Below are positions 1 to 64,000 of a DNA stretch of 64,000 nt, in pieces. The position numbers and the translations under genes were made by a program. Below the pieces are notes generated by a model, which was given only the letters and a program-made list of their open reading frames with translations, was not told where the DNA came from and searched no databases. The DNA is from Ilumatobacteraceae bacterium (GTDB taxonomy: Bacteria > Actinomycetota > Acidimicrobiia > Acidimicrobiales > Ilumatobacteraceae): the NCBI GenBank assembly GCA_044361815.1, contig JBIKID010000001.1, positions 38,103 to 102,102 on the forward strand, read 5' to 3'. Numbering within the stretch: position 1 is the first letter of the stretch; each line of letters starts with the position of its first letter.

Positions 1-1
1 C

Positions 2-559
2 CGTTTCCGTTGGGGTCTCATCACCGACATTCAGCCGCCAGACATGGAAACACGTCTTGCAATTTTGCGCAACAAGGCCGAGCGCGAGAACACCTTCGTT
101 TCTAACGACGTACTTGAGTTCATTGCCAGCAACGTCACCAGCAACATTCGTGAACTCGAGGGTGCGCTAATCCGTGTCGGCGCCTACGCCAGCCTCAACA
201 AAACAGTTGTTGACATTTCGTTGGCACAAAAACTGCTTGTCGACTTGCTCACACGCTCTGCCCCAAAGCCGCGCACAGATGAGCAATTGTTGATCGAGAT
301 TTCTGACCACCTGGGTTTTGATGTCGAGGCAATGAAGGGCAAGAGCCGTCAGCGTCCGTTGGTCTTGGCTCGCCAAACAGCAATGTATGTGTTTCGCGAA
401 CTCACCGACCTCAGTTACCCAGCGATCGCAAGGCTTTTTGGTGGGCGAGACCACACCACCGTGATCCATGCAGTTGACAAAACCAAGCGGATGATGAGCG
501 AGCGCAAGCAAGTGTTCGAACAAGTGACCGAACTCGTCCAAAAGTTCAAGACGTCGTAA
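2..559 (+). CDS. dnaA: Chromosomal replication initiator DnaA, C-terminal part (5' end outside window)
   Basis: Frame open from window edge ([22 protein letters not shown]...). Domain IV DNA-binding motif [34 protein letters not shown]. Followed by a DnaA-box spacer and dnaN. Confidence 0.95.
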
Positions 560-839
560 CAGGCCCAAAAATGAACGCCTCACTACTGCAGCAAAACATG
601 TGGACAACCGTGTGCAAAGACAGTGCACAATCGGTGGATAAACAAAGGTTGTCCACTGCGCCAAAAACTACACAGTTGCAAGATGTGACAAGCGGGTTTG
701 GTGTGTGTGAGGTTGCAACCGTTGGTGTAATTGGGAAACACACCCTTTATCCCCAATCCACAGGACTTATTACTGTTATTAGTTCTTCTTACAAACATCC
801 ACATTTAACGATAAACAGCGTGAAGCAAGGGAGCAGGCA
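560..839. promoter_or_regulatory. Probable oriC (DnaA-box cluster plus AT-rich stretch) in the dnaA-dnaN spacer
   Basis: DnaA-box 9-mers: tgtggacaa 599-607 (perfect complement of actinobacterial TTGTCCACA). Three 8/9 matches: ggtggataa 633-641, ttgtccact 649-657, ttatcccca 747-755. Weaker 7/9 matches at 754-762 and 795-803. AT-rich run about 765-815 just before dnaN. The ORFs listed here (571-843 +, 583-804 -) have no protein-like features. Confidence 0.6.
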
Positions 840-1937
840 ATGAAATTCAGAGTTGAGCGAGAGGTTCTTGCTGAGGCACTTGGGGCTGCAGCACGAGTTG
901 CATCCACACGTAACAACGCAATGCCCGCACTGTCCGGCGTTCGCATCGAAGTCACAGGCGACAAGTTGTTGTTGTCATGCACCGACAACGATCTTTCAGT
1001 GCAATTTGTTTTGAATGTTGGCGGTTTGGAAGACGGCATCGTTGTAGCAAGCGCAAAATTGATGAGCGACATTGTTCGGTCGATGTCAGAAGGCAAAGTA
1101 ACTGTTGAAACCACTGGCGAAACCGTCAGCGTAAGTTCCGGCCGCGCGCAGTTCACCGTGCCAACATTTGCAGCAAGCGATTTTCCAAACATTGTTCAAG
1201 CAAGTGCTCCACCGGTCACACTCGCAGCAAGTGTTTTCGCAGATGCCTTGCGTCAAGTAGTTCGAGCAGCATCGTCGGACATGCAACGTCTAGCCCTCAC
1301 CGGCGTGTTGATGGCAGCCGAACCAGAGGGTTTACGCCTTGTTGCAACTGACTCATACCGTTTGGCCGTTCGCGATCTTCCAGGCAGCAACATCTTGGGT
1401 CACGGCGAAAAAGTGGTTATTCCAAGCCGCGCTCTCAACGAACTGCAACGACTGCTTGCAAGCGGCGAAGAGGCTTCGCTCAGTTTGGCTGGCGACCGCG
1501 CAACATTTACTGTTGGCCAAGCCACGCTCAGCACAAGCTTGTTGCAAATCGAATTTCCCAACTACCGCCAACTCATTCAGCCGAGTTACCCAAACACATT
1601 GACCACAGCGCGCGAACCGCTGTTGGAAGCAATTCGTCGTTGCCGCATTTTGGCTCGCGAAACCACTCCGGTGCGGCTCGAGATGACAGCAACTTCACTG
1701 AAGTTGATTGTTACCACTCAAGATGTTGGCAACACTGTTGAAGAACTCGACGCATCAATGGTTGGTTCCGATATCACGGTCGGTTTCAACCCCGAATATC
1801 TTGCTGCCGGCATCGAAGCAGTGAGCGGTGACGAAATCACTATTCAAACAACCGACCCGATTAAACCTGCGGTATTGCGCGGAGTTGGGGCACCGGACTA
1901 TTTGTACTTGGTGATGCCACAACGCCTCACCAACTAG
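840..1937 (+). CDS. dnaN: DNA polymerase III beta sliding clamp
   Basis: 365 aa. Canonical position after dnaA. Clamp-like three-domain repeat pattern and the ATDSYRLA motif. Confidence 0.93.
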   Translation: MKFRVEREVLAEALGAAARVASTRNNAMPALSGVRIEVTGDKLLLSCTDNDLSVQFVLNVGGLEDGIVVASAKLMSDIVRSMSEGKVTVETTGETVSVSSGRAQFTVPTFAASDFPNIVQASAPPVTLAASVFADALRQVVRAASSDMQRLALTGVLMAAEPEGLRLVATDSYRLAVRDLPGSNILGHGEKVVIPSRALNELQRLLASGEEASLSLAGDRATFTVGQATLSTSLLQIEFPNYRQLIQPSYPNTLTTAREPLLEAIRRCRILARETTPVRLEMTATSLKLIVTTQDVGNTVEELDASMVGSDITVGFNPEYLAAGIEAVSGDEITIQTTDPIKPAVLRGVGAPDYLYLVMPQRLTN

Positions 1938-1960
1938 TAACGCCGTAGTGTTGCCCAACT

Positions 1961-3052
1961 GTGATTATTCAACACCTGGAGCTCACCGACTTTCGTAACT
2001 ATGCGTCAGCGCAGATCACGTTGACCGATGGTGTCACTGCGGTCATTGGCGACAACGGGCAGGGCAAAACAAACCTTGTTGAAGCGTTGTCGTATTTGGC
2101 AACTCTTAAAAGTTTTAGGGGAGTGCCCACCGATGCAATGATCCGCACCGGCGCCAACACGGCCGTCATTCGGGCAACTATTACTCATTCAGATGGCCGC
2201 GAGGTGCTGATCGAGGCCGAACTCAGCCGCACGGGTCGCAATAAGGTGCTGGTAAACAAGCAAAAATTGGCCAAAACCCGCGATTTGTTGGGGGTTGTGC
2301 GCACCACGGTGTTTTCCCCTCAAGACCTCAACCTTGTGCAAGACGCTCCGTCGGTTCGCAGAGATTTTTTGGATGACGCACTGGTGGCCTTGTGGCCCAA
2401 ACAAGATGCGTTGTGCGTCGAAGTTGAGCGTGTGCTCAAACAGCGAAACGCGCTACTGAAACAATCGGGTGGACGACTTTCGCCCGACATCGCGATAACA
2501 CTCGATGTGTGGGACGAAAAGTTGTCGACACACGGAACACAACTTGGTGACGTCCGCGCACAAATGCTTGAGATGTTGTTGCCACAAGTGCAAGCCGCAT
2601 ATGTAGAGCTTGCCGAACTCAAGGAAGGTCAAACTCCTATCGGCATGTTGTATGCACCCGAATGGCGAACAACAGGACTTGCTCGCTGTTTGGTGGAGAG
2701 TCGCAACGATGATCTGAGGCGCGGTTCAAGCACGGTTGGTCCGCACCGCGACGACATCGAGTTGTCAATTAATGGTTTGCCTGCGCGAACACATTCATCC
2801 CAGGGAGAGCAACGCACCCTCGCGCTTGCACTGCGGTTGGCTGTGCACCGCCTCATCACCACCGAAATCGGCAGCCCACCGGTGCTGATCCTCGACGATG
2901 TGTTGTCCGAATTAGACCCACATCGCAGCGCGGCACTCCTTCGGCACTTCCCGCTAGGCCAAGTGCTTATTACGTCTGCGGGGGTTTTGCCCCAAACTGC
3001 ACATCCAGACACTCTCGTACACATTGAAGGCGGAACCATCCGTGAGTCCTGA
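1961..3052 (+). CDS. recF: DNA replication/repair protein RecF
   Basis: GTG start. Walker A GDNGQGKTNLVEA, SMC-type signature SQGEQRTLALAL, Walker B LILDDV. Synteny dnaN-recF. Confidence 0.93.
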   Translation: MIIQHLELTDFRNYASAQITLTDGVTAVIGDNGQGKTNLVEALSYLATLKSFRGVPTDAMIRTGANTAVIRATITHSDGREVLIEAELSRTGRNKVLVNKQKLAKTRDLLGVVRTTVFSPQDLNLVQDAPSVRRDFLDDALVALWPKQDALCVEVERVLKQRNALLKQSGGRLSPDIAITLDVWDEKLSTHGTQLGDVRAQMLEMLLPQVQAAYVELAELKEGQTPIGMLYAPEWRTTGLARCLVESRNDDLRRGSSTVGPHRDDIELSINGLPARTHSSQGEQRTLALALRLAVHRLITTEIGSPPVLILDDVLSELDPHRSAALLRHFPLGQVLITSAGVLPQTAHPDTLVHIEGGTIRES

Positions 3053-3425
3053 CGACGAGAGCGAAAACATGATCGAAAACATGAGCGACGAAACGAACGA
3101 AAGCATGAGCGAAGCAACCATCAACTCGAGCAGTTCGCTGGCTGGTGCACTCGACGCGCTACTCGACCGACTTGGTGCCGAAACAGCAACCGTGATCACA
3201 GGTGTTTTTGGAGAGTGGCCAAAAATAGTCGGCGAACAAGTTGCCCAACACGTCACACCAATCAAACTTGAGCGAGGTCGCCTCATCGTCGAAATTGATG
3301 ACCCGTCGTGGGCGACTCAAATGAGGTTTCTAGAACCGCAACTAGTTGAAAAATTAAACACCGCGACAACAAGCACAATTACCTCTATTGAAGTGCGAGT
3401 AAAACGCAATCCGCGCAACAGGTAA
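3024..3425 (+). CDS. DUF721 / DciA-like protein (Rv0004 position)
   Basis: Lies between recF and gyrB as in other actinobacteria. Core PKIVGEQVAQHVTPIKLERGRLIVEIDDPSWATQMRF. Start uncertain (TTG 3024 or GTG 3042, both overlap the recF stop). Confidence 0.7.
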   Translation: MKAEPSVSPDDESENMIENMSDETNESMSEATINSSSSLAGALDALLDRLGAETATVITGVFGEWPKIVGEQVAQHVTPIKLERGRLIVEIDDPSWATQMRFLEPQLVEKLNTATTSTITSIEVRVKRNPRNR

Positions 3426-3505
3426 TTGGTAGACTTCACTGTGTTATTTATGTTGCTCAATTCGCTTAAAAATCCCCTTCGGGGCCCAACTTTTCGGGGT
3501 CAATA

Positions 3506-5473
3506 ATGGCAACTGCCAAAGCCAGTAAATCGTCTACCGCGGGCTCTGCTTCGTACGGTGCAAAAGACATTCAAGTCCTTGAAGGTCTTGATCCAGTTCG
3601 CAAACGCCCAGGTATGTACATCGGGTCAACCGGTCTCGCGGGTTTGCATCACCTCATCTGGGAAGTGGTTGACAACGCAGTCGACGAAGCAATGGCTGGC
3701 TACTGCACGAAAGTAGTCATTACATTGCAAGCCGACGGCTCATGCTCAGTCAGCGACAATGGCCGCGGTATTCCAGTCGACCCATATCCATCTGGCCCGC
3801 ACAAAGGCAAGTCGGCTCTTGAAGTAGTGCTCACCGTGTTGCACGCTGGCGGCAAGTTCGGTGGCGACGGATACAAAGTTTCTGGTGGTCTGCACGGTGT
3901 GGGCGTCAGCGTTGTTAACGCATTGTCCAAAAAACTTATTGCAGAAGTCGACCGCGACGGTGTGCGTTACCGCCAAGAGTTCGTCGACGGCGGCACACCA
4001 AAAACAAAAATCACAAAAGTTGGTGCTTCACCAAGCAAGACAGCAACCGGCACAACCATTACGTTCATTCCAGACCCAACAATTTTTGCTGCTGAAGGCA
4101 CCGAGTTTGTTGCGCGCACTGTCACCGAGCGTTTGCAGACGATTGCATTTCTTAATCGTGATCTTGAAGTGGTGTTCGTTGATGAACGCGCAGACAAAAA
4201 ACAAAAAATCACTTATCAATACAAGGGTGGAATTATTGACTTCGTGAAGCACCTCAATGCGTCACGCGAAGCACTGTTTACCAAGGTCGCTAATTACGAA
4301 GCCAGCGAAGCCGACCAAACACTCGACATTGCCCTGCAGTGGAATACCGGTTATTACGAAGGCATTTATGGCTACGCCAACGGTATTTCCACAGTTGAAG
4401 GCGGCATGCACGTAGAAGGTTTCAAGACAGCGCTTACTTCGGTGCTCAACAAATACGCACGCGCCAGTGGCGGTCTCAAAGAAAAAGAAGAAAACTTGCT
4501 CGGCGAAGACATCCGCGAAGGCCTCACCGCCATTGTTGCCGTCAAACTGCGCGAGCCACAGTTTGAAGGTCAGACAAAAGCAAAACTCGGCAACGTTTCA
4601 ATTCGTTCGTTCGTACAAAAAGAAACCAATGCCAAACTCGAAGAGTGGTTGCAAGAAAACCCAACCGAAGCAAACCGCATTGTTAAAAAAGCAGTGAGCG
4701 CAGCGCAAGCTCGTCTTGCAGCAAAAAATGCACGCAACGCTGTGCGACGCAAAACCGCACTTGCTGGCGCAGGCATGCCAGACAAGTTGAAAGACTGCTC
4801 AAGCACCGACGCAAGCGAAACAGAATTGTTCATTGTTGAAGGCGACTCGGCAGGCGGCACCGCTGTTGATGCACGCGATCCACGCACGCAAGCAATTTTG
4901 CCAATCCGCGGAAAAATTCTCAACGTCGAGCGTGCGCGCATGGACAAGATGTTGAAGAACACTGAAATCCAAACGCTCATCACCGCAATCGGTGGTGGCA
5001 TCGGCAACGACGAGTTCAACAGCGAAAAGGCCCGCTATCACAAAGTTGTGATTCTGGCCGACGCCGATGTCGACGGCAGTCACATCCGCACATTGTTGCT
5101 CACATTCTTCTATCGACAAATGAAACCAATGGTCGAGGCCGGATACATCTACATCGCCCAACCACCATTGTTTTCAACCGAAATCGGCAAGAGCAAGATT
5201 TATCTCAAAGACGACGCAGCAAAAGAGAAGTTCCTGCGCGAAAACCCAAATCACAAAAAGGAATTCCAACGCTTGAAGGGTCTTGGCGAAATGGACTGGC
5301 AAGAGTTGCGTTCCACCACCATGCACGCCGACTCGCGCACATTGCTGCAAGTCACAGTCGATGAAGCTGCTTTGGCAGAAGACATCATGAGCGTGCTCAT
5401 GGGTGACGATGTAGAAAGCCGCAAGTTGTTTATCCAAACCAACGCACGCGACGTGCGCAACCTCGACTTTTAA
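3506..5473 (+). CDS. gyrB: DNA gyrase subunit B
   Basis: 655 aa. GHKL ATPase motifs (EVVDNAVDEA, GGLHGVG), Toprim EGDSAGG, PLRGKILNVE-like IRGKILNVE. Confidence 0.97.
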   Translation: MATAKASKSSTAGSASYGAKDIQVLEGLDPVRKRPGMYIGSTGLAGLHHLIWEVVDNAVDEAMAGYCTKVVITLQADGSCSVSDNGRGIPVDPYPSGPHKGKSALEVVLTVLHAGGKFGGDGYKVSGGLHGVGVSVVNALSKKLIAEVDRDGVRYRQEFVDGGTPKTKITKVGASPSKTATGTTITFIPDPTIFAAEGTEFVARTVTERLQTIAFLNRDLEVVFVDERADKKQKITYQYKGGIIDFVKHLNASREALFTKVANYEASEADQTLDIALQWNTGYYEGIYGYANGISTVEGGMHVEGFKTALTSVLNKYARASGGLKEKEENLLGEDIREGLTAIVAVKLREPQFEGQTKAKLGNVSIRSFVQKETNAKLEEWLQENPTEANRIVKKAVSAAQARLAAKNARNAVRRKTALAGAGMPDKLKDCSSTDASETELFIVEGDSAGGTAVDARDPRTQAILPIRGKILNVERARMDKMLKNTEIQTLITAIGGGIGNDEFNSEKARYHKVVILADADVDGSHIRTLLLTFFYRQMKPMVEAGYIYIAQPPLFSTEIGKSKIYLKDDAAKEKFLRENPNHKKEFQRLKGLGEMDWQELRSTTMHADSRTLLQVTVDEAALAEDIMSVLMGDDVESRKLFIQTNARDVRNLDF

Positions 5474-5506
5474 TTCGCGCAAGCTACGACGAAGGAAACA
5501 GATTTC

Positions 5507-8059
5507 ATGGCCAGCAAAAAACCAACTAGCAAATCAAGCGGCAAAATCACAAAGAGAGTGGCAAAGAAGCCATCAGCGTCTGCTGCTGGTGCGCCACCTG
5601 TCAAACCTCCTGCAGGCCAAGAAAATCTGTTCGCCAACCCAGACTCAGTACAGCCAGTGCAGTTGCAAGACGAGATGGAACGTTCGTTTCTCGACTACGC
5701 GATGTCGGTCATCATGTCGCGCGCACTTCCAGACGTGCGTGACGGCCTCAAGCCAGTTCACCGCCGCATCATTTGGGACATGGACCAGCAAGGGTTTCGT
5801 CCAGACCGCCCATTCGTAAAATGCGCGCGCGTTACTGGCGACACGATGGCTCGTTATCACCCACACGGTGACGGCGCCATCTATGACGCTCTCGTTCGTA
5901 TGGCCCAACCATTCTCGTTGCGTCATCCACTTATCGATTTCCATGGCAACTACGGCTCACCAGACTTTGGTCCTGCAGCAAGCCGTTACACCGAGTCACG
6001 TCTTCACCCGCTTGCAATGCAACTGCTTGCCGACATCGACGAAGACACTGTCGATCTCATTCCTACATATGACGGCACATCGGAAGAACCGATTGTGTTG
6101 CCAGCACGCTTTCCAAACTTGTTGGTCAACGGCAGCCAAGGCATCGCCGTGGGCATGGCAACCAGCATTCCGCCGCACAACTTGGGCGAAATCATTGATG
6201 CAACATTGCACCTGCTCGCAAATCCAGAGGCCACCCCAGATGATTTGATGAAGTTTGTCAATGGCCCCGACTTCCCAACCGGCGGTTTGATCTTGGGTCG
6301 TGCAGGCATCATCGACGCCTATCGCACCGGCCGAGGAAGCATCAAGACACGCGCCAAAGTTTCCATTGAAGAGGGCCGTCGTGGGCAAATGCAGATCATC
6401 GTTTCCGAATTGCCATATCAAGCAAGTTGTTCGGCAATCGCTTCGCGAATTCAAGAGTTAGTAGACGGCGGCGACCTCGATGGCATTGCCGACGTCAACG
6501 ACAACTCATCGGGTGGCGAAACCAACCTGATCATCACACTCAAACGTGATGCCAACTCAAACGTTGTAATGAACAACCTGTTTAAGTTGACTCAGTTGCA
6601 GTCCAGTTTCCCAGTCAACATGGTGGCGTTGGTAAAGGGTGTTCCTCGCACAGTCAACTTGCGCGATGCACTTGTCGGATACATCGATCACCAAATTGAA
6701 GTCATCACACGCAGGTCCACATTCCGTTTGCAAAAGGCAAACGATCGCAACCACATTCTCGAAGGTCGACTCAAGGCGCTCAACGTCATTGACGAGATCA
6801 TCAAACTGATTCGTGCAAGCGAAGACGCAGCATCGGCCAAAGAAGCGTTGATGGGCAAGAAGTATGGCTTTACCGAGCGTCAGGCCATCGACATTCTCGA
6901 CATGCAGTTGCGTCAACTCACACGCTTGTCACGCATCGATCTTGAAACCGAACAAAAAGATGTGCTTGCACGAATTAAAGAACTGCAAGCAATCCTCAAC
7001 TCTGACACCAAGCTGCGTGCAGTAATCAGCAAAGAAATGACCGCTGTGCGCGACTCGTTTGCAACACCACGTGTTTGCCAGATCACCCACGACGTTGGCG
7101 AACTCGGCGTGGAAGACCTCGTTGATGACAAAGAACTTGTGATCGTGATGACACAGGCTCAATACATCAAGGCCGTGAGCGCAGATTCATTCCGCACCCA
7201 GGGCCGTGGTGGCCGTGGCGTGAGCGGCGCCAAGATGAAGACCGACGACATTGTGCGCAACGTGATCTTCACAACAACGCATGCCTATTTGTTGTTCTTC
7301 TCAAACCGTGGCCGTGTGTATCGCTTGCGAGCACTCGAGATTCCAGAGCGCGAGCGCACCGCAAAGGGCATTCCAATTGTCAACTTGTTGCCGCTGCAAC
7401 CAGGCGAGACCATTCAGGCAATTATCGACACTCGCGAACTCGCAGGTGAGCGATTCTTGTTCTTCGCAACCAAGCAGGGCCAAGTCAAAAAGACAGCGTT
7501 CGACGAATACAACTCAAGTCGCCGTGATGGCCTTATCGCATTGAAGTTGCGTCCGAAAGACGAACTCGTTCGCGTGATCGAAACATCAGGCACCGACGAT
7601 GTGTTTATGGTGACCAAGGGTGGCCAAACAATTCGCTTCGCCGAAAAAGGTGTGCGTCCAATGGGCCGGTCAGCAGCAGGTGTGCGCGGTATGAAGTTGC
7701 GCACATCAGACGAAGTTGTTGCACTTGACATCGCCAAGGACGACTCTGCGATCTTGTTGATCACCGAGTCTGGTTATGGCAAGCGCACTCAACTCACCAA
7801 CTTTGCACGCAAGGGTCGCGGCGGGTTGGGCATGATCGGAATCAAGTTGACAGGCAAGAAGGGCAGCGTCGTTGCAGCCTTTATGGTGGGTATTGAAGAT
7901 GACGTTGTTGTCGTTGCATCGGGTGGAACCACAATCCGCACCCCAGTCAAAGAGATTTCAAGTCAAGGTCGTGCTGCCACTGGTGTGCGCATCATGAGTT
8001 TGGGTGCAGGACAAGTTGTTGCATCTGCAGCACTGGTTCTCGCTCACGACGAAGAATAA
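5507..8059 (+). CDS. gyrA: DNA gyrase subunit A
   Basis: 850 aa. YAMSVIMSRALPDVRDGLKPVHRR, catalytic-Tyr region AASRYTESRL, C-terminal beta-pinwheel repeats. Confidence 0.97.
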   Translation: MASKKPTSKSSGKITKRVAKKPSASAAGAPPVKPPAGQENLFANPDSVQPVQLQDEMERSFLDYAMSVIMSRALPDVRDGLKPVHRRIIWDMDQQGFRPDRPFVKCARVTGDTMARYHPHGDGAIYDALVRMAQPFSLRHPLIDFHGNYGSPDFGPAASRYTESRLHPLAMQLLADIDEDTVDLIPTYDGTSEEPIVLPARFPNLLVNGSQGIAVGMATSIPPHNLGEIIDATLHLLANPEATPDDLMKFVNGPDFPTGGLILGRAGIIDAYRTGRGSIKTRAKVSIEEGRRGQMQIIVSELPYQASCSAIASRIQELVDGGDLDGIADVNDNSSGGETNLIITLKRDANSNVVMNNLFKLTQLQSSFPVNMVALVKGVPRTVNLRDALVGYIDHQIEVITRRSTFRLQKANDRNHILEGRLKALNVIDEIIKLIRASEDAASAKEALMGKKYGFTERQAIDILDMQLRQLTRLSRIDLETEQKDVLARIKELQAILNSDTKLRAVISKEMTAVRDSFATPRVCQITHDVGELGVEDLVDDKELVIVMTQAQYIKAVSADSFRTQGRGGRGVSGAKMKTDDIVRNVIFTTTHAYLLFFSNRGRVYRLRALEIPERERTAKGIPIVNLLPLQPGETIQAIIDTRELAGERFLFFATKQGQVKKTAFDEYNSSRRDGLIALKLRPKDELVRVIETSGTDDVFMVTKGGQTIRFAEKGVRPMGRSAAGVRGMKLRTSDEVVALDIAKDDSAILLITESGYGKRTQLTNFARKGRGGLGMIGIKLTGKKGSVVAAFMVGIEDDVVVVASGGTTIRTPVKEISSQGRAATGVRIMSLGAGQVVASAALVLAHDEE

Positions 8060-8103
8060 TCAGACACTTCACTCTCACCACGCCCCGCGACAACGGAAGC
8101 GCA

Positions 8104-8406
8104 GTGCTCAGTGTTTTGCTGAGTTGCGCATTCACTGCTTTGTCGTTGGGTGGTCTTGTTGTTGTTTCAACCCACATCATTGATCAAACCCGAGCACAAA
8201 TTGCTGCCGATGCGGCTGCATTGGGTGCCGTGTATGGCGGCGAGACAGTGGCGCAAAACATTGCAGTACGCAATGGCGCACAACTGATGAGTAGTACAAC
8301 ACAAGACAATGGTGTGCAATCGGTACGTGTGCGCGTTGGGCGCCAATATGCCACTGCCCACGCTCGCGATAGTTGGGCCCAACAATTGCCTACAATGTCA
8401 CCGTGA
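8104..8406 (+). CDS. Small membrane-anchored protein, TadE/Rv3654c-like (tentative)
   Basis: GTG start. N-terminal hydrophobic helix followed by RAQIAADAAALGA, a pattern I associate with TadE-like pilus-assembly proteins. Stop overlaps the next gene (GTGA). Confidence 0.45.
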   Translation: MLSVLLSCAFTALSLGGLVVVSTHIIDQTRAQIAADAAALGAVYGGETVAQNIAVRNGAQLMSSTTQDNGVQSVRVRVGRQYATAHARDSWAQQLPTMSP

Positions 8407-8813
8407 GTACATCTTCCAAATCAGCCCCACGTGTTCGCCGAGTAACACGTGTAATTCGTGACATCGACCCATGGTCGGTGTTCAAAATTGGATTGATCTT
8501 TCATTTCGTGATCTACCTGATCGCGCTTGTGGCATTGGTATTGCTGTGGAGCGTGGCGTCAGCAACGGGCACCATCGACAACATTCAGCAGTTTATGAAG
8601 TCTTTTGGTTGGGAGTCATTTCAATTCAAGGGCGGCCAGTTGTTTGTCAACGTAATGATTTTGGGATTATTGGCCGTTCTGCTGGCAACCGCCCTGTGGG
8701 TCCTTGCTGCCACAATTTTCAACCTGATCACCGACCTTGTGGGTGGTATTCGCGTGACTGTGCTGGAAGAAGAGGTTGTTGTGGGCTCGGTTGAGAGTCA
8801 AGGTAACCGCTAG
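8403..8813 (+). CDS. DUF3566 transmembrane protein (Rv0007-like, conserved downstream of gyrA)
   Basis: RVIRDIDPWSVFKIGLIFHFVIYLIALVALVLLW...LITDLVGGIRVTVLEE. The ORF track starts at 8373. The in-frame GTG at 8403 overlaps the upstream stop and is preferred. Confidence 0.8.
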   Translation: MSTSSKSAPRVRRVTRVIRDIDPWSVFKIGLIFHFVIYLIALVALVLLWSVASATGTIDNIQQFMKSFGWESFQFKGGQLFVNVMILGLLAVLLATALWVLAATIFNLITDLVGGIRVTVLEEEVVVGSVESQGNR

Positions 8814-8840
8814 TAGGATTTGCGTCCCTGAATCAGATTC

Positions 8841-8914
8841 GGGGCTATAGCTCAGTTGGTTAGAGCGCATCCCTGATAAGGATGAGGTCACAAGTTCGAT
8901 TCTTGTTAGCCCCA
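8841..8914 (+). tRNA. tRNA-Ile (anticodon GAU), CCA not encoded
   Basis: Cloverleaf by hand: acceptor ggggcta/tagcccc, anticodon arm catcc-ctGATaa-ggatg, T-loop gttcgattc. Confidence 0.9.
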
Positions 8915-8927
8915 CGGAGGTAACCCT

Positions 8928-9092
8928 GTGAATTTCATCCGACGCGTTCTGATGGTGCTCGGCATTGCGGGAATTGCTGGTGCTTTGCTGAGGATTCGCG
9001 GAAAGTCTGAGCCGTCAACACAGCGGGGTGGGTGGCGTCCACTCAACCCGCCGGTTGACCCAATCGTTGATCAAACAAACTCTCAGAACTAA
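8928..9092 (+). CDS. Unlisted 54-aa small membrane protein (hypothetical)
   Basis: GTG start 7 nt after a ggagg Shine-Dalgarno (8916-8920). Translation VNFIRRVLMVLGIAGIAGALLRIRGKSEPSTQRGGWRPLNPPVDPIVDQTNSQN has one hydrophobic helix. It is below the 60-aa cutoff of the ORF track. Confidence 0.4.
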   Translation: MNFIRRVLMVLGIAGIAGALLRIRGKSEPSTQRGGWRPLNPPVDPIVDQTNSQN

Positions 9093-9104
9093 CAGCCACA
9101 GATC

Positions 9105-10103
9105 ATGGTTGGTGTCTCGGGTGCTATTGGGGTAATCGGCACTGGGATTACTGGCTCGCGAGTTGTTGAGCATCTTGTCGCAACAAGTTCACTACCGATC
9201 CTGCTGCACGACCAAGACCTTTATTTGGCACAACGACTTGCTGCGGTGCACCAGTCTCACAGTGCGCCAGTGAGTGTTGTCGATTTTGAAACTGTTGCAA
9301 TGTCGTCAGTGGTGGTGCTTGCGTGTGGATCACCACATGCTCCGATTGCGCAAAAACTTCTGGGCCGCGGCGCATCAGTTGTTTCGCTCAGCGACGATCT
9401 TTCAGATGTGATGGATCTTTTGAAGATGCATGATGCAGTGCAGGCAAAAAATAAAACGCTTGTTGTTGGCACAGCTGCTTCACCCGGCATGACTGGGTTA
9501 TTGCTCAGTAGTTTGCAATCCAACTTCGACACCATTGACGAAGCCCATGTTGCACTGCACGGCACAGGTGGCCCAAACTGCGCTGTTCAGCATCATCGTG
9601 CGCTTGCTGGCCAATCAATCGGTTGGCATGACGGTGAGTGGTTGCGCAGGCCTGGTGGAAGCGGACGTGAACTGTGCTGGTTTCCTGAACCAGTTGGCGC
9701 ATACGACTGCTACCGAGCCGAAATGGCGGACCCTGTGTTGTTGAATAGGGCTCAACCACAACTACAACGAATCACTGCTCGTGTTTCGGCCAACCGACGA
9801 GATCGCTTTACTGCTCGGTTGCCAATGTTGGTGCCACCACACGCCGAAGGCGGCATGGGTGCGCTGCGCATCGAGGTCAGGGGTTTTCGCAACGGTTCTC
9901 GCATTGTTGAAATAGCCGGAGTAGCCGAGCGAGTTGCACAAATTGCTGGCGTTGTTGGTGCCACAACTGCATTGTTCGTGCATCGTGGCCAAATAACAAC
10001 CACAGGCACATGCGTGTTGGGTCAAGATTCACTTCCCAACGCAGAAATATTGCGCGACGTGTTAACAGGCGGAATTCGACTCCATCAATTTGTGGGTACG
10101 TGA
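9105..10103 (+). CDS. Saccharopine dehydrogenase-like NAD(P)-binding protein (tentative)
   Basis: N-terminal Rossmann-type IGVIGTGITGSRV. 332 aa. Stop overlaps the start of the Fur-family gene (TGATG). Confidence 0.5.
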   Translation: MVGVSGAIGVIGTGITGSRVVEHLVATSSLPILLHDQDLYLAQRLAAVHQSHSAPVSVVDFETVAMSSVVVLACGSPHAPIAQKLLGRGASVVSLSDDLSDVMDLLKMHDAVQAKNKTLVVGTAASPGMTGLLLSSLQSNFDTIDEAHVALHGTGGPNCAVQHHRALAGQSIGWHDGEWLRRPGGSGRELCWFPEPVGAYDCYRAEMADPVLLNRAQPQLQRITARVSANRRDRFTARLPMLVPPHAEGGMGALRIEVRGFRNGSRIVEIAGVAERVAQIAGVVGATTALFVHRGQITTTGTCVLGQDSLPNAEILRDVLTGGIRLHQFVGT

Positions 10104-10549
10104 TGTCAAATTTGAATAACACCGAGATTCATACAGCAGTGCACGATCTGTTGCACAATGCCGGCCAAAGATATACCGACAAACGCCGTGCAATTATCGA
10201 CATCTTGATTCAGTCCGGCAAACCAATGTTGATTTCCGACATGTTGGGCAAAGCAAAAAAGATGCCGCAAAGCACGCTGTATCGAAACCTGTTGGTACTA
10301 GAAGAAGCTTCGGCTGTTGTGCGAGTGGTAACCAATGCAGATAGCGGTTGTTACGAACTAGCCGAACACTTGATGGGCCATCACCACCACATGGTGTGTT
10401 CGGTGTGCGGCGTGGTGCGAGACGTGGTGGTGCCTGAAGTTATTGAGCACGAGTTAGAAAAGGCCCTCGAGAAAGTTGCACGCCGCGAAGGGTTTTCGAT
10501 TGACAGACACCAACTCGACCTCATTGGGCGTTGCAAAAACTGCAAATGA
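10103..10549 (+). CDS. Fur-family metalloregulator (Fur/Zur/PerR type)
   Basis: Winged-helix N-domain (QRYTDKRRAIIDIL...STLYRNL), HHHH-x-VC-x2-C and a C-terminal C-x2-C. The ATG at 10103 is preferred to the track start at 10010. Confidence 0.85.
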   Translation: MSNLNNTEIHTAVHDLLHNAGQRYTDKRRAIIDILIQSGKPMLISDMLGKAKKMPQSTLYRNLLVLEEASAVVRVVTNADSGCYELAEHLMGHHHHMVCSVCGVVRDVVVPEVIEHELEKALEKVARREGFSIDRHQLDLIGRCKNCK

Positions 10550-10561
10550 AAACAGATTGAT

Positions 10562-11035
10562 TTATTTGGCGTTTTGCTGATTGAGCAACTTGATCACTTC
10601 TTCAAGCTGGTCACGTAGTTCATCAACTGTCACCACGTTTGCCAACACCAAGCGCACACTTGCAAGTTCACGAGCCAAAAATTCGGCGTTGGCCTGGGTG
10701 CTTGCTGCAACCGCACGGTCGGTTTCGGCCTGACGACGGTCACGCAACTCCTGGCGATTTTGTGAGAGCAAAATCAATGGTGCTGCATATGCAGCCTGCA
10801 CCGAAAACATCAAGTTGAGCAAGATAAATGGGTACTTGTCCCACTGCAGCGAGAGAAACAACACGTTGAGCGAAATCCAAATGATCACCAATACGGTTTG
10901 AATGATCAAAAATCGTGCTGTGCCCATGAGGCGCGCAATGGATTCGGAGAAACGACCGAATGCATCGGAGTTGTAGTGCACACCGAGTGGTGCTTGGCGG
11001 TCGCGAGGACGCGCAAGATTGTCGCGCTTTTTCAT
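10562..11035 (-). CDS. DUF1003 membrane protein
   Basis: Two TM helices and YPFILLNLMFSVQAAYAAPLILLSQNRQ. Operon partner of the MgtE-N/CBS gene (4-nt overlap). Confidence 0.75.
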   Translation of the reverse strand: MKKRDNLARPRDRQAPLGVHYNSDAFGRFSESIARLMGTARFLIIQTVLVIIWISLNVLFLSLQWDKYPFILLNLMFSVQAAYAAPLILLSQNRQELRDRRQAETDRAVAASTQANAEFLARELASVRLVLANVVTVDELRDQLEEVIKLLNQQNAK

Positions 11036-12255
11036 GACTGCGCTCCACCCGTTGGTTGTCGACGCCAGTTGGCAGGAAGCGTGCGGTCCAACACGTCGTC
11101 AACGGTGATTGCACCCAACAAACGATTGTTGGCATCGCACACTGCAACAGCCAGCAAGTTGTAGCTTGCCAAACGTTCGGCCACCTCGCGCTCGGGCATG
11201 GTTGGAACAATTGTTGGTTCCATTTCCACACACTGACTCAATGTCATGTGTGGAGACTCGCGCAACAACCGCTGAAAGTGCACGACACCGAGGTAGGTGC
11301 CGGTTGGTGGATAGTGCGGTGCATGTGCAACAAACACTTGAGCAGCGATCGAAACCAAGATGTCTGGTTCACGAATTCGTGCAAGCGCTTCGGCAACTGT
11401 CGAGTCAGGAGACATGACCACAATGTCTGGCGTCATCAATGAACCTGCTGTGCCTTCGGCGTGCGACAACAACTGGCGCATGGTCTCGGCGTCTTCGTCA
11501 TCCATTGCTTCCAGCACTTTGCTGCGTTGGTCGCCAGGCATTTGCGCCAACAAGTCGGCCAAGTCGTCGTATTCCATCTCGTCAAACACGTTGGTGAGGC
11601 GCTCCATGTCGAGACCTTCAATCAAACGCAACTGCTCATCTTCCGGCAATTCTTCCAACACGTCGGCCAAACGCTCGTCGTCCATTGCTTCAGCAACAAG
11701 TCGACGTTGTTCAAGTGGAAGTGCACGAATGACTGCAGCCACATCGCTCGGGTGCATGTCTCGCAAACGAGCAGCTTCGGCAGCCTGCGCAGTCGATGGT
11801 GCAAACAATCCAGCGACAACATCCCAATCAACAAGGCGATAGCCAGGTCGAGGGTTGAGCAAGCCGCGCTTTGCAAGACGCACTTTCGATACGTGCCAAC
11901 CCGGCGCGCGACCACTCAAAAACTCGAGGGCCACATCGCTGACGGTTTCATCACCGACTTTTTGGTTGAGCACGTCTTTGCCAAGCAGGCGCTCGCCGGC
12001 CCGCGGGCGGAATGGGTTGAGGTCAACGTCCCACGACTTGAGGCGGGCACCGTTGTTGTCAAGCGAGGCAATGCGCGATGCGTTTACAAAAATGAGGCGG
12101 CGCTGGCTGGAAGCGACAAATCCCAAGACGCGCGGGGGTTCGGTGGTGCGGCCGGGCACTACAACGATGTCGTCAATTTTGCCCAGGGGCGCGCCACTGG
12201 CGTCCAACAAAGGCAATCGCATGACGCGAAAGGCGTAGATCAATTCGGCAACCAT
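11032..12255 (-). CDS. MgtE intracellular N-domain + CBS-pair protein (no transporter membrane domain)
   Basis: Acidic MgtE-N repeats (DERLADVLEELPEDEQLRLIEGL...) followed by tandem CBS domains. 407 aa, ending without TM helices. Confidence 0.8.
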   Translation of the reverse strand: MVAELIYAFRVMRLPLLDASGAPLGKIDDIVVVPGRTTEPPRVLGFVASSQRRLIFVNASRIASLDNNGARLKSWDVDLNPFRPRAGERLLGKDVLNQKVGDETVSDVALEFLSGRAPGWHVSKVRLAKRGLLNPRPGYRLVDWDVVAGLFAPSTAQAAEAARLRDMHPSDVAAVIRALPLEQRRLVAEAMDDERLADVLEELPEDEQLRLIEGLDMERLTNVFDEMEYDDLADLLAQMPGDQRSKVLEAMDDEDAETMRQLLSHAEGTAGSLMTPDIVVMSPDSTVAEALARIREPDILVSIAAQVFVAHAPHYPPTGTYLGVVHFQRLLRESPHMTLSQCVEMEPTIVPTMPEREVAERLASYNLLAVAVCDANNRLLGAITVDDVLDRTLPANWRRQPTGGAQS

Positions 12256-12370
12256 GACCCGAAGGCTACCCCCATCTATTTATGGCAACCCGCTGCTATT
12301 TGATCGATGTGTCCAATATGCAGGAAGTCAGTGTTGGTATTGCTGAACGGTTAGTGACAGGCTCGCAGGT

Positions 12371-13585
12371 ATGCAATTTGATGTCGCAGTCATTGGAGGT
12401 GGGCCAGCGGGCTCTTCGGCTGCCATTACGGCTGCGCGTGCAGGACTTCGGGTGATGCTCGTTGAAAAGGGTCCATACGGACGGGACAAAGTGTGTGGAG
12501 ATGGTTTAACGCCGCGAGCAATTGCCGCGCTTGATGAATTGAAGATCGACTACTCGGTAGCGCACCGTATTGATGGTTTGCGCATGATTGCAGGAAAAAC
12601 TCAGCGCGAGTTGGCGTGGCCAACAACATCGCGTTTTCCAAATCACGGTGCAGTCTGGCCACGTCAGAAGTTTGACAATCATTTACTGGATGTCGCCATT
12701 GCGTCTGGCGCTGAAGTTCGGTTTGAGTCCGAAGCGCTACCCGTTGTCGTTGGTGACCGTGTAACTGGCGTGCAAGTTGGTAGCGAAGTCATTAATGCAT
12801 CACTTGTTATTTTGGCAACTGGCGCACAGGGTGCTGCTGCAAAAATGCTTGGAGCAGTGCGCGATCCAGATGAAACTTTTGGATTAGCAATTCGCGCGTA
12901 TGCACCAACACCTCGTCATGCCGAGCGACATCTTGAAGCGTGTCTCAGTTTGCGAGATGAACATGGCACGCCGGTTCCTGGTTACGGATGGATGTTTCCT
13001 GCTGGCGATGGCACAGTCAACATTGGTGTTGGAGCACTCAGCACGATGAAGGGTTTCAAGAAACTCAATCTCAATACGTTGCTCGACCAATACGCATCGA
13101 TCGTTCGAGAGCCATGGTCGCTTGGTGACTATATAGATAAGCCTCGCGCGTGGCGATTGCCCATGAGTTGCGTGCGCAGACATGGCCCAGGTTGGGTGGC
13201 TATTGGTGATGCAGCCGGTTTTGTGAACCCAATGAATGGCGAAGGAATCGACTATTCACTGGAGTCGGGCATGCTTGCAATCTCGTGCTTTTTGGAAAAC
13301 CCCGAAACCGCTACCAGTGAATATGACAAGCGAGTGGGTGAGCGCTTTGACGCATTTTTGCGCACGGGTCGGAGGTTCAGTTTCATCATCGGACATCCGT
13401 GGTTGCTCAAGCCAGGGCTTCGAGTGGCTGTCGGGTCGCAAGTGGCTGCCGACATCACGCTTGCGGTGATGGGCAATCTCATCGATTCCACAACACCCGG
13501 TGCCGCCGGCAGGGTGATGCGATTTGCCGACAATGCACTGCGGATTGCCGACCCTCTCTTGCGCCGCACCCGTGCAAAGGCGTAA
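12371..13585 (+). CDS. Geranylgeranyl reductase-family FAD-dependent oxidoreductase
   Basis: FDVAVIGGGPAGSSAA dinucleotide fold, CGDGLTPRA, GDAAGFVNPMNGEGI. Confidence 0.8.
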   Translation: MQFDVAVIGGGPAGSSAAITAARAGLRVMLVEKGPYGRDKVCGDGLTPRAIAALDELKIDYSVAHRIDGLRMIAGKTQRELAWPTTSRFPNHGAVWPRQKFDNHLLDVAIASGAEVRFESEALPVVVGDRVTGVQVGSEVINASLVILATGAQGAAAKMLGAVRDPDETFGLAIRAYAPTPRHAERHLEACLSLRDEHGTPVPGYGWMFPAGDGTVNIGVGALSTMKGFKKLNLNTLLDQYASIVREPWSLGDYIDKPRAWRLPMSCVRRHGPGWVAIGDAAGFVNPMNGEGIDYSLESGMLAISCFLENPETATSEYDKRVGERFDAFLRTGRRFSFIIGHPWLLKPGLRVAVGSQVAADITLAVMGNLIDSTTPGAAGRVMRFADNALRIADPLLRRTRAKA

Positions 13586-13600
13586 AGGCGTAAAGGCGTA
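13577..13600 (+). repeat. Three tandem copies of the 8-nt unit aaggcgta spanning the stop codon
   Basis: aaggcgta x3. Because the unit is 8 nt, the three TAA triplets (13583, 13591, 13599) fall in three different frames. Confidence 0.9.
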
Positions 13601-13673
13601 AGCCGCCGTTTTCCACAGACAGTTGCATTATGGGACTTCAGTCTTTGCCCTGTAACCTAAGAAACCGTAATAA

Positions 13674-13747
13674 GGGGACGTAGCTCAGTTGGCTAGAGCA
13701 CCTGCTTTGCAAGCAGGGGGTCGTGGGTTCGAGTCCCATCGTCTCCA
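13674..13747 (+). tRNA. tRNA-Ala (anticodon UGC), CCA not encoded
   Basis: Acceptor ggggacg/cgtctcc with the G3:U70 identity pair. Anticodon arm cctgc-ttTGCaa-gcagg. T-loop ggttcgagtcc. Confidence 0.9.
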
Positions 13748-13797
13748 CTAGATATCGTTAGAAAAAGCACAATCGTGCGGATGAAAGCGAGCAGATC

Positions 13798-14964
13798 ATG
13801 ATTACAGCGGTGATTGTTGATGCACTTCGAAGCCCAGGTGGCAAGCGAAATGGCAAATTAAAAGATTGGCACCCAGTCGATCTCGCAGCCGAGGTCATGA
13901 AGACACTCGTCGAGCGCAACGGCGTCGACCCAGCAACCATCGATGACGTGGTGATGGGTTGTGTAATGCAGGTTGGCGAACAGAGTCTCAACGTTGCTCG
14001 CAACGCAGTCTTGGCCGCAGGTTGGCCAGACAGTGTTCCTGGTACAACAGTCGATCGTCAATGTGGTTCAAGTCAGCAAGCCGCACACTTTGCAGCGCAG
14101 GGTGTTATGGCCGGTGCATACGACATCGTTGTTGCATCTGGTGTTGAAGTGATGTCACGAGTACCAATGGGTGCATCGTTGTCCGATCGCACATTTGGTT
14201 TTCCATTTGGTCCACGAGTGCAAGCTCGTTACGAATCAGTTGGTGGTTTGGTCGGTCAAGGCATCTCGGCCGAGATGATTGCCGATAAGTGGAACATCAC
14301 CCGCGAAGACATGGACGCATTTGGTGCTCGTTCACAAGAGCTTGCTGCACGCGCAACACGCGAAGGTCGTTTCCAAGGTCAGATCCACCCAGTCATGGGC
14401 GCCGACGGCAACATGGTGACGCAAGACGAAGGTATCCGCGAAACAACAATTGAAAAACTTGCTTCATTGAAGCCAGCATTCAAACCTGTCGAAGAGGGTG
14501 GCCGCGTTACTGCAGGCAACTCGTCGCAAATCACCGACGGCGCTGCCGGATTGTTGATCATGAGCGAAGAGCGCGCAAAGAAGTTGGGACTCACCCCACG
14601 TGCTCGTTTCGTCAACTTTGCAATGGCTGCTGAAGATCCTCGTTATATGTTGACCGCACCAATTCCTGCAACCAAAAAAGTGCTCGAGCGTGCCGGCCTC
14701 ACTATGGACGACATTGACTTGGTAGAAATCAACGAAGCATTTGCTTCAGTTGTTTTGGCATGGGAAAAAGAATTGCACCCAGACATGAGCAAGGTCAATG
14801 TCAACGGTGGAGCAATTGCACTCGGTCACCCATTGGGTGCATCTGGCGCACGCCTCATGACAACATTGTTGAATGAACTCGAGCGCACCGGTGGTCGCTA
14901 CGGTTTGCAAACAATGTGTGAAGGTGGCGGCATGGCCAATGCCACCATCATCGAACGTCTCTAA
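13798..14964 (+). CDS. Acetyl-CoA C-acyltransferase (thiolase)
   Basis: 388 aa. Nucleophile region VDRQCGSSQQA. C-terminal NGGAIALGHPLGASG and CEGGGMANA. Confidence 0.92.
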   Translation: MITAVIVDALRSPGGKRNGKLKDWHPVDLAAEVMKTLVERNGVDPATIDDVVMGCVMQVGEQSLNVARNAVLAAGWPDSVPGTTVDRQCGSSQQAAHFAAQGVMAGAYDIVVASGVEVMSRVPMGASLSDRTFGFPFGPRVQARYESVGGLVGQGISAEMIADKWNITREDMDAFGARSQELAARATREGRFQGQIHPVMGADGNMVTQDEGIRETTIEKLASLKPAFKPVEEGGRVTAGNSSQITDGAAGLLIMSEERAKKLGLTPRARFVNFAMAAEDPRYMLTAPIPATKKVLERAGLTMDDIDLVEINEAFASVVLAWEKELHPDMSKVNVNGGAIALGHPLGASGARLMTTLLNELERTGGRYGLQTMCEGGGMANATIIERL

Positions 14965-14976
14965 GACAAAAGCATC

Positions 14977-15237
14977 ATGTCATTCGGAACCGTTATCTGG
15001 TTCCTCCTGGGTGTTGTGCTCTTTCGTGGCATCTGGAAGTTTGGTCTCGGCATGTTGAAGAGCATGACCTCAACACTTCCTGAACCACCCCCAGCCGGAG
15101 AGATGCGCCGAATTAATGTGCGTTATCGCTGCGGAGTGTGTGGTGTGGAATTACGAATGGTGATGGCACCAGATCAAGACCCACCGCCACCGCGGCACTG
15201 CCTTGAAGACATGGATTTTGTTGCTCCGATTGAGTGA
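14977..15237 (+). CDS. Small membrane-anchored protein with a C-x2-C motif (hypothetical)
   Basis: N-terminal hydrophobic helix, then RYRCGVCGVELRMV...PRHCLEDM. No family recognised. Confidence 0.4.
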   Translation: MSFGTVIWFLLGVVLFRGIWKFGLGMLKSMTSTLPEPPPAGEMRRINVRYRCGVCGVELRMVMAPDQDPPPPRHCLEDMDFVAPIE

Positions 15238-15244
15238 GAAATAA

Positions 15245-15586
15245 CTAGTGATATTTGGTGGCAGTAAACAGACCACCCAAAACACCAGTAAGACCAGTAA
15301 ACAAATACCAATTGCTGCGACCACCAGGTACGAAACCTAGGTAGTACAGCAAGATGATGAGGGCGCCAACGCCGAGCAGTGCAAACATCAGCACTGGAAC
15401 CCATCGCGGACTGACCTTGGTTTCGCGAGCAACTGGGGGCGTGTATCGCGACGATGCATTAGCAATGGTGTTGCCGTGGACCGATGTCGGATCCGAGTGG
15501 TCTAAGCGATGAGTTTCGTGCAGATGACCAGGCTTTGTGCCCTTTGGTGTGGTGCGACCACCGGTGCGTCGTTTTGAAGGTGCCAT
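15245..15586 (-). CDS. crgA: Cell division protein CrgA
   Basis: Basic N-terminus, two TM helices (PRWVPVLMFALLGVGALIILLYYLG ... NWYLFTGLTGVLGGLFTATKYH). Conserved position next to pabA/pknB. Confidence 0.8.
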   Translation of the reverse strand: MAPSKRRTGGRTTPKGTKPGHLHETHRLDHSDPTSVHGNTIANASSRYTPPVARETKVSPRWVPVLMFALLGVGALIILLYYLGFVPGGRSNWYLFTGLTGVLGGLFTATKYH

Positions 15587-15650
15587 GAGTTTTCCAGTGT
15601 AGATCGTAAATGAGGTTTCGCCTCGCCCAATCGGCTGACAGTATTACGGG

Positions 15651-16238
15651 GTGGCTCGCATACTTGTGCTCGATAACTACGACAGTTTCACCTACAACCT
15701 GGTGCAATATCTTGGCGAGCTTGGTGCTGAGCCAGTTGTGGTGCGCAATGATTCGATGAGCGTTGCAGAATTACTTGCGCTCAAGCCAGATGCCGTGCTG
15801 TTGTCGCCAGGGCCAGGTCGTCCCGAGAATTCTGGTGTGTTGTGTGAAACGATTACCGCATTTGCTGGAGTGGTGCCGGTGCTGGGTGTGTGTTTAGGAC
15901 ATCAAGCCATTGGACATGTGTATGGAGCAAAAGTAGTGAGTGCGCCAGAACTTTTGCATGGCAAAACATCAGAGGTGCATCACACCGGTGAAGGAATCTT
16001 TGCTGGTTCGCCATCACCTCTCACCGCAACTCGTTATCACTCGCTGATTATTGAGCGCGAATCATTGCCAGCCGAATTGGTGATCACTGCACATACTCAG
16101 GACGGAATGATTATGGGTGTGCGACATCGCACGCTCGATGTCGAGGGTGTGCAGTTTCATCCAGAAAGTATTTTGACAACACGCGGACATGACTTGCTCA
16201 AAGTGTTTGTCGAGAAGGCAAAACGCACAAAAAATTAG
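15651..16238 (+). CDS. Anthranilate/aminodeoxychorismate synthase component II (glutamine amidotransferase)
   Basis: GTG start. [18 protein letters not shown], catalytic GVCLGHQ, QFHPES. Confidence 0.9.
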
Positions 16239-16255
16239 GCGAAGCTGACTCCAAA

Positions 16256-18148
16256 TTATGGCGTTGTCGATTTACCAATCACGAGAGTGACTTTGGTTCC
16301 AGGAGCAACTGCCGAAAGTGCCTCGCGGCTCTGTGAAATAACACGACCATCACTTGCGTCACCAACGGGCACGTTTTGATATTTGATTTCAGTAATCAAA
16401 CCTGCTGCATTGATAGCGGTCTGTGCTTCGGCCTCGGTTTTTCCTGTTACGTCTGGGACCTCAACTATTGGCGACCCACTTGAAACTTTGAGCGTGATTG
16501 CCGATCCGGCGGGAAGTGGCGTTCCAATAATGGGGTCAGTGCTGATTGCTCGACCCTTTTCTACTGTTGTGCTCGATTCGGTTGTGATGGTGACAACGAA
16601 GTTGTATGGCGAACTCTTGAGCAATTGTTCAGCTGCTGACGACACCTGACCCTCAATATTTGGAATATTGTTGCCGCCCGTACCGCCGGAGACAATGACA
16701 GAAACGGCTGAGCCAGAACGTACCTCCACGTTGGCTAATGGATCTTGAGAAATGATCTGATTTAACGGCACAAGCGAATCATTTCGAACTTCGAGAATCA
16801 CCAACTGCAGCCCAAGTGGGGCAAGTATCTGAGTCGCATTTTCAACAGAAAGGCCCTGAATAGGAGGAACTTTTTGCAGTTTTCTCGCAGGGTTGTACGT
16901 AATAGTGACGACGTCGCCCTGATACGCGGTGGCGGTGGCGGGAGGGTCTTGGGCGTACACAATGTCGTCGCCAACAGCGTCGTTAATGACTGCATTTGGA
17001 ATTGGTGTGAGCCCCAGTTCGAGCAGTATTTGGCTCGCTTCGGCTTGGGTGCGGTTGGTGACGTCAGGAATCGTGATCGAAGCCGTTGATCCACTGTCAA
17101 TAGTTCGGTAGATGAATACTCCTGCTGCAAGAAAGATGATGGCGGTAAACACTGCACCAAATATGTAGGACGCGGTTCGGCGAGGGGCAAAGTCGTCGTA
17201 CATATCTTCATAGTCGGTTGCCACTGGCGTGCTGGAAACAACTGGTATCGCCATGGTCTCTGTCGACTGAGACTGTGTCTTGCGACCCTGCACGGCGGTG
17301 AGTGCAACCACTTCTTCACCTGCGGTAAACCTGCGCAAGTCATCACGCAACCCACTCGCATTTGCATATCGACGGTCTGCCGACTTGGCCATGCACTTGG
17401 CAATAATCGCTTCAAACTCTCGTGGCACATCAGATGCAAATTCACTGAGTGCTGGAGGCACACCGTGCACTTGTTGGTATGCAACGCCTACTGCATTGTC
17501 ACCAATAAACGGTGCGCGTCCGGCAACCATTTCATACATCACCACTCCGAGCGAATAGATATCGCTTCGCGGGTCGGGCTGTGAGCCTTGTGCTTGTTCG
17601 GGAGAGAGGTATGTGGCGGTGCCCATCACCGAGCCAGTTTGTGTAAGGCCATCTTCAACTGCCGAGCCAAGTGCACGAGCAATACCAAAGTCGGCGACTT
17701 TCACCTGACCGGTAGAGCCAATCAATATGTTGCCTGGCTTAATGTCGCGGTGCACCACACCGTTGTCGTGGGCAAAACCAAGGGCACTCGCAATATCCAC
17801 CGCAATATCGCATGCCTGGCTTGCGGTCAGACGCAACTTTTCTTTCAGGATGCTTGCAAGTGTGCGACCCTGCACAAACTCCATCGCAATGAAGTAGGTG
17901 TTGTTGACTTTGCCCCAGTCATATACGGCAACAATGTTTGGATGAGTGAGCCCAGCAGCAGACTGTGCCTCACGGCGAAAGCGCTCAACAAAGTTTGGGT
18001 CATTTGCAAATTCGGGAAACAACACCTTGAGGGCAACAGGACGGTCGAGCAAGAGATCGTGCGCCAAAAACACTTCGGCCATGCCACCGCGGCCCACGCT
18101 GCGCTCAACACGGTAACGATCGTTGACAATAGGCATGTTGCTAACCAT
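16256..18148 (-). CDS. pknB: Ser/Thr protein kinase PknB with four PASTA domains
   Basis: Hanks motifs (VALKVL, HRDIKPGN, DFG, SPEQ), one TM helix, four roughly 65-aa PASTA-like repeats. Confidence 0.92.
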   Translation of the reverse strand: MVSNMPIVNDRYRVERSVGRGGMAEVFLAHDLLLDRPVALKVLFPEFANDPNFVERFRREAQSAAGLTHPNIVAVYDWGKVNNTYFIAMEFVQGRTLASILKEKLRLTASQACDIAVDIASALGFAHDNGVVHRDIKPGNILIGSTGQVKVADFGIARALGSAVEDGLTQTGSVMGTATYLSPEQAQGSQPDPRSDIYSLGVVMYEMVAGRAPFIGDNAVGVAYQQVHGVPPALSEFASDVPREFEAIIAKCMAKSADRRYANASGLRDDLRRFTAGEEVVALTAVQGRKTQSQSTETMAIPVVSSTPVATDYEDMYDDFAPRRTASYIFGAVFTAIIFLAAGVFIYRTIDSGSTASITIPDVTNRTQAEASQILLELGLTPIPNAVINDAVGDDIVYAQDPPATATAYQGDVVTITYNPARKLQKVPPIQGLSVENATQILAPLGLQLVILEVRNDSLVPLNQIISQDPLANVEVRSGSAVSVIVSGGTGGNNIPNIEGQVSSAAEQLLKSSPYNFVVTITTESSTTVEKGRAISTDPIIGTPLPAGSAITLKVSSGSPIVEVPDVTGKTEAEAQTAINAAGLITEIKYQNVPVGDASDGRVISQSREALSAVAPGTKVTLVIGKSTTP

Positions 18149-18153
18149 GTGAA

Positions 18154-19266
18154 TTAACCATTCGCTTTCACTACTGCGTCAACTTTTTTAAGATACGCAC
18201 GGGCTTTTTCAACCGAATCAAATTGCAGCACGCTGTCTATTTCGCGCTGAAACGCGGACTGCATTGAATATCGTTTTGTTGTCGAAACCTCAACAACAGT
18301 GGGCTTAATCCACAGCAATCCACCAGGCTGGCCTTTGTAAATTGCAATCGTTGCCGACGATGTAGTGCTGGTGAATGCCACAAAATAACCGCTGCGTTCG
18401 TGGCGAAGTGCAACAAACCCACCAATGAGGAGCACCGCCACGAGAACCATCGCAAGAACTCGCTTCTTGCTTGGCGCAGGAGTTTCTGGCGCCACTGTTT
18501 CAACGCTGGTCTCGACATTGAGTTTGACATCAACAACGATCACGGTGATGTTGTCGCGGCCACCATGACGCTTTGCGGCAGTGACCAAGCGCTCTGCAAC
18601 TTGTTGCGGCGCACTGTGTTCTTGCATCAATTCAGTGATCTCATTGAGTGGCACTTCGTCTACAAGACCATCGCTGCACAACATAAAGCGGTCACCATCA
18701 AACATCGGTATGGTCCACGTATCGACAGATACTTGTGAGTCAATACCGAGTGCGCGTGTGACGATATTGCGACGCGGGTGAGTGTGCGCCTCTTCAACCG
18801 TCAGTAGACCTTCGGTAACAAGCTCTTGCACATACGAGTGATCAACGCTCAGTTGTCGCAACTCTCCAGCGCGCAAGAGGTATGTGCGCGAGTCACCAAC
18901 ATTGGCGATCACAATTTGCGATGGTTGATCTGTGTTTTCGGCAGGCGCAAGCAGGGCTGCAGCAGTCAGTGTCGTGCCCATTCCGCGCTGATCGGTATCA
19001 GATGTGGCTGATGCATAGATTGCAGTGTTGAGGTCGCGAACTACTTGTGCAAATGCCTCAGCCGAAGCAACACCATTGAGCGCAACGCCACGCAGATGCT
19101 CGATTGCCATCGCGCTTGCAACTTCGCCCGCGTTGTGCCCACCCATACCGTCGGCAACAGCAAACAGATTCTGTTCAGCGATGTGCGCGTCTTCGTTTTG
19201 ACCCCGCAGATTGCCAGTATCGGTGGAGGCACCAATAGCAAGAGTCAACATGGAACCAACAGGCAA
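18154..19266 (-). CDS. pstP: PP2C-family Ser/Thr phosphatase (PstP-like) with a TM helix and a C-terminal extracytoplasmic tail
   Basis: RGQNEDA, ADGMGGH, CSDGL, GGRDNITV. Hydrophobic segment VLAMVLVAVLLIGGFVAL. Confidence 0.88.
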   Translation of the reverse strand: MPVGSMLTLAIGASTDTGNLRGQNEDAHIAEQNLFAVADGMGGHNAGEVASAMAIEHLRGVALNGVASAEAFAQVVRDLNTAIYASATSDTDQRGMGTTLTAAALLAPAENTDQPSQIVIANVGDSRTYLLRAGELRQLSVDHSYVQELVTEGLLTVEEAHTHPRRNIVTRALGIDSQVSVDTWTIPMFDGDRFMLCSDGLVDEVPLNEITELMQEHSAPQQVAERLVTAAKRHGGRDNITVIVVDVKLNVETSVETVAPETPAPSKKRVLAMVLVAVLLIGGFVALRHERSGYFVAFTSTTSSATIAIYKGQPGGLLWIKPTVVEVSTTKRYSMQSAFQREIDSVLQFDSVEKARAYLKKVDAVVKANG

Positions 19267-19896
19267 CTATGCCTGCTCAAATTGCAGTTGCAACGTTCCA
19301 AGCGCAATGAGTTGACCATGACTCAAAAGTGTTGGTTCGGTAATCAGCACACCATTTACTTTTGTGCCGTTGGTGCTACTGAGGTCTTCAATGGTCCATC
19401 CGTTGTCTGCAGCACGAAACCGCGCATGCACGCGGCTGATGTTGCTGTCGGCAATCACGATGGTGCATGATGCCTGACGCCCAACAGTGACAAGATCGCC
19501 ATCGAGCGAGTGGCGAGAACCATCTGCCATCAAAACTGAGCACTTACCTATAGAAGGCACACTCTGTTGGGCCGGACGTTCGGCGGCGACCGGTTTGGTC
19601 ACAGTGACAACACAAGATCCAACTTGCACCGCTGCGTCTTCTACAAGTACAACTTCAGCTTCACCCGAAAGCGAGTATCCCTCAAATTTGGCATGGTTGG
19701 CGATTGCCTGTCGCAACTCGCTCATCAGTGGCTTGAGTGCGTCGGCAAGTGCCGCGAGATCAGTTTTGTGCAGACCAATTGTGTACTGGTGCCCAATTTG
19801 GTCAGCCCCAGATTGTGCCTGATCGTCCATCAGGGCAATCAGTTCACGACCAATCTGGATTGGTCGAATTCCATTGCGTCGCGTGCGTGTTAACAC
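19267..19896 (-). CDS. FHA-domain protein, FhaA-like (DUF3662-like N-part appears shortened)
   Basis: C-terminal FHA (VTVGRQASCTIVIADSNISRVHARF...STNGTKVNG). Its stop (19267-19269) directly abuts the pstP start codon at 19264-19266 with no intervening bases. Start uncertain (GTG 19896 sits directly against a ggtgga). Confidence 0.72.
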   Translation of the reverse strand: MLTRTRRNGIRPIQIGRELIALMDDQAQSGADQIGHQYTIGLHKTDLAALADALKPLMSELRQAIANHAKFEGYSLSGEAEVVLVEDAAVQVGSCVVTVTKPVAAERPAQQSVPSIGKCSVLMADGSRHSLDGDLVTVGRQASCTIVIADSNISRVHARFRAADNGWTIEDLSSTNGTKVNGVLITEPTLLSHGQLIALGTLQLQFEQA

Positions 19897-19919
19897 TCCA
19901 CCATTCTACGCCCTAATAC

Positions 19920-21494
19920 CTACTTGATTCTGTCCATATCCACTCGGGAATATTGCTCACTATCCATGTAGTGCTTCCATCGCCGATTCAGTTCAAGTAA
20001 ATCTTCTGGATCATCACAAATTTGGTCGTGGTGTGTTCCAAAGTGAGTCACCCGCACCGTAGGGGTCCAAACAGTTCTGTACGACAAGTCTCTTGCCTTG
20101 CAGCAGAAATCCAAATCTGCACCATGATGTTGAAACTCTGGACTGAATCCGCCAAGTTCATGGAAGACAGATCGCCTCACAGCAAAACATGTATCGGTAA
20201 TGCCACTCACGGTTCTTGTCACAGCACTATTTCCCCACCTACCTGGGTCAAGAGAAGATTTGCCCCACGCAAGTCGATGGGGGGTTGAGTGAAGGCTGAT
20301 TCCCGAACTTTCAATCCGAGTGTCGTCCATCAAAATCATTGGCCCAACGATGCCAACTTCAGGGTCGATCATTTGCCCCAAAAATTGTTCGATCCATGCC
20401 GGGGTCATTACTTGGCAGTTCTCATCCATAAAGATGACAGTTTCACCCCGTGCATGGCCAAAACCGATGTTGTACTTCTCATACAAATTCGATGGTTGGG
20501 TTACCTCAACCACTGAGACTCGACGATAAGAACCTTCGCTGGTTTGACCAAACGGCACTGCATATCCCGGGTGTGCATTGAGATCATCAACCACAATGAT
20601 TTCGAAGTTGTCATAAGTCGACGTGTTAACAATGTTGGCCACGAGATGCTCGATCATTCGAACAGTTACACCCCACACACGCGACTTTGTTCCGGTGGTT
20701 GGAATGACAATGCTCACGAGGGGAGACGAAGGTATTTGCGTAAACGTATGGCTATAGCTACCTGGTTGCAGTCTTGCTACTTCGGTATCTGTACCAACGC
20801 GTTCAAAGTGCTCCTCAATTGCTCGCATGCCAGCTTCGTATGCATATGGTTTGGCGGTCGAGTCACCAGCGGTCGAACCCGGCACTACTCGCCAGTGATA
20901 TAAAACTTCTGGAATATGAACAACTGAACGTGCTCGTTCTGTTGCCCGCAAAATTAAGTCATAGTCCTGTGAACCGTCAAAGCCTCGCCGAAAGCCACCA
21001 ATGTCATCCAGGAGTGTCTTTCGAAATACTGAAAAATGACAACAATAATTTTGGCCGCGGAGACGAATCTGATCAAAGGGTGGTTTTTGAAACGAATCGT
21101 AATGTTGGTCATTTGCGTTGATCTTGTCTTCGTCCGTATATATATAGTCAGCCTCGGGGTTGACCAATAGCGTTTCAGCAACCCTGGCCAGAGCCTCAGG
21201 GTCAAGCGTGTCATCATGATCAAGGAGCCCAACAAATTCCCCAGTAGCCATATGAAGTGCGTCTTGAGAGGCATCAACAATGCCACCATTGGTTGCTCGA
21301 AGGGCAACCCGGATACGTGGATCGCGAGCCATTGCCTTTTGCAAAATCTTTTGCACGTACTTGTTGGTTGATTGATCATCAACCACACACCACTCCCAGT
21401 TGGTAAATGACTGCTCTTGCATTGATTTAATGCATTCCAATAGCGCATCGGCCGGTGGGTTATACACGGGAGTCACGATGCTAAAAAACGGCAT
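19920..21494 (-). CDS. Two-domain family 2 glycosyltransferase
   Basis: Domain 1 FSIVTPVYNPP...CVVDDQS...LDHDD. Domain 2 VSIVIPTTG...IVVDD...FMDEN. Confidence 0.85.
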   Translation of the reverse strand: MPFFSIVTPVYNPPADALLECIKSMQEQSFTNWEWCVVDDQSTNKYVQKILQKAMARDPRIRVALRATNGGIVDASQDALHMATGEFVGLLDHDDTLDPEALARVAETLLVNPEADYIYTDEDKINANDQHYDSFQKPPFDQIRLRGQNYCCHFSVFRKTLLDDIGGFRRGFDGSQDYDLILRATERARSVVHIPEVLYHWRVVPGSTAGDSTAKPYAYEAGMRAIEEHFERVGTDTEVARLQPGSYSHTFTQIPSSPLVSIVIPTTGTKSRVWGVTVRMIEHLVANIVNTSTYDNFEIIVVDDLNAHPGYAVPFGQTSEGSYRRVSVVEVTQPSNLYEKYNIGFGHARGETVIFMDENCQVMTPAWIEQFLGQMIDPEVGIVGPMILMDDTRIESSGISLHSTPHRLAWGKSSLDPGRWGNSAVTRTVSGITDTCFAVRRSVFHELGGFSPEFQHHGADLDFCCKARDLSYRTVWTPTVRVTHFGTHHDQICDDPEDLLELNRRWKHYMDSEQYSRVDMDRIK

Positions 21495-21504
21495 CAGTTT
21501 GTTA

Positions 21505-21771
21505 TCACTTTCCGCGGATGTTTAATACGCGAAGCAATAAACGCTTTGGAGTCAGCAGTAATTGCACAAGCTTCCAAGTAAAACTGTTAATAATCACCCA
21601 GTTTCGATCGCGAGTTTCCCGAACTTCCTCTTTGATCACATCGAGTTGCACTCGTAGTTCGCCCAGTTCGGCGCTTAATTCATAAACAGTTTCACGTGCT
21701 TCACGGAGATCCCGTTTAGTCGCTTCTAGTAAATCTGAAGGATCCACCTTCGGATTTTCACTGCTGCTCAT
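21505..21771 (-). CDS. Coiled-coil protein with a TWK-x7-PKR tail (module A)
   Basis: 88 aa. Charged heptad-like segment, then NSFTWKLVQLLLTPKRLL. Ends 10 nt before the GT2 start. Confidence 0.5.
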   Translation of the reverse strand: MSSSENPKVDPSDLLEATKRDLREARETVYELSAELGELRVQLDVIKEEVRETRDRNWVIINSFTWKLVQLLLTPKRLLLRVLNIRGK

Positions 21772-21853
21772 ACAGTTGATCTTACTGCCACCAATAATGC
21801 TGGTCGGCTAGGTGCAAACACTTCACTTGATTGCTAGCGTCATACCGTCTCTC

Positions 21854-21939
21854 GCGCGAGTGGCGAAATGGCAGACGCGCTGGCTTCAGGTGCCAGTGTT
21901 CGTAAGGACGTGGGGGTTCAAGTCCCCCCTCGCGCACCA
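21854..21939 (+). tRNA. tRNA-Leu (anticodon CAG), CCA encoded
   Basis: Acceptor gcgcgag/ctcgcgc, anticodon arm ctggc-ttCAGgt-gccag, long variable arm, T-loop ggttcaagtcc, terminal acca. Confidence 0.9.
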
Positions 21940-21989
21940 TTCACCGTGGCCAAGGGTTTACCTTCCATGAGGCCCGTCACCCTTGAAGA

Positions 21990-24113
21990 GTGGAGCATCT
22001 TTCATTAGCATTTTCGCCGATGCAGACCTTGCACCGCTGGAAAAACCTCAGTCTCGGACTGGTAGTTACCCTCATGATCTGTTCCGCAGTATTTATCGAA
22101 ACAGTCGCACACTCACCTCATATTGCCTATGCAGCTCAGACCAATAGCTATTCCACCTTCGGAACCATCTCTTATGACGCGGGTTTATGCGGAGTCGATG
22201 ACACTTCTGGTGTGGTGGCGAGCCCCGGAATTAAAAAAATTCTGAAGGTTTCGAATACCGAAGTATACGTTGCAGGGTGCTTCACAAACTTTTCAGGTGT
22301 GGCCACCGCCGATTACGTCGCAAAGTGGGACGGCACTTCATGGTCTGGCCTTGGTGCGAGTGGTGATATCAACGCCATTGTCCACGACATTGTGATGTAC
22401 AAAAACGACATTCATATTGCTGGCGAATTCACCGACGCTGGCGGAGATGTTGCAGCCGACATGGTGGCCCGTTGGTCGGGGAGCGCATGGGTGGGTTTGC
22501 CGGTAACGGGCGGAACCAACGAAAACTTTGATTTAGGCAGCCCTCAAGATTCCTTTGGTGACTACGCGGCAGCTCTGAAGGTACAAGAAAATAACGCTGG
22601 CACTATCAACGACGACGTTTTGCTTGTTGGCGGGAGGTTCTATAACGGGATCAACAATGGAACTAGTGGCTCTCAAGTTGATTTCACAAGAAACATCGCC
22701 ACTTGGAATAGCACGGCTTGGGGCAGTATCGACTCCGACTCAAATCCGTTCACCACTTTCACAGTTGACTATGTGGTCCACGACATTGAAGTGGTGGGCA
22801 CTTCAATTTATGTCAGTGGTTACCGCAACAGCACAGCATGTAGTGGTTCATCGACGAGAAGAAATGCATTTCATAAATTTGATGGCACAACCTGGACGCA
22901 ACCCATCACAGTAATTGGCTGTTCATCTTTTATGGGCTCAGGTTTTGGTATCTACACAATGGAAGTTGTGGGCACCAATATTTATGTTGGCGGAACCTTT
23001 ACGTCGCTCTCCAGCGTTGCAGATCACTTTGGCGTGTACAGCACTACGTCGGGAACATTCTCTGCATTCAATGGTTTTGCCGCACAACATGGAACGGGCG
23101 CAGTAGTGCGATCAATCACAACTGTGGGTAGTCAAGTATTCGTTGCCGGATCTTTTCCTGGCGTAACGGGAACTTCCGGAGGAGTTGCACGGTGGACAGG
23201 TACGTCGTGGCAGGGAATAGGCCGCAATGCCCCAACTGTTGTGAACGCAGTACTTGGTGACTCGCTCTACAACGGGTCAGACAGCCGGCTGCTGATGGGA
23301 GCCTCAGGTGTCAATATTGGTGGCATAGCAACCGCAGACGGTTTTGCTGCACTTGATATTTCAGGAGTGTCAACCCTTGATGCTCTTTCAGTTGATGCCG
23401 GAACCTTGACTCCTGCATTTGACCCAGCAGTGACGAGTTACTCATTAACCATTCCGAATGCCTCGTCGTCGGTTACCTTCACCGCATTAGCAAGTGCATC
23501 GGGCGCTGCAATTAAAAGCACCAATAGTTTTGGCACCATCGCAATGTCGAGCGATACAGAAACTCTTTCCGTGTCTGACGGTGCAACAGAAAACATTTCA
23601 TTCGCGGTGTCTGCCACATCGGGAGCCTCTACAACGACGTATGCAGTTGCAGTCACTCGCTCGGCGGTATCAACTACCACTGCGGCTCCAACAACAACAG
23701 CGGCACCAACCACTACTGCCGCCCCAACAACAACAGCGGCGCCAACAACCACTGCCGCACCGGCCCCTGCAACTTCACCTGGCACTACAAGTGCACCAAC
23801 AGTTGCAACAACACCTGGCACTATTGCTACCGCAGCCCCCACAACGGTTACACCTCCAACAACGGTGATTACTCAGCCGGTTGTTTCCTCTTCAAAAGCA
23901 GCTACTGCGGCCTCTCTTGCAAAATATGCAAAAGTGAGTGTTCCCTCGGGAGCAAAGGTAGGCGTGAAGGTACTTCCTAGCTCTGCCAAATACTGCAAAG
24001 TGGTCGGCACCTCGGTAAAGGGAATCAAAAACGGAGTATGCAAGGTAACTCTTACAGTGACTCCAAAAAAAGGTTCAACAGTTTCAAAAACAGTGGTATT
24101 GAAAATTAGTTAA
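21990..24113 (+). CDS. Large secreted/cell-surface protein: signal-anchor, six propeller-like repeats, cadherin-like beta-sandwich segment, Thr/Ala/Pro linker
   Basis: N-terminal hydrophobic segment LSLGLVVTLMICSAVFI. Six repeats of the type IYV(A/G)G-F-x(6-12)-(V/I)A+W-G-(T/S)-W. LSVDAGTLTPAFDPAVTSYSLTIP resembles the cadherin-like beta-sandwich domain. (TTTAAP)5 plus a TAP-rich tail. Start uncertain (GTG 21990 or ATG 22020). Confidence 0.75.
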   Translation: MEHLSLAFSPMQTLHRWKNLSLGLVVTLMICSAVFIETVAHSPHIAYAAQTNSYSTFGTISYDAGLCGVDDTSGVVASPGIKKILKVSNTEVYVAGCFTNFSGVATADYVAKWDGTSWSGLGASGDINAIVHDIVMYKNDIHIAGEFTDAGGDVAADMVARWSGSAWVGLPVTGGTNENFDLGSPQDSFGDYAAALKVQENNAGTINDDVLLVGGRFYNGINNGTSGSQVDFTRNIATWNSTAWGSIDSDSNPFTTFTVDYVVHDIEVVGTSIYVSGYRNSTACSGSSTRRNAFHKFDGTTWTQPITVIGCSSFMGSGFGIYTMEVVGTNIYVGGTFTSLSSVADHFGVYSTTSGTFSAFNGFAAQHGTGAVVRSITTVGSQVFVAGSFPGVTGTSGGVARWTGTSWQGIGRNAPTVVNAVLGDSLYNGSDSRLLMGASGVNIGGIATADGFAALDISGVSTLDALSVDAGTLTPAFDPAVTSYSLTIPNASSSVTFTALASASGAAIKSTNSFGTIAMSSDTETLSVSDGATENISFAVSATSGASTTTYAVAVTRSAVSTTTAAPTTTAAPTTTAAPTTTAAPTTTAAPAPATSPGTTSAPTVATTPGTIATAAPTTVTPPTTVITQPVVSSSKAATAASLAKYAKVSVPSGAKVGVKVLPSSAKYCKVVGTSVKGIKNGVCKVTLTVTPKKGSTVSKTVVLKIS
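23673..23762 (+). repeat. Five tandem 18-nt units encoding (TTTAAP)5
   Basis: Identical at protein level, but every unit uses different synonymous codons (actaccactgcggctcca / acaacaacagcggcacca / accactactgccgcccca / acaacaacagcggcgcca / acaaccactgccgcaccg). Confidence 0.9.
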
Positions 24114-24522
24114 TGAACTTTGTTGCACAGGTCTACGCGTTCGGCGTCGCTCGCATCGGCTACGCCGGCCGCAACACCTTCAAGTGCTGCAAAAGGGCCA
24201 CATTCATGTGGGGTAATCCACACGTGCACCATGGGCGAACCGTCGGTCTCTACAAAGCCAAATCGGCTTGGGTTGAACACTGTGAAATTCGATGGGCATA
24301 CTGAAGCTTGGACTTCAGAGAGTCTTGAAGCCGAAAGTTTTGAACAGATTCTTACCTAGCTCGGTGATTCTGAATGGGCTGATTAATGACGGTAAGCATT
24401 TGGTACGCAAGTTGTAGTAGTCCAAAGTCTTTCCAGGGGGCAGAGTGCGATAAATGGGGACTTCCAGGATGAAGATAGCGTTCTAAGTGCACCTGGAGGT
24501 CTTTGTTTACGATCGATTCGTC

Positions 24523-24543
24523 TTCAAGTCCCCCCTCGCGCAC
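24523..24543 (+). repeat. 21-bp perfect direct copy of the tRNA-Leu 3' end (att-like)
   Basis: ttcaagtcccccctcgcgcac occurs at 21917-21937 (inside tRNA-Leu) and again at 24523-24543. The flanking bases differ. Confidence 0.85.
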
Positions 24544-24561
24544 TACTTCTCTACAGAAGTG

Positions 24562-25374
24562 CTACTGAGGAAATAATTGCACCAGTGGGTCGTGATCGAA
24601 ATACCGACCCCATCGCCGCCAAATTAATGCGGTTTCCTCTGTACCCACCGTTGGGTCACGCGACATAGATTCGTAGTGCACAAATTGAATGCTCGGCACG
24701 TACATCAGCTTTTTGCCGGTTTCTTTCAGCTTAAAACCGAGGTCAACATCGTTGTAGCTACTGGGCAGTTCTTCACACATGCCACCAACTTCTACATAGT
24801 CAGTACGACGCACTGCAAAACATGCCCCCGACAAACCACTTGTTTCGCGAGATGTCATCAACTGACTCTTGAATGCGGTGTCCAGTGGGTCTTTCCCCAC
24901 ACCATATATATGTGGTCGAGGTGCATTCGCATGGCCAGCACATTGCACCAAACCTTCTGGGGTAAGCAGCAAGCCCCCTACGCCACCCACCGATGAGTCA
25001 GCGAATTGCTGTTGTATCTGACTCACCCAACCAAGGTTGCGAGCCAGCATGTCATCGTTAAGAAAGAGAATGATTTCACCACTTGCACGTCGTGCACCAA
25101 CATTGCACTTCTTCGAGAAGTTAAATGGTTCATTGAAACTTTCAATCACTACTTTGGACAACGAAGAGAGAGCATGCGTAACTTCCGAAGGTGTGTGTGC
25201 ATCTGCCACCACAATGATTTCGTGAAGCGCATTTGTCTCCGAACCAAAACTTTTCAGCAGTTCAATTACAAGGTATTGCGCACTTCCATCAATAAGCACC
25301 GAATGGCCGCATGTGGGAATAACAACACTGACACTTGGCGGAGAAGTGGTCAACGTTTGCTGCGCTTTATCCAC
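24562..25374 (-). CDS. Family 2 glycosyltransferase
   Basis: VSVVIPTCGHS..., IIVVADAH, FLNDDM (DxD-like). 270 aa. Confidence 0.85.
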   Translation of the reverse strand: MDKAQQTLTTSPPSVSVVIPTCGHSVLIDGSAQYLVIELLKSFGSETNALHEIIVVADAHTPSEVTHALSSLSKVVIESFNEPFNFSKKCNVGARRASGEIILFLNDDMLARNLGWVSQIQQQFADSSVGGVGGLLLTPEGLVQCAGHANAPRPHIYGVGKDPLDTAFKSQLMTSRETSGLSGACFAVRRTDYVEVGGMCEELPSSYNDVDLGFKLKETGKKLMYVPSIQFVHYESMSRDPTVGTEETALIWRRWGRYFDHDPLVQLFPQ

Positions 25375-25676
25375 CGCAGAGGCGCCATCACGAAGAAGCC
25401 AATCCTCCAGGTCTGTGACTGATGAATGGCAGTAATTTCAGCATCTCGCATGGCAATAATGCGAAGCAACTTCTTGGTGGCTTGTTGAGACGCCTTCTCC
25501 AACGCTTCACGGGCTACTTCTGCAAGACGAAGGCGATCATTTAAATCTTGGATTTCGTTGCGCAACTCGGCATTTGCAAGCTCAACCTTTTCCCGTTGGT
25601 AGACAGCTTCAGTCAGCTCAGCCTTCAACCCAATTGCAACATCACGCAGACGCATTTGCTCAGGGGTGATGGGCAT
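25350..25676 (-). CDS. Coiled-coil protein with a TWR-x7-PLR tail (module B)
   Basis: 108 aa. Heptad-rich, ends HQSQTWRIGFFVMAPLRWIKRSKR. Its 3' end overlaps the GT2 start by 25 nt. Confidence 0.5.
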   Translation of the reverse strand: MPITPEQMRLRDVAIGLKAELTEAVYQREKVELANAELRNEIQDLNDRLRLAEVAREALEKASQQATKKLLRIIAMRDAEITAIHQSQTWRIGFFVMAPLRWIKRSKR

Positions 25677-25912
25677 AGAACTAGTTTATTCACCAACCTA
25701 AAGTCTCTGAGTGCGCGTTACGACTTAGGACGAACCGAATGGGTGGGTTGCAAAACCAACCCGATGGCCAAATAGATGTGGGGGAAGTACTCAGGTGCAA
25801 TTCTGTCCCGATGCAAAATCAACAGCCCTTTCCCATTCTTGATAGTTGACTTATCCCATCGAAGACGAAACTCGTACCAGGTTGGGAAGGCTTATTTTGC
25901 TACTGTTTCAGT

Positions 25913-26683
25913 ATGAAAGTCGTTTTACTTGCCGGCGGACTAGGTACCCGTATGAGAGAGGAAACTGAGTACAAGCCAAAGCCAATGGTAGAGGTAGGTG
26001 GCAAACCGGTCTTGTGGCACTTAATGAAGATATTTGCAGTTCATGGATTGAATGATTTTATTGTGTGTACTGGGTACAGGGGTGATGTCATTAAAGACTA
26101 TTTCCTCAATTATGAGGCTCGGATGAATGATTTCACCGCACATCTTGGGAAATCAAGCCATATCGAAGTACACGGTCAGCATGGAGAAACTGACTGGAAG
26201 GTGACTGTTTCCGACACTGGTGCTACGACTATGACGGGTGGCCGTGTGAAGCGTGTTGGTAAATACACAGAGGGACGATTTATTGTCACTTATGGTGACG
26301 GGCTTGCCGATGTTGACATGAAAGCACTGTTAGCTTTCCACGAGTCACACGGGAAATTAGCCACGGTGACTACTGTTCGACCATTGTCTAGATTTGGTGT
26401 GATGGACCTAGATCAGAAGGGTCAGGTTCAGCAATTTCGCGAGAAACCACAAACCGATGATTTTGTTAATGCTGGTTTTTTTGTGTTTGAATCCGGAGTG
26501 CTGAATTACCTCGACGAAGAGTGCGTGTTAGAACAGGCTCCGCTTGAACAACTTGCAGCAGAAGGTCAACTCATGGCTTACAGGCATGAAGGATTTTGGC
26601 AGCCAATGGATACCTACCGAGAGTTCACAATGCTTAACGAGATGTGGGAAAGCGGAAATGCGCCCTGGAAAGTGTGGAAATAG
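25913..26683 (+). CDS. rfbF: Glucose-1-phosphate cytidylyltransferase
   Basis: MKVVLLAGGLGTRMREET nucleotidyltransferase loop. 256 aa. Overall RfbF/DdhA-like sequence. Followed by the CDP-glucose 4,6-dehydratase gene. Confidence 0.9.
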   Translation: MKVVLLAGGLGTRMREETEYKPKPMVEVGGKPVLWHLMKIFAVHGLNDFIVCTGYRGDVIKDYFLNYEARMNDFTAHLGKSSHIEVHGQHGETDWKVTVSDTGATTMTGGRVKRVGKYTEGRFIVTYGDGLADVDMKALLAFHESHGKLATVTTVRPLSRFGVMDLDQKGQVQQFREKPQTDDFVNAGFFVFESGVLNYLDEECVLEQAPLEQLAAEGQLMAYRHEGFWQPMDTYREFTMLNEMWESGNAPWKVWK

Positions 26684-27681
26684 TGGCGTTACAGGACTCA
26701 GTTGAATATTGGAGCAATAAGAGAGTTCTTGTTACTGGCGCGTCTGGCATGGTCGGTTCCTGGCTCACTAGGTGGTTGGCGGAAAGCGGCGCTTACACGG
26801 TTGCCTTTATTGCCGATACCGATCCACAAAGTGAATTGATAAGAAGTGGAACCATTAACAGGATTAATGTGGCAAACGGTCGTCTTGAAAAATATGATGA
26901 CATTGAACGCGCAATTAATAATCATGAAGTTGACTCTGTTTTTCATTTGGGTGCACAGCCGATAGTCGGTGTCGCAGATCGCGCGCCACGGCATACGTTC
27001 GAATCAAATATTCAAGGCACTTGGAATTTGCTCGATGCATGTCGAACATTATCCCCGCTTGTAAAACGAATCGTTGTTGCTTCAAGCGACAAGGCTTATG
27101 GCACTCAGTTAAATCTCCCGTATACGGAAGATATGTCGATGAATGGAGATCACCCTTATGAGGTTTCCAAAAGTTGCACTGACCTAATCGCTACTACGTA
27201 TGCCCGTACTTATGGCACGCCAGTAACCATTGCGCGTTGCGGCAATATTTACGGTGGTGGAGACCTGAATTGGAATCGCATAGTCCCCGGAACGTTCCGT
27301 TCTTTGCTTCGTGGGGAACAGCCGGTTTTACGAAGCGATGGCACTTTCGTTCGTGACTATTTGCACGTAGACGACATCGTTTCTGCTTACTTGGCTCTAG
27401 GTGAAAAGACCGATAACCCAGCCTTTGCAGGTCAAGGTTTCAATTTCAGCGATGAATCCCCGCTAACAGTTATGGAGATTTATAAGGCGATTTGTGAAGC
27501 TGCTGGCGAAGCTGATAGTGAACCAAAAATTTTGAATGCTGCATCAAGTGAAATTAAAGATCAATATTTGGACTCAACCAAGGCTCACAAAGCTCTGAGC
27601 TGGCAGGCATCAGTATCGCTAAAAGATGGTTTGCAAAAATCATTTGATTGGTATCGCGAATTACTCACAGGTAAGAAATAG
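26683..27681 (+). CDS. rfbG: CDP-glucose 4,6-dehydratase
   Basis: Extended SDR: VLVTGASGMVGSWL, SSDKAYG, YEVSK. The GTG at 26683 overlaps the rfbF stop. The track start 26644 lies inside rfbF. Confidence 0.88.
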   Translation: MALQDSVEYWSNKRVLVTGASGMVGSWLTRWLAESGAYTVAFIADTDPQSELIRSGTINRINVANGRLEKYDDIERAINNHEVDSVFHLGAQPIVGVADRAPRHTFESNIQGTWNLLDACRTLSPLVKRIVVASSDKAYGTQLNLPYTEDMSMNGDHPYEVSKSCTDLIATTYARTYGTPVTIARCGNIYGGGDLNWNRIVPGTFRSLLRGEQPVLRSDGTFVRDYLHVDDIVSAYLALGEKTDNPAFAGQGFNFSDESPLTVMEIYKAICEAAGEADSEPKILNAASSEIKDQYLDSTKAHKALSWQASVSLKDGLQKSFDWYRELLTGKK

Positions 27682-27685
27682 TCCC

Positions 27686-27965
27686 ATGCCTGAAAAATCA
27701 AAGGCAGATCAATTACAAGCTCAAATTTTGGGACTTGTCAAGGAGTATCACTAGGACGCATTTCCCAAGAAGCCATTCCTAGGTGGTAGATCGACGATCT
27801 CTGATTCTAAAAAGTGTTTAACAAAAAAGAACTTGAGCTGCTTGTTGACTTATCACTCGATTTTTGGTTAACAACTGGTCGTTACGCAGAAAAATTATTT
27901 GCGAGGAAAATGGAAATGAAGCATGCGATGTTTTGTAACTCTGGTCTTCAGCATACATTGTTGAG
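27686..27965 (+). pseudogene. Disrupted and 3'-truncated rfbH/ddhC (E1 dehydrase) remnant
   Basis: From ATG 27686: MPEKSKADQLQAQILGLVKEYH*DAFPKKPFLGG..., then in another frame ...[39 protein letters not shown]. This is collinear with the first ~100 aa of the intact copy at 48500 (…[17 protein letters not shown]…[36 protein letters not shown]). It carries an in-frame TAG and at least one frameshift. Similarity ends about 27950-27965. Confidence 0.8.
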
Positions 27966-28022
27966 CCAGCAGTGCCGAATTAGTTACCAGTTGTCAAGCA
28001 TATACGTTTATATGAAAGAGTT

Positions 28023-29288
28023 GTGGTCGAGATGAGTGAAACTAAAACCAACTCAGCAATAAGTATCTTCATAGCGGCTTTTACTGGTGCATCAGTATTA
28101 TCCATTGCTGTCGCCTGGATTTACACTTCATATTTTCGAAATGATTTTGCGGCTTTGTTGGTCTTCTACGGAGAAGATGGCAACTGTGACGCAGTGACAC
28201 AAGGTTTCGGAGTGCATTGCTTTGGAGACTATTCGGCTATCCACTATTCAAACTTATTTCAGATGCCACAAGGTGCTGAGACTGTGTACCCATTAATTAC
28301 TAGAATTTTTCGGTTGCCCTTTTTGTTAATTGAATCAATCAGTAGCTACAGAGTTGGGCTTGTATGTTATTTATTAGCCCTTTTGGTTGCAATATTGTTT
28401 CCTGTTATACATTCGCACTTCACAGGTAGATCAAAACTCAAATTACCATTGTGGCTGTGCATTACCTGCCTCAATATCGGCACAATGAGTAGCTTAGATA
28501 GGGGAAATGTGATTGCGTTTGCGGTTCCATTTCTATACATGTTCTTGATTAAATTTCAAGCCGGTAGTTTGAAAAGTGCATCAACATATCTCACACTCGC
28601 AACCATGGTAAAACCACAACTTGCACTGTTTGCAATTGTATTTCTTTGGCGACGAGAAATAAAAACAATTGTTCAATTCTCGGTCACGTCAGTACTTGTG
28701 GTAATTGCACCCTATTTAGTTTTTGGAACTAGGAGCGTGACGGTATTGAGGGGTTGGATTAACTCAACAATTGAGTGGTCAAAATCACTTTCCCCTACGG
28801 CCGACTTTCCTACAAACTATTCGTTTAATAGAATCTTGGGAACAGTAGATTTAAACTACACAAAATTTAGTTTTATACTTGGATTTGCATTAGTAGTAAG
28901 TATTTCCATACCGATTGTAACTAAAAAGAAGAAGATTCAAGTAGTTGATTTAATTCAACTGGGTTTGGTACTAACTTGTATGAACTCAATTGTCTACGTT
29001 TACTATTCCGTTTTGCTGATACCGCTTTGGGTAATTCTTTTTTCTGAAGCACCAAATAATCCACCCGACGAAGAGGCAATCAATAAAGGTAATCAATTTG
29101 CGCCACTTCTGCTTGCTCTGGCTACGGCACCACTAGCTTGGCCATCACGATGGAGGATAGGCGATGATGTAAGCGCAGGAGGTGCATACAACATCATTCC
29201 AGTTCTCATAAGTATAAGTGTGGTTTTATTTGTTGCTTACACAATGGCATGTAACGTTCTTCCCCGTGCAAAGTACGAAGCTGAATAG
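28023..29288 (+). CDS. Polytopic membrane protein, GT-C / DUF2029 (GT87)-like glycosyltransferase (tentative)
   Basis: 421 aa with many hydrophobic segments. DRGNVIAFAVPFLYMF...MVKPQLALFAIVFLWRRE resembles PimE/DUF2029-type enzymes. AT-rich. Confidence 0.55.
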   Translation: MVEMSETKTNSAISIFIAAFTGASVLSIAVAWIYTSYFRNDFAALLVFYGEDGNCDAVTQGFGVHCFGDYSAIHYSNLFQMPQGAETVYPLITRIFRLPFLLIESISSYRVGLVCYLLALLVAILFPVIHSHFTGRSKLKLPLWLCITCLNIGTMSSLDRGNVIAFAVPFLYMFLIKFQAGSLKSASTYLTLATMVKPQLALFAIVFLWRREIKTIVQFSVTSVLVVIAPYLVFGTRSVTVLRGWINSTIEWSKSLSPTADFPTNYSFNRILGTVDLNYTKFSFILGFALVVSISIPIVTKKKKIQVVDLIQLGLVLTCMNSIVYVYYSVLLIPLWVILFSEAPNNPPDEEAINKGNQFAPLLLALATAPLAWPSRWRIGDDVSAGGAYNIIPVLISISVVLFVAYTMACNVLPRAKYEAE

Positions 29289-29300
29289 AGGGTATCGAAG

Positions 29301-30041
29301 ATGAAACCCAACGTGTTGATCATTACACCTGCGTACCAAGAGTGGAGCAATCTTTTAGAGCTTCTTCCACGAGTAGTTGAACAGTTATCCAAGTTTGATG
29401 AGCAGTCAAAGTGGTTGATTATCTGCGAAAACTTAATCACAAATAACACAGCTTATGATGATCTTGAGGTTATTGAGAATGTCGAAGTTTGCCGGAGGGA
29501 ACGCGGAAACGAAAGTTTTGCCGCAGCCCTGCAGATGGGTATAAATAGAATTTATTCCCACGAGTACATAGTTGTTATGGATGGAGACCAGTCGCACCAG
29601 CCAGAACAAATAGGAAAACTAGTGGATGTTTTATGTAAATTTGACGAAGTAGATATAGCAATATCTTCTAGGTACATCGATGGCGGAAGTACGGAAAATT
29701 CCCTTTTACTGAAAACCATGAGCAAGGTCCTTAATATTGTCTTTAGAAAATTTTTGAAACTCGATGCCAAAGATGTATCCACAAATTTTAAGGCATTCCG
29801 TGCACCGCTATTACGGAATGTCGAACTCGTCTCCAAAAACTTTGAGGCGGTAGAAGAATTGTTAATACATTGTGCGGTACGACTTGGACATTCTCCAAAC
29901 ATCCATGAGATACCTGATACTTTTACGACAAGAATTCACGGAGAATCTAAACGAAAGTTAGGTCAATTCATTGGCACATATTTGATGTCACTATTATTCT
30001 TGAAACGCAAGATCCGCAATCAAGCGACCAAGAATCCGTAA
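29301..30041 (+). CDS. Family 2 glycosyltransferase, DPM1/GtrB-like
   Basis: VLIITPAYQEWSN..., VVMDGDQSHQP (DxD-type), ISSRY..GG. Confidence 0.75.
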   Translation: MKPNVLIITPAYQEWSNLLELLPRVVEQLSKFDEQSKWLIICENLITNNTAYDDLEVIENVEVCRRERGNESFAAALQMGINRIYSHEYIVVMDGDQSHQPEQIGKLVDVLCKFDEVDIAISSRYIDGGSTENSLLLKTMSKVLNIVFRKFLKLDAKDVSTNFKAFRAPLLRNVELVSKNFEAVEELLIHCAVRLGHSPNIHEIPDTFTTRIHGESKRKLGQFIGTYLMSLLFLKRKIRNQATKNP

Positions 30042-30973
30042 TGACAGTTCTGGTAATCGGTGCCAGCGGATTCCTTGGCATGCATTTGATTAAACAATTA
30101 ACAAATTCTGGAAATGTCGTTATCGGGACTAAACGAAATGTTGGCGGAGCTGAAGATTTTGTACGAATTGATCTTGGCGCAAGAGATGAATACTTAATCA
30201 TAAATTCTTTGGTTGAACAGTATAAAATCACCAGCATGATTAATCTCGCTGCTAACGATGTGAGTCCAGCAGATCGGACAACAAAAGAAAACGAGAGTAG
30301 TTTCATCTTTTTCGAAAACTTATTTACAGTGCTCAGCACATTTAGAGATTTGAAACTTCTGCAAATTGGAACCAGTGTTCGGCCGAAAAGCGCAGATTCT
30401 TACTTCTCTGCAAAGTATAAGTTACGTAATTTGCTGGAAAATACGAGTTTAAAAAATCAAATTGCTGTCTTGGATCTACCAAAAGTTGTTGGTCCAGGGG
30501 AGCCGCTTGGGAGGTTCACATCAAACTTAATGCACTCAATAATTATGAGTGAAGGTCTAGTAGTTTTACACCCATGCCACAAAAGAAATTTTATAACGAT
30601 TAGTCAGGTGAGCAAGATTATCGTTGAGATTATTAAAAAATGGAACTCTGGTGACAGCGATTACCCTTCGCACCAGGCAGAGAATTTGTCGAATTTTGAG
30701 ATAGCCCAAGTCATCATGAAAAATGCAGGCCAAACAAACCACGGAATGTCACTTAGTCATGCTCCGGTAATTGAAGGGTGTGAAGTATGTGAATTTGATG
30801 AATCACCCCTACTGGTTAAGCCGGAATTTTTCGGGTCGAAAGAAGTCAATTATTTCTTGATGGCGAAAGATCAGTCTGTTAAGGAAGCTCTGTTGGAGCA
30901 GTTTGAAGCTCTTTCAATATCGCATCATAAAGCAATTAGCGATCAAAGGAATGAGTGTAATTCCAATGTCTAA
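30041..30973 (+). CDS. NAD(P)-dependent sugar epimerase/reductase (SDR); occupies the prt (rfbS, CDP-paratose synthase) position
   Basis: VLVIGASGFLGMHL Rossmann motif. Weak resemblance to RfbS as I recall it. Assignment rests mainly on gene order. Confidence 0.6.
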   Translation: MTVLVIGASGFLGMHLIKQLTNSGNVVIGTKRNVGGAEDFVRIDLGARDEYLIINSLVEQYKITSMINLAANDVSPADRTTKENESSFIFFENLFTVLSTFRDLKLLQIGTSVRPKSADSYFSAKYKLRNLLENTSLKNQIAVLDLPKVVGPGEPLGRFTSNLMHSIIMSEGLVVLHPCHKRNFITISQVSKIIVEIIKKWNSGDSDYPSHQAENLSNFEIAQVIMKNAGQTNHGMSLSHAPVIEGCEVCEFDESPLLVKPEFFGSKEVNYFLMAKDQSVKEALLEQFEALSISHHKAISDQRNECNSNV

Positions 30974-31982
30974 ATGGTTAGTTACTGGAGGCGCGGGATT
31001 TATTGGAACCAATTTAGTTCTGCGACTTCTTTTAGATGGCAATGAAGTGATTGTAATTGATGATCTCTCTCGAGAAGGAAGTATACAAAATTGGGCGTTA
31101 CTGCAGATGCAATCGAATTGTGATCTTCATCGTCTTGACGTAGCCGATCAAGCGAGTATTTACGGATTGTTGAGTTCAATTTCTGACCTCGACTACATAG
31201 TTCATCTTGCCGGTCAAGTTTCACTATTGCATTCGATTGAAGATCCACTGGCAGATTTTGCATCAAATGCAGCAGGCACGATATATCTCCTCGAAGCTGT
31301 GAGGAAGCACCATCCAAGTTCGCGGCTAATTTTCTCTAGTACCAATAAAGTTTATGGTGACCTTAGTGATCAGCGCATAGTTGAAACTGCTACAAAATAC
31401 GAAGCAACGGACTTTCCTTATGGAATGCCCACCAACTTGAAACTAGATTTTCACGGTGGATACGGATGCTCTAAAGGTGCAGCAGACCAATATGTACTTG
31501 ATTACAACCGCATTTTTGATCTAGACACAGTTGTATTCAGACAAAGTGCGATTTGCGGTAAGTTCCAACATCCGAAGGCTGACCAGGGTTGGGCTTCATT
31601 TCTGGTGAAGGAGACTCTTGCACGACGGCAAATTAACCTGAATGGAAGAGGTTTACAGGTTCGCGACTTGCTTGATGTCGAAGATTTGGTTGACTTGATT
31701 ATCACCGTTATGCAGTCAAAGAATCTAAAATCTAGAGTTTACAATGTTGGAGGTGGAGTTGAACGGTCACTGTCCTTAATGGAGCTTTTCACTGAATTGG
31801 AATCCAGAGGTTTCCATCCAAGTTATTCTTTTGGCAAAGAACGGCCTTCAGATCAAAAAGTGTTTGTCGCAGATATCAGGCCATTGCTCCTTGATTTCAA
31901 ATGGAGGCCAATGTTTAGTTTGCAGCAGATAATAGATCGTCTCATAAAGGAAGAATCGAAATTAGCCGGCGACCAACATTAA
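30951..31982 (+). CDS. CDP-paratose 2-epimerase (Tyv/RfbE)-like extended SDR
   Basis: LVTGGAGFIGTNL, HLAGQVS, SSTNKVYGDL, LDFHGGYGCSKGAADQYVLDY, RPSDQKVFVADI. These match the Salmonella Tyv motifs as I remember them. Start ATG 30951 or 30966 (the track start 30903 is inside the upstream gene). Confidence 0.78.
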   Translation: MSVIPMSKWLVTGGAGFIGTNLVLRLLLDGNEVIVIDDLSREGSIQNWALLQMQSNCDLHRLDVADQASIYGLLSSISDLDYIVHLAGQVSLLHSIEDPLADFASNAAGTIYLLEAVRKHHPSSRLIFSSTNKVYGDLSDQRIVETATKYEATDFPYGMPTNLKLDFHGGYGCSKGAADQYVLDYNRIFDLDTVVFRQSAICGKFQHPKADQGWASFLVKETLARRQINLNGRGLQVRDLLDVEDLVDLIITVMQSKNLKSRVYNVGGGVERSLSLMELFTELESRGFHPSYSFGKERPSDQKVFVADIRPLLLDFKWRPMFSLQQIIDRLIKEESKLAGDQH

Positions 31983-32119
31983 ACATGAGAATGTGTTAAC
32001 TCTGTACTTTGCTAACACACTCGGATATTTTCAATAATCTGATTTCAAAAACCAGCCTTACCTTGGCGATGAGAAAGTTGAGAATTTTTTGATCGACTAA
32101 AGCGGGCCAAGGGCACAAC

Positions 32120-33886
32120 CTAACCAAGGGTTAGCACCAGTATATTTTTGTTAGAAATTGACGAGATCAATCCGAGTGCTCGCAGGTTTGCGATGAGGTC
32201 AGCGCCTTTATCTTCGTATCCATTACGGTCAATCCAAATTGCTTCAAAACCGAGACTCCGAAGTTTTGCTACAAGGAGTTTTGGGTCGGTGGGCAGGGAA
32301 TTTTGCCATGCACCATCCCGCCCCTTGACACCCCCGTAACTCCATTGAAGAGTTGATGAGTGGAAAAAACCACGAAGATGTTTATAGTCAGTCATTTCGA
32401 CAACTGGTGGGTTCTCGGGAAATGGAACTATTGGAAGTTGGAAAATCATTGCATCGTTACCAAACTCAGTTTCGATTTTTTGAACCAAATAGCGGTCGTT
32501 TTGCCATGAGCGAGCCGTTTTTTCATACGAGGGAAGCGGATGACCAGGATTCATGTCCAAGAGAGCAACAGCACCAACGAGCATGAAGATCGTTATTGCA
32601 GTAATCTGCTTAAGCTTCGCAACCATTTGGTTAAGCAGAAGTACGGCACACACAATTGCAGGGAAAGCAATTACAACCGACATCCGAGACCAAACACGTA
32701 ATTGGGTGAATCCAAAAGCTGCAAAAATTTGAGCAAAGCCACCAACTGTGCTCACCAGTATTGCCATGAAGGCAAAGGATGACAATGCTGGCAACAGACT
32801 ATTCTTCTTTTGTGACAGGCGGAAGACCAAAACACACATAAGAACAAGAAGGCCAAATCCCCCGATTAATCCAATAGCTTCTGTCCCTTCACCAACCAAA
32901 TAAACCGGATTCGCTTTATTTCGAAGGTTCGCAAATTGAGGAATTCTGTGACCTCCAACTGGGAGTAATAGGTTTGAAATTTTTAGAGAGTAGTACTCCA
33001 CTTGTGCAATAGATCTTTGAACGATTGACAGATTGCTTCCATTTTGTTTTTGATACAACCAGATTGGGAAATACTGAACGGCCATAGTGGAAGTTGCTAA
33101 GCAAAGCGCCCACGCTATTGGGAGCCACTGAAATGGACCGGACTGTTTAATCCAGCGGAAAGCAAGAATAGGTGTTGCAAGTATGAGAAAAAAGAAGGCG
33201 TAGTACAAACCAGTCGAAGCGGCAGATATTGAGATGGCGGCTATCACCAAAGTTGAAGGCTGACGACACCACCTGATGAGAACAGACCGAGAATTAGAAT
33301 GGGGCAGGACAGCACAAATACTGTCTCCTGACAATTCCCTTATCAGAAATGCAGCCCAAAGGGGCACAGCCCAGTAAGCAGACAAATAAAGATGGCCAGG
33401 ACCGTGTTGAAAATGGTAAGGGAGAAAAGAAAATATGACACCTATAAGCACGGCTGCCGGTCGCTTAATTTTGAGCATTCGAGCACCGATGTAACCACCT
33501 GCTGTTGTGAAAAGGTACGTTCCAAAGAAGAAAAGGTTAAAAGTCAACACTTCACTTCGAAGTAATTTCACACCTACCCACAACATTGCTAAGTGCAGGT
33601 TGTCAGCCACTGCAGGAAAGTCGTGTAGGTCCTGCCCGAATGGAGCTCCTAATTGTTTAGTCGACCAGTACCATTGCCCAAATCTCATATTCCTCAAGCC
33701 ATTAAGTGTCAGAAGTCCATCACCCGAATAGAGAATGGGAACTCTTGGGTGAAGGTGCCAAAGCTGAAATAAGTAAACGAGGGCTGCAATAGTTATTGAA
33801 ATTGCAATTACTAAGGCCCAAAGTTCTGAACGCAAATTGAATCCAATGGCAGGCTGAGCATCATCAGTAATTTGAGTCGGCGACAT
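32120..33886 (-). CDS. Large polytopic membrane protein with a C-terminal soluble domain (GT-C-like by architecture only)
   Basis: 588 aa. About 12 hydrophobic segments, then a ~130-aa hydrophilic tail. No family recognised by eye. Confidence 0.5.
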   Translation of the reverse strand: MSPTQITDDAQPAIGFNLRSELWALVIAISITIAALVYLFQLWHLHPRVPILYSGDGLLTLNGLRNMRFGQWYWSTKQLGAPFGQDLHDFPAVADNLHLAMLWVGVKLLRSEVLTFNLFFFGTYLFTTAGGYIGARMLKIKRPAAVLIGVIFSFLPYHFQHGPGHLYLSAYWAVPLWAAFLIRELSGDSICAVLPHSNSRSVLIRWCRQPSTLVIAAISISAASTGLYYAFFFLILATPILAFRWIKQSGPFQWLPIAWALCLATSTMAVQYFPIWLYQKQNGSNLSIVQRSIAQVEYYSLKISNLLLPVGGHRIPQFANLRNKANPVYLVGEGTEAIGLIGGFGLLVLMCVLVFRLSQKKNSLLPALSSFAFMAILVSTVGGFAQIFAAFGFTQLRVWSRMSVVIAFPAIVCAVLLLNQMVAKLKQITAITIFMLVGAVALLDMNPGHPLPSYEKTARSWQNDRYLVQKIETEFGNDAMIFQLPIVPFPENPPVVEMTDYKHLRGFFHSSTLQWSYGGVKGRDGAWQNSLPTDPKLLVAKLRSLGFEAIWIDRNGYEDKGADLIANLRALGLISSISNKNILVLTLG

Positions 33887-33903
33887 TCCTACAATGTAGA
33901 TGA

Positions 33904-35664
33904 ATGTCGAGCAGCCTGATGACCGCCAAGAAGTTTGCTCCGCATGCGTGCCTTGCGGCAGTTATTGGGATGTTGGTATGGCTTCTATGGCCTGTACTTG
34001 GGACACCTTATGTCGCTGATGATATACCTAATTCCCAGCGGTCCGCTGGACTGGCTGCAGCCCGTGAAAGTCTCATTGACTTTACATTCCGACTAACTCG
34101 TCAGTGGATGAAAAATGAGGGGCGTTTTTTCCCTATGTCAGTATTTGAGAACTCACTCCTCTTTCATACTGTTCATAGTCGATTGATATATAAATCACTT
34201 CAATTAATGTTCGTACTGTTCCTTGCGCTTAGCTTGGCAGCGCTTGTGCAGTTGTTAACGCGCAATTGGCGGGCGGCTTTACTGACAGTAATTTTCTTTA
34301 GTGTTGCCCTGCAGGTCCGTGTTTGGTACGACCCAACAATTAGCTTTGGGCTTCTTCTACCTTCAACAGGAATCAAGGCAGTACTGGCTTTATGTTTTGT
34401 AGTTATTGGAATTCGCGCTAAAAGAAAATCATCGACTGTTCTGTATTTCGGCGGCGCAGCAGCTCTGTGGTGCTTAGCACTTATGCAATATGAGGTGGTT
34501 ATTTTTCTCGGCTCCATTGGGGTTCTCATAAGTTTTCACGAAACCAATGGAGTAAAAATAAAGCGAATCGCTGGCGCTTTATCGCTAGTCATACCATCAT
34601 TCTTTTTCTTAATAGCCTCTAGATTGATTCGCAACGGAGTGGTAGCAAGCCCAGCATATGCAACAAATTTAGATATGGGTATTGTCCTGCAAACGCTCAA
34701 GCACCAGATAATAGGTGCTATCCCTTTATCCGTACCGTATTCGCGTGTTGATAAGCGATTAGCAATAGGTGGAGCAATTACGCAGCTATCAGGAGTTCAA
34801 ATAGTTCTCTGTATTGCAATGACCTCTGTAGTTTCTCTCATCATTTGGCAACTCAAATACACTCCTCTTAAAACACGGCTCTTTCTTTTATGCAGTGGAA
34901 TCGTTCTATTGATTTTTCCCGCAGTACCAACATCTTTATCGGTGAGGTGGCAGATGGAAGTCGGACCGGGTAATGCATATCTTCCCGTCATGCTCCAGTA
35001 TCTAGGAACAAGTTTGTTGCTTTTGTTTTTTGTAATGGAATTCAAGAATGTCATTACACCCAAATCTCATAAACGAAGTGTTTTGGTTTCACTATGTATC
35101 GCCAGTTTGTCTTTCGCAATTGGCGCTATGAGCGTCATTGCTATTTCCACAAATAGATCAGGCATAGAGTATGCCAGTGAGTTTTACTCTGGATTTCGTG
35201 TAGATCGAGAAATTTTTGAGGCAGCTGTAAGGAGAGACTTGATACCTGGTTCATTGTCGGGCGGGGTATTCATGTCAGCTGCCTATGATCCAGCGCTTTG
35301 GGTAAATGTTGAATACATACACTGGCTCGGAGGCCCGGTGCTTTCTACCCTTGGAAAGCCACAAACTCTTATTGCATGCAAAAATGTCGGGGAAGAAATC
35401 TGTCAAAAAGAACTCGGAGGGATGTATTTTCTTGAGCACAGTCAATCTGGGGCACCAACAGCTGTTTTTGCTGTCATCCGGAACTGGTGGAAAGTACCGA
35501 CGAAGAGCGAAGACCTTTTAGATCTTTGGTCGATTGCAAGTGATCGCGATGATCTCTTATGCGGGATAGTCAAAGCTGAAAAGCAAGGAGAGTGGTGGGT
35601 GGGTCGTTGCTCAATTGGTGATGGGGTCATTCTTGAAAAGATTAAGTCGCAGTATTCCCTGTAG
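33904..35664 (+). CDS. Large polytopic membrane protein with a C-terminal soluble domain (GT-C-like by architecture only)
   Basis: 586 aa, same architecture as 32120-33886 but with no obvious sequence similarity to it. Its start lies only 17 nt from the divergent neighbour's start. Confidence 0.5.
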   Translation: MSSSLMTAKKFAPHACLAAVIGMLVWLLWPVLGTPYVADDIPNSQRSAGLAAARESLIDFTFRLTRQWMKNEGRFFPMSVFENSLLFHTVHSRLIYKSLQLMFVLFLALSLAALVQLLTRNWRAALLTVIFFSVALQVRVWYDPTISFGLLLPSTGIKAVLALCFVVIGIRAKRKSSTVLYFGGAAALWCLALMQYEVVIFLGSIGVLISFHETNGVKIKRIAGALSLVIPSFFFLIASRLIRNGVVASPAYATNLDMGIVLQTLKHQIIGAIPLSVPYSRVDKRLAIGGAITQLSGVQIVLCIAMTSVVSLIIWQLKYTPLKTRLFLLCSGIVLLIFPAVPTSLSVRWQMEVGPGNAYLPVMLQYLGTSLLLLFFVMEFKNVITPKSHKRSVLVSLCIASLSFAIGAMSVIAISTNRSGIEYASEFYSGFRVDREIFEAAVRRDLIPGSLSGGVFMSAAYDPALWVNVEYIHWLGGPVLSTLGKPQTLIACKNVGEEICQKELGGMYFLEHSQSGAPTAVFAVIRNWWKVPTKSEDLLDLWSIASDRDDLLCGIVKAEKQGEWWVGRCSIGDGVILEKIKSQYSL

Positions 35665-35970
35665 TGACTTCTTGCTTGCGTATCGGATAAACAGAGAGCG
35701 ATATTTGCAACACAACAAGGTCCTCCCAAAAGCGATGTACATGTAGGCCAACTAGAAAGAAGTCTGGGTTCCACAATTCTAAAGGTTGACCACGCGGCAT
35801 GAGCAAAAAGGGCGAGGATCCACTTGTATGTAGTTAAAGACCATTGAAGAATGCCATTTGAGTCTTTCCATAACTAAAAGTTAGCAACGAAGAACACGCA
35901 CAATTCGAATGCAGCGACGTAATTAGGCGAGCTGCGCGTTAAAGATCATCGATTGAACAAAATCTCAACG

Positions 35971-36765
35971 TCAACGGTTTAGGAAGGTCCTCGTCAGACA
36001 CTTAAATGCACGAAAGGGAAACAGGACCAGTCTTCCAACTCGCCAAGTTCGTGAATTTCTAATGCTCTGGAGTTCTCCCATCGCGTTCGCAAGACGGTTA
36101 CGCAGGACGAAAAGGTTATCCTCAGCTAATTTCATGGTCTCTGCTCTTGGTGCTAGGTACCGTAACTGTGCGGTGAGGATAAGATTTTCTTCCTCTAAAT
36201 CAAAAATATACTGAGCACGAATAGTTTTGTCTCGAATGTGGTCTGGAGTTTTGGTATTCCGTGAACGCACTGGTGTTAAGGCATCTTCGTTTAACTTGCC
36301 TACGGGGGGCGAAATCTCACGAATTAGAATTGAATCGTTGAGAAAATCTTGCCGGCGGATTGCGGTGATGAAGAATTGGTCCTGTGACTGTTTTGGATTA
36401 GAGTCAGTACGGGGTTTGGTAAACAAAATTATGTTTGCAAGAACAATATCAACTTCATTCTGAGTAAATTCTCTCTTCAGATCACCGCATGCGCTAGAGA
36501 AGAGCTCTATGCCCCTTGGCAAGAGGGCAAGAACTTCTGAACTACCTGCTGTTCGATGTCGGTCACCCTCATTACAGATAACCGATATACGGGGATTGTC
36601 GTGAGTGAACTGAATTTTTAAAGTTTCATCAGTTATATCCGGAAGTCTTACTTCAAGGCTCCATGAAAACTCATCTTGCTGACGTAAAGATGTAACTGTA
36701 CGCAACAATGCTGGATCTTCAAGCGAATCCGCCAAGATAATGAAAGTAATAAAAACATTTTCCAT
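35971..36765 (-). CDS. Degenerate GT2-like N-domain fused to a coiled coil with a TWR-x7-PFR tail (module C)
   Basis: N-terminus FITFIILADSLEDPALLRTVTSLRQQ resembles a GT2 start but has no clear DxD. C-terminus ...ELQSIRNSRTWRVGRLVLFPFRAF. Confidence 0.5.
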   Translation of the reverse strand: MENVFITFIILADSLEDPALLRTVTSLRQQDEFSWSLEVRLPDITDETLKIQFTHDNPRISVICNEGDRHRTAGSSEVLALLPRGIELFSSACGDLKREFTQNEVDIVLANIILFTKPRTDSNPKQSQDQFFITAIRRQDFLNDSILIREISPPVGKLNEDALTPVRSRNTKTPDHIRDKTIRAQYIFDLEEENLILTAQLRYLAPRAETMKLAEDNLFVLRNRLANAMGELQSIRNSRTWRVGRLVLFPFRAFKCLTRTFLNR

Positions 36766-36832
36766 GGATACCGAAGAGGATAGGCGCTTAATGTGCCACT
36801 GGTATGCCTATGCTTTTTTCGTGGCAGTTGGG

Positions 36833-46550: not shown

Positions 46551-48105
46551 TTCGTTTACGAATATTGAGTTTGCGGTCATCTGCATTTGAACAGTGCCCA
46601 TCTTCCACACTGAAACGCCACCCGTGTAGGTCGCACACAACAAACCCGTTTTCGATGCGCCCAAACTCGGACAAGTCTGCTTGACGATGCGGGCAAAGAC
46701 GCTGCATCACATAGCCGTCTATTTCGATTTCAGCAGAGAGTTGAGTGGTCGCACCCTCAGGGGCTGTTCGGCGTACTGCTTCTTGTTCTGCGCGCCGCAT
46801 TCGCTCAACTGACAAGCTCTTGAAAAAGTTGTATAAAAACTCGTTGTATGCGCCGTCGCGCCATGCCGTAAAACGACAAGAGAGAAACAGCGAATTAGAC
46901 CAGTCAACGGCTCGGTCTGCAACTGTCTTTTCTAGTAGCGGCCGGGCAATCTCAAACCGATAGCGATACTTCTGATTTGTAAACGGGACCACGAGCCCGT
47001 TTGCAAAATCAATATACATTTCTGCATCATCTGTTTTCAATAAACATCCGCCACCAATCGCGGTTCGGAGTGTTGGGGCCATTGCCATTAATGGTTGCCA
47101 CCAATCTTGTAACTGGTTGAGCAAGTTGGTTTGTTGTTGTGGCCAAGTGGCTTTATAGCCACGCAGCCACTCAGCCCAGTCAGCCTGGTATTCACGCAAA
47201 TACTCTTCTTTGTGCACAAAGGGTCGCCGCACAAGATCATCACTCATCGGGTGCGTGACCACAACCGAACTCGGTGATACTTCAATTGATGTACCTGGAA
47301 TGTTGAGTATGGCTCGATCATTTCCACTTGCTTGAAGCCGCTTAATGAACTGTGTTTGATCAGGGAAGATGGAGAGCTCATCACCCGTAATCATGTTTGC
47401 CGAGAAGAGGTCTTCATCCAAAAAGCATGGTGGCCCGGCTGAAGGCACAACAACTCGTGCATCTACCAACGACACATATTTCATTGAGCGAGCAAATTGG
47501 CTTTCGACCTTGGTGCGGGCTTGTTGCATGAGTGATTCATGGGGTTCGTCGTAGACCATTGGGTACCAAATTGCTCCGCTGTACTGCAACCAATGCATGT
47601 CGACTGGGCCATGCACAGTGAGTGCACCCAAGTCGCCTGTGCGGCAATCGTTTTGATTAACAAGACGTGACTCGCCATCACTGATCACGATTGCCGAATC
47701 GCCACCTGGGCCATCAGCAATTGCACTCTCAACATGGATAGCGATTGTTAAACCATCACCCAAATCGATTTCTTTGCCATTTTCGGTACGCACAAAATGT
47801 GTGAAACCCAATTTGCTGAAACGACGCTCGAGCTCGCGAGTTGCAAAGTCGGGGAGCAATACTTTTGTTGACTTATCTATGTGATTTGTCAGCCACGGTT
47901 CATCTAAATGGTCAGCGTGTTGATGCGAAATGTAGAGATAGTCGGGAGATTCGATCTTTGCCATTAACTCTGGCGATAACTGATCGTTGCGTGGGAATAC
48001 GAACCATGACCCGAGGAAAGCAGGCAAAAACCATGGGTCACAAACAATCGTTGCCTGGCGCGTTTGCACCAACATGCCGGCATGGCCAATGGAGGTTGCC
48101 CTCAT
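46543..48105 (-). CDS. Metallo-beta-lactamase-fold domain fused to a C-terminal Rieske [2Fe-2S] domain
   Basis: N-terminus IGHAGMLVQ...ISHQHADHLD (MBL H-x-H-x-D-H). C-terminus CPH-x(17)-CDLH (Rieske C-x-H ... C-x2-H). Confidence 0.75.
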   Translation of the reverse strand: MRATSIGHAGMLVQTRQATIVCDPWFLPAFLGSWFVFPRNDQLSPELMAKIESPDYLYISHQHADHLDEPWLTNHIDKSTKVLLPDFATRELERRFSKLGFTHFVRTENGKEIDLGDGLTIAIHVESAIADGPGGDSAIVISDGESRLVNQNDCRTGDLGALTVHGPVDMHWLQYSGAIWYPMVYDEPHESLMQQARTKVESQFARSMKYVSLVDARVVVPSAGPPCFLDEDLFSANMITGDELSIFPDQTQFIKRLQASGNDRAILNIPGTSIEVSPSSVVVTHPMSDDLVRRPFVHKEEYLREYQADWAEWLRGYKATWPQQQTNLLNQLQDWWQPLMAMAPTLRTAIGGGCLLKTDDAEMYIDFANGLVVPFTNQKYRYRFEIARPLLEKTVADRAVDWSNSLFLSCRFTAWRDGAYNEFLYNFFKSLSVERMRRAEQEAVRRTAPEGATTQLSAEIEIDGYVMQRLCPHRQADLSEFGRIENGFVVCDLHGWRFSVEDGHCSNADDRKLNIRKRTS

Positions 48106-48111
48106 GTCGTT

Positions 48112-48471
48112 TTAGGCCACTGGTTGATCGGTGAATTGCTGACCACCGCGTGCAACATGTTCTGTCCACTCGGATCCATCCCAGTAGCGCAACTCGAAGC
48201 GCTTGGATGGATCTGGGTACCAAGCTGCAGGGGCAGCAGAGGAAGTTGTAGCAACTTGAGTGGTCGATGGGAATGGTGCCGTCGTAGTTGTGTACGTCGA
48301 TGTAGTAGTTCCGGCTTCTGAATTTGGGCGGCGAAGGAATGCGCAGTATCTGCCGTCAAACGTTGGCACGATGTTGACAACTTCCCAGCCTTCGGCAGAC
48401 TTCTTTGTCAACTCGGCTGCGAGTGCCTCAGGGCTTGATTTATAAGGGTTAAAAGCGACATACTCATACAT
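48112..48471 (-). CDS. Small protein with a C-terminal DUF2510-like motif
   Basis: AAWYPDPSKRFELRYWDGSEWTEHV is the DUF2510 signature. A Thr-rich linker precedes it. Sits upstream of the MBL-Rieske gene on the same strand. Confidence 0.55.
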   Translation of the reverse strand: MYEYVAFNPYKSSPEALAAELTKKSAEGWEVVNIVPTFDGRYCAFLRRPNSEAGTTTSTYTTTTAPFPSTTQVATTSSAAPAAWYPDPSKRFELRYWDGSEWTEHVARGGQQFTDQPVA

Positions 48472-48499
48472 ATATATACGAGGTTAGTACGCTCTTGTA

Positions 48500-49843
48500 A
48501 TGCCTCAGCAGGGAAGTGACCAAAAAACAGCAGATCAACTGCGCCAGGAAATTGCCGCCCTTGTTGAGCAGTACCACCAAGTGGCATTTCCTGCAAAGCC
48601 ATTTTTGGGAGGAATTTCAACGCTTCCGGTCTCGGGCAAGGTATTTAATGCCGATGAGATGCAACACCTTGTTGACTCCTCACTCGATTTTTGGCTGACC
48701 ACGGGTCGCTACGCCGAGCAATTCGAAACGCAATTTGCCAAAGTCATGGGCATGAAACACGCATTGCTGTGCAATTCTGGCTCAAGCGCCAACTTGTTGG
48801 CAGTGACCGCACTCACTTCTCCTCGCCTCAAGAAGCGAGCGCTCAGAGAGGGCGACGAAGTCATCACTGTTGCTGCTGGTTTTCCAACAACAGTCAACCC
48901 AATCTTGCAAAACAGGCTGGTGCCCGTGTTTGTTGACGTTCAGCTTGGTACGTATGACGCCACAATGGAAAGCATTGAGGCTGCAATCGGCCCAAAGACC
49001 AAAGCAATCGTGATGGCTCACACGCTCGGAAACCCATTCAATCTCGACGGAGTAATGAGTATTGCCAAAGAACACAATCTCTTTGTTGTTGAAGACACGT
49101 GTGATGCAGTGGGCGCCACCTACAACAACAAACCAGTTGGCTCGTTTGGCGATATCTCTACCACCAGTTTTTATCCTGCCCATCACATCACGATGGGCGA
49201 AGGTGGGTGTGTGCTTGTCAAGTCGGCACCAATGAAAAAGATTGTGGAGTCATTTCGCGATTGGGGTCGTGACTGCTGGTGCCCTCCAGGCAACGACGAC
49301 ACCTGCGGCCGCAGATTCGATTGGCAACTCGGTGAATTGCCATATGGATATGACCATAAGTATGTGTATTCACATATTGGTTACAACCTCAAACTCACCG
49401 ACATGCAAGCAGCAGTCGGCGTTGCACAACTCAAAAAACTTCCCGACTTCATTGAGGCTCGTCGACACAACTTCAATCGTCTATATGCCGGACTCAAAAA
49501 ATTTGAAGAAGTACTTATTCTCCCCGAGACAACTCCAAAGTCAAACCCAAGTTGGTTTGGATTCGCTATCACCGTTCGCCCCGGAGCGCCATTTTCACGA
49601 CTCGAATTAGTTCAACACATCGAAAGCCGTCGCATCGGTACTCGCCTCCTATTCGGCGGCAACCTCATGCGCCAACCTGCCTATATAGGTATGCCCCATC
49701 GGGTCGTTGGCCCGCTCACTAATGCCAACATCATCACTGACAACACCTTTTGGCTTGGCGTCTACCCAGGCCTTAATGACGAAATGGTCGACTTCATGAT
49801 TGCGACTGTTGCCGAATTCGTCGAGACCAAAGTGGGAGCATGA
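48500..49843 (+). CDS. rfbH: CDP-4-keto-6-deoxy-D-glucose 3-dehydrase (E1; RfbH/DdhC)
   Basis: DegT/DnrJ/EryC1 fold. [13 protein letters not shown] (His where aminotransferases have the PLP lysine). Exact Fe-S motif C-x57-C-x1-C-x7-C counted by hand (DTC...[13 protein letters not shown]). Confidence 0.9.
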
Positions 49844-50793
49844 AGAAACTCATTTCGGTAATTGTTCCTGCCTACAACGAAGAGGCCTGTATTGAGGAAC
49901 TTGCGCGTCAATTGACTGCAGTGTTTGCTGTCAATGATCGCTACGACTTTGAAGTGTTGATTATTGAAAATGGTTCTGTCGATCGCACTTGGGAGATTTT
50001 GCAGACGATCAATGCGCGTGACTCGAGGTTTAAGGTCATTCGATTGGCCCGCAACTTCAGAATGGACGGTGGCATTACTGCCGGCCTTGACTATGCGACT
50101 GGTGCCGCAGTCGTATTTATGACAGCCGACTTGCAAGACCCACCCGAACTGATCACCGAGTTCATTAAGAAGTGGGAAGAGGGCTACGAAAACATTTACA
50201 TGCACGTGCTGAGACGCCGTGGCACAGGCCCAATTCGTTCATTCAACTCGAGCGCGTTCTATTGGCTTGCAGGCAAGCTCACCGACAATCGAATTCCAAA
50301 AAATGTTAGTGATTACCGATTACTTGACCGCAAGGTGTATGAAGCGGTCAGAAACATGAAAGAGCGCAATCGATTTGTGAGAGGGCTCGTTGCATGGGTT
50401 GGGTTTAAATCGATAGGCGTAGAAGCAGATCGTGCCGAACGTTTCGGTGGCGTGTCAAATGCCCACTCACTAAAAGTCATTGACCTTGCATTCAAAGGCA
50501 TTTTTTCTCACTCATATATTCCACTCAAATTGATCACGATGACAGGTGTAGTGCTCTCGCTGTCTTCTTTTGTCTCAATTGTTATTTTTGCCTTGGTATG
50601 GGTGTTCCGTGGTGTTCCATTCGCCGGCTTCGGCACACTTGTGTCAGTGGGGGTACTTGCGTTTGGCACGCTCACATTTATGTTGGGGATCATTGCGGAG
50701 TATTTAGGTCTCATTTACGAAGAGGTGAAGGGTCGACCAAATTTTGTTGTGAGTGACGTTCTCGGCGCAAACCTAGATCGTCAAGTTTCATGA
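49840..50793 (+). CDS. GT2 polyprenyl-phosphate glycosyltransferase (GtrB/ArnC/DPM1 architecture)
   Basis: [20 protein letters not shown], two C-terminal hydrophobic helices. ATGA overlap with rfbH. Confidence 0.85.
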
Positions 50794-51488
50794 CAAGCAA
50801 AACATGTCTTGTAATCGGTGGTGCCGGAGCTATCGGCTCAGCCGTCGTCAAGCAGTTTGCACAAAAAGAATTTCAAGTGTGGATGTCATCACGATCTACG
50901 GGTGAAAAAGCCAAGCAGCAACTACAACTGCTTGGTAAAAGCGATGCTGATCGTTTGAGTCTGCGAGACGCTCCTACTTTTGACGCTGTCGTGTGGGCAC
51001 AGGGAGCAAACCTGAGTGACACCATTGCTGATGTAGACGATGATGCATTTGCGGAGCTCATTCAAGCAAACGTCGGCTTTGTGGTTTCCACAATGTCTTC
51101 GTTGCTGGCTTCCAAAAAGATCGCAAAAGGTGCGCGGCTTTGCGTCGTTTCATCAATCTGGCAACAAGCAATACGGCCCAACAAACTTTCGTATTCCATC
51201 ACCAAATCGGCTTTGAGTGGATTGGTCCAGTCAGCAGCGCTCGATTTGGCTGACCAAAACATTTTGGTCAACGCAGTATTACCCGGGGTGCTCGATACCC
51301 CAATGACACGTAGCATGCTCTCAAGTGATCAGATTAATTCGGTTGCATCTCGCACTGGCTTTGCTCGTCTAGTAACACCCCAAGAGGTAGCCGTGCTCTG
51401 TCACTTTCTCTGTTCTGAAGCAAATACCGCACTTACGGGCCAATCACTTGTAGCCGACTTAGGGTTTAGCAATGTCCGACCTGTCTAG
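50790..51488 (+). CDS. Short-chain dehydrogenase/reductase
   Basis: LVIGGAGAIGSAV, SSIW, YSITK (Y-x3-K). 232 aa. ATGA overlap upstream. Confidence 0.8.
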   Translation: MTSKTCLVIGGAGAIGSAVVKQFAQKEFQVWMSSRSTGEKAKQQLQLLGKSDADRLSLRDAPTFDAVVWAQGANLSDTIADVDDDAFAELIQANVGFVVSTMSSLLASKKIAKGARLCVVSSIWQQAIRPNKLSYSITKSALSGLVQSAALDLADQNILVNAVLPGVLDTPMTRSMLSSDQINSVASRTGFARLVTPQEVAVLCHFLCSEANTALTGQSLVADLGFSNVRPV

Positions 51489-52548
51489 TCATTCAACGGT
51501 CACAATTTCTTCACAATCTCATTCATACGATGTGATTGTTGGTTCTGGAGTTGTGAAAGAACGACTTCACACAAACAATCATGTGATTGTTGCAGATAGT
51601 CGATTTCAGCCAATGCTCAAACACTTAGGTAAAACAGAATGTATTTATGTTGATGCAGTGGAGAGTGCAAAAAATCTATCCACAGTCGAAGAGATTATTG
51701 TGCAACTGCAAAAGAGTGGGGTTCGCAGAGACTCGACAGTGCTGGCGCTCGGTGGTGGAATTATCCAAGACGTGGTAACGCTGGCAGCCTCGCTATATAT
51801 GCGTGGGATCAAATGGAACTATGCACCAACAACACTGTTGGCCATGGCTGACTCGTGTATTGGTGGCAAAAGCTCAATCAACACCACAACAGTAAAAAAC
51901 CTCATTGGCAACATTTATCCACCCCAATCCGTGTTTGTTGATACCGATTTTGTCCTGACACTTCCCGAAGCAGATGTGCTCGGCGGACTAGCCGAAGCAG
52001 CCAAGATTTGTTTTTGTAAGGGTGTAACTGAGTTTGAAGGATTCTTGAAGTTTGGAAATACAAGTACACCAGTAAATCTTGACGCAATGTTGCCGTACGT
52101 TCTGGATATCAAGAAGTGGTTTATTCAAATAGATGAGTTTGATGTGGCAGAGCGCAAACAACTCAACTTTGGTCACACGTTTGGCCACGCACTCGAAGTT
52201 GGAAGCGATCACGGCATACCCCACGGGCTGGCGGTCGCAAGTGGCATGCGCGCAGCGCTGTTGTTTGAATCACAGACAAGAGTGTTGTCTGGTGTTGAAC
52301 AACAGTTATTTGAATACACCTCAATGTTGGTTCGAAGCCTCGCCGAGCGATGGACGATCAGTGCTATTGATTGGGACAAATATGCGGTTGCCTTCAGTGG
52401 GGATAAGAAGCATGGCGTCTCCGATTATTGTTTAATCTTGCCAAATTCAAGCGGCGGAGTTCGAGTGCAATACATTCCAAAATCTGAAACGATTCTGAAG
52501 AACATTATTGATGCGCAAAAATTGGCTTTGAGCGGAGAGATAAAGTGA
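51472..52548 (+). CDS. 3-dehydroquinate synthase-fold (sugar phosphate cyclase superfamily) protein
   Basis: GGGIIQDVVTLAASLYMRGIKWNYAPTTLLAMADSCIGGKSSIN and NFGHTFGHALE parallel the AroB motifs. 17-nt overlap upstream. Confidence 0.78.
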   Translation: MSDLSSHSTVTISSQSHSYDVIVGSGVVKERLHTNNHVIVADSRFQPMLKHLGKTECIYVDAVESAKNLSTVEEIIVQLQKSGVRRDSTVLALGGGIIQDVVTLAASLYMRGIKWNYAPTTLLAMADSCIGGKSSINTTTVKNLIGNIYPPQSVFVDTDFVLTLPEADVLGGLAEAAKICFCKGVTEFEGFLKFGNTSTPVNLDAMLPYVLDIKKWFIQIDEFDVAERKQLNFGHTFGHALEVGSDHGIPHGLAVASGMRAALLFESQTRVLSGVEQQLFEYTSMLVRSLAERWTISAIDWDKYAVAFSGDKKHGVSDYCLILPNSSGGVRVQYIPKSETILKNIIDAQKLALSGEIK

Positions 52549-54317
52549 CACATGCAGACCAAATGATTCAGTGGCTCCACGAGATGGGCTACACACACTG
52601 CTTTTTTGTCTCTGGTGGCAACAGTATGCATTTGCTCAATGCGGCTCGCCAGAAGATGACATGTGTCCCTGTTGTTCATGAGGTTTCTGCTGGAATTGCA
52701 GCCGAGTATTTCAATGAGTCACATCTTTCTGAAGGCAAAGCATTTGTTTTGGTTACTGCTGGTCCTGGATTAACAAATCTGGTTACAGCTCTTGCTGGCG
52801 CATACCTGGAAAGCCGAGAACTGTTGGTTTTTGGGGGTCAAGTAAAGAGCAGTGATCTTGCAACCAACGGTTTAAGACAGCGTGGCATACAGGAAATTGA
52901 CGGAGTTGCAATTTCCCGCCCAATTTCAAAGGCAGTATTTCGGGTTGAACAACCCATTTCGCAAAGGGTTTTTGCTGGCCTTGTACGACAGACGTCAGAA
53001 GGTAGAAAAGGCCCAGTAGTTATTGAGGTTTGCCTAGATGCACAGGGTGCACCTGTGCAAAGCGATCCAGGTTCGTCACACGACATCACGGATGACAGTC
53101 TCTCGTTGGCATTGCCCTCAATGGCTGAGGTCAATCAGGTTCGCTCTCTGCTTGCAAAAAGTTCAAAACCCATGTTGTTGTTGGGTGGCGGGATTAGCCG
53201 ACAAGACTGCGCGGCGTTACTCCCTCTCATCGAAAAATGGAAAATCCCAGTAACCACTACGTGGAACGCAGCGGATCGAATGGACTCTGGTCATGAGCTC
53301 TACTTTGGGCGCCCAAATACTTGGGGTCAACGGTCAAGTAATCTCATTATTCAGCAAGCTGATTTACTTGTTGCCGCCGGTACAAGGTTGGGATTACAAC
53401 AAACTGGTTTCAATTGGTCGGAGTTCGTTCCAAACGGTGAAGTAATACAAATTGATATTGATCAGGAAGAGCTCGAAAAAGGCCACCCAAAGCTTGCGCT
53501 GGCCGTTTGTGCAGATGCTGCTTCGACACTGCACTTGATTTTTGAAGATGCTTCCCAGATACCAAATTGGTCCACATGGAGAAGTCACGCTCGGCGAATC
53601 CGTCAAGAATTGCCTTTGAGCGAAGAGGTAAACGGTCATCATCAGGGATTCCTCAATCCATTTGATTTTGCATTGTCTCTATCGGAACTTTGCAAATCAA
53701 ATGACACTGTTGTTCCGTGTTCATCGGGTGGTGCATTCACCGTGATGATGCAAGCGTTTAACCAAAAAGGCGGACAGACCATCATCACCAACAAGGGTCT
53801 TGCGAGCATGGGGTACGGACTCGCAGGTGCTATCGGTGCAGCACTTGCGGATCGCCGTCGCAGATCGATTCTGGTTGAAGGCGATGGCGGTTTTTCACAA
53901 AACTTACAAGAGCTTGCAACGGTCGCAGTACAAAAACTCAACCTCAAAATGTTTATTTTTGCAAACAATGGATATGCCAGTATACGCATGACACAAAAAA
54001 ACTATTTTGATGGCGCATATTTAGGATGCGACATTGAATCAGGCCTGGGGTTTCCTGACTGGCAAGTACTTGCGAAAGCGTTTGGCATTAGCTCAATGAC
54101 TTTGAGTGAAGGGTTCCAATCAGATCCAGGATTTCTCGAGTCATGGAATAACAATGACCCATGTTTGTATGTTGTTCCGGTACATCCAGAACAAACATAT
54201 TTCCCAAAAATCGCAAGTCAAGTTACTGCTTCGGGGTCAATGGAATCTGCACCACTGCACAGGATGACACCCTTGTTGTCTGACGAAGTAGCGAAAGAAC
54301 TCGGCCTCAATATCTGA
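52545..54317 (+). CDS. Thiamine diphosphate-dependent enzyme of the acetolactate synthase family (YerE-like candidate)
   Basis: 590 aa. N-terminal Pyr domain (HEVSAGIAAEY...TAGPGLTNL). C-terminal ThDP motif GDGGFSQNLQEL...NNGYASI. GTGA overlap upstream. Confidence 0.85.
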   Translation: MTHADQMIQWLHEMGYTHCFFVSGGNSMHLLNAARQKMTCVPVVHEVSAGIAAEYFNESHLSEGKAFVLVTAGPGLTNLVTALAGAYLESRELLVFGGQVKSSDLATNGLRQRGIQEIDGVAISRPISKAVFRVEQPISQRVFAGLVRQTSEGRKGPVVIEVCLDAQGAPVQSDPGSSHDITDDSLSLALPSMAEVNQVRSLLAKSSKPMLLLGGGISRQDCAALLPLIEKWKIPVTTTWNAADRMDSGHELYFGRPNTWGQRSSNLIIQQADLLVAAGTRLGLQQTGFNWSEFVPNGEVIQIDIDQEELEKGHPKLALAVCADAASTLHLIFEDASQIPNWSTWRSHARRIRQELPLSEEVNGHHQGFLNPFDFALSLSELCKSNDTVVPCSSGGAFTVMMQAFNQKGGQTIITNKGLASMGYGLAGAIGAALADRRRRSILVEGDGGFSQNLQELATVAVQKLNLKMFIFANNGYASIRMTQKNYFDGAYLGCDIESGLGFPDWQVLAKAFGISSMTLSEGFQSDPGFLESWNNNDPCLYVVPVHPEQTYFPKIASQVTASGSMESAPLHRMTPLLSDEVAKELGLNI

Positions 54318-54334
54318 TTGGCTAGACTTTAGAT

Positions 54335-55138
54335 ATGAACAAGACCGAGCGCGAGATGGTAGAAATCCTCAAAAAAGGCCGCGACAGTTACGGGTATGTT
54401 TCGGTTAAAGCAGAGTTTGAAGCCGAAGGCACTCGCATTGAAGAGCTCATGCGCCTGATCGAGATGGCCCACAGGGCAAACCTAGAGCTGACCGTGAAGA
54501 TCGGGGGCTGCGAAGCAATTCGCGACTTGCTTGAAGCTAAGCAGATTGGTGTTCGTTATATCGTTGCTCCGATGGTTGAGTCTCCATACGCATTGAGTAA
54601 GTACGTTGCCGCGAAAAACCAGGTATATACAGCCGATGAGCAGCAAGACACCGACTTTTTGTTTAACGTCGAAACGATTACCGCATTTGGGCATCGCCAG
54701 GAGCTCGCCAACGTTGCCAAAGCCACGGGCGGCGTACAGGGCATGGTCTTCGGCCGGGTTGATTTCTCTGGTTCAATTGGACTAAATCGCGACACCATTA
54801 ATGATGACCAAGTGATGAATGATGTCGTTACAACTGCAGAAGTTTGCAAAGCAGCTGGACTTCAACTTGTTGTTGGTGGTGGGGTATCGAAAGACTCAGT
54901 TCAGTGTTTGCGTCGAGTGCAAAAAGTATTGCTGACGCGCTTTGAAACTCGCAAGGTTGTGTTTGCCGGTGAGGCAATTCAGAGTGACGATATTGAAAAT
55001 GGATTGCTTAATGCCGTGCACTTTGAGATGTTGTGGCTCATGAACAAGCGTGATTACTATGGCTCAATTGAACGCGAAGATGCAAAGCGCATCGACATGC
55101 TTGAAGCGCGCTGGAAAATTCTTAACAAGTCAAACTAA
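54335..55138 (+). CDS. HpcH/HpaI aldolase / citrate-lyase-beta-like TIM-barrel protein (tentative)
   Basis: [13 protein letters not shown] resembles the HpcH-family PMVES motif. 267 aa. Confidence 0.55.
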
Positions 55139-56193
55139 GTTGTTGCGTGCAGCATTGTGCGCTTGATCATCTCTTCAAGCGACGTCCATTCGGAAACCTG
55201 TAAGGCTTTTCTAGTACCTATATTCGCGGGTACGTACTGATGAATTGGTTCTGACGAGTCAATTGCTTTCGCAACAGTGATTTCTGGAAAGTAGTTTAAA
55301 ACTTCAGCAGAAACAGCAGCCACAGTTTGAGCTAATTCCAATATGGATACTGAGTGTTCAGAACCAATATGAAACGGCCCTACATCCTGATCATTTCCCT
55401 GAGCTAGAGCGCTCCAAAGCCAGGTTGCCATGTCGGACCCATACAAGTACGAACGGCGTGCTCGACCATCGCCCTGTATGGCGAGTGGCTGTCGGTCTAA
55501 AGCATTTTGTATAAAATTACCAATCGCAAAATGGGTGTCACGTGGCAGGTATTCACCGCCAAAAGCGAATAGTCGAGCAATAATGGGCGAGCATTGCCCA
55601 ATGTCTCCAGCCTCTCTGCACAATTGCTCTGCTATCTGTTTGCCTTGTGCATATGCGTTGAGTTGTCTCGCCGGTGGATTTGGCTGGACAATTCCTTCTG
55701 GAATGTGGCTCACAGTTTGAGGCTGAGTGCCATATACGGCGCCAGATGAGGTGAAGAGCAATGGTTGGTTATTGCCTGCGTACGTTAAAACAGATCTCAT
55801 TGCTTCTACGTTGATTCGCAACATCTTGGCTGGATTCTCGGCATTCAATTGAGCCGATGCTGGCGTTGCAGTATGAATAATCATGTCAACATGTCCAAGA
55901 TCAGGTGCGTTCGTCAAGAAATCATCCTCAACCCATGAAACATTTGGGCAACCAATTGCAATCGCATCCTGTACATGTTGAGCAGAAAGTCGTCTTGTCG
56001 GTATAACGAGCTCGATCTTGTTCTGAGAGTTCGCTTGGGCAATCTTGGCAGTCTGCAACATCCATTTTCCTACAAACCCGGTTCCGCCCGTAAGCAAAAT
56101 TCTCGAACCATTAATCCGCTCAAAGGCTGTCAACAGCCTCTCAAGATGCGGAGCAGAGAAAGGGAGATGGTGAGCAGCATCCATGAGATTCAA
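55135..56193 (-). CDS. NAD-dependent epimerase/dehydratase-family protein
   Basis: [26 protein letters not shown] (Y-x3-K). Convergent with the preceding gene, with a 4-nt stop overlap. Confidence 0.8.
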
Positions 56194-56240
56194 AATCTAC
56201 CCCAGTCTGCAACAGCCCCTGTCGTAGACTTAAGTTTGTC

Positions 56241-57179
56241 ATGGCATCACCAAAGCAACGCATCGGCTATTTGGGCCCAGAGGGCACCTTTACGCAGCAG
56301 GCTCTGCGAAGCCAAGCCGATCTTGCAGGTGCAGAACACATTCCATTTCGCACGGTTGTCGATGTACTCGATGCTGTTGAAGATGGGTCTATCTCACTTG
56401 GGTTTGTGCCAATCGAAAACTCTATTGAGGGCACGGTCAACTACACCCAAGATGCACTGGTGTTCGACCACGATTTACTTATCCAACGAGAAGTTGTGCT
56501 TGATATCGAGATGTGCTTGTTGGCTAAAAAAGGTGCAACCCTTCAGCAAGTAACCAAGATTTATTCGATGCCAGTTGCAACGGCACAGTGTCATGGGTAT
56601 ATCCGTGAGCATGCGCCACAAGCAGAAGTATTTGTGGCCAACTCCACAGCCGAAGCAGCGCGAACCGTTAGTGAGTCTGGTGACAACACTATGGTTGCTG
56701 TTGCACCACGCAACGCTGCGTCTATTTATGGACTTGAGGTAATTGCCGAAAACATTGCGGATCAATCTGGCAACCAAACACGTTTCGTTCTTGTGGCCAA
56801 AGAAGGTATTCCTGTTCCAACAGGTCATGATCGCACAGCGCTGGTTGTCTTTCAGCGCGCTGACGAGCCTGGCAGTTTGCTTTCAATCTTGCAAGAGTTT
56901 GCTGCTCGTCGTATCAACTTGTCGCAATTGCTGTCACGGCCAACACGTAGCGGTGGGTTGGGTGATTACTGCTTCATTATGTATGCAGACGGGCACATTA
57001 AAGATGAGTTAATGGCTGATGCATTGCGAGATCTCCATGCCAAACACGGAGACGTCAAATTTATGGGTTCGTATCCTGCTTTTGGGGAGCATGCACATAC
57101 GGCTCGAGAACATGCCGACACCAGATGGCGTGAAGCAGATGATTGGATCTCAGCGCTCAGAGCGCGTATTGCGCGCTAG
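56241..57179 (+). CDS. pheA: Prephenate dehydratase
   Basis: IGYLGPEGTFTQQA, NQTRFVLV, ACT domain with the LSRPT(R) motif. Confidence 0.92.
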   Translation: MASPKQRIGYLGPEGTFTQQALRSQADLAGAEHIPFRTVVDVLDAVEDGSISLGFVPIENSIEGTVNYTQDALVFDHDLLIQREVVLDIEMCLLAKKGATLQQVTKIYSMPVATAQCHGYIREHAPQAEVFVANSTAEAARTVSESGDNTMVAVAPRNAASIYGLEVIAENIADQSGNQTRFVLVAKEGIPVPTGHDRTALVVFQRADEPGSLLSILQEFAARRINLSQLLSRPTRSGGLGDYCFIMYADGHIKDELMADALRDLHAKHGDVKFMGSYPAFGEHAHTAREHADTRWREADDWISALRARIAR

Positions 57180-57190
57180 CGTTCCTCAAC

Positions 57191-57277
57191 GGAACGGTGG
57201 CAGAGTGGACAAACGCATCCGCCTTGAAAGCGGACGGCTCAAAAGGCCCGGGGGTTCGAATCCCTCCCGTTCCGCCA
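57191..57277 (+). tRNA. tRNA-Ser (anticodon UGA), CCA encoded
   Basis: Acceptor ggaacgg/ccgttcc, anticodon arm tccgc-ctTGAaa-gcgga, long variable arm, T-loop ggttcgaatcc. Confidence 0.9.
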
Positions 57278-57311
57278 GTACACTCAATCCTCATTCGTCG
57301 GTGCTGTTCTA

Positions 57312-57402
57312 GGAGAGGTGCCAGAGCGGCCGAATGGGGCGCCCTGCTAAGGCGTTGTCCGGGTAAACCGGACCGTGGGTTCAAATCCCACCCTCTCCGC
57401 CA
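57312..57402 (+). tRNA. tRNA-Ser (anticodon GCU), CCA encoded
   Basis: Acceptor ggagagg/cctctcc, anticodon loop ctGCTaa, long variable arm, T-loop ggttcaaatcc. Confidence 0.9.
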
Positions 57403-57956
57403 TGGTTGTTCGTAACAGGTTGGTACTCCTGTGCGCTGCTGCACTTGTGTGCAGTCTTGCGTCACCACAGCAAGTTGCTGCTGCGTCGTGTGCAAAAACT
57501 TATGTCGCCAAACGTGGTGATTCGTGGTGGTCTATTGCGCAGAAATCAGGGACCACGCTGAACCGAGTGCTCAAACTCAATGGTGCAAAAACAAGCACGA
57601 AAGTTTTGATTGGCGACGAAGTGTGTGTGCCTGATCAGTCGACACCGGCCACAACAATCCCTGATATTCCCAAGTACACGCAAGCACAAGTGATTCAAAT
57701 CATTCGAGATGCGTGGCCCGATGACCTTGAAGAACGTGCCCTGTTTATCGCACACCGTGAAAGCAAGTACCGACCCGGGGCGGTGAGTGGAAGCAAGTGT
57801 TGCTATGGCCTCTTCCAGATTTACTATCGCTGGCACAAGACATGGCTGCCCGAAGTTGGAGTCACGTCGGCCAATCAATTACTTGACCCTCGGCTAAATG
57901 CCGCCTCCGCCTACAAGTTGTATCAACGCAATAACGGCTGGGGTCCTTGGAAGTAG
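57402..57956 (+). CDS. Secreted LysM + lytic transglycosylase-like protein
   Basis: Signal peptide, LysM (YVAKRGDSWWSIAQKSGTTLNRVLKLNG), C-domain HRESKY...YGLFQI. The ATG at 57402 shares its A with the tRNA CCA end. The track start 57375 lies inside the tRNA. Confidence 0.78.
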   Translation: MVVRNRLVLLCAAALVCSLASPQQVAAASCAKTYVAKRGDSWWSIAQKSGTTLNRVLKLNGAKTSTKVLIGDEVCVPDQSTPATTIPDIPKYTQAQVIQIIRDAWPDDLEERALFIAHRESKYRPGAVSGSKCCYGLFQIYYRWHKTWLPEVGVTSANQLLDPRLNAASAYKLYQRNNGWGPWK

Positions 57957-58008
57957 AAGAATTTGTGTAGCCGTTATCTCGATGGCAAGTAGACTGGTTA
58001 CTTGTTAA

Positions 58009-58084
58009 GCGCTCGTAGCTCAATGGATAGAGCATCTGACTACGGATCAGAAGGTTGTCGGTTCGACTCCGGCCGAGCGCACCA
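58009..58084 (+). tRNA. tRNA-Arg (anticodon ACG), CCA encoded
   Basis: Acceptor gcgctcg/cgagcgc, anticodon arm tctga-ctACGga-tcaga, T-loop ggttcgactcc. Confidence 0.9.
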
Positions 58085-58161
58085 ATAGATGAATTACGCT
58101 GAGAGTATGCGCCGGATCTCCTATGCGTCGATCATCAGTCATTTAGTGACGGTGACCAAAA

Positions 58162-59070
58162 ATGTTCATGGATGAAAAACGCATCACATATGCTGTGCCG
58201 TATTATTCAGGTCTTGGCTATCTACGAATGGCTCTGCAAAGTCTCATTGATCAGGAAAATCCACAATGGTTAGCAGTTGTACTCGATGATCGAGGCGGCG
58301 AAGATGCAGAGGAAACTGTTCGATCATTTAATGACGACCGAATTTCTTATGTGCGAAATGAGACGAATCTTGGTCTTGCCGGAAACTGGAATAAAGCATT
58401 AGCAACAGTTACAACAGAGTTTGTGACACTTTTCCATTCCGATGATGAACTTGAAAGCAACTACACAGATTTAATACTCGGACTAATGGATCGACACAAA
58501 GAAGCAGTAGCAGGGCATTGTCGTGCGCGTGTGATTGGCCCAGATGGGAAAGATCTTTGGTCGTTGCCGGACGAGGTGAAGAAGATAATTCGTCCTAAGG
58601 GAACCGACGATATTGTCACGCAAGGCGAGGCAGGTCTACTGTCTCTTGTAAAGGGCGCATGGATATTTTGCCCAACATTGTGTTACCGCAAGAAGCTGCT
58701 CCCATTGGGAGGTTTTAGCAGTACGTGGAAGTTTGTACTTGATGTCGATCTCACATCCAGAATCTTGTTTGATGGCGGCGTGATAGTAGGGACTCCCGCA
58801 GTGGGTTATCGCTATCGCAGACATTTGACAAATCAAACTGCATTACTCACAGAGTCAAATATCAGATTCCAAGAAGAAATTGATCATCTGAATCAAGTGT
58901 CAATGAGAAGTTCTCAGATTGGTTGGAAGCGAGTCAAACGAAACGCTGATCGCAAAGTGATAGTACGACTGCACTTGCTGTACCAGGCGTTGCGTGCAAT
59001 CGTCGAACTGAAGTGGTCGCGCATCTGGCCGTTGTTGCATGGTGCAATATTTGGTCATCTGAAATCATGA
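58162..59070 (+). CDS. Family 2 glycosyltransferase
   Basis: YAVPYYSGLGYLRMALQSLIDQ, VVLDDRG, FHSDDE (DxD). Confidence 0.85.
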   Translation: MFMDEKRITYAVPYYSGLGYLRMALQSLIDQENPQWLAVVLDDRGGEDAEETVRSFNDDRISYVRNETNLGLAGNWNKALATVTTEFVTLFHSDDELESNYTDLILGLMDRHKEAVAGHCRARVIGPDGKDLWSLPDEVKKIIRPKGTDDIVTQGEAGLLSLVKGAWIFCPTLCYRKKLLPLGGFSSTWKFVLDVDLTSRILFDGGVIVGTPAVGYRYRRHLTNQTALLTESNIRFQEEIDHLNQVSMRSSQIGWKRVKRNADRKVIVRLHLLYQALRAIVELKWSRIWPLLHGAIFGHLKS

Positions 59071-60197
59071 ACAATTCCGTCAGCCAAATAGGGACCGAGA
59101 CATCGGTGCCACATTTGAAGCGAATAAATGGCCTCGATGGGCTCCGTGCATTCGCGGTGATGCTGGTATTCACCTCTCATATGTTTATGGCCGTCCCAGA
59201 GTTACTCGGACAAACTTGGTATCGGGTGTTCCCGCGAGGGGGATATCTCGGGGTGAATGGGTTTTTTGTTCTCAGTGGGTTCCTGATCACGTATCGCCTC
59301 TTGGGAACGGCACACCATGACGGACGGTTTCGTTGGCGGCAGTTCTATGTGCATAGAGCAGTGCGACTTTTCCCTGCAATGTTCTTTGTGCTGGCGGCGC
59401 ATTTCGTATACGCAATGATCTTCGACTTTCCACCGCTGGGTGTTGTTGCGGATGAGTGGACAATGGTCAGGTCAACCATTTTTCAATACGCGAATTGGAC
59501 AATTTATAAGCATCCACTTTTGTTAATTGACAACGTTTCACTTTGGTCTCTCTCGATTGAAGGGCAGTTCTATATTCTCTGGCCTGCCATTGCGTATGTG
59601 ATTTTTCAAAAAACTAAGAAGCCGATTTTTGGACTGCTGATACTTGCAACTGGGATTATCCTCCTCGTCTTTCATCGAGCTTTCGTTTATAACGACCTCG
59701 GATGGTACGCGGCGTATTTGCGGTCAGATACCCGGTTCGAAAGTTTGCTCATCGGAGCCTTTGGGGGTTTTCTCTGGTTGAAGACGAATTACATAAAGGC
59801 GCAGTTTGTACGGGTGATGAGCATCCCCGCAACAATCTGCGTCATTTTGACGGTCTGTTACAGCAGGGCCGATGGTTCTTTTATATGGAAAGGAGGAATG
59901 ACACTATTTGATGCTTCGATACTGGTGATCATCCTTGCTCTCGCCGCTGATGTTTACCCTGGCGGAAAACTGTTGACGGCGCGCCCAACTGAATGGGTGG
60001 GAAGAATTTCGTATGGATTGTATTTGTGGCAAATTCCAATTTTTCGGATTATTGACCGCCACGGATCCACATTGTCGAGTAGCACGCGATTGGTGTTGGC
60101 TGTGACTGGTGTCTTTGGTGTCAGTATTTTGTCGTGGTACGCGCTTGAGCGTCCTGTGATGAAATCGCGTTGGGCAAAACAGCTAGCGGGTAATTGA
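59067..60197 (+). CDS. Acyltransferase family 3 membrane protein (O-acyltransferase)
   Basis: INGLDGLRAFAVMLVF...GVNGFFVLSGFLIT, about 10 hydrophobic segments. ATGA overlap with the GT2 stop. Confidence 0.85.
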   Translation: MNNSVSQIGTETSVPHLKRINGLDGLRAFAVMLVFTSHMFMAVPELLGQTWYRVFPRGGYLGVNGFFVLSGFLITYRLLGTAHHDGRFRWRQFYVHRAVRLFPAMFFVLAAHFVYAMIFDFPPLGVVADEWTMVRSTIFQYANWTIYKHPLLLIDNVSLWSLSIEGQFYILWPAIAYVIFQKTKKPIFGLLILATGIILLVFHRAFVYNDLGWYAAYLRSDTRFESLLIGAFGGFLWLKTNYIKAQFVRVMSIPATICVILTVCYSRADGSFIWKGGMTLFDASILVIILALAADVYPGGKLLTARPTEWVGRISYGLYLWQIPIFRIIDRHGSTLSSSTRLVLAVTGVFGVSILSWYALERPVMKSRWAKQLAGN

Positions 60198-61382
60198 AAA
60201 CTTGCGATTCTTCAGGCGAAGCGCTGGGGTCTCGATAAGCATCCATGATGCTGTCGTGAACAGTGCTGTAAGGAAGAGGGCCGTCGTTACTTTGTAGATT
60301 TCATCAATAGTGGTCATTTGCCGGTTGACGAATGCAAAAATTGGATAGTGCCACAGGTATATCCCGTACGACGTCTTGCCGATCAAAACGATAAATCGGC
60401 CCGAGAGCAGTCGGGACAAATAAAAGGTGCTTGTGGTGAGTCCAAGAATTAAACACCCAACGCTGACCGCAACAATGGTAAATCCGCCACTGAACATATA
60501 ACCCGTATACGGTTGTGAAAATTCAAGATAAAGAAAAAGTACGATCACTCCAAATGCCGCAAGCATCTGCGAGAGTTTGATCGAGATGAGACGGTATCGA
60601 TAAATAAATGCAGTGATACATCCAACAAGCAGCGAGTCGATTCGCGCATCAGTACGAATAAAAATGGTGAATCGTTCGTAAGGGACTTCAGTAGTTGTTG
60701 TCCAAAGGACATGACGGTGCCACATTACAAATACAATAAGGGCGGCGATAAACGAAATGTGGATGAGCGTTTTCCTGGTGAAGCGGAGCAAAATAGTCAC
60801 AACGGCGGGCCAGACAATATAGAACTGTTCCTCTATTGAGAGCGACCACAAGTAGCCAAGATCTCCGTATGACTTTGGGAAATTAAAGACATATTGCCAG
60901 TTAAGGAAATAAAAGAAACTTGCCCAGATTCCTGATGAGATTGAGGAGAATGCCTGCCCCTCAAGAACTGTGACGATGCTGTACAGAACTAAAAGAAGAC
61001 TGAGTGCAGGGAGCAGGCGTAGAAATCGTCGGCCGTAGAAGCGAAGCAAGTAAATCTTGGAATGCACTGCGTGCTCATTGAGCAGCAAAGACGTGATGAG
61101 GAAACCACTGAGGACGAAAAAAATGTCGACTCCGAGAAAACCACCACGAAAGAAATGATCGATGAAAGTGATTCCGGTGAGCCCTTGTGGGGCTAAAACT
61201 TCAAAATGACGAGTTAGAACGAGGATTACTGCAACACCGCGCAGACCATCCAATGATGTGATGTGGTGAAGACGCTGGATTTGCTTCTCAGTCACGACGA
61301 AAGTGACGCACGCGATCAATGAGCCGAAGCACACGATTGGCAAATGAATTGGAAATTCCGAGCCGACGTTTGGCCTTATCAA
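60183..61382 (-). CDS. Acyltransferase family 3 membrane protein (paralog, convergent)
   Basis: ITSLDGLRGVAVILVL...GVDIFFVLSGFLIT. The real start is probably GTG 61295, 2 nt upstream of the preceding gene's stop. The track start 61382 overlaps that gene by 95 nt. Confidence 0.83.
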   Translation of the reverse strand: MIRPNVGSEFPIHLPIVCFGSLIACVTFVVTEKQIQRLHHITSLDGLRGVAVILVLTRHFEVLAPQGLTGITFIDHFFRGGFLGVDIFFVLSGFLITSLLLNEHAVHSKIYLLRFYGRRFLRLLPALSLLLVLYSIVTVLEGQAFSSISSGIWASFFYFLNWQYVFNFPKSYGDLGYLWSLSIEEQFYIVWPAVVTILLRFTRKTLIHISFIAALIVFVMWHRHVLWTTTTEVPYERFTIFIRTDARIDSLLVGCITAFIYRYRLISIKLSQMLAAFGVIVLFLYLEFSQPYTGYMFSGGFTIVAVSVGCLILGLTTSTFYLSRLLSGRFIVLIGKTSYGIYLWHYPIFAFVNRQMTTIDEIYKVTTALFLTALFTTASWMLIETPALRLKNRKFSITR

Positions 61383-62154
61383 AAATGCGCAAAGTCATCT
61401 TGTCCAGATAGATCAAGATTCCTTTGGAGCCGTCGTTTGGCCGAGCACGATATTCCGTCGATCGCACATTCGGTTTGTCTTCGTATGTGAAGTAATACAG
61501 TGCCATGGACCGCCTTGCGACGCCATCAGGGCATTGCAATGGGTCGGGGTGCCCATGAAACGATGTTGCATCGGTGGCAAAAATGAGAACTCGGTTGCCG
61601 AGTGGTTGCACGACCTTTTCTGCATGCGACATCGTGGCATCCCAAAGCTCAAGCCCACCGCCATATTCAGGTAGCCAGTTTTCATTGCAATACAGCAAAA
61701 GATTTAGGCGCCGTTTCCATTGACGCTGATGTGGATGCACCGTGAAGTCGGCATGCATGTTGAGAAATCCACCACGCAACGATTGGTGCAGCCCGCCTCC
61801 CTCAAAAGTGGGATCAACCAAAAGATTGTTTATTCCCGTGAGTTCTTCGAGGAGTGAAACGAATTCAGGGGTGTTCAATTCACGAGCGATTTGCTGCAAT
61901 GTTGGACCCCAAGTAGCAGGGTTGGAATTGGCAAATTTTCTTTCGTTTACGTGAAGGTATCCGGTCCATTGCTCTTTACTGACGACATCAAAGTCGGCCA
62001 TTGCTTGCTGAAAAACATTTGCTGGAAGAAAGTTGTCAATGACAACGTGTTGGTAAGGATGAGCAGTTGCAAACTCTGTTTTGAGCGCTGAAAGTCGCTC
62101 GCGAACTCCTCCGATATTCAATGCGGCAAAGTTTGAAGACGTATCACTGCTCAT
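61288..62154 (-). CDS. 2OG-Fe(II) oxygenase (proline-hydroxylase-like)
   Basis: NMHADF (H-x-D), SFHGHPDP distal His, RRSMALYY. 288 aa. Confidence 0.7.
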   Translation of the reverse strand: MSSDTSSNFAALNIGGVRERLSALKTEFATAHPYQHVVIDNFLPANVFQQAMADFDVVSKEQWTGYLHVNERKFANSNPATWGPTLQQIARELNTPEFVSLLEELTGINNLLVDPTFEGGGLHQSLRGGFLNMHADFTVHPHQRQWKRRLNLLLYCNENWLPEYGGGLELWDATMSHAEKVVQPLGNRVLIFATDATSFHGHPDPLQCPDGVARRSMALYYFTYEDKPNVRSTEYRARPNDGSKGILIYLDKMTLRIFDKAKRRLGISNSFANRVLRLIDRVRHFRRD

Positions 62155-63599
62155 AGTTTGAGCTCGTAGATGAATTGATAGGCGAAAAGTGGGGGGCGAA
62201 GCTTGACAAGTGCCATGTCAATGACACGAAGTGGCGCAATGATGAATTTTGGAATCTTTGTGTTTCCCCGCGAGAGAACATCAAAAGGAAATCCCGTACA
62301 GGCAACTCGTTGCACGCTGTAACCAGCAGTTTGAGCAAGTCGCTTAAAGCTTCGATGTGTGAAGAAGCGCACGTGAGTTCGATCAAGAATTCCGCGGCGA
62401 TCGTAGTCAAAGAGTCCAAACATGGTTCTCACACGCGGATACCAATGACCAAAGTTTGGGATGCTGACGAGAACACTTCCCCCAGGGGCAACAACGGCAC
62501 GAAGTTCGCTGAGAAGCACATCAGGTTGTCGCACATGCTCGACAACGTCTGCACACAACACAACATCAAATAGGCCAGGGATGTCTTTGGGGAGACCTTG
62601 GTCTAGGTCGGCTTGAATGAAATTGTCTAGGCGGCCCTTGACAAGTTCGTGGCACTCGACGTCGATGCCCACGACAACATGGCCAAGCGCGCGAATGCGT
62701 TCTCCTAGAGCACCATCAGAACACCCAACGTCGAGGACGTTGCAAGGAGATTTCTTGCTGAGTTGGCGAAGTAAGACCCCGTGTGAAGAATCAACGGATG
62801 TCTTTATTTCGTACGCATGATTTTGCGGGATGTATTTTCCCGAGCCGAGGCCCATTTTGTGAAGTCGATAGCGGAATGTCTCGACCATCACTTGGCGGCC
62901 ATATTTGAGACCATCAACATGACAGATCTCGTCTCCGTAGTACGTAGGAATTGGAATCTCCATAATTCGAGCACCTGATGCGTGCAACTGCAAAATGATT
63001 TGCGTGTCAAAATCAAAACCATCGGAGTTGCGCTGGAGAGCAAGTTTTTGCAACGCCGACACTGAGTAAGCGCGATAACCACTGTGCCACTCAGAGAGAT
63101 CAGTCCCGGCCATTGCATTTTCCCAGCGGGTCAAAATTTTATTCCCAACCAATTTGTAGAGAGGCATTCCGCCGCGCCGCGCCGCGCCTTGTTCCATCAT
63201 GCGCGAACCAAAGACAGCTTCAGCCGAGCCATTGAGCAATGGAGCAACCATCTCAGGCAACAATTCGGGAGCGTATTGACCGTCTCCGTGGAGCAACACG
63301 ATGACGTCAAGACCAAGTTCTTGGGCCCACGCGTATCCAGCCTTTTGATTACCGCCATATCCCAAGTTGATTGGATGTCTAAGAATGTGAAGAGGCAGAT
63401 GGGTAGTTGAACGCTGGTATTCAAGTGCTGCATCGTGTGTTTGGTCGTGGCTTGCATCGTCACAGACGAGCACTGCAGAAATCTGGGGAGCAAAATCTTT
63501 GGGAATACGATCAAGCACATTGGCCAGAGTGCTCTCCGCGTTGTAGGCGACGATTAGGACTCCGATTTTTAATGATGAAATGTTGATGTTTGCTCTCAT
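62151..63599 (-). CDS. Fusion of a family 2 glycosyltransferase and a class I SAM methyltransferase
   Basis: N-terminus IGVLIVAYNAES...VCDDASHD...LLHGDGQY. C-terminus VLDVGCSDGALG...DVVLCADVVEHV...APGGSVLVSIPN. Confidence 0.85.
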   Translation of the reverse strand: MRANINISSLKIGVLIVAYNAESTLANVLDRIPKDFAPQISAVLVCDDASHDQTHDAALEYQRSTTHLPLHILRHPINLGYGGNQKAGYAWAQELGLDVIVLLHGDGQYAPELLPEMVAPLLNGSAEAVFGSRMMEQGAARRGGMPLYKLVGNKILTRWENAMAGTDLSEWHSGYRAYSVSALQKLALQRNSDGFDFDTQIILQLHASGARIMEIPIPTYYGDEICHVDGLKYGRQVMVETFRYRLHKMGLGSGKYIPQNHAYEIKTSVDSSHGVLLRQLSKKSPCNVLDVGCSDGALGERIRALGHVVVGIDVECHELVKGRLDNFIQADLDQGLPKDIPGLFDVVLCADVVEHVRQPDVLLSELRAVVAPGGSVLVSIPNFGHWYPRVRTMFGLFDYDRRGILDRTHVRFFTHRSFKRLAQTAGYSVQRVACTGFPFDVLSRGNTKIPKFIIAPLRVIDMALVKLRPPLFAYQFIYELKL

Positions 63600-64000
63600 G
63601 AGTTTTTCTCTATTTTACCCAACTCGATTGATACGTCACCAAGCGGGGCATCAGATTGCAACAGAACTTTTTGAGTTTCCCATCCGAACCAAGTTGGACA
63701 CGACGCTACTTGTGCACCACCAATGTGCTTTCCCTTGGCGGTGTCGAAAGCGATAGCTCGTTTTGCATCGAGGGAGACGTCGTAGAGACGGAGTTTGTTC
63801 TCGTTGAAACCACTTTTGCTACGCAGAACTATCCATGAGAAGTCTGTGAAATTTGATGGCAAATCGAGCAGAGTGAGGTACTTAGATTCGCCGCTCAAGC
63901 CGATCTGGATTTTTCCGCTTTCAGATGGAATTATTTTTGGTACAGCAAATTCTCCTGTGATTTGCCCAGCGGCGGGTGTTACGACCTTTATGTCGACTCC
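63596..64000 (-). CDS. Hypothetical protein, 3' part (frame stays open to the window edge)
   Basis: I translated upstream of the track start (TTG 63898) and found no stop up to position 64000. ATGA overlap with the downstream GT2-methyltransferase gene. No family recognised. Confidence 0.45.
   Translation of the reverse strand, partial: GVDIKVVTPAAGQITGEFAVPKIIPSESGKIQIGLSGESKYLTLLDLPSNFTDFSWIVLRSKSGFNENKLRLYDVSLDAKRAIAFDTAKGKHIGGAQVASCPTWFGWETQKVLLQSDAPLGDVSIELGKIEKNS

Follow-up and report, generated by a model that had tools for sequence, protein, structure and literature searches.

A caryophyllose-type gene cassette of an uncultured freshwater actinobacterium most likely directs synthesis of a rare, long-branched cell-surface sugar

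Long-branched 3,6-dideoxyhexoses are formed by the successive action of a pyruvate aldolase, a YerE-like carboligase and a reductase (Steitz et al. 2022, PMC9306805). In this scheme, extended 2-keto acids made by pyruvate aldolases serve as donors for the YerE-like enzymes, which add them to CDP-3,6-dideoxy-4-keto-glucose; for caryophyllose and for a sugar of R. palustris, the aldolase was proposed to act on the unphosphorylated aldehyde 28 (PMC9306805). YerE takes pyruvate, whereas ErwE, from an aldolase-containing cluster, rejects it (PMC9306805). Caryophyllose is lost in mmar_2331, mmar_2332 and mmar_2333 mutants of Mycobacterium marinum (PMC9306805, PMC5706390), and deletion of MMAR_2331, a member of the aldolase family, abolishes caryophyllose addition (PMC5706390). 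The LOS locus of M. marinum is annotated with a GT87 protein (MMAR_2327), a "3-dehydroquinate synthase family" protein (MMAR_2329), the aldolase (MMAR_2331), a ThDP enzyme (MMAR_2332), a GT2 (MMAR_2333) and RfbF/RfbH/CDP-glucose dehydratase (MMAR_2334-2336) (PMC12395582 supplement). The side chain of caryophyllose is a 1,3,4,5-tetrahydroxyhexyl group, i.e., 2'-deoxy and 6'-deoxy. For the DHQS-like enzyme of such cassettes we found no published role in the literature.

We analyzed a window of 64,000 nt from an uncultured freshwater actinobacterium, in which six co-directional genes on the + strand (48500-55138) are followed by a convergent reductase gene on the - strand (Table 1). The open reading frames and overlaps described in an earlier note on this DNA were confirmed directly from the sequence. 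ATGA start/stop overlaps are present at 49840 and 50790, the SDR and DHQS-like genes share 17 nt (51472-51488), the DHQS-like and ThDP genes are joined by a GTGA overlap at 52545, and a 17-nt gap precedes the ATG of the HpcH-like aldolase gene at 54335. The stop codons of the aldolase gene and of the convergent extended SDR gene overlap (55135-55138). On an identical metagenome contig, the publicly available gene calls start the ThDP gene six codons later (584 aa), so that a gap of 14 nt replaces the GTGA overlap. The gene families named in the note were also upheld by profile searches (RfbH/E1, GT2, SDR, DHQ_synthase, ThDP, HpcH_HpaI). A prephenate dehydratase gene (pheA) lies immediately downstream of the cassette.

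Table 1. Coordinates of the genes discussed and the features on which their assignment is based.
Feature	Coordinates	Strand	Basis
Glucose-1-phosphate cytidylyltransferase (RfbF)	25913..26683	+	NCBIfam TIGR02623 equivalog, 357.1 bits (cutoff 300.25)
CDP-glucose 4,6-dehydratase-like extended SDR (RfbG-like)	26644..27681	+	NCBIfam CDP_4_6_dhtase, 189.7 bits
GT87-like multi-pass membrane glycosyltransferase (GT-C type)	28023..29288	+	Pfam GT87
588-aa multi-pass membrane protein, unannotated	32120..33886	-	Recurs beside other cassettes
E1, CDP-6-deoxy-L-threo-D-glycero-4-hexulose 3-dehydrase (RfbH/AscC/DdhC)	48500..49843	+	NCBIfam RfbH equivalog
GtrB/ArnC/PgfS-type GT2	49840..50793	+	Pfam GT2; two C-terminal hydrophobic helices
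Classical SDR ketoreductase, paired with DHQS-like gene	50790..51488	+	adh_short_C2, 107 bits
DHQS-like paralog (NAD+/metal sugar-phosphate phospholyase fold)	51472..52548	+	DHQ_synthase and DHQS_C domains
YerE-like ThDP-dependent carboligase (sugar-branching enzyme)	52545..54317	+	Three ThDP domains; closest solved relative JanthE
Divergent HpcH/HpaI-type class II pyruvate aldolase, MMAR_2331 family	54335..55138	+	Pfam HpcH_HpaI
Extended SDR (epimerase/dehydratase fold)	55135..56193	-	Pfam Epimerase, 113 bits
Prephenate dehydratase (pheA)	56241..57179		

The product of this cassette is most likely a rare sugar of the cell surface that bears a long carbon branch. We consider it quite probable that it is of the caryophyllose type and leads to a CDP-3,6-dideoxyhexose carrying a long, hydroxylated and terminally deoxygenated branch at C4. 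This reading is based on family identities, on homology to and collinearity with mycobacterial loci, and on co-occurrence of the genes. The aldolase-ThDP-reductase logic comes from the literature, as do the phenotypes of the MMAR_2331, 2332 and 2333 knock-outs. We infer what the DHQS-like enzyme and the SDR do, which substrates are used, in what order the steps follow, the involvement of a carrier lipid and the precise identity of the product.

For the acceptor sugar, RfbF would make CDP-glucose as the entry point of the pathway, and the RfbG-like enzyme, for which CDP_4_6_dhtase was the top NCBIfam model with a score below the cutoff of 278 bits, would together with E1 provide CDP-3,6-dideoxy-4-keto-glucose. 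In one other locus (L052), a homolog with 59% identity to the RfbG-like protein is contiguous with E1. The designation of E1 as genuine was borne out by its score against the RfbH equivalog (722.8 bits, cutoff 423), by His228 in place of the cofactor Lys, within a stretch of 14 residues, and by the motif C201-X57-C259-X-C261-X7-C269; both His228 and the Cys motif are kept in 44 of 46 homologs. An E3 (AscD-type) reductase was absent from the window, and none was conserved among the cassettes.

The ThDP protein is labeled 'acetolactate synthase' in source databases. Its top solved relative is 8RPH, the YerE-like lyase JanthE, which aligned end to end with 281.7 bits, as compared to at most 181 bits for acetolactate synthases. 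All acetolactate synthase equivalog models stayed far under their cutoffs (e.g., 258 vs. 738 bits), and the GDGG...NN ThDP motif is found at residue 446. Judged by sequence, the protein is a YerE-type sugar-branching carboligase and not IlvB. The DHQS-like protein also scored below the cutoffs of the models for aroB (224 vs. 305 bits) and TIGR04425 (269 vs. 400 bits). Within its family the median score was 257 bits, compared to 121 bits against E. coli AroB, the one AroB outgroup used, and 98% of ordered pairs scored above E. coli AroB. By this comparison the family is a clade separate from E. coli AroB. The database label and the neighboring pheA would fit primary metabolism, with an acetolactate synthase and a housekeeping AroB, but this is contradicted by the model scores, the affinity to JanthE and the separate clade. 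Moreover, pheA is common to only one of the other loci and the cassette travels with CDP-sugar genes. We regard primary metabolism as hardly credible.

The HpcH-like protein matched Pfam HpcH_HpaI weakly (32.4 bits, cutoff 25), and a sequence search of the PDB with it gave no match. Its AlphaFold2 model (pLDDT 85) retrieved HpcH/HpaI proteins as top Foldseek matches, with a TM score of only about 0.5. In an hhalign comparison with E. coli YfaU, E113 and D143 aligned with the metal-ligand motifs of YfaU, while the catalytic Arg found no alignment. Relatives with 60-88% identity are spread across phyla and 484 species genomes contain a relative of the gene. For comparison of neighborhoods we used 80 loci selected by similarity to the HpcH-like protein. 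Among the 46 loci with long flanks, ThDP was present in 39, E1 and RfbF each in 38, the latter within the cassette, the SDR in 35 and the DHQS-like gene in 34. This comparison bore out the expected co-occurrence with CDP-sugar genes. Dozens of genomes from several phyla thus show the same families grouped around the HpcH-like gene, an arrangement far from chance.

A plain yersiniose-type route, the fallback of the earlier note, would use E1, the ThDP enzyme and a reductase to add a two-carbon branch from pyruvate, and the DHQS-like and HpcH-like genes would serve some unrelated purpose. YerE uses pyruvate, and JanthE, the closest solved relative, has pyruvate among its accepted donors. However, no other gene is as tightly linked to the ThDP gene across phyla as the HpcH-like gene, loss of the homolog of the latter in M. 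marinum abolishes caryophyllose, and ErwE, with an aldolase in its cluster, rejects pyruvate, so this route is very improbable. The view of the earlier note that the HpcH-like lyase has no role in such a route did not hold, since pyruvate aldolases feed YerE-like enzymes (PMC9306805) and the MMAR_2331 deletion points in the same direction (PMC5706390).

In 54 of 56 loci the SDR gene directly precedes the DHQS-like gene in the same orientation (offset 532-794 nt). Seven of eight cassettes with a HAD phosphatase lack this pair; Fisher's test for the exclusion gave p = 2e-4 for all loci and 6e-4 for long-flank loci, values that overstate significance because lineages are not independent and loci were picked by HpcH-like similarity. 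In mycobacterial loci an FGGY sugar kinase directly follows the DHQS-like gene. The fixed pair, the HAD alternative and the kinase suggest a phosphorylated precursor. All 13 DHQS ligand positions, which include the carboxylate and phosphate binders, were invariant in 52 DHQS-like homologs and aligned with E. coli AroB, and Cys129 is an invariant, family-specific residue. We infer that the DHQS-like enzyme removes phosphate by elimination, which would create the terminal methyl group of the side chain.

Since the catalytic and ligand residues of DHQS are kept without exception and the characterized superfamily members among the PDB matches are all cyclases, the enzyme might instead be a true cyclase with a carbocyclic product, a caryose-like or cyclitol-bearing sugar. 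Caryose and other carbocyclic sugars occur together with caryophyllose in Burkholderia caryophylli. Nevertheless, M. marinum, the one organism with this gene set and a known product, makes open-chain caryophyllose; a carbocycle of the dehydroquinate kind, not being a 2-keto acid, would leave the co-conserved ThDP enzyme without a donor; and substitution of a HAD phosphatase for the SDR/DHQS-like pair suits phosphate removal better than ring formation. A cyclase is therefore improbable.

For the elimination route, we tentatively favor that the aldolase acts first. It would join pyruvate and an aldehyde to a 4-hydroxy-2-keto acid; the DHQS-like enzyme would strip the terminal phosphate by transient NAD+ oxidation, beta-elimination and re-reduction, yielding a methyl ketone that the adjacent SDR would reduce. 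With erythrose-4-phosphate, 3-deoxy-heptulosonate 7-phosphate (a DAHP epimer) would be converted to 3,7-dideoxy-heptulosonate, and its decarboxylation would yield the 2'-deoxy, 6'-deoxy side chain of caryophyllose. This order differs from the published scheme in that the precursor is phosphorylated. The DHQS intermediate tends to cyclise, so to obtain an acyclic product the SDR would have to intercept it or the active site would have to be altered.

A less likely variant of the same pathway, differing in this step only, places the DHQS-like enzyme and SDR ahead of the aldolase: erythrose-4-phosphate or a similar compound would give a 4-deoxy-tetrose by phosphate elimination and ketoreduction, which the aldolase would then join to pyruvate. 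This would sidestep cyclisation of a 2,6-diulosonate and would supply the unphosphorylated aldehyde 28 of Steitz et al., the origin of which is unexplained in the literature; the HAD alternative and the FGGY kinase fit a phosphorylated aldehyde equally well. On the other hand, K133, K214 and R228, which correspond to the substrate carboxylate binders Lys152, Lys250 and Arg264 of DHQS (A. nidulans numbering), are invariant in the 52 homologs across phyla, so a four-carbon substrate without carboxylate is unexpected. Gene order gives no help, as SDR-DHQS-ThDP-HpcH is found in some phyla and HpcH-SDR-DHQS-ThDP in others.

With either order, the YerE-like enzyme would decarboxylate the keto acid and add the acyl anion at C4 of the CDP-keto-sugar. 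From its position and the published scheme, the convergent extended SDR is probably a YerF-like reductase of the new branch carbonyl. In most other cassettes the gene directly after the aldolase encodes another extended SDR, with 25-27% identity to that of the window; the stereochemistry of the product may therefore differ from caryophyllose. The GT2 has the GtrB/ArnC architecture claimed for it: residues 3-308, membrane anchor included, align with E. coli ArnC at 27% identity, and the two C-terminal helices are present. It scored under the cutoffs of the PgfS (219 bits) and ArnC (133 bits) models and is probably a polyprenyl-phosphate sugar synthase; MMAR_2333 is annotated to the same family. 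The sugar would be moved onto polyprenyl phosphate for a GT-C enzyme, for which the GT87-like protein (31.4 bits, cutoff 25; about 9-10 hydrophobic segments) is a candidate; its link to this particular sugar is suggested by the GT87 beside the M. marinum cassette, MMAR_2327. The 588-aa membrane protein has about seven separate hydrophobic stretches and gave no match in a Pfam search. Its family adjoins six other cassettes (L015, L019, L038, L039, L040, L052), by which we tentatively assign it to the cassette system, possibly as a dedicated transferase or polymerase. The destination would be a cell-envelope glycan encoded by the neighboring Wzm/Wzt locus.

The earlier note was not aware of any described pathway with these genes. 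In the annotation of the M. marinum LOS locus, however, these families stand next to one another, and the gene string is already assigned to a pathway characterized by genetics and partial enzymology, in which the involvement of MMAR_2329 is circumstantial. The likeness to the window rests on annotation names and on three other Mycobacterium genomes. Gene order in the loci of M. bohemicum (L059) and M. ahvazicum (L047) follows that of MMAR_2327-2336, and the proteins of these loci have identities to those of the window of 66% (HpcH), 63-64% (RfbF), 61-62% (GT2), 55-56% (E1), 51-52% (ThDP) and 38-39% (DHQS-like). The gene set is thus already tied to caryophyllose in M. marinum, and the window provides a further example of it.

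The ORF map reproduced all coordinates of the earlier note exactly, with six genes from E1 to the HpcH-like aldolase in one string on the + strand and a convergent gene for an extended SDR behind them (Table). The junctions read in the sequence were also as described there: ATGA joins the ORFs at 49840 and 50790 and GTGA at 52545, 17 nt are shared at 51472-51488, a spacer of 17 nt precedes 54335, and the convergent stop codons overlap at 55135-55138. The ThDP gene has two candidate start codons (52545-52562; L082:2986-3001, L numbers denoting loci centred on relatives of the HpcH-like gene in other genomes). The longest ORF begins at a GTG that overlaps the stop codon of the DHQS-like gene, and in the public annotation of an identical metagenome contig of 86.6 kb the gene begins at an ATG six codons downstream, leaving a 14-nt gap. 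An exact-sequence look-up of the 590-aa ThDP protein gave no match because the public calls take the later start codon.

Positions of the cassette genes, of other features of the window and of variant genes in related loci
Feature	Position	Strand	Assignment or remark
E1 (RfbH/AscC/DdhC)	48500-49843	+	NF011936 RfbH equivalog
GT2 with two C-terminal hydrophobic helices	49840-50793	+	ArnC/GtrB type
Classical SDR	50790-51488	+	
DHQS-like protein	51472-52548	+	both DHQS domains
Three-domain ThDP enzyme	52545-54317	+	YerE-like
HpcH/HpaI-type protein	54335-55138	+	Pfam PF03328
Extended SDR	55135-56193	-	convergent, Pfam-level assignment
RfbF equivalog (glucose-1-phosphate cytidylyltransferase)	25913 (start)		357 bits, cutoff 300
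CDP-glucose 4,6-dehydratase-like gene	26644 (start)		same glycan locus as RfbF
GT87-like membrane glycosyltransferase	28023 (start)		GT-C type
Membrane protein, ~587 aa	32120-33886	-	divergent to the next; no convincing Pfam match
Membrane protein, ~587 aa	33904-35664	+	no convincing Pfam match
Wzm/Wzt ABC exporter	37948-39989		
2OG oxygenase	45202-45783		
Rv3818-like protein	46543-48105	-	metallo-beta-lactamase fold, SCP2-like, Rieske [2Fe-2S]
DUF2510 protein	48112-48471	-	
Genes beyond pheA and three tRNA genes	58162-63599		GT2, two Acyl_transf_3, 2OG-Fe(II) oxygenase, GT2-methyltransferase fusion
Chromosomal origin region	44-8059		dnaA C-terminus, dnaN, recF, gyrB, gyrA
Kinase, phosphatase and FhaA-like genes	16256-19896		PknB-type kinase with PASTA domains, PP2C phosphatase, FhaA-like protein
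HAD phosphatase	L026:9226-9909		cassette without SDR/DHQS-like pair
HAD phosphatase	L068:9111-9797		cassette without SDR/DHQS-like pair
HAD phosphatase	L007, L013, L031, L062, L076		cassettes without SDR/DHQS-like pair
HAD phosphatase	L037:7370-9694		only cassette with both HAD and pair; HAD part possibly fused to ThDP gene
FGGY carbohydrate kinase	L059:12680-13957		Mycobacterium
FGGY carbohydrate kinase	L047:12658-13932		Mycobacterium
FGGY carbohydrate kinase	L069:2966-4240		Mycobacterium

One genome per species was scanned with an alignment of the HpcH-like family, and related loci were thus chosen via the aldolase. Relatives of the HpcH-like gene were present in at least 484 species-level genomes. 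The best 80 loci (60-88% identity of the HpcH-like protein) belonged to Actinomycetota, with acIV, Nanopelagicaceae, Rhodoluna, Propionibacteriaceae and three named Mycobacterium species, and to Alpha- and Betaproteobacteria, Acidobacteriota, Eremiobacterota/Vulcanimicrobiota and Thermoleophilia. Partner genes were identified by tblastn with the window proteins, and all-against-all ORF clustering agreed with the result; ORF families 9, 13, 14 and 15 of this clustering were antisense artefacts of high-GC DNA and were discarded. Flanks of 8 kb or more to either side were available for 46 loci (long-flank loci); of these, 39 had the ThDP gene, 39 the dehydratase gene, 35 the SDR gene, 34 the DHQS-like gene and 28 the GT2 gene. 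E1 and RfbF were each found in 38 of the 46, which bears out the co-occurrence with nucleotide-sugar genes that the earlier note had expected. The closest relatives of the cassette proteins came from uncultured freshwater Actinobacteria/Acidimicrobiia, including one MAG labelled acIV.

The best solved relative of the ThDP protein was JanthE (8RPH), to which it aligned end to end over residues 7-584 with 281.7 bits, compared to 180.9 bits for the best acetolactate synthase. The scores against the acetolactate synthase equivalog models were far under the cutoffs. JanthE is a characterised YerE-like lyase (PMC12188165). We concluded that the ThDP protein is, as judged from its sequence, a YerE-like sugar-branching carboligase, nearer to JanthE than to acetolactate synthases. 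The genes for CDP-3,6-dideoxy-4-keto-glucose are encoded together with it, E1 in the same string and RfbF and the dehydratase-like gene in the same locus. With a YerE-like ThDP enzyme, a genuine E1 and the CDP-sugar genes in one locus, the earlier suggestion of a branched sugar is probably right. In six loci (L007, L013, L036, L063, L076 and L077) the ThDP protein encoded next to the HpcH-like gene had 34-36% identity to that of the window, compared to 50-72% elsewhere, which points to a second subtype of ThDP enzyme that goes with this aldolase family.

In most cassettes an extended SDR (ORF family 5) directly follows the aldolase gene. The window and its acIV relatives have instead the convergent extended SDR, which is 25-27% identical to family 5 and may be its functional counterpart with different stereochemistry.

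The E1 protein scored 722.8 bits against its equivalog model (cutoff 423), with residues 8-444 of 447 aligned. His228 is located at the position of the cofactor Lys, and C201, C259, C261 and C269 form a C-X57-C-X-C-X7-C motif; both features were kept in 44 of 46 cassette homologs. We take the exchange for His of the Lys that binds the cofactor in DegT aminotransferases, and this [2Fe-2S] motif, to be hallmarks of E1 enzymes. An E3/AscD-type reductase (ferredoxin-like plus flavin reductase), the partner of E1, was absent among the window ORFs scanned, and no conserved family of this type was present across the 80 loci. Family 5 had first been suspected to be E3 but turned out to be the extended SDR. 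The E3 function may be encoded elsewhere or be taken over by a general reductase. Directly upstream of E1 and on the opposite strand lies the gene for an Rv3818-like protein with a Rieske centre, and a DUF2510 gene is located between the two. The Rieske protein has no counterpart in the other loci and could be a candidate electron source for E1 in place of the missing E3.

The HpcH-like protein matched PF03328 (HpcH_HpaI) weakly, with 32.4 bits against a cutoff of 25, and phmmer against the PDB gave no match at E <= 0.01. An AlphaFold2 model (pLDDT 85) had its best Foldseek matches in the HpcH/HpaI structures 3QZ6, 2V5J and 4B5S (E ~1e-6, TM 0.50-0.54, identity 12-14%). According to this model the protein is a predicted TIM barrel that is nearest to HpcH/HpaI aldolases, at a TM of ~0.5. 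When aligned to E. coli YfaU by hhalign (probability 74%), the sequence FNVET paired with VQVES and a second motif with GPADLSASLG. E113 and D143, which are invariant in the family alignment, are paired with these YfaU motifs, whose Glu and Asp are presumably the metal ligands E153 and D179. The profile alignment spans residues 69-152 only, and the HpcH-like family has further invariant residues, K25, R34 and K55. We consider these three as candidates for the role of the catalytic Arg on the N-terminal strand, which we assume to be R70 in HpaI and R74 in YfaU.

The DHQS-like protein reached 224.3 bits against the aroB equivalog TIGR01357, under the cutoff of 305. Its best NCBIfam model was TIGR04425 (AroB-related putative sugar-phosphate phospholyase), also under the cutoff (269 bits vs 400), and its best PDB relatives were bona fide DHQS enzymes. 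Thirteen residues (R111, D127, K133, N143, E175, K178, K214, R228, N232, H235, H239, H251 and K312) were conserved to 100% in 52 homologs and all align with the identical residue of E. coli AroB. These positions, mapped via the structure from A. nidulans, are presumably the metal, NAD, phosphate and carboxylate ligands of DHQS. The median bit score was 257 among members of the family and 121 to E. coli AroB, and 2606 of 2652 ordered pairs (98%) favored the family over E. coli AroB. Judged by these scores, the DHQS-like family is a clade apart from AroB, with one AroB, that of E. coli, as outgroup. D42, Q99, C129, S134 and L211 are invariant residues specific to the family. Cys129 belongs to the substrate-loop motif DSCIGGK and is replaced by Ser in E. 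coli AroB. Position 219 is Glu in nearly all members and Gln in the window protein.

In 54 of 56 loci a classical SDR gene directly preceded the DHQS-like gene in the same orientation. Cassettes lacking this pair frequently had a HAD phosphatase gene beside the ThDP and aldolase genes, and the DHQS-like gene was absent from 7 of the 8 cassettes with HAD (Fisher p = 2e-4 for all loci and 6e-4 for the long-flank loci, shared ancestry being ignored). In the three Mycobacterium loci an FGGY carbohydrate kinase gene directly follows the DHQS-like gene; no FGGY kinase was found in the window or in the other loci. This kinase may correspond to an unlisted M. marinum gene between MMAR_2327 and MMAR_2329 in the lipooligosaccharide (LOS) locus of that species. 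Together, the HAD replacement and the mycobacterial kinase indicate that the donor branch is likely to be fed by a phosphorylated compound. A literature search gave nothing relevant on the ligand residues of DHQS and no relevant mention of caryophyllose or YerE together with dehydroquinate synthase, and the role of the DHQS-like gene seems to be undiscussed, at least in open-access text.

Other assignments of these genes were also considered. The adjacent pheA gene had prompted a primary-metabolism reading, and a phosphonate reading (PEP mutase/decarboxylase) and an EboD-type function of the DHQS-like gene were further candidates. All three were rejected on the NCBIfam scores, the gene context and the clade test of the DHQS-like protein.

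The GT2 protein has hydrophobic segments at about 229-267 and 258-292 and aligned with E. coli ArnC over its full length (27% identity, 318 aligned columns, E = 3e-39), while it was under the equivalog cutoffs of PgfS and ArnC. GtrA-like genes accompany the GT2 gene in 15 loci, and none was found in the window. RfbF and the dehydratase-like gene belong to a glycan locus that coincides with a low-GC stretch at ~26000-46000 (39-46% vs ~52% on either side) and also holds GT2, GT4 and methyltransferase genes and the Wzm/Wzt exporter. Most of the low-GC glycan genes had no counterpart in the 80 related loci, and the stretch resembles a surface-glycan island that is variable or exchanged horizontally. 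Two divergent genes for membrane proteins are also located there. The family of the one on the - strand occurs beside six other cassettes (L015, L019, L038, L039, L040 and L052), and this protein is a possible transferase or polymerase dedicated to the branched sugar. A 2OG oxygenase gene lies in the same region, and a second set of glycan-modifying genes, with glycosyltransferases, acyltransferases and another 2OG oxygenase, follows beyond pheA (Table).

A unifying scheme for acyl-branched sugars was put forward, and in part demonstrated, by Steitz et al. (2022; PMC9306805). In it, a pyruvate aldolase forms a gamma-hydroxy-2-keto acid, a YerE-like ThDP enzyme decarboxylates this acid and adds it to CDP-3,6-dideoxy-4-keto-glucose, and a reductase follows. 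The scheme covers erwiniose (ErwE/F/I/J), gastriose (MygE/F/I) and a C6-branched sugar of R. palustris. It leaves a gap at the origin of the terminally deoxygenated side-chain precursor, to which comparative genomics may give an answer through the DHQS-like protein and its SDR, the HAD phosphatase found in their stead and the mycobacterial FGGY kinase. Caryophyllose is 3,6-dideoxy-4-C-(D-altro-1,3,4,5-tetrahydroxyhexyl)-D-xylo-hexose. Its branch has no oxygen at C2' and C6', which fits the decarboxylation of a 3,7-dideoxy-heptulosonate.

In the pathway that we propose, the acceptor CDP-3,6-dideoxy-4-keto-glucose would be formed by RfbF, the dehydratase and E1 together with a reductase partner. 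The donor would be a 2-keto acid built by the aldolase, with the 3-deoxy position as the signature of a pyruvate aldol reaction. The 7-deoxy position would arise from a 7-phosphate by DHQS chemistry, that is oxidation, beta-elimination and re-reduction, and the ketone left at C6 would be reduced by the paired classical SDR. The ThDP enzyme would then graft the 3,7-dideoxy-2-keto acid onto the CDP-sugar, after which the extended SDR would carry out the reduction. Transfer of the sugar to polyprenyl phosphate, for use by a GT-C enzyme, is probably the task of the ArnC-like GT2, a step supported by the GT87-like gene of the window, by MMAR_2327 and by the GtrA-like genes of the related loci.

By our reading of the D-altro descriptor, C4-C6 of the acid would be ribo-configured, making it the C4 epimer of DAHP; such a product would explain the presence of a dedicated aldolase rather than a DAHP synthase. 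We tentatively propose that the DHQS-like protein is a phosphate-eliminating 'deoxygenase' and not a cyclase, which together with the SDR would convert a DAHP epimer (from pyruvate and erythrose-4-phosphate) to the 3,7-dideoxy-2-keto acid. In the reverse order, which we consider rather unlikely, the DHQS-like protein and the SDR would first make a 4-deoxy-tetrose that is then used by the aldolase, as in the published drawing (PMC9306805). The reverse order would avoid spontaneous cyclisation, but it leaves the invariant carboxylate-binding residues of the DHQS-like protein unexplained. Tentatively, we place the aldolase first.

Caryophyllose and other long-branched 3,6-dideoxyhexoses are antigens of the cell surface, affect the interaction of M. 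marinum with macrophages and are very hard to detect chemically. The cassette is present in an abundant uncultured freshwater actinobacterial lineage (acIV), and the number of species-level genomes with the aldolase gene, spread over Actinomycetota, Proteobacteria, Acidobacteriota, Eremiobacterota and Thermoleophilia, implies that such sugars are probably much commoner than the handful of solved structures suggests. If the DHQS-like protein is a deoxygenase, the origin of the caryophyllose side chain would be explained and cassettes with HAD would keep the terminal hydroxyl. From the type of module (DHQS-like and SDR, or HAD, the FGGY kinase being present or absent) one could then tell how the branch terminates in hundreds of bacterial glycans that are still uncharacterised. 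Confirmation of the deoxygenase role would give the dehydroquinate-synthase superfamily a non-cyclising function and provide new enzymes for functionalised 2-keto-acid donors in ThDP biocatalysis.

M. marinum loses caryophyllose when MMAR_2331, MMAR_2332 or MMAR_2333 is knocked out (PMC9306805, PMC5706390). According to the RefSeq annotation in the supplement of PMC12395582, these genes encode an aldolase (aldolase/citrate-lyase family), a ThDP-binding protein and a GT2, MMAR_2327 encodes a GT87, MMAR_2335 RfbH and MMAR_2336 a CDP-glucose 4,6-dehydratase. The region MMAR_2327-2336 also holds a member of the 3-dehydroquinate synthase family (MMAR_2329) and a glucose-1-phosphate cytidylyltransferase (PMC12395582 supplement). 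The loci of M. bohemicum (L059) and M. ahvazicum (L047) have the order dehydratase(-) E1(-) / RfbF-GT2-ThDP-aldolase-SDR-DHQS-like, collinear with MMAR_2336 down to MMAR_2329. The window contains the same family set, as far as the annotation names of the M. marinum genes tell, and each gene of the window cassette has a homolog in the congeneric L047 and L059. The novelty claimed for this gene set in the earlier note did not hold, since all families of the string, including the DHQS-fold protein, are already annotated in the caryophyllose-tied M. marinum locus. We concluded that the cassette is, by its predicted gene content, a further case of the known caryophyllose type, in a freshwater lineage.

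It differs from the mycobacterial loci in several respects. Its host is an actinobacterium of the Acidimicrobiia type from the uncultured freshwater lineage acIV, and the surrounding glycan genes form a polysaccharide locus with a Wzm/Wzt ABC transporter instead of a trehalose lipooligosaccharide locus. RfbF and the dehydratase are 21 kb away from the rest of the cassette, the FGGY kinase is lacking, and the terminal extended SDR is of another type and convergent. The SDR and the DHQS-like protein are only 29-30% and 38-39% identical to their mycobacterial counterparts.

The window encodes all functions of the scheme of Steitz et al. In the main text of that paper no function is given to a DHQS-like enzyme or a paired SDR, nor to a phosphatase or kinase (PMC9306805). 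The scheme has no phosphorylated precursor, whereas our comparative data suggest one. The aldolase of the erwiniose pathway is of the BphI type with an acetaldehyde dehydrogenase, in contrast to the HpcH-like protein of the window (PMC9306805). With yersiniose A the cassette shares the E1-derived CDP-3,6-dideoxy-4-keto-glucose acceptor, ThDP-dependent branching at C4 and reduction of the branch. YerE, however, takes pyruvate or at most 2-oxobutyrate and acts without an aldolase (PMC9306805); the additional aldolase, SDR and DHQS-like protein of the window are proposed to build a longer donor.

Like ArnC, GtrB and DPM1, the GT2 protein combines a catalytic domain with two C-terminal membrane helices, and the pairing of an ArnC-type with a GT-C enzyme is matched by a GT87-type gene that both the window and M. 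marinum possess. In the proposed transfer to a lipid carrier, the donor would be a CDP-linked branched sugar, which is unusual for the ArnC/GtrB family. The DHQS-like protein has the same two Pfam domains as AroB, DOIS, EEVS and DDGS and keeps the 13 ligand positions. Unlike AroB, it is encoded in a nucleotide-sugar cassette and paired with an SDR, and unlike the sugar-phosphate cyclases it is proposed to eliminate phosphate without ring closure.
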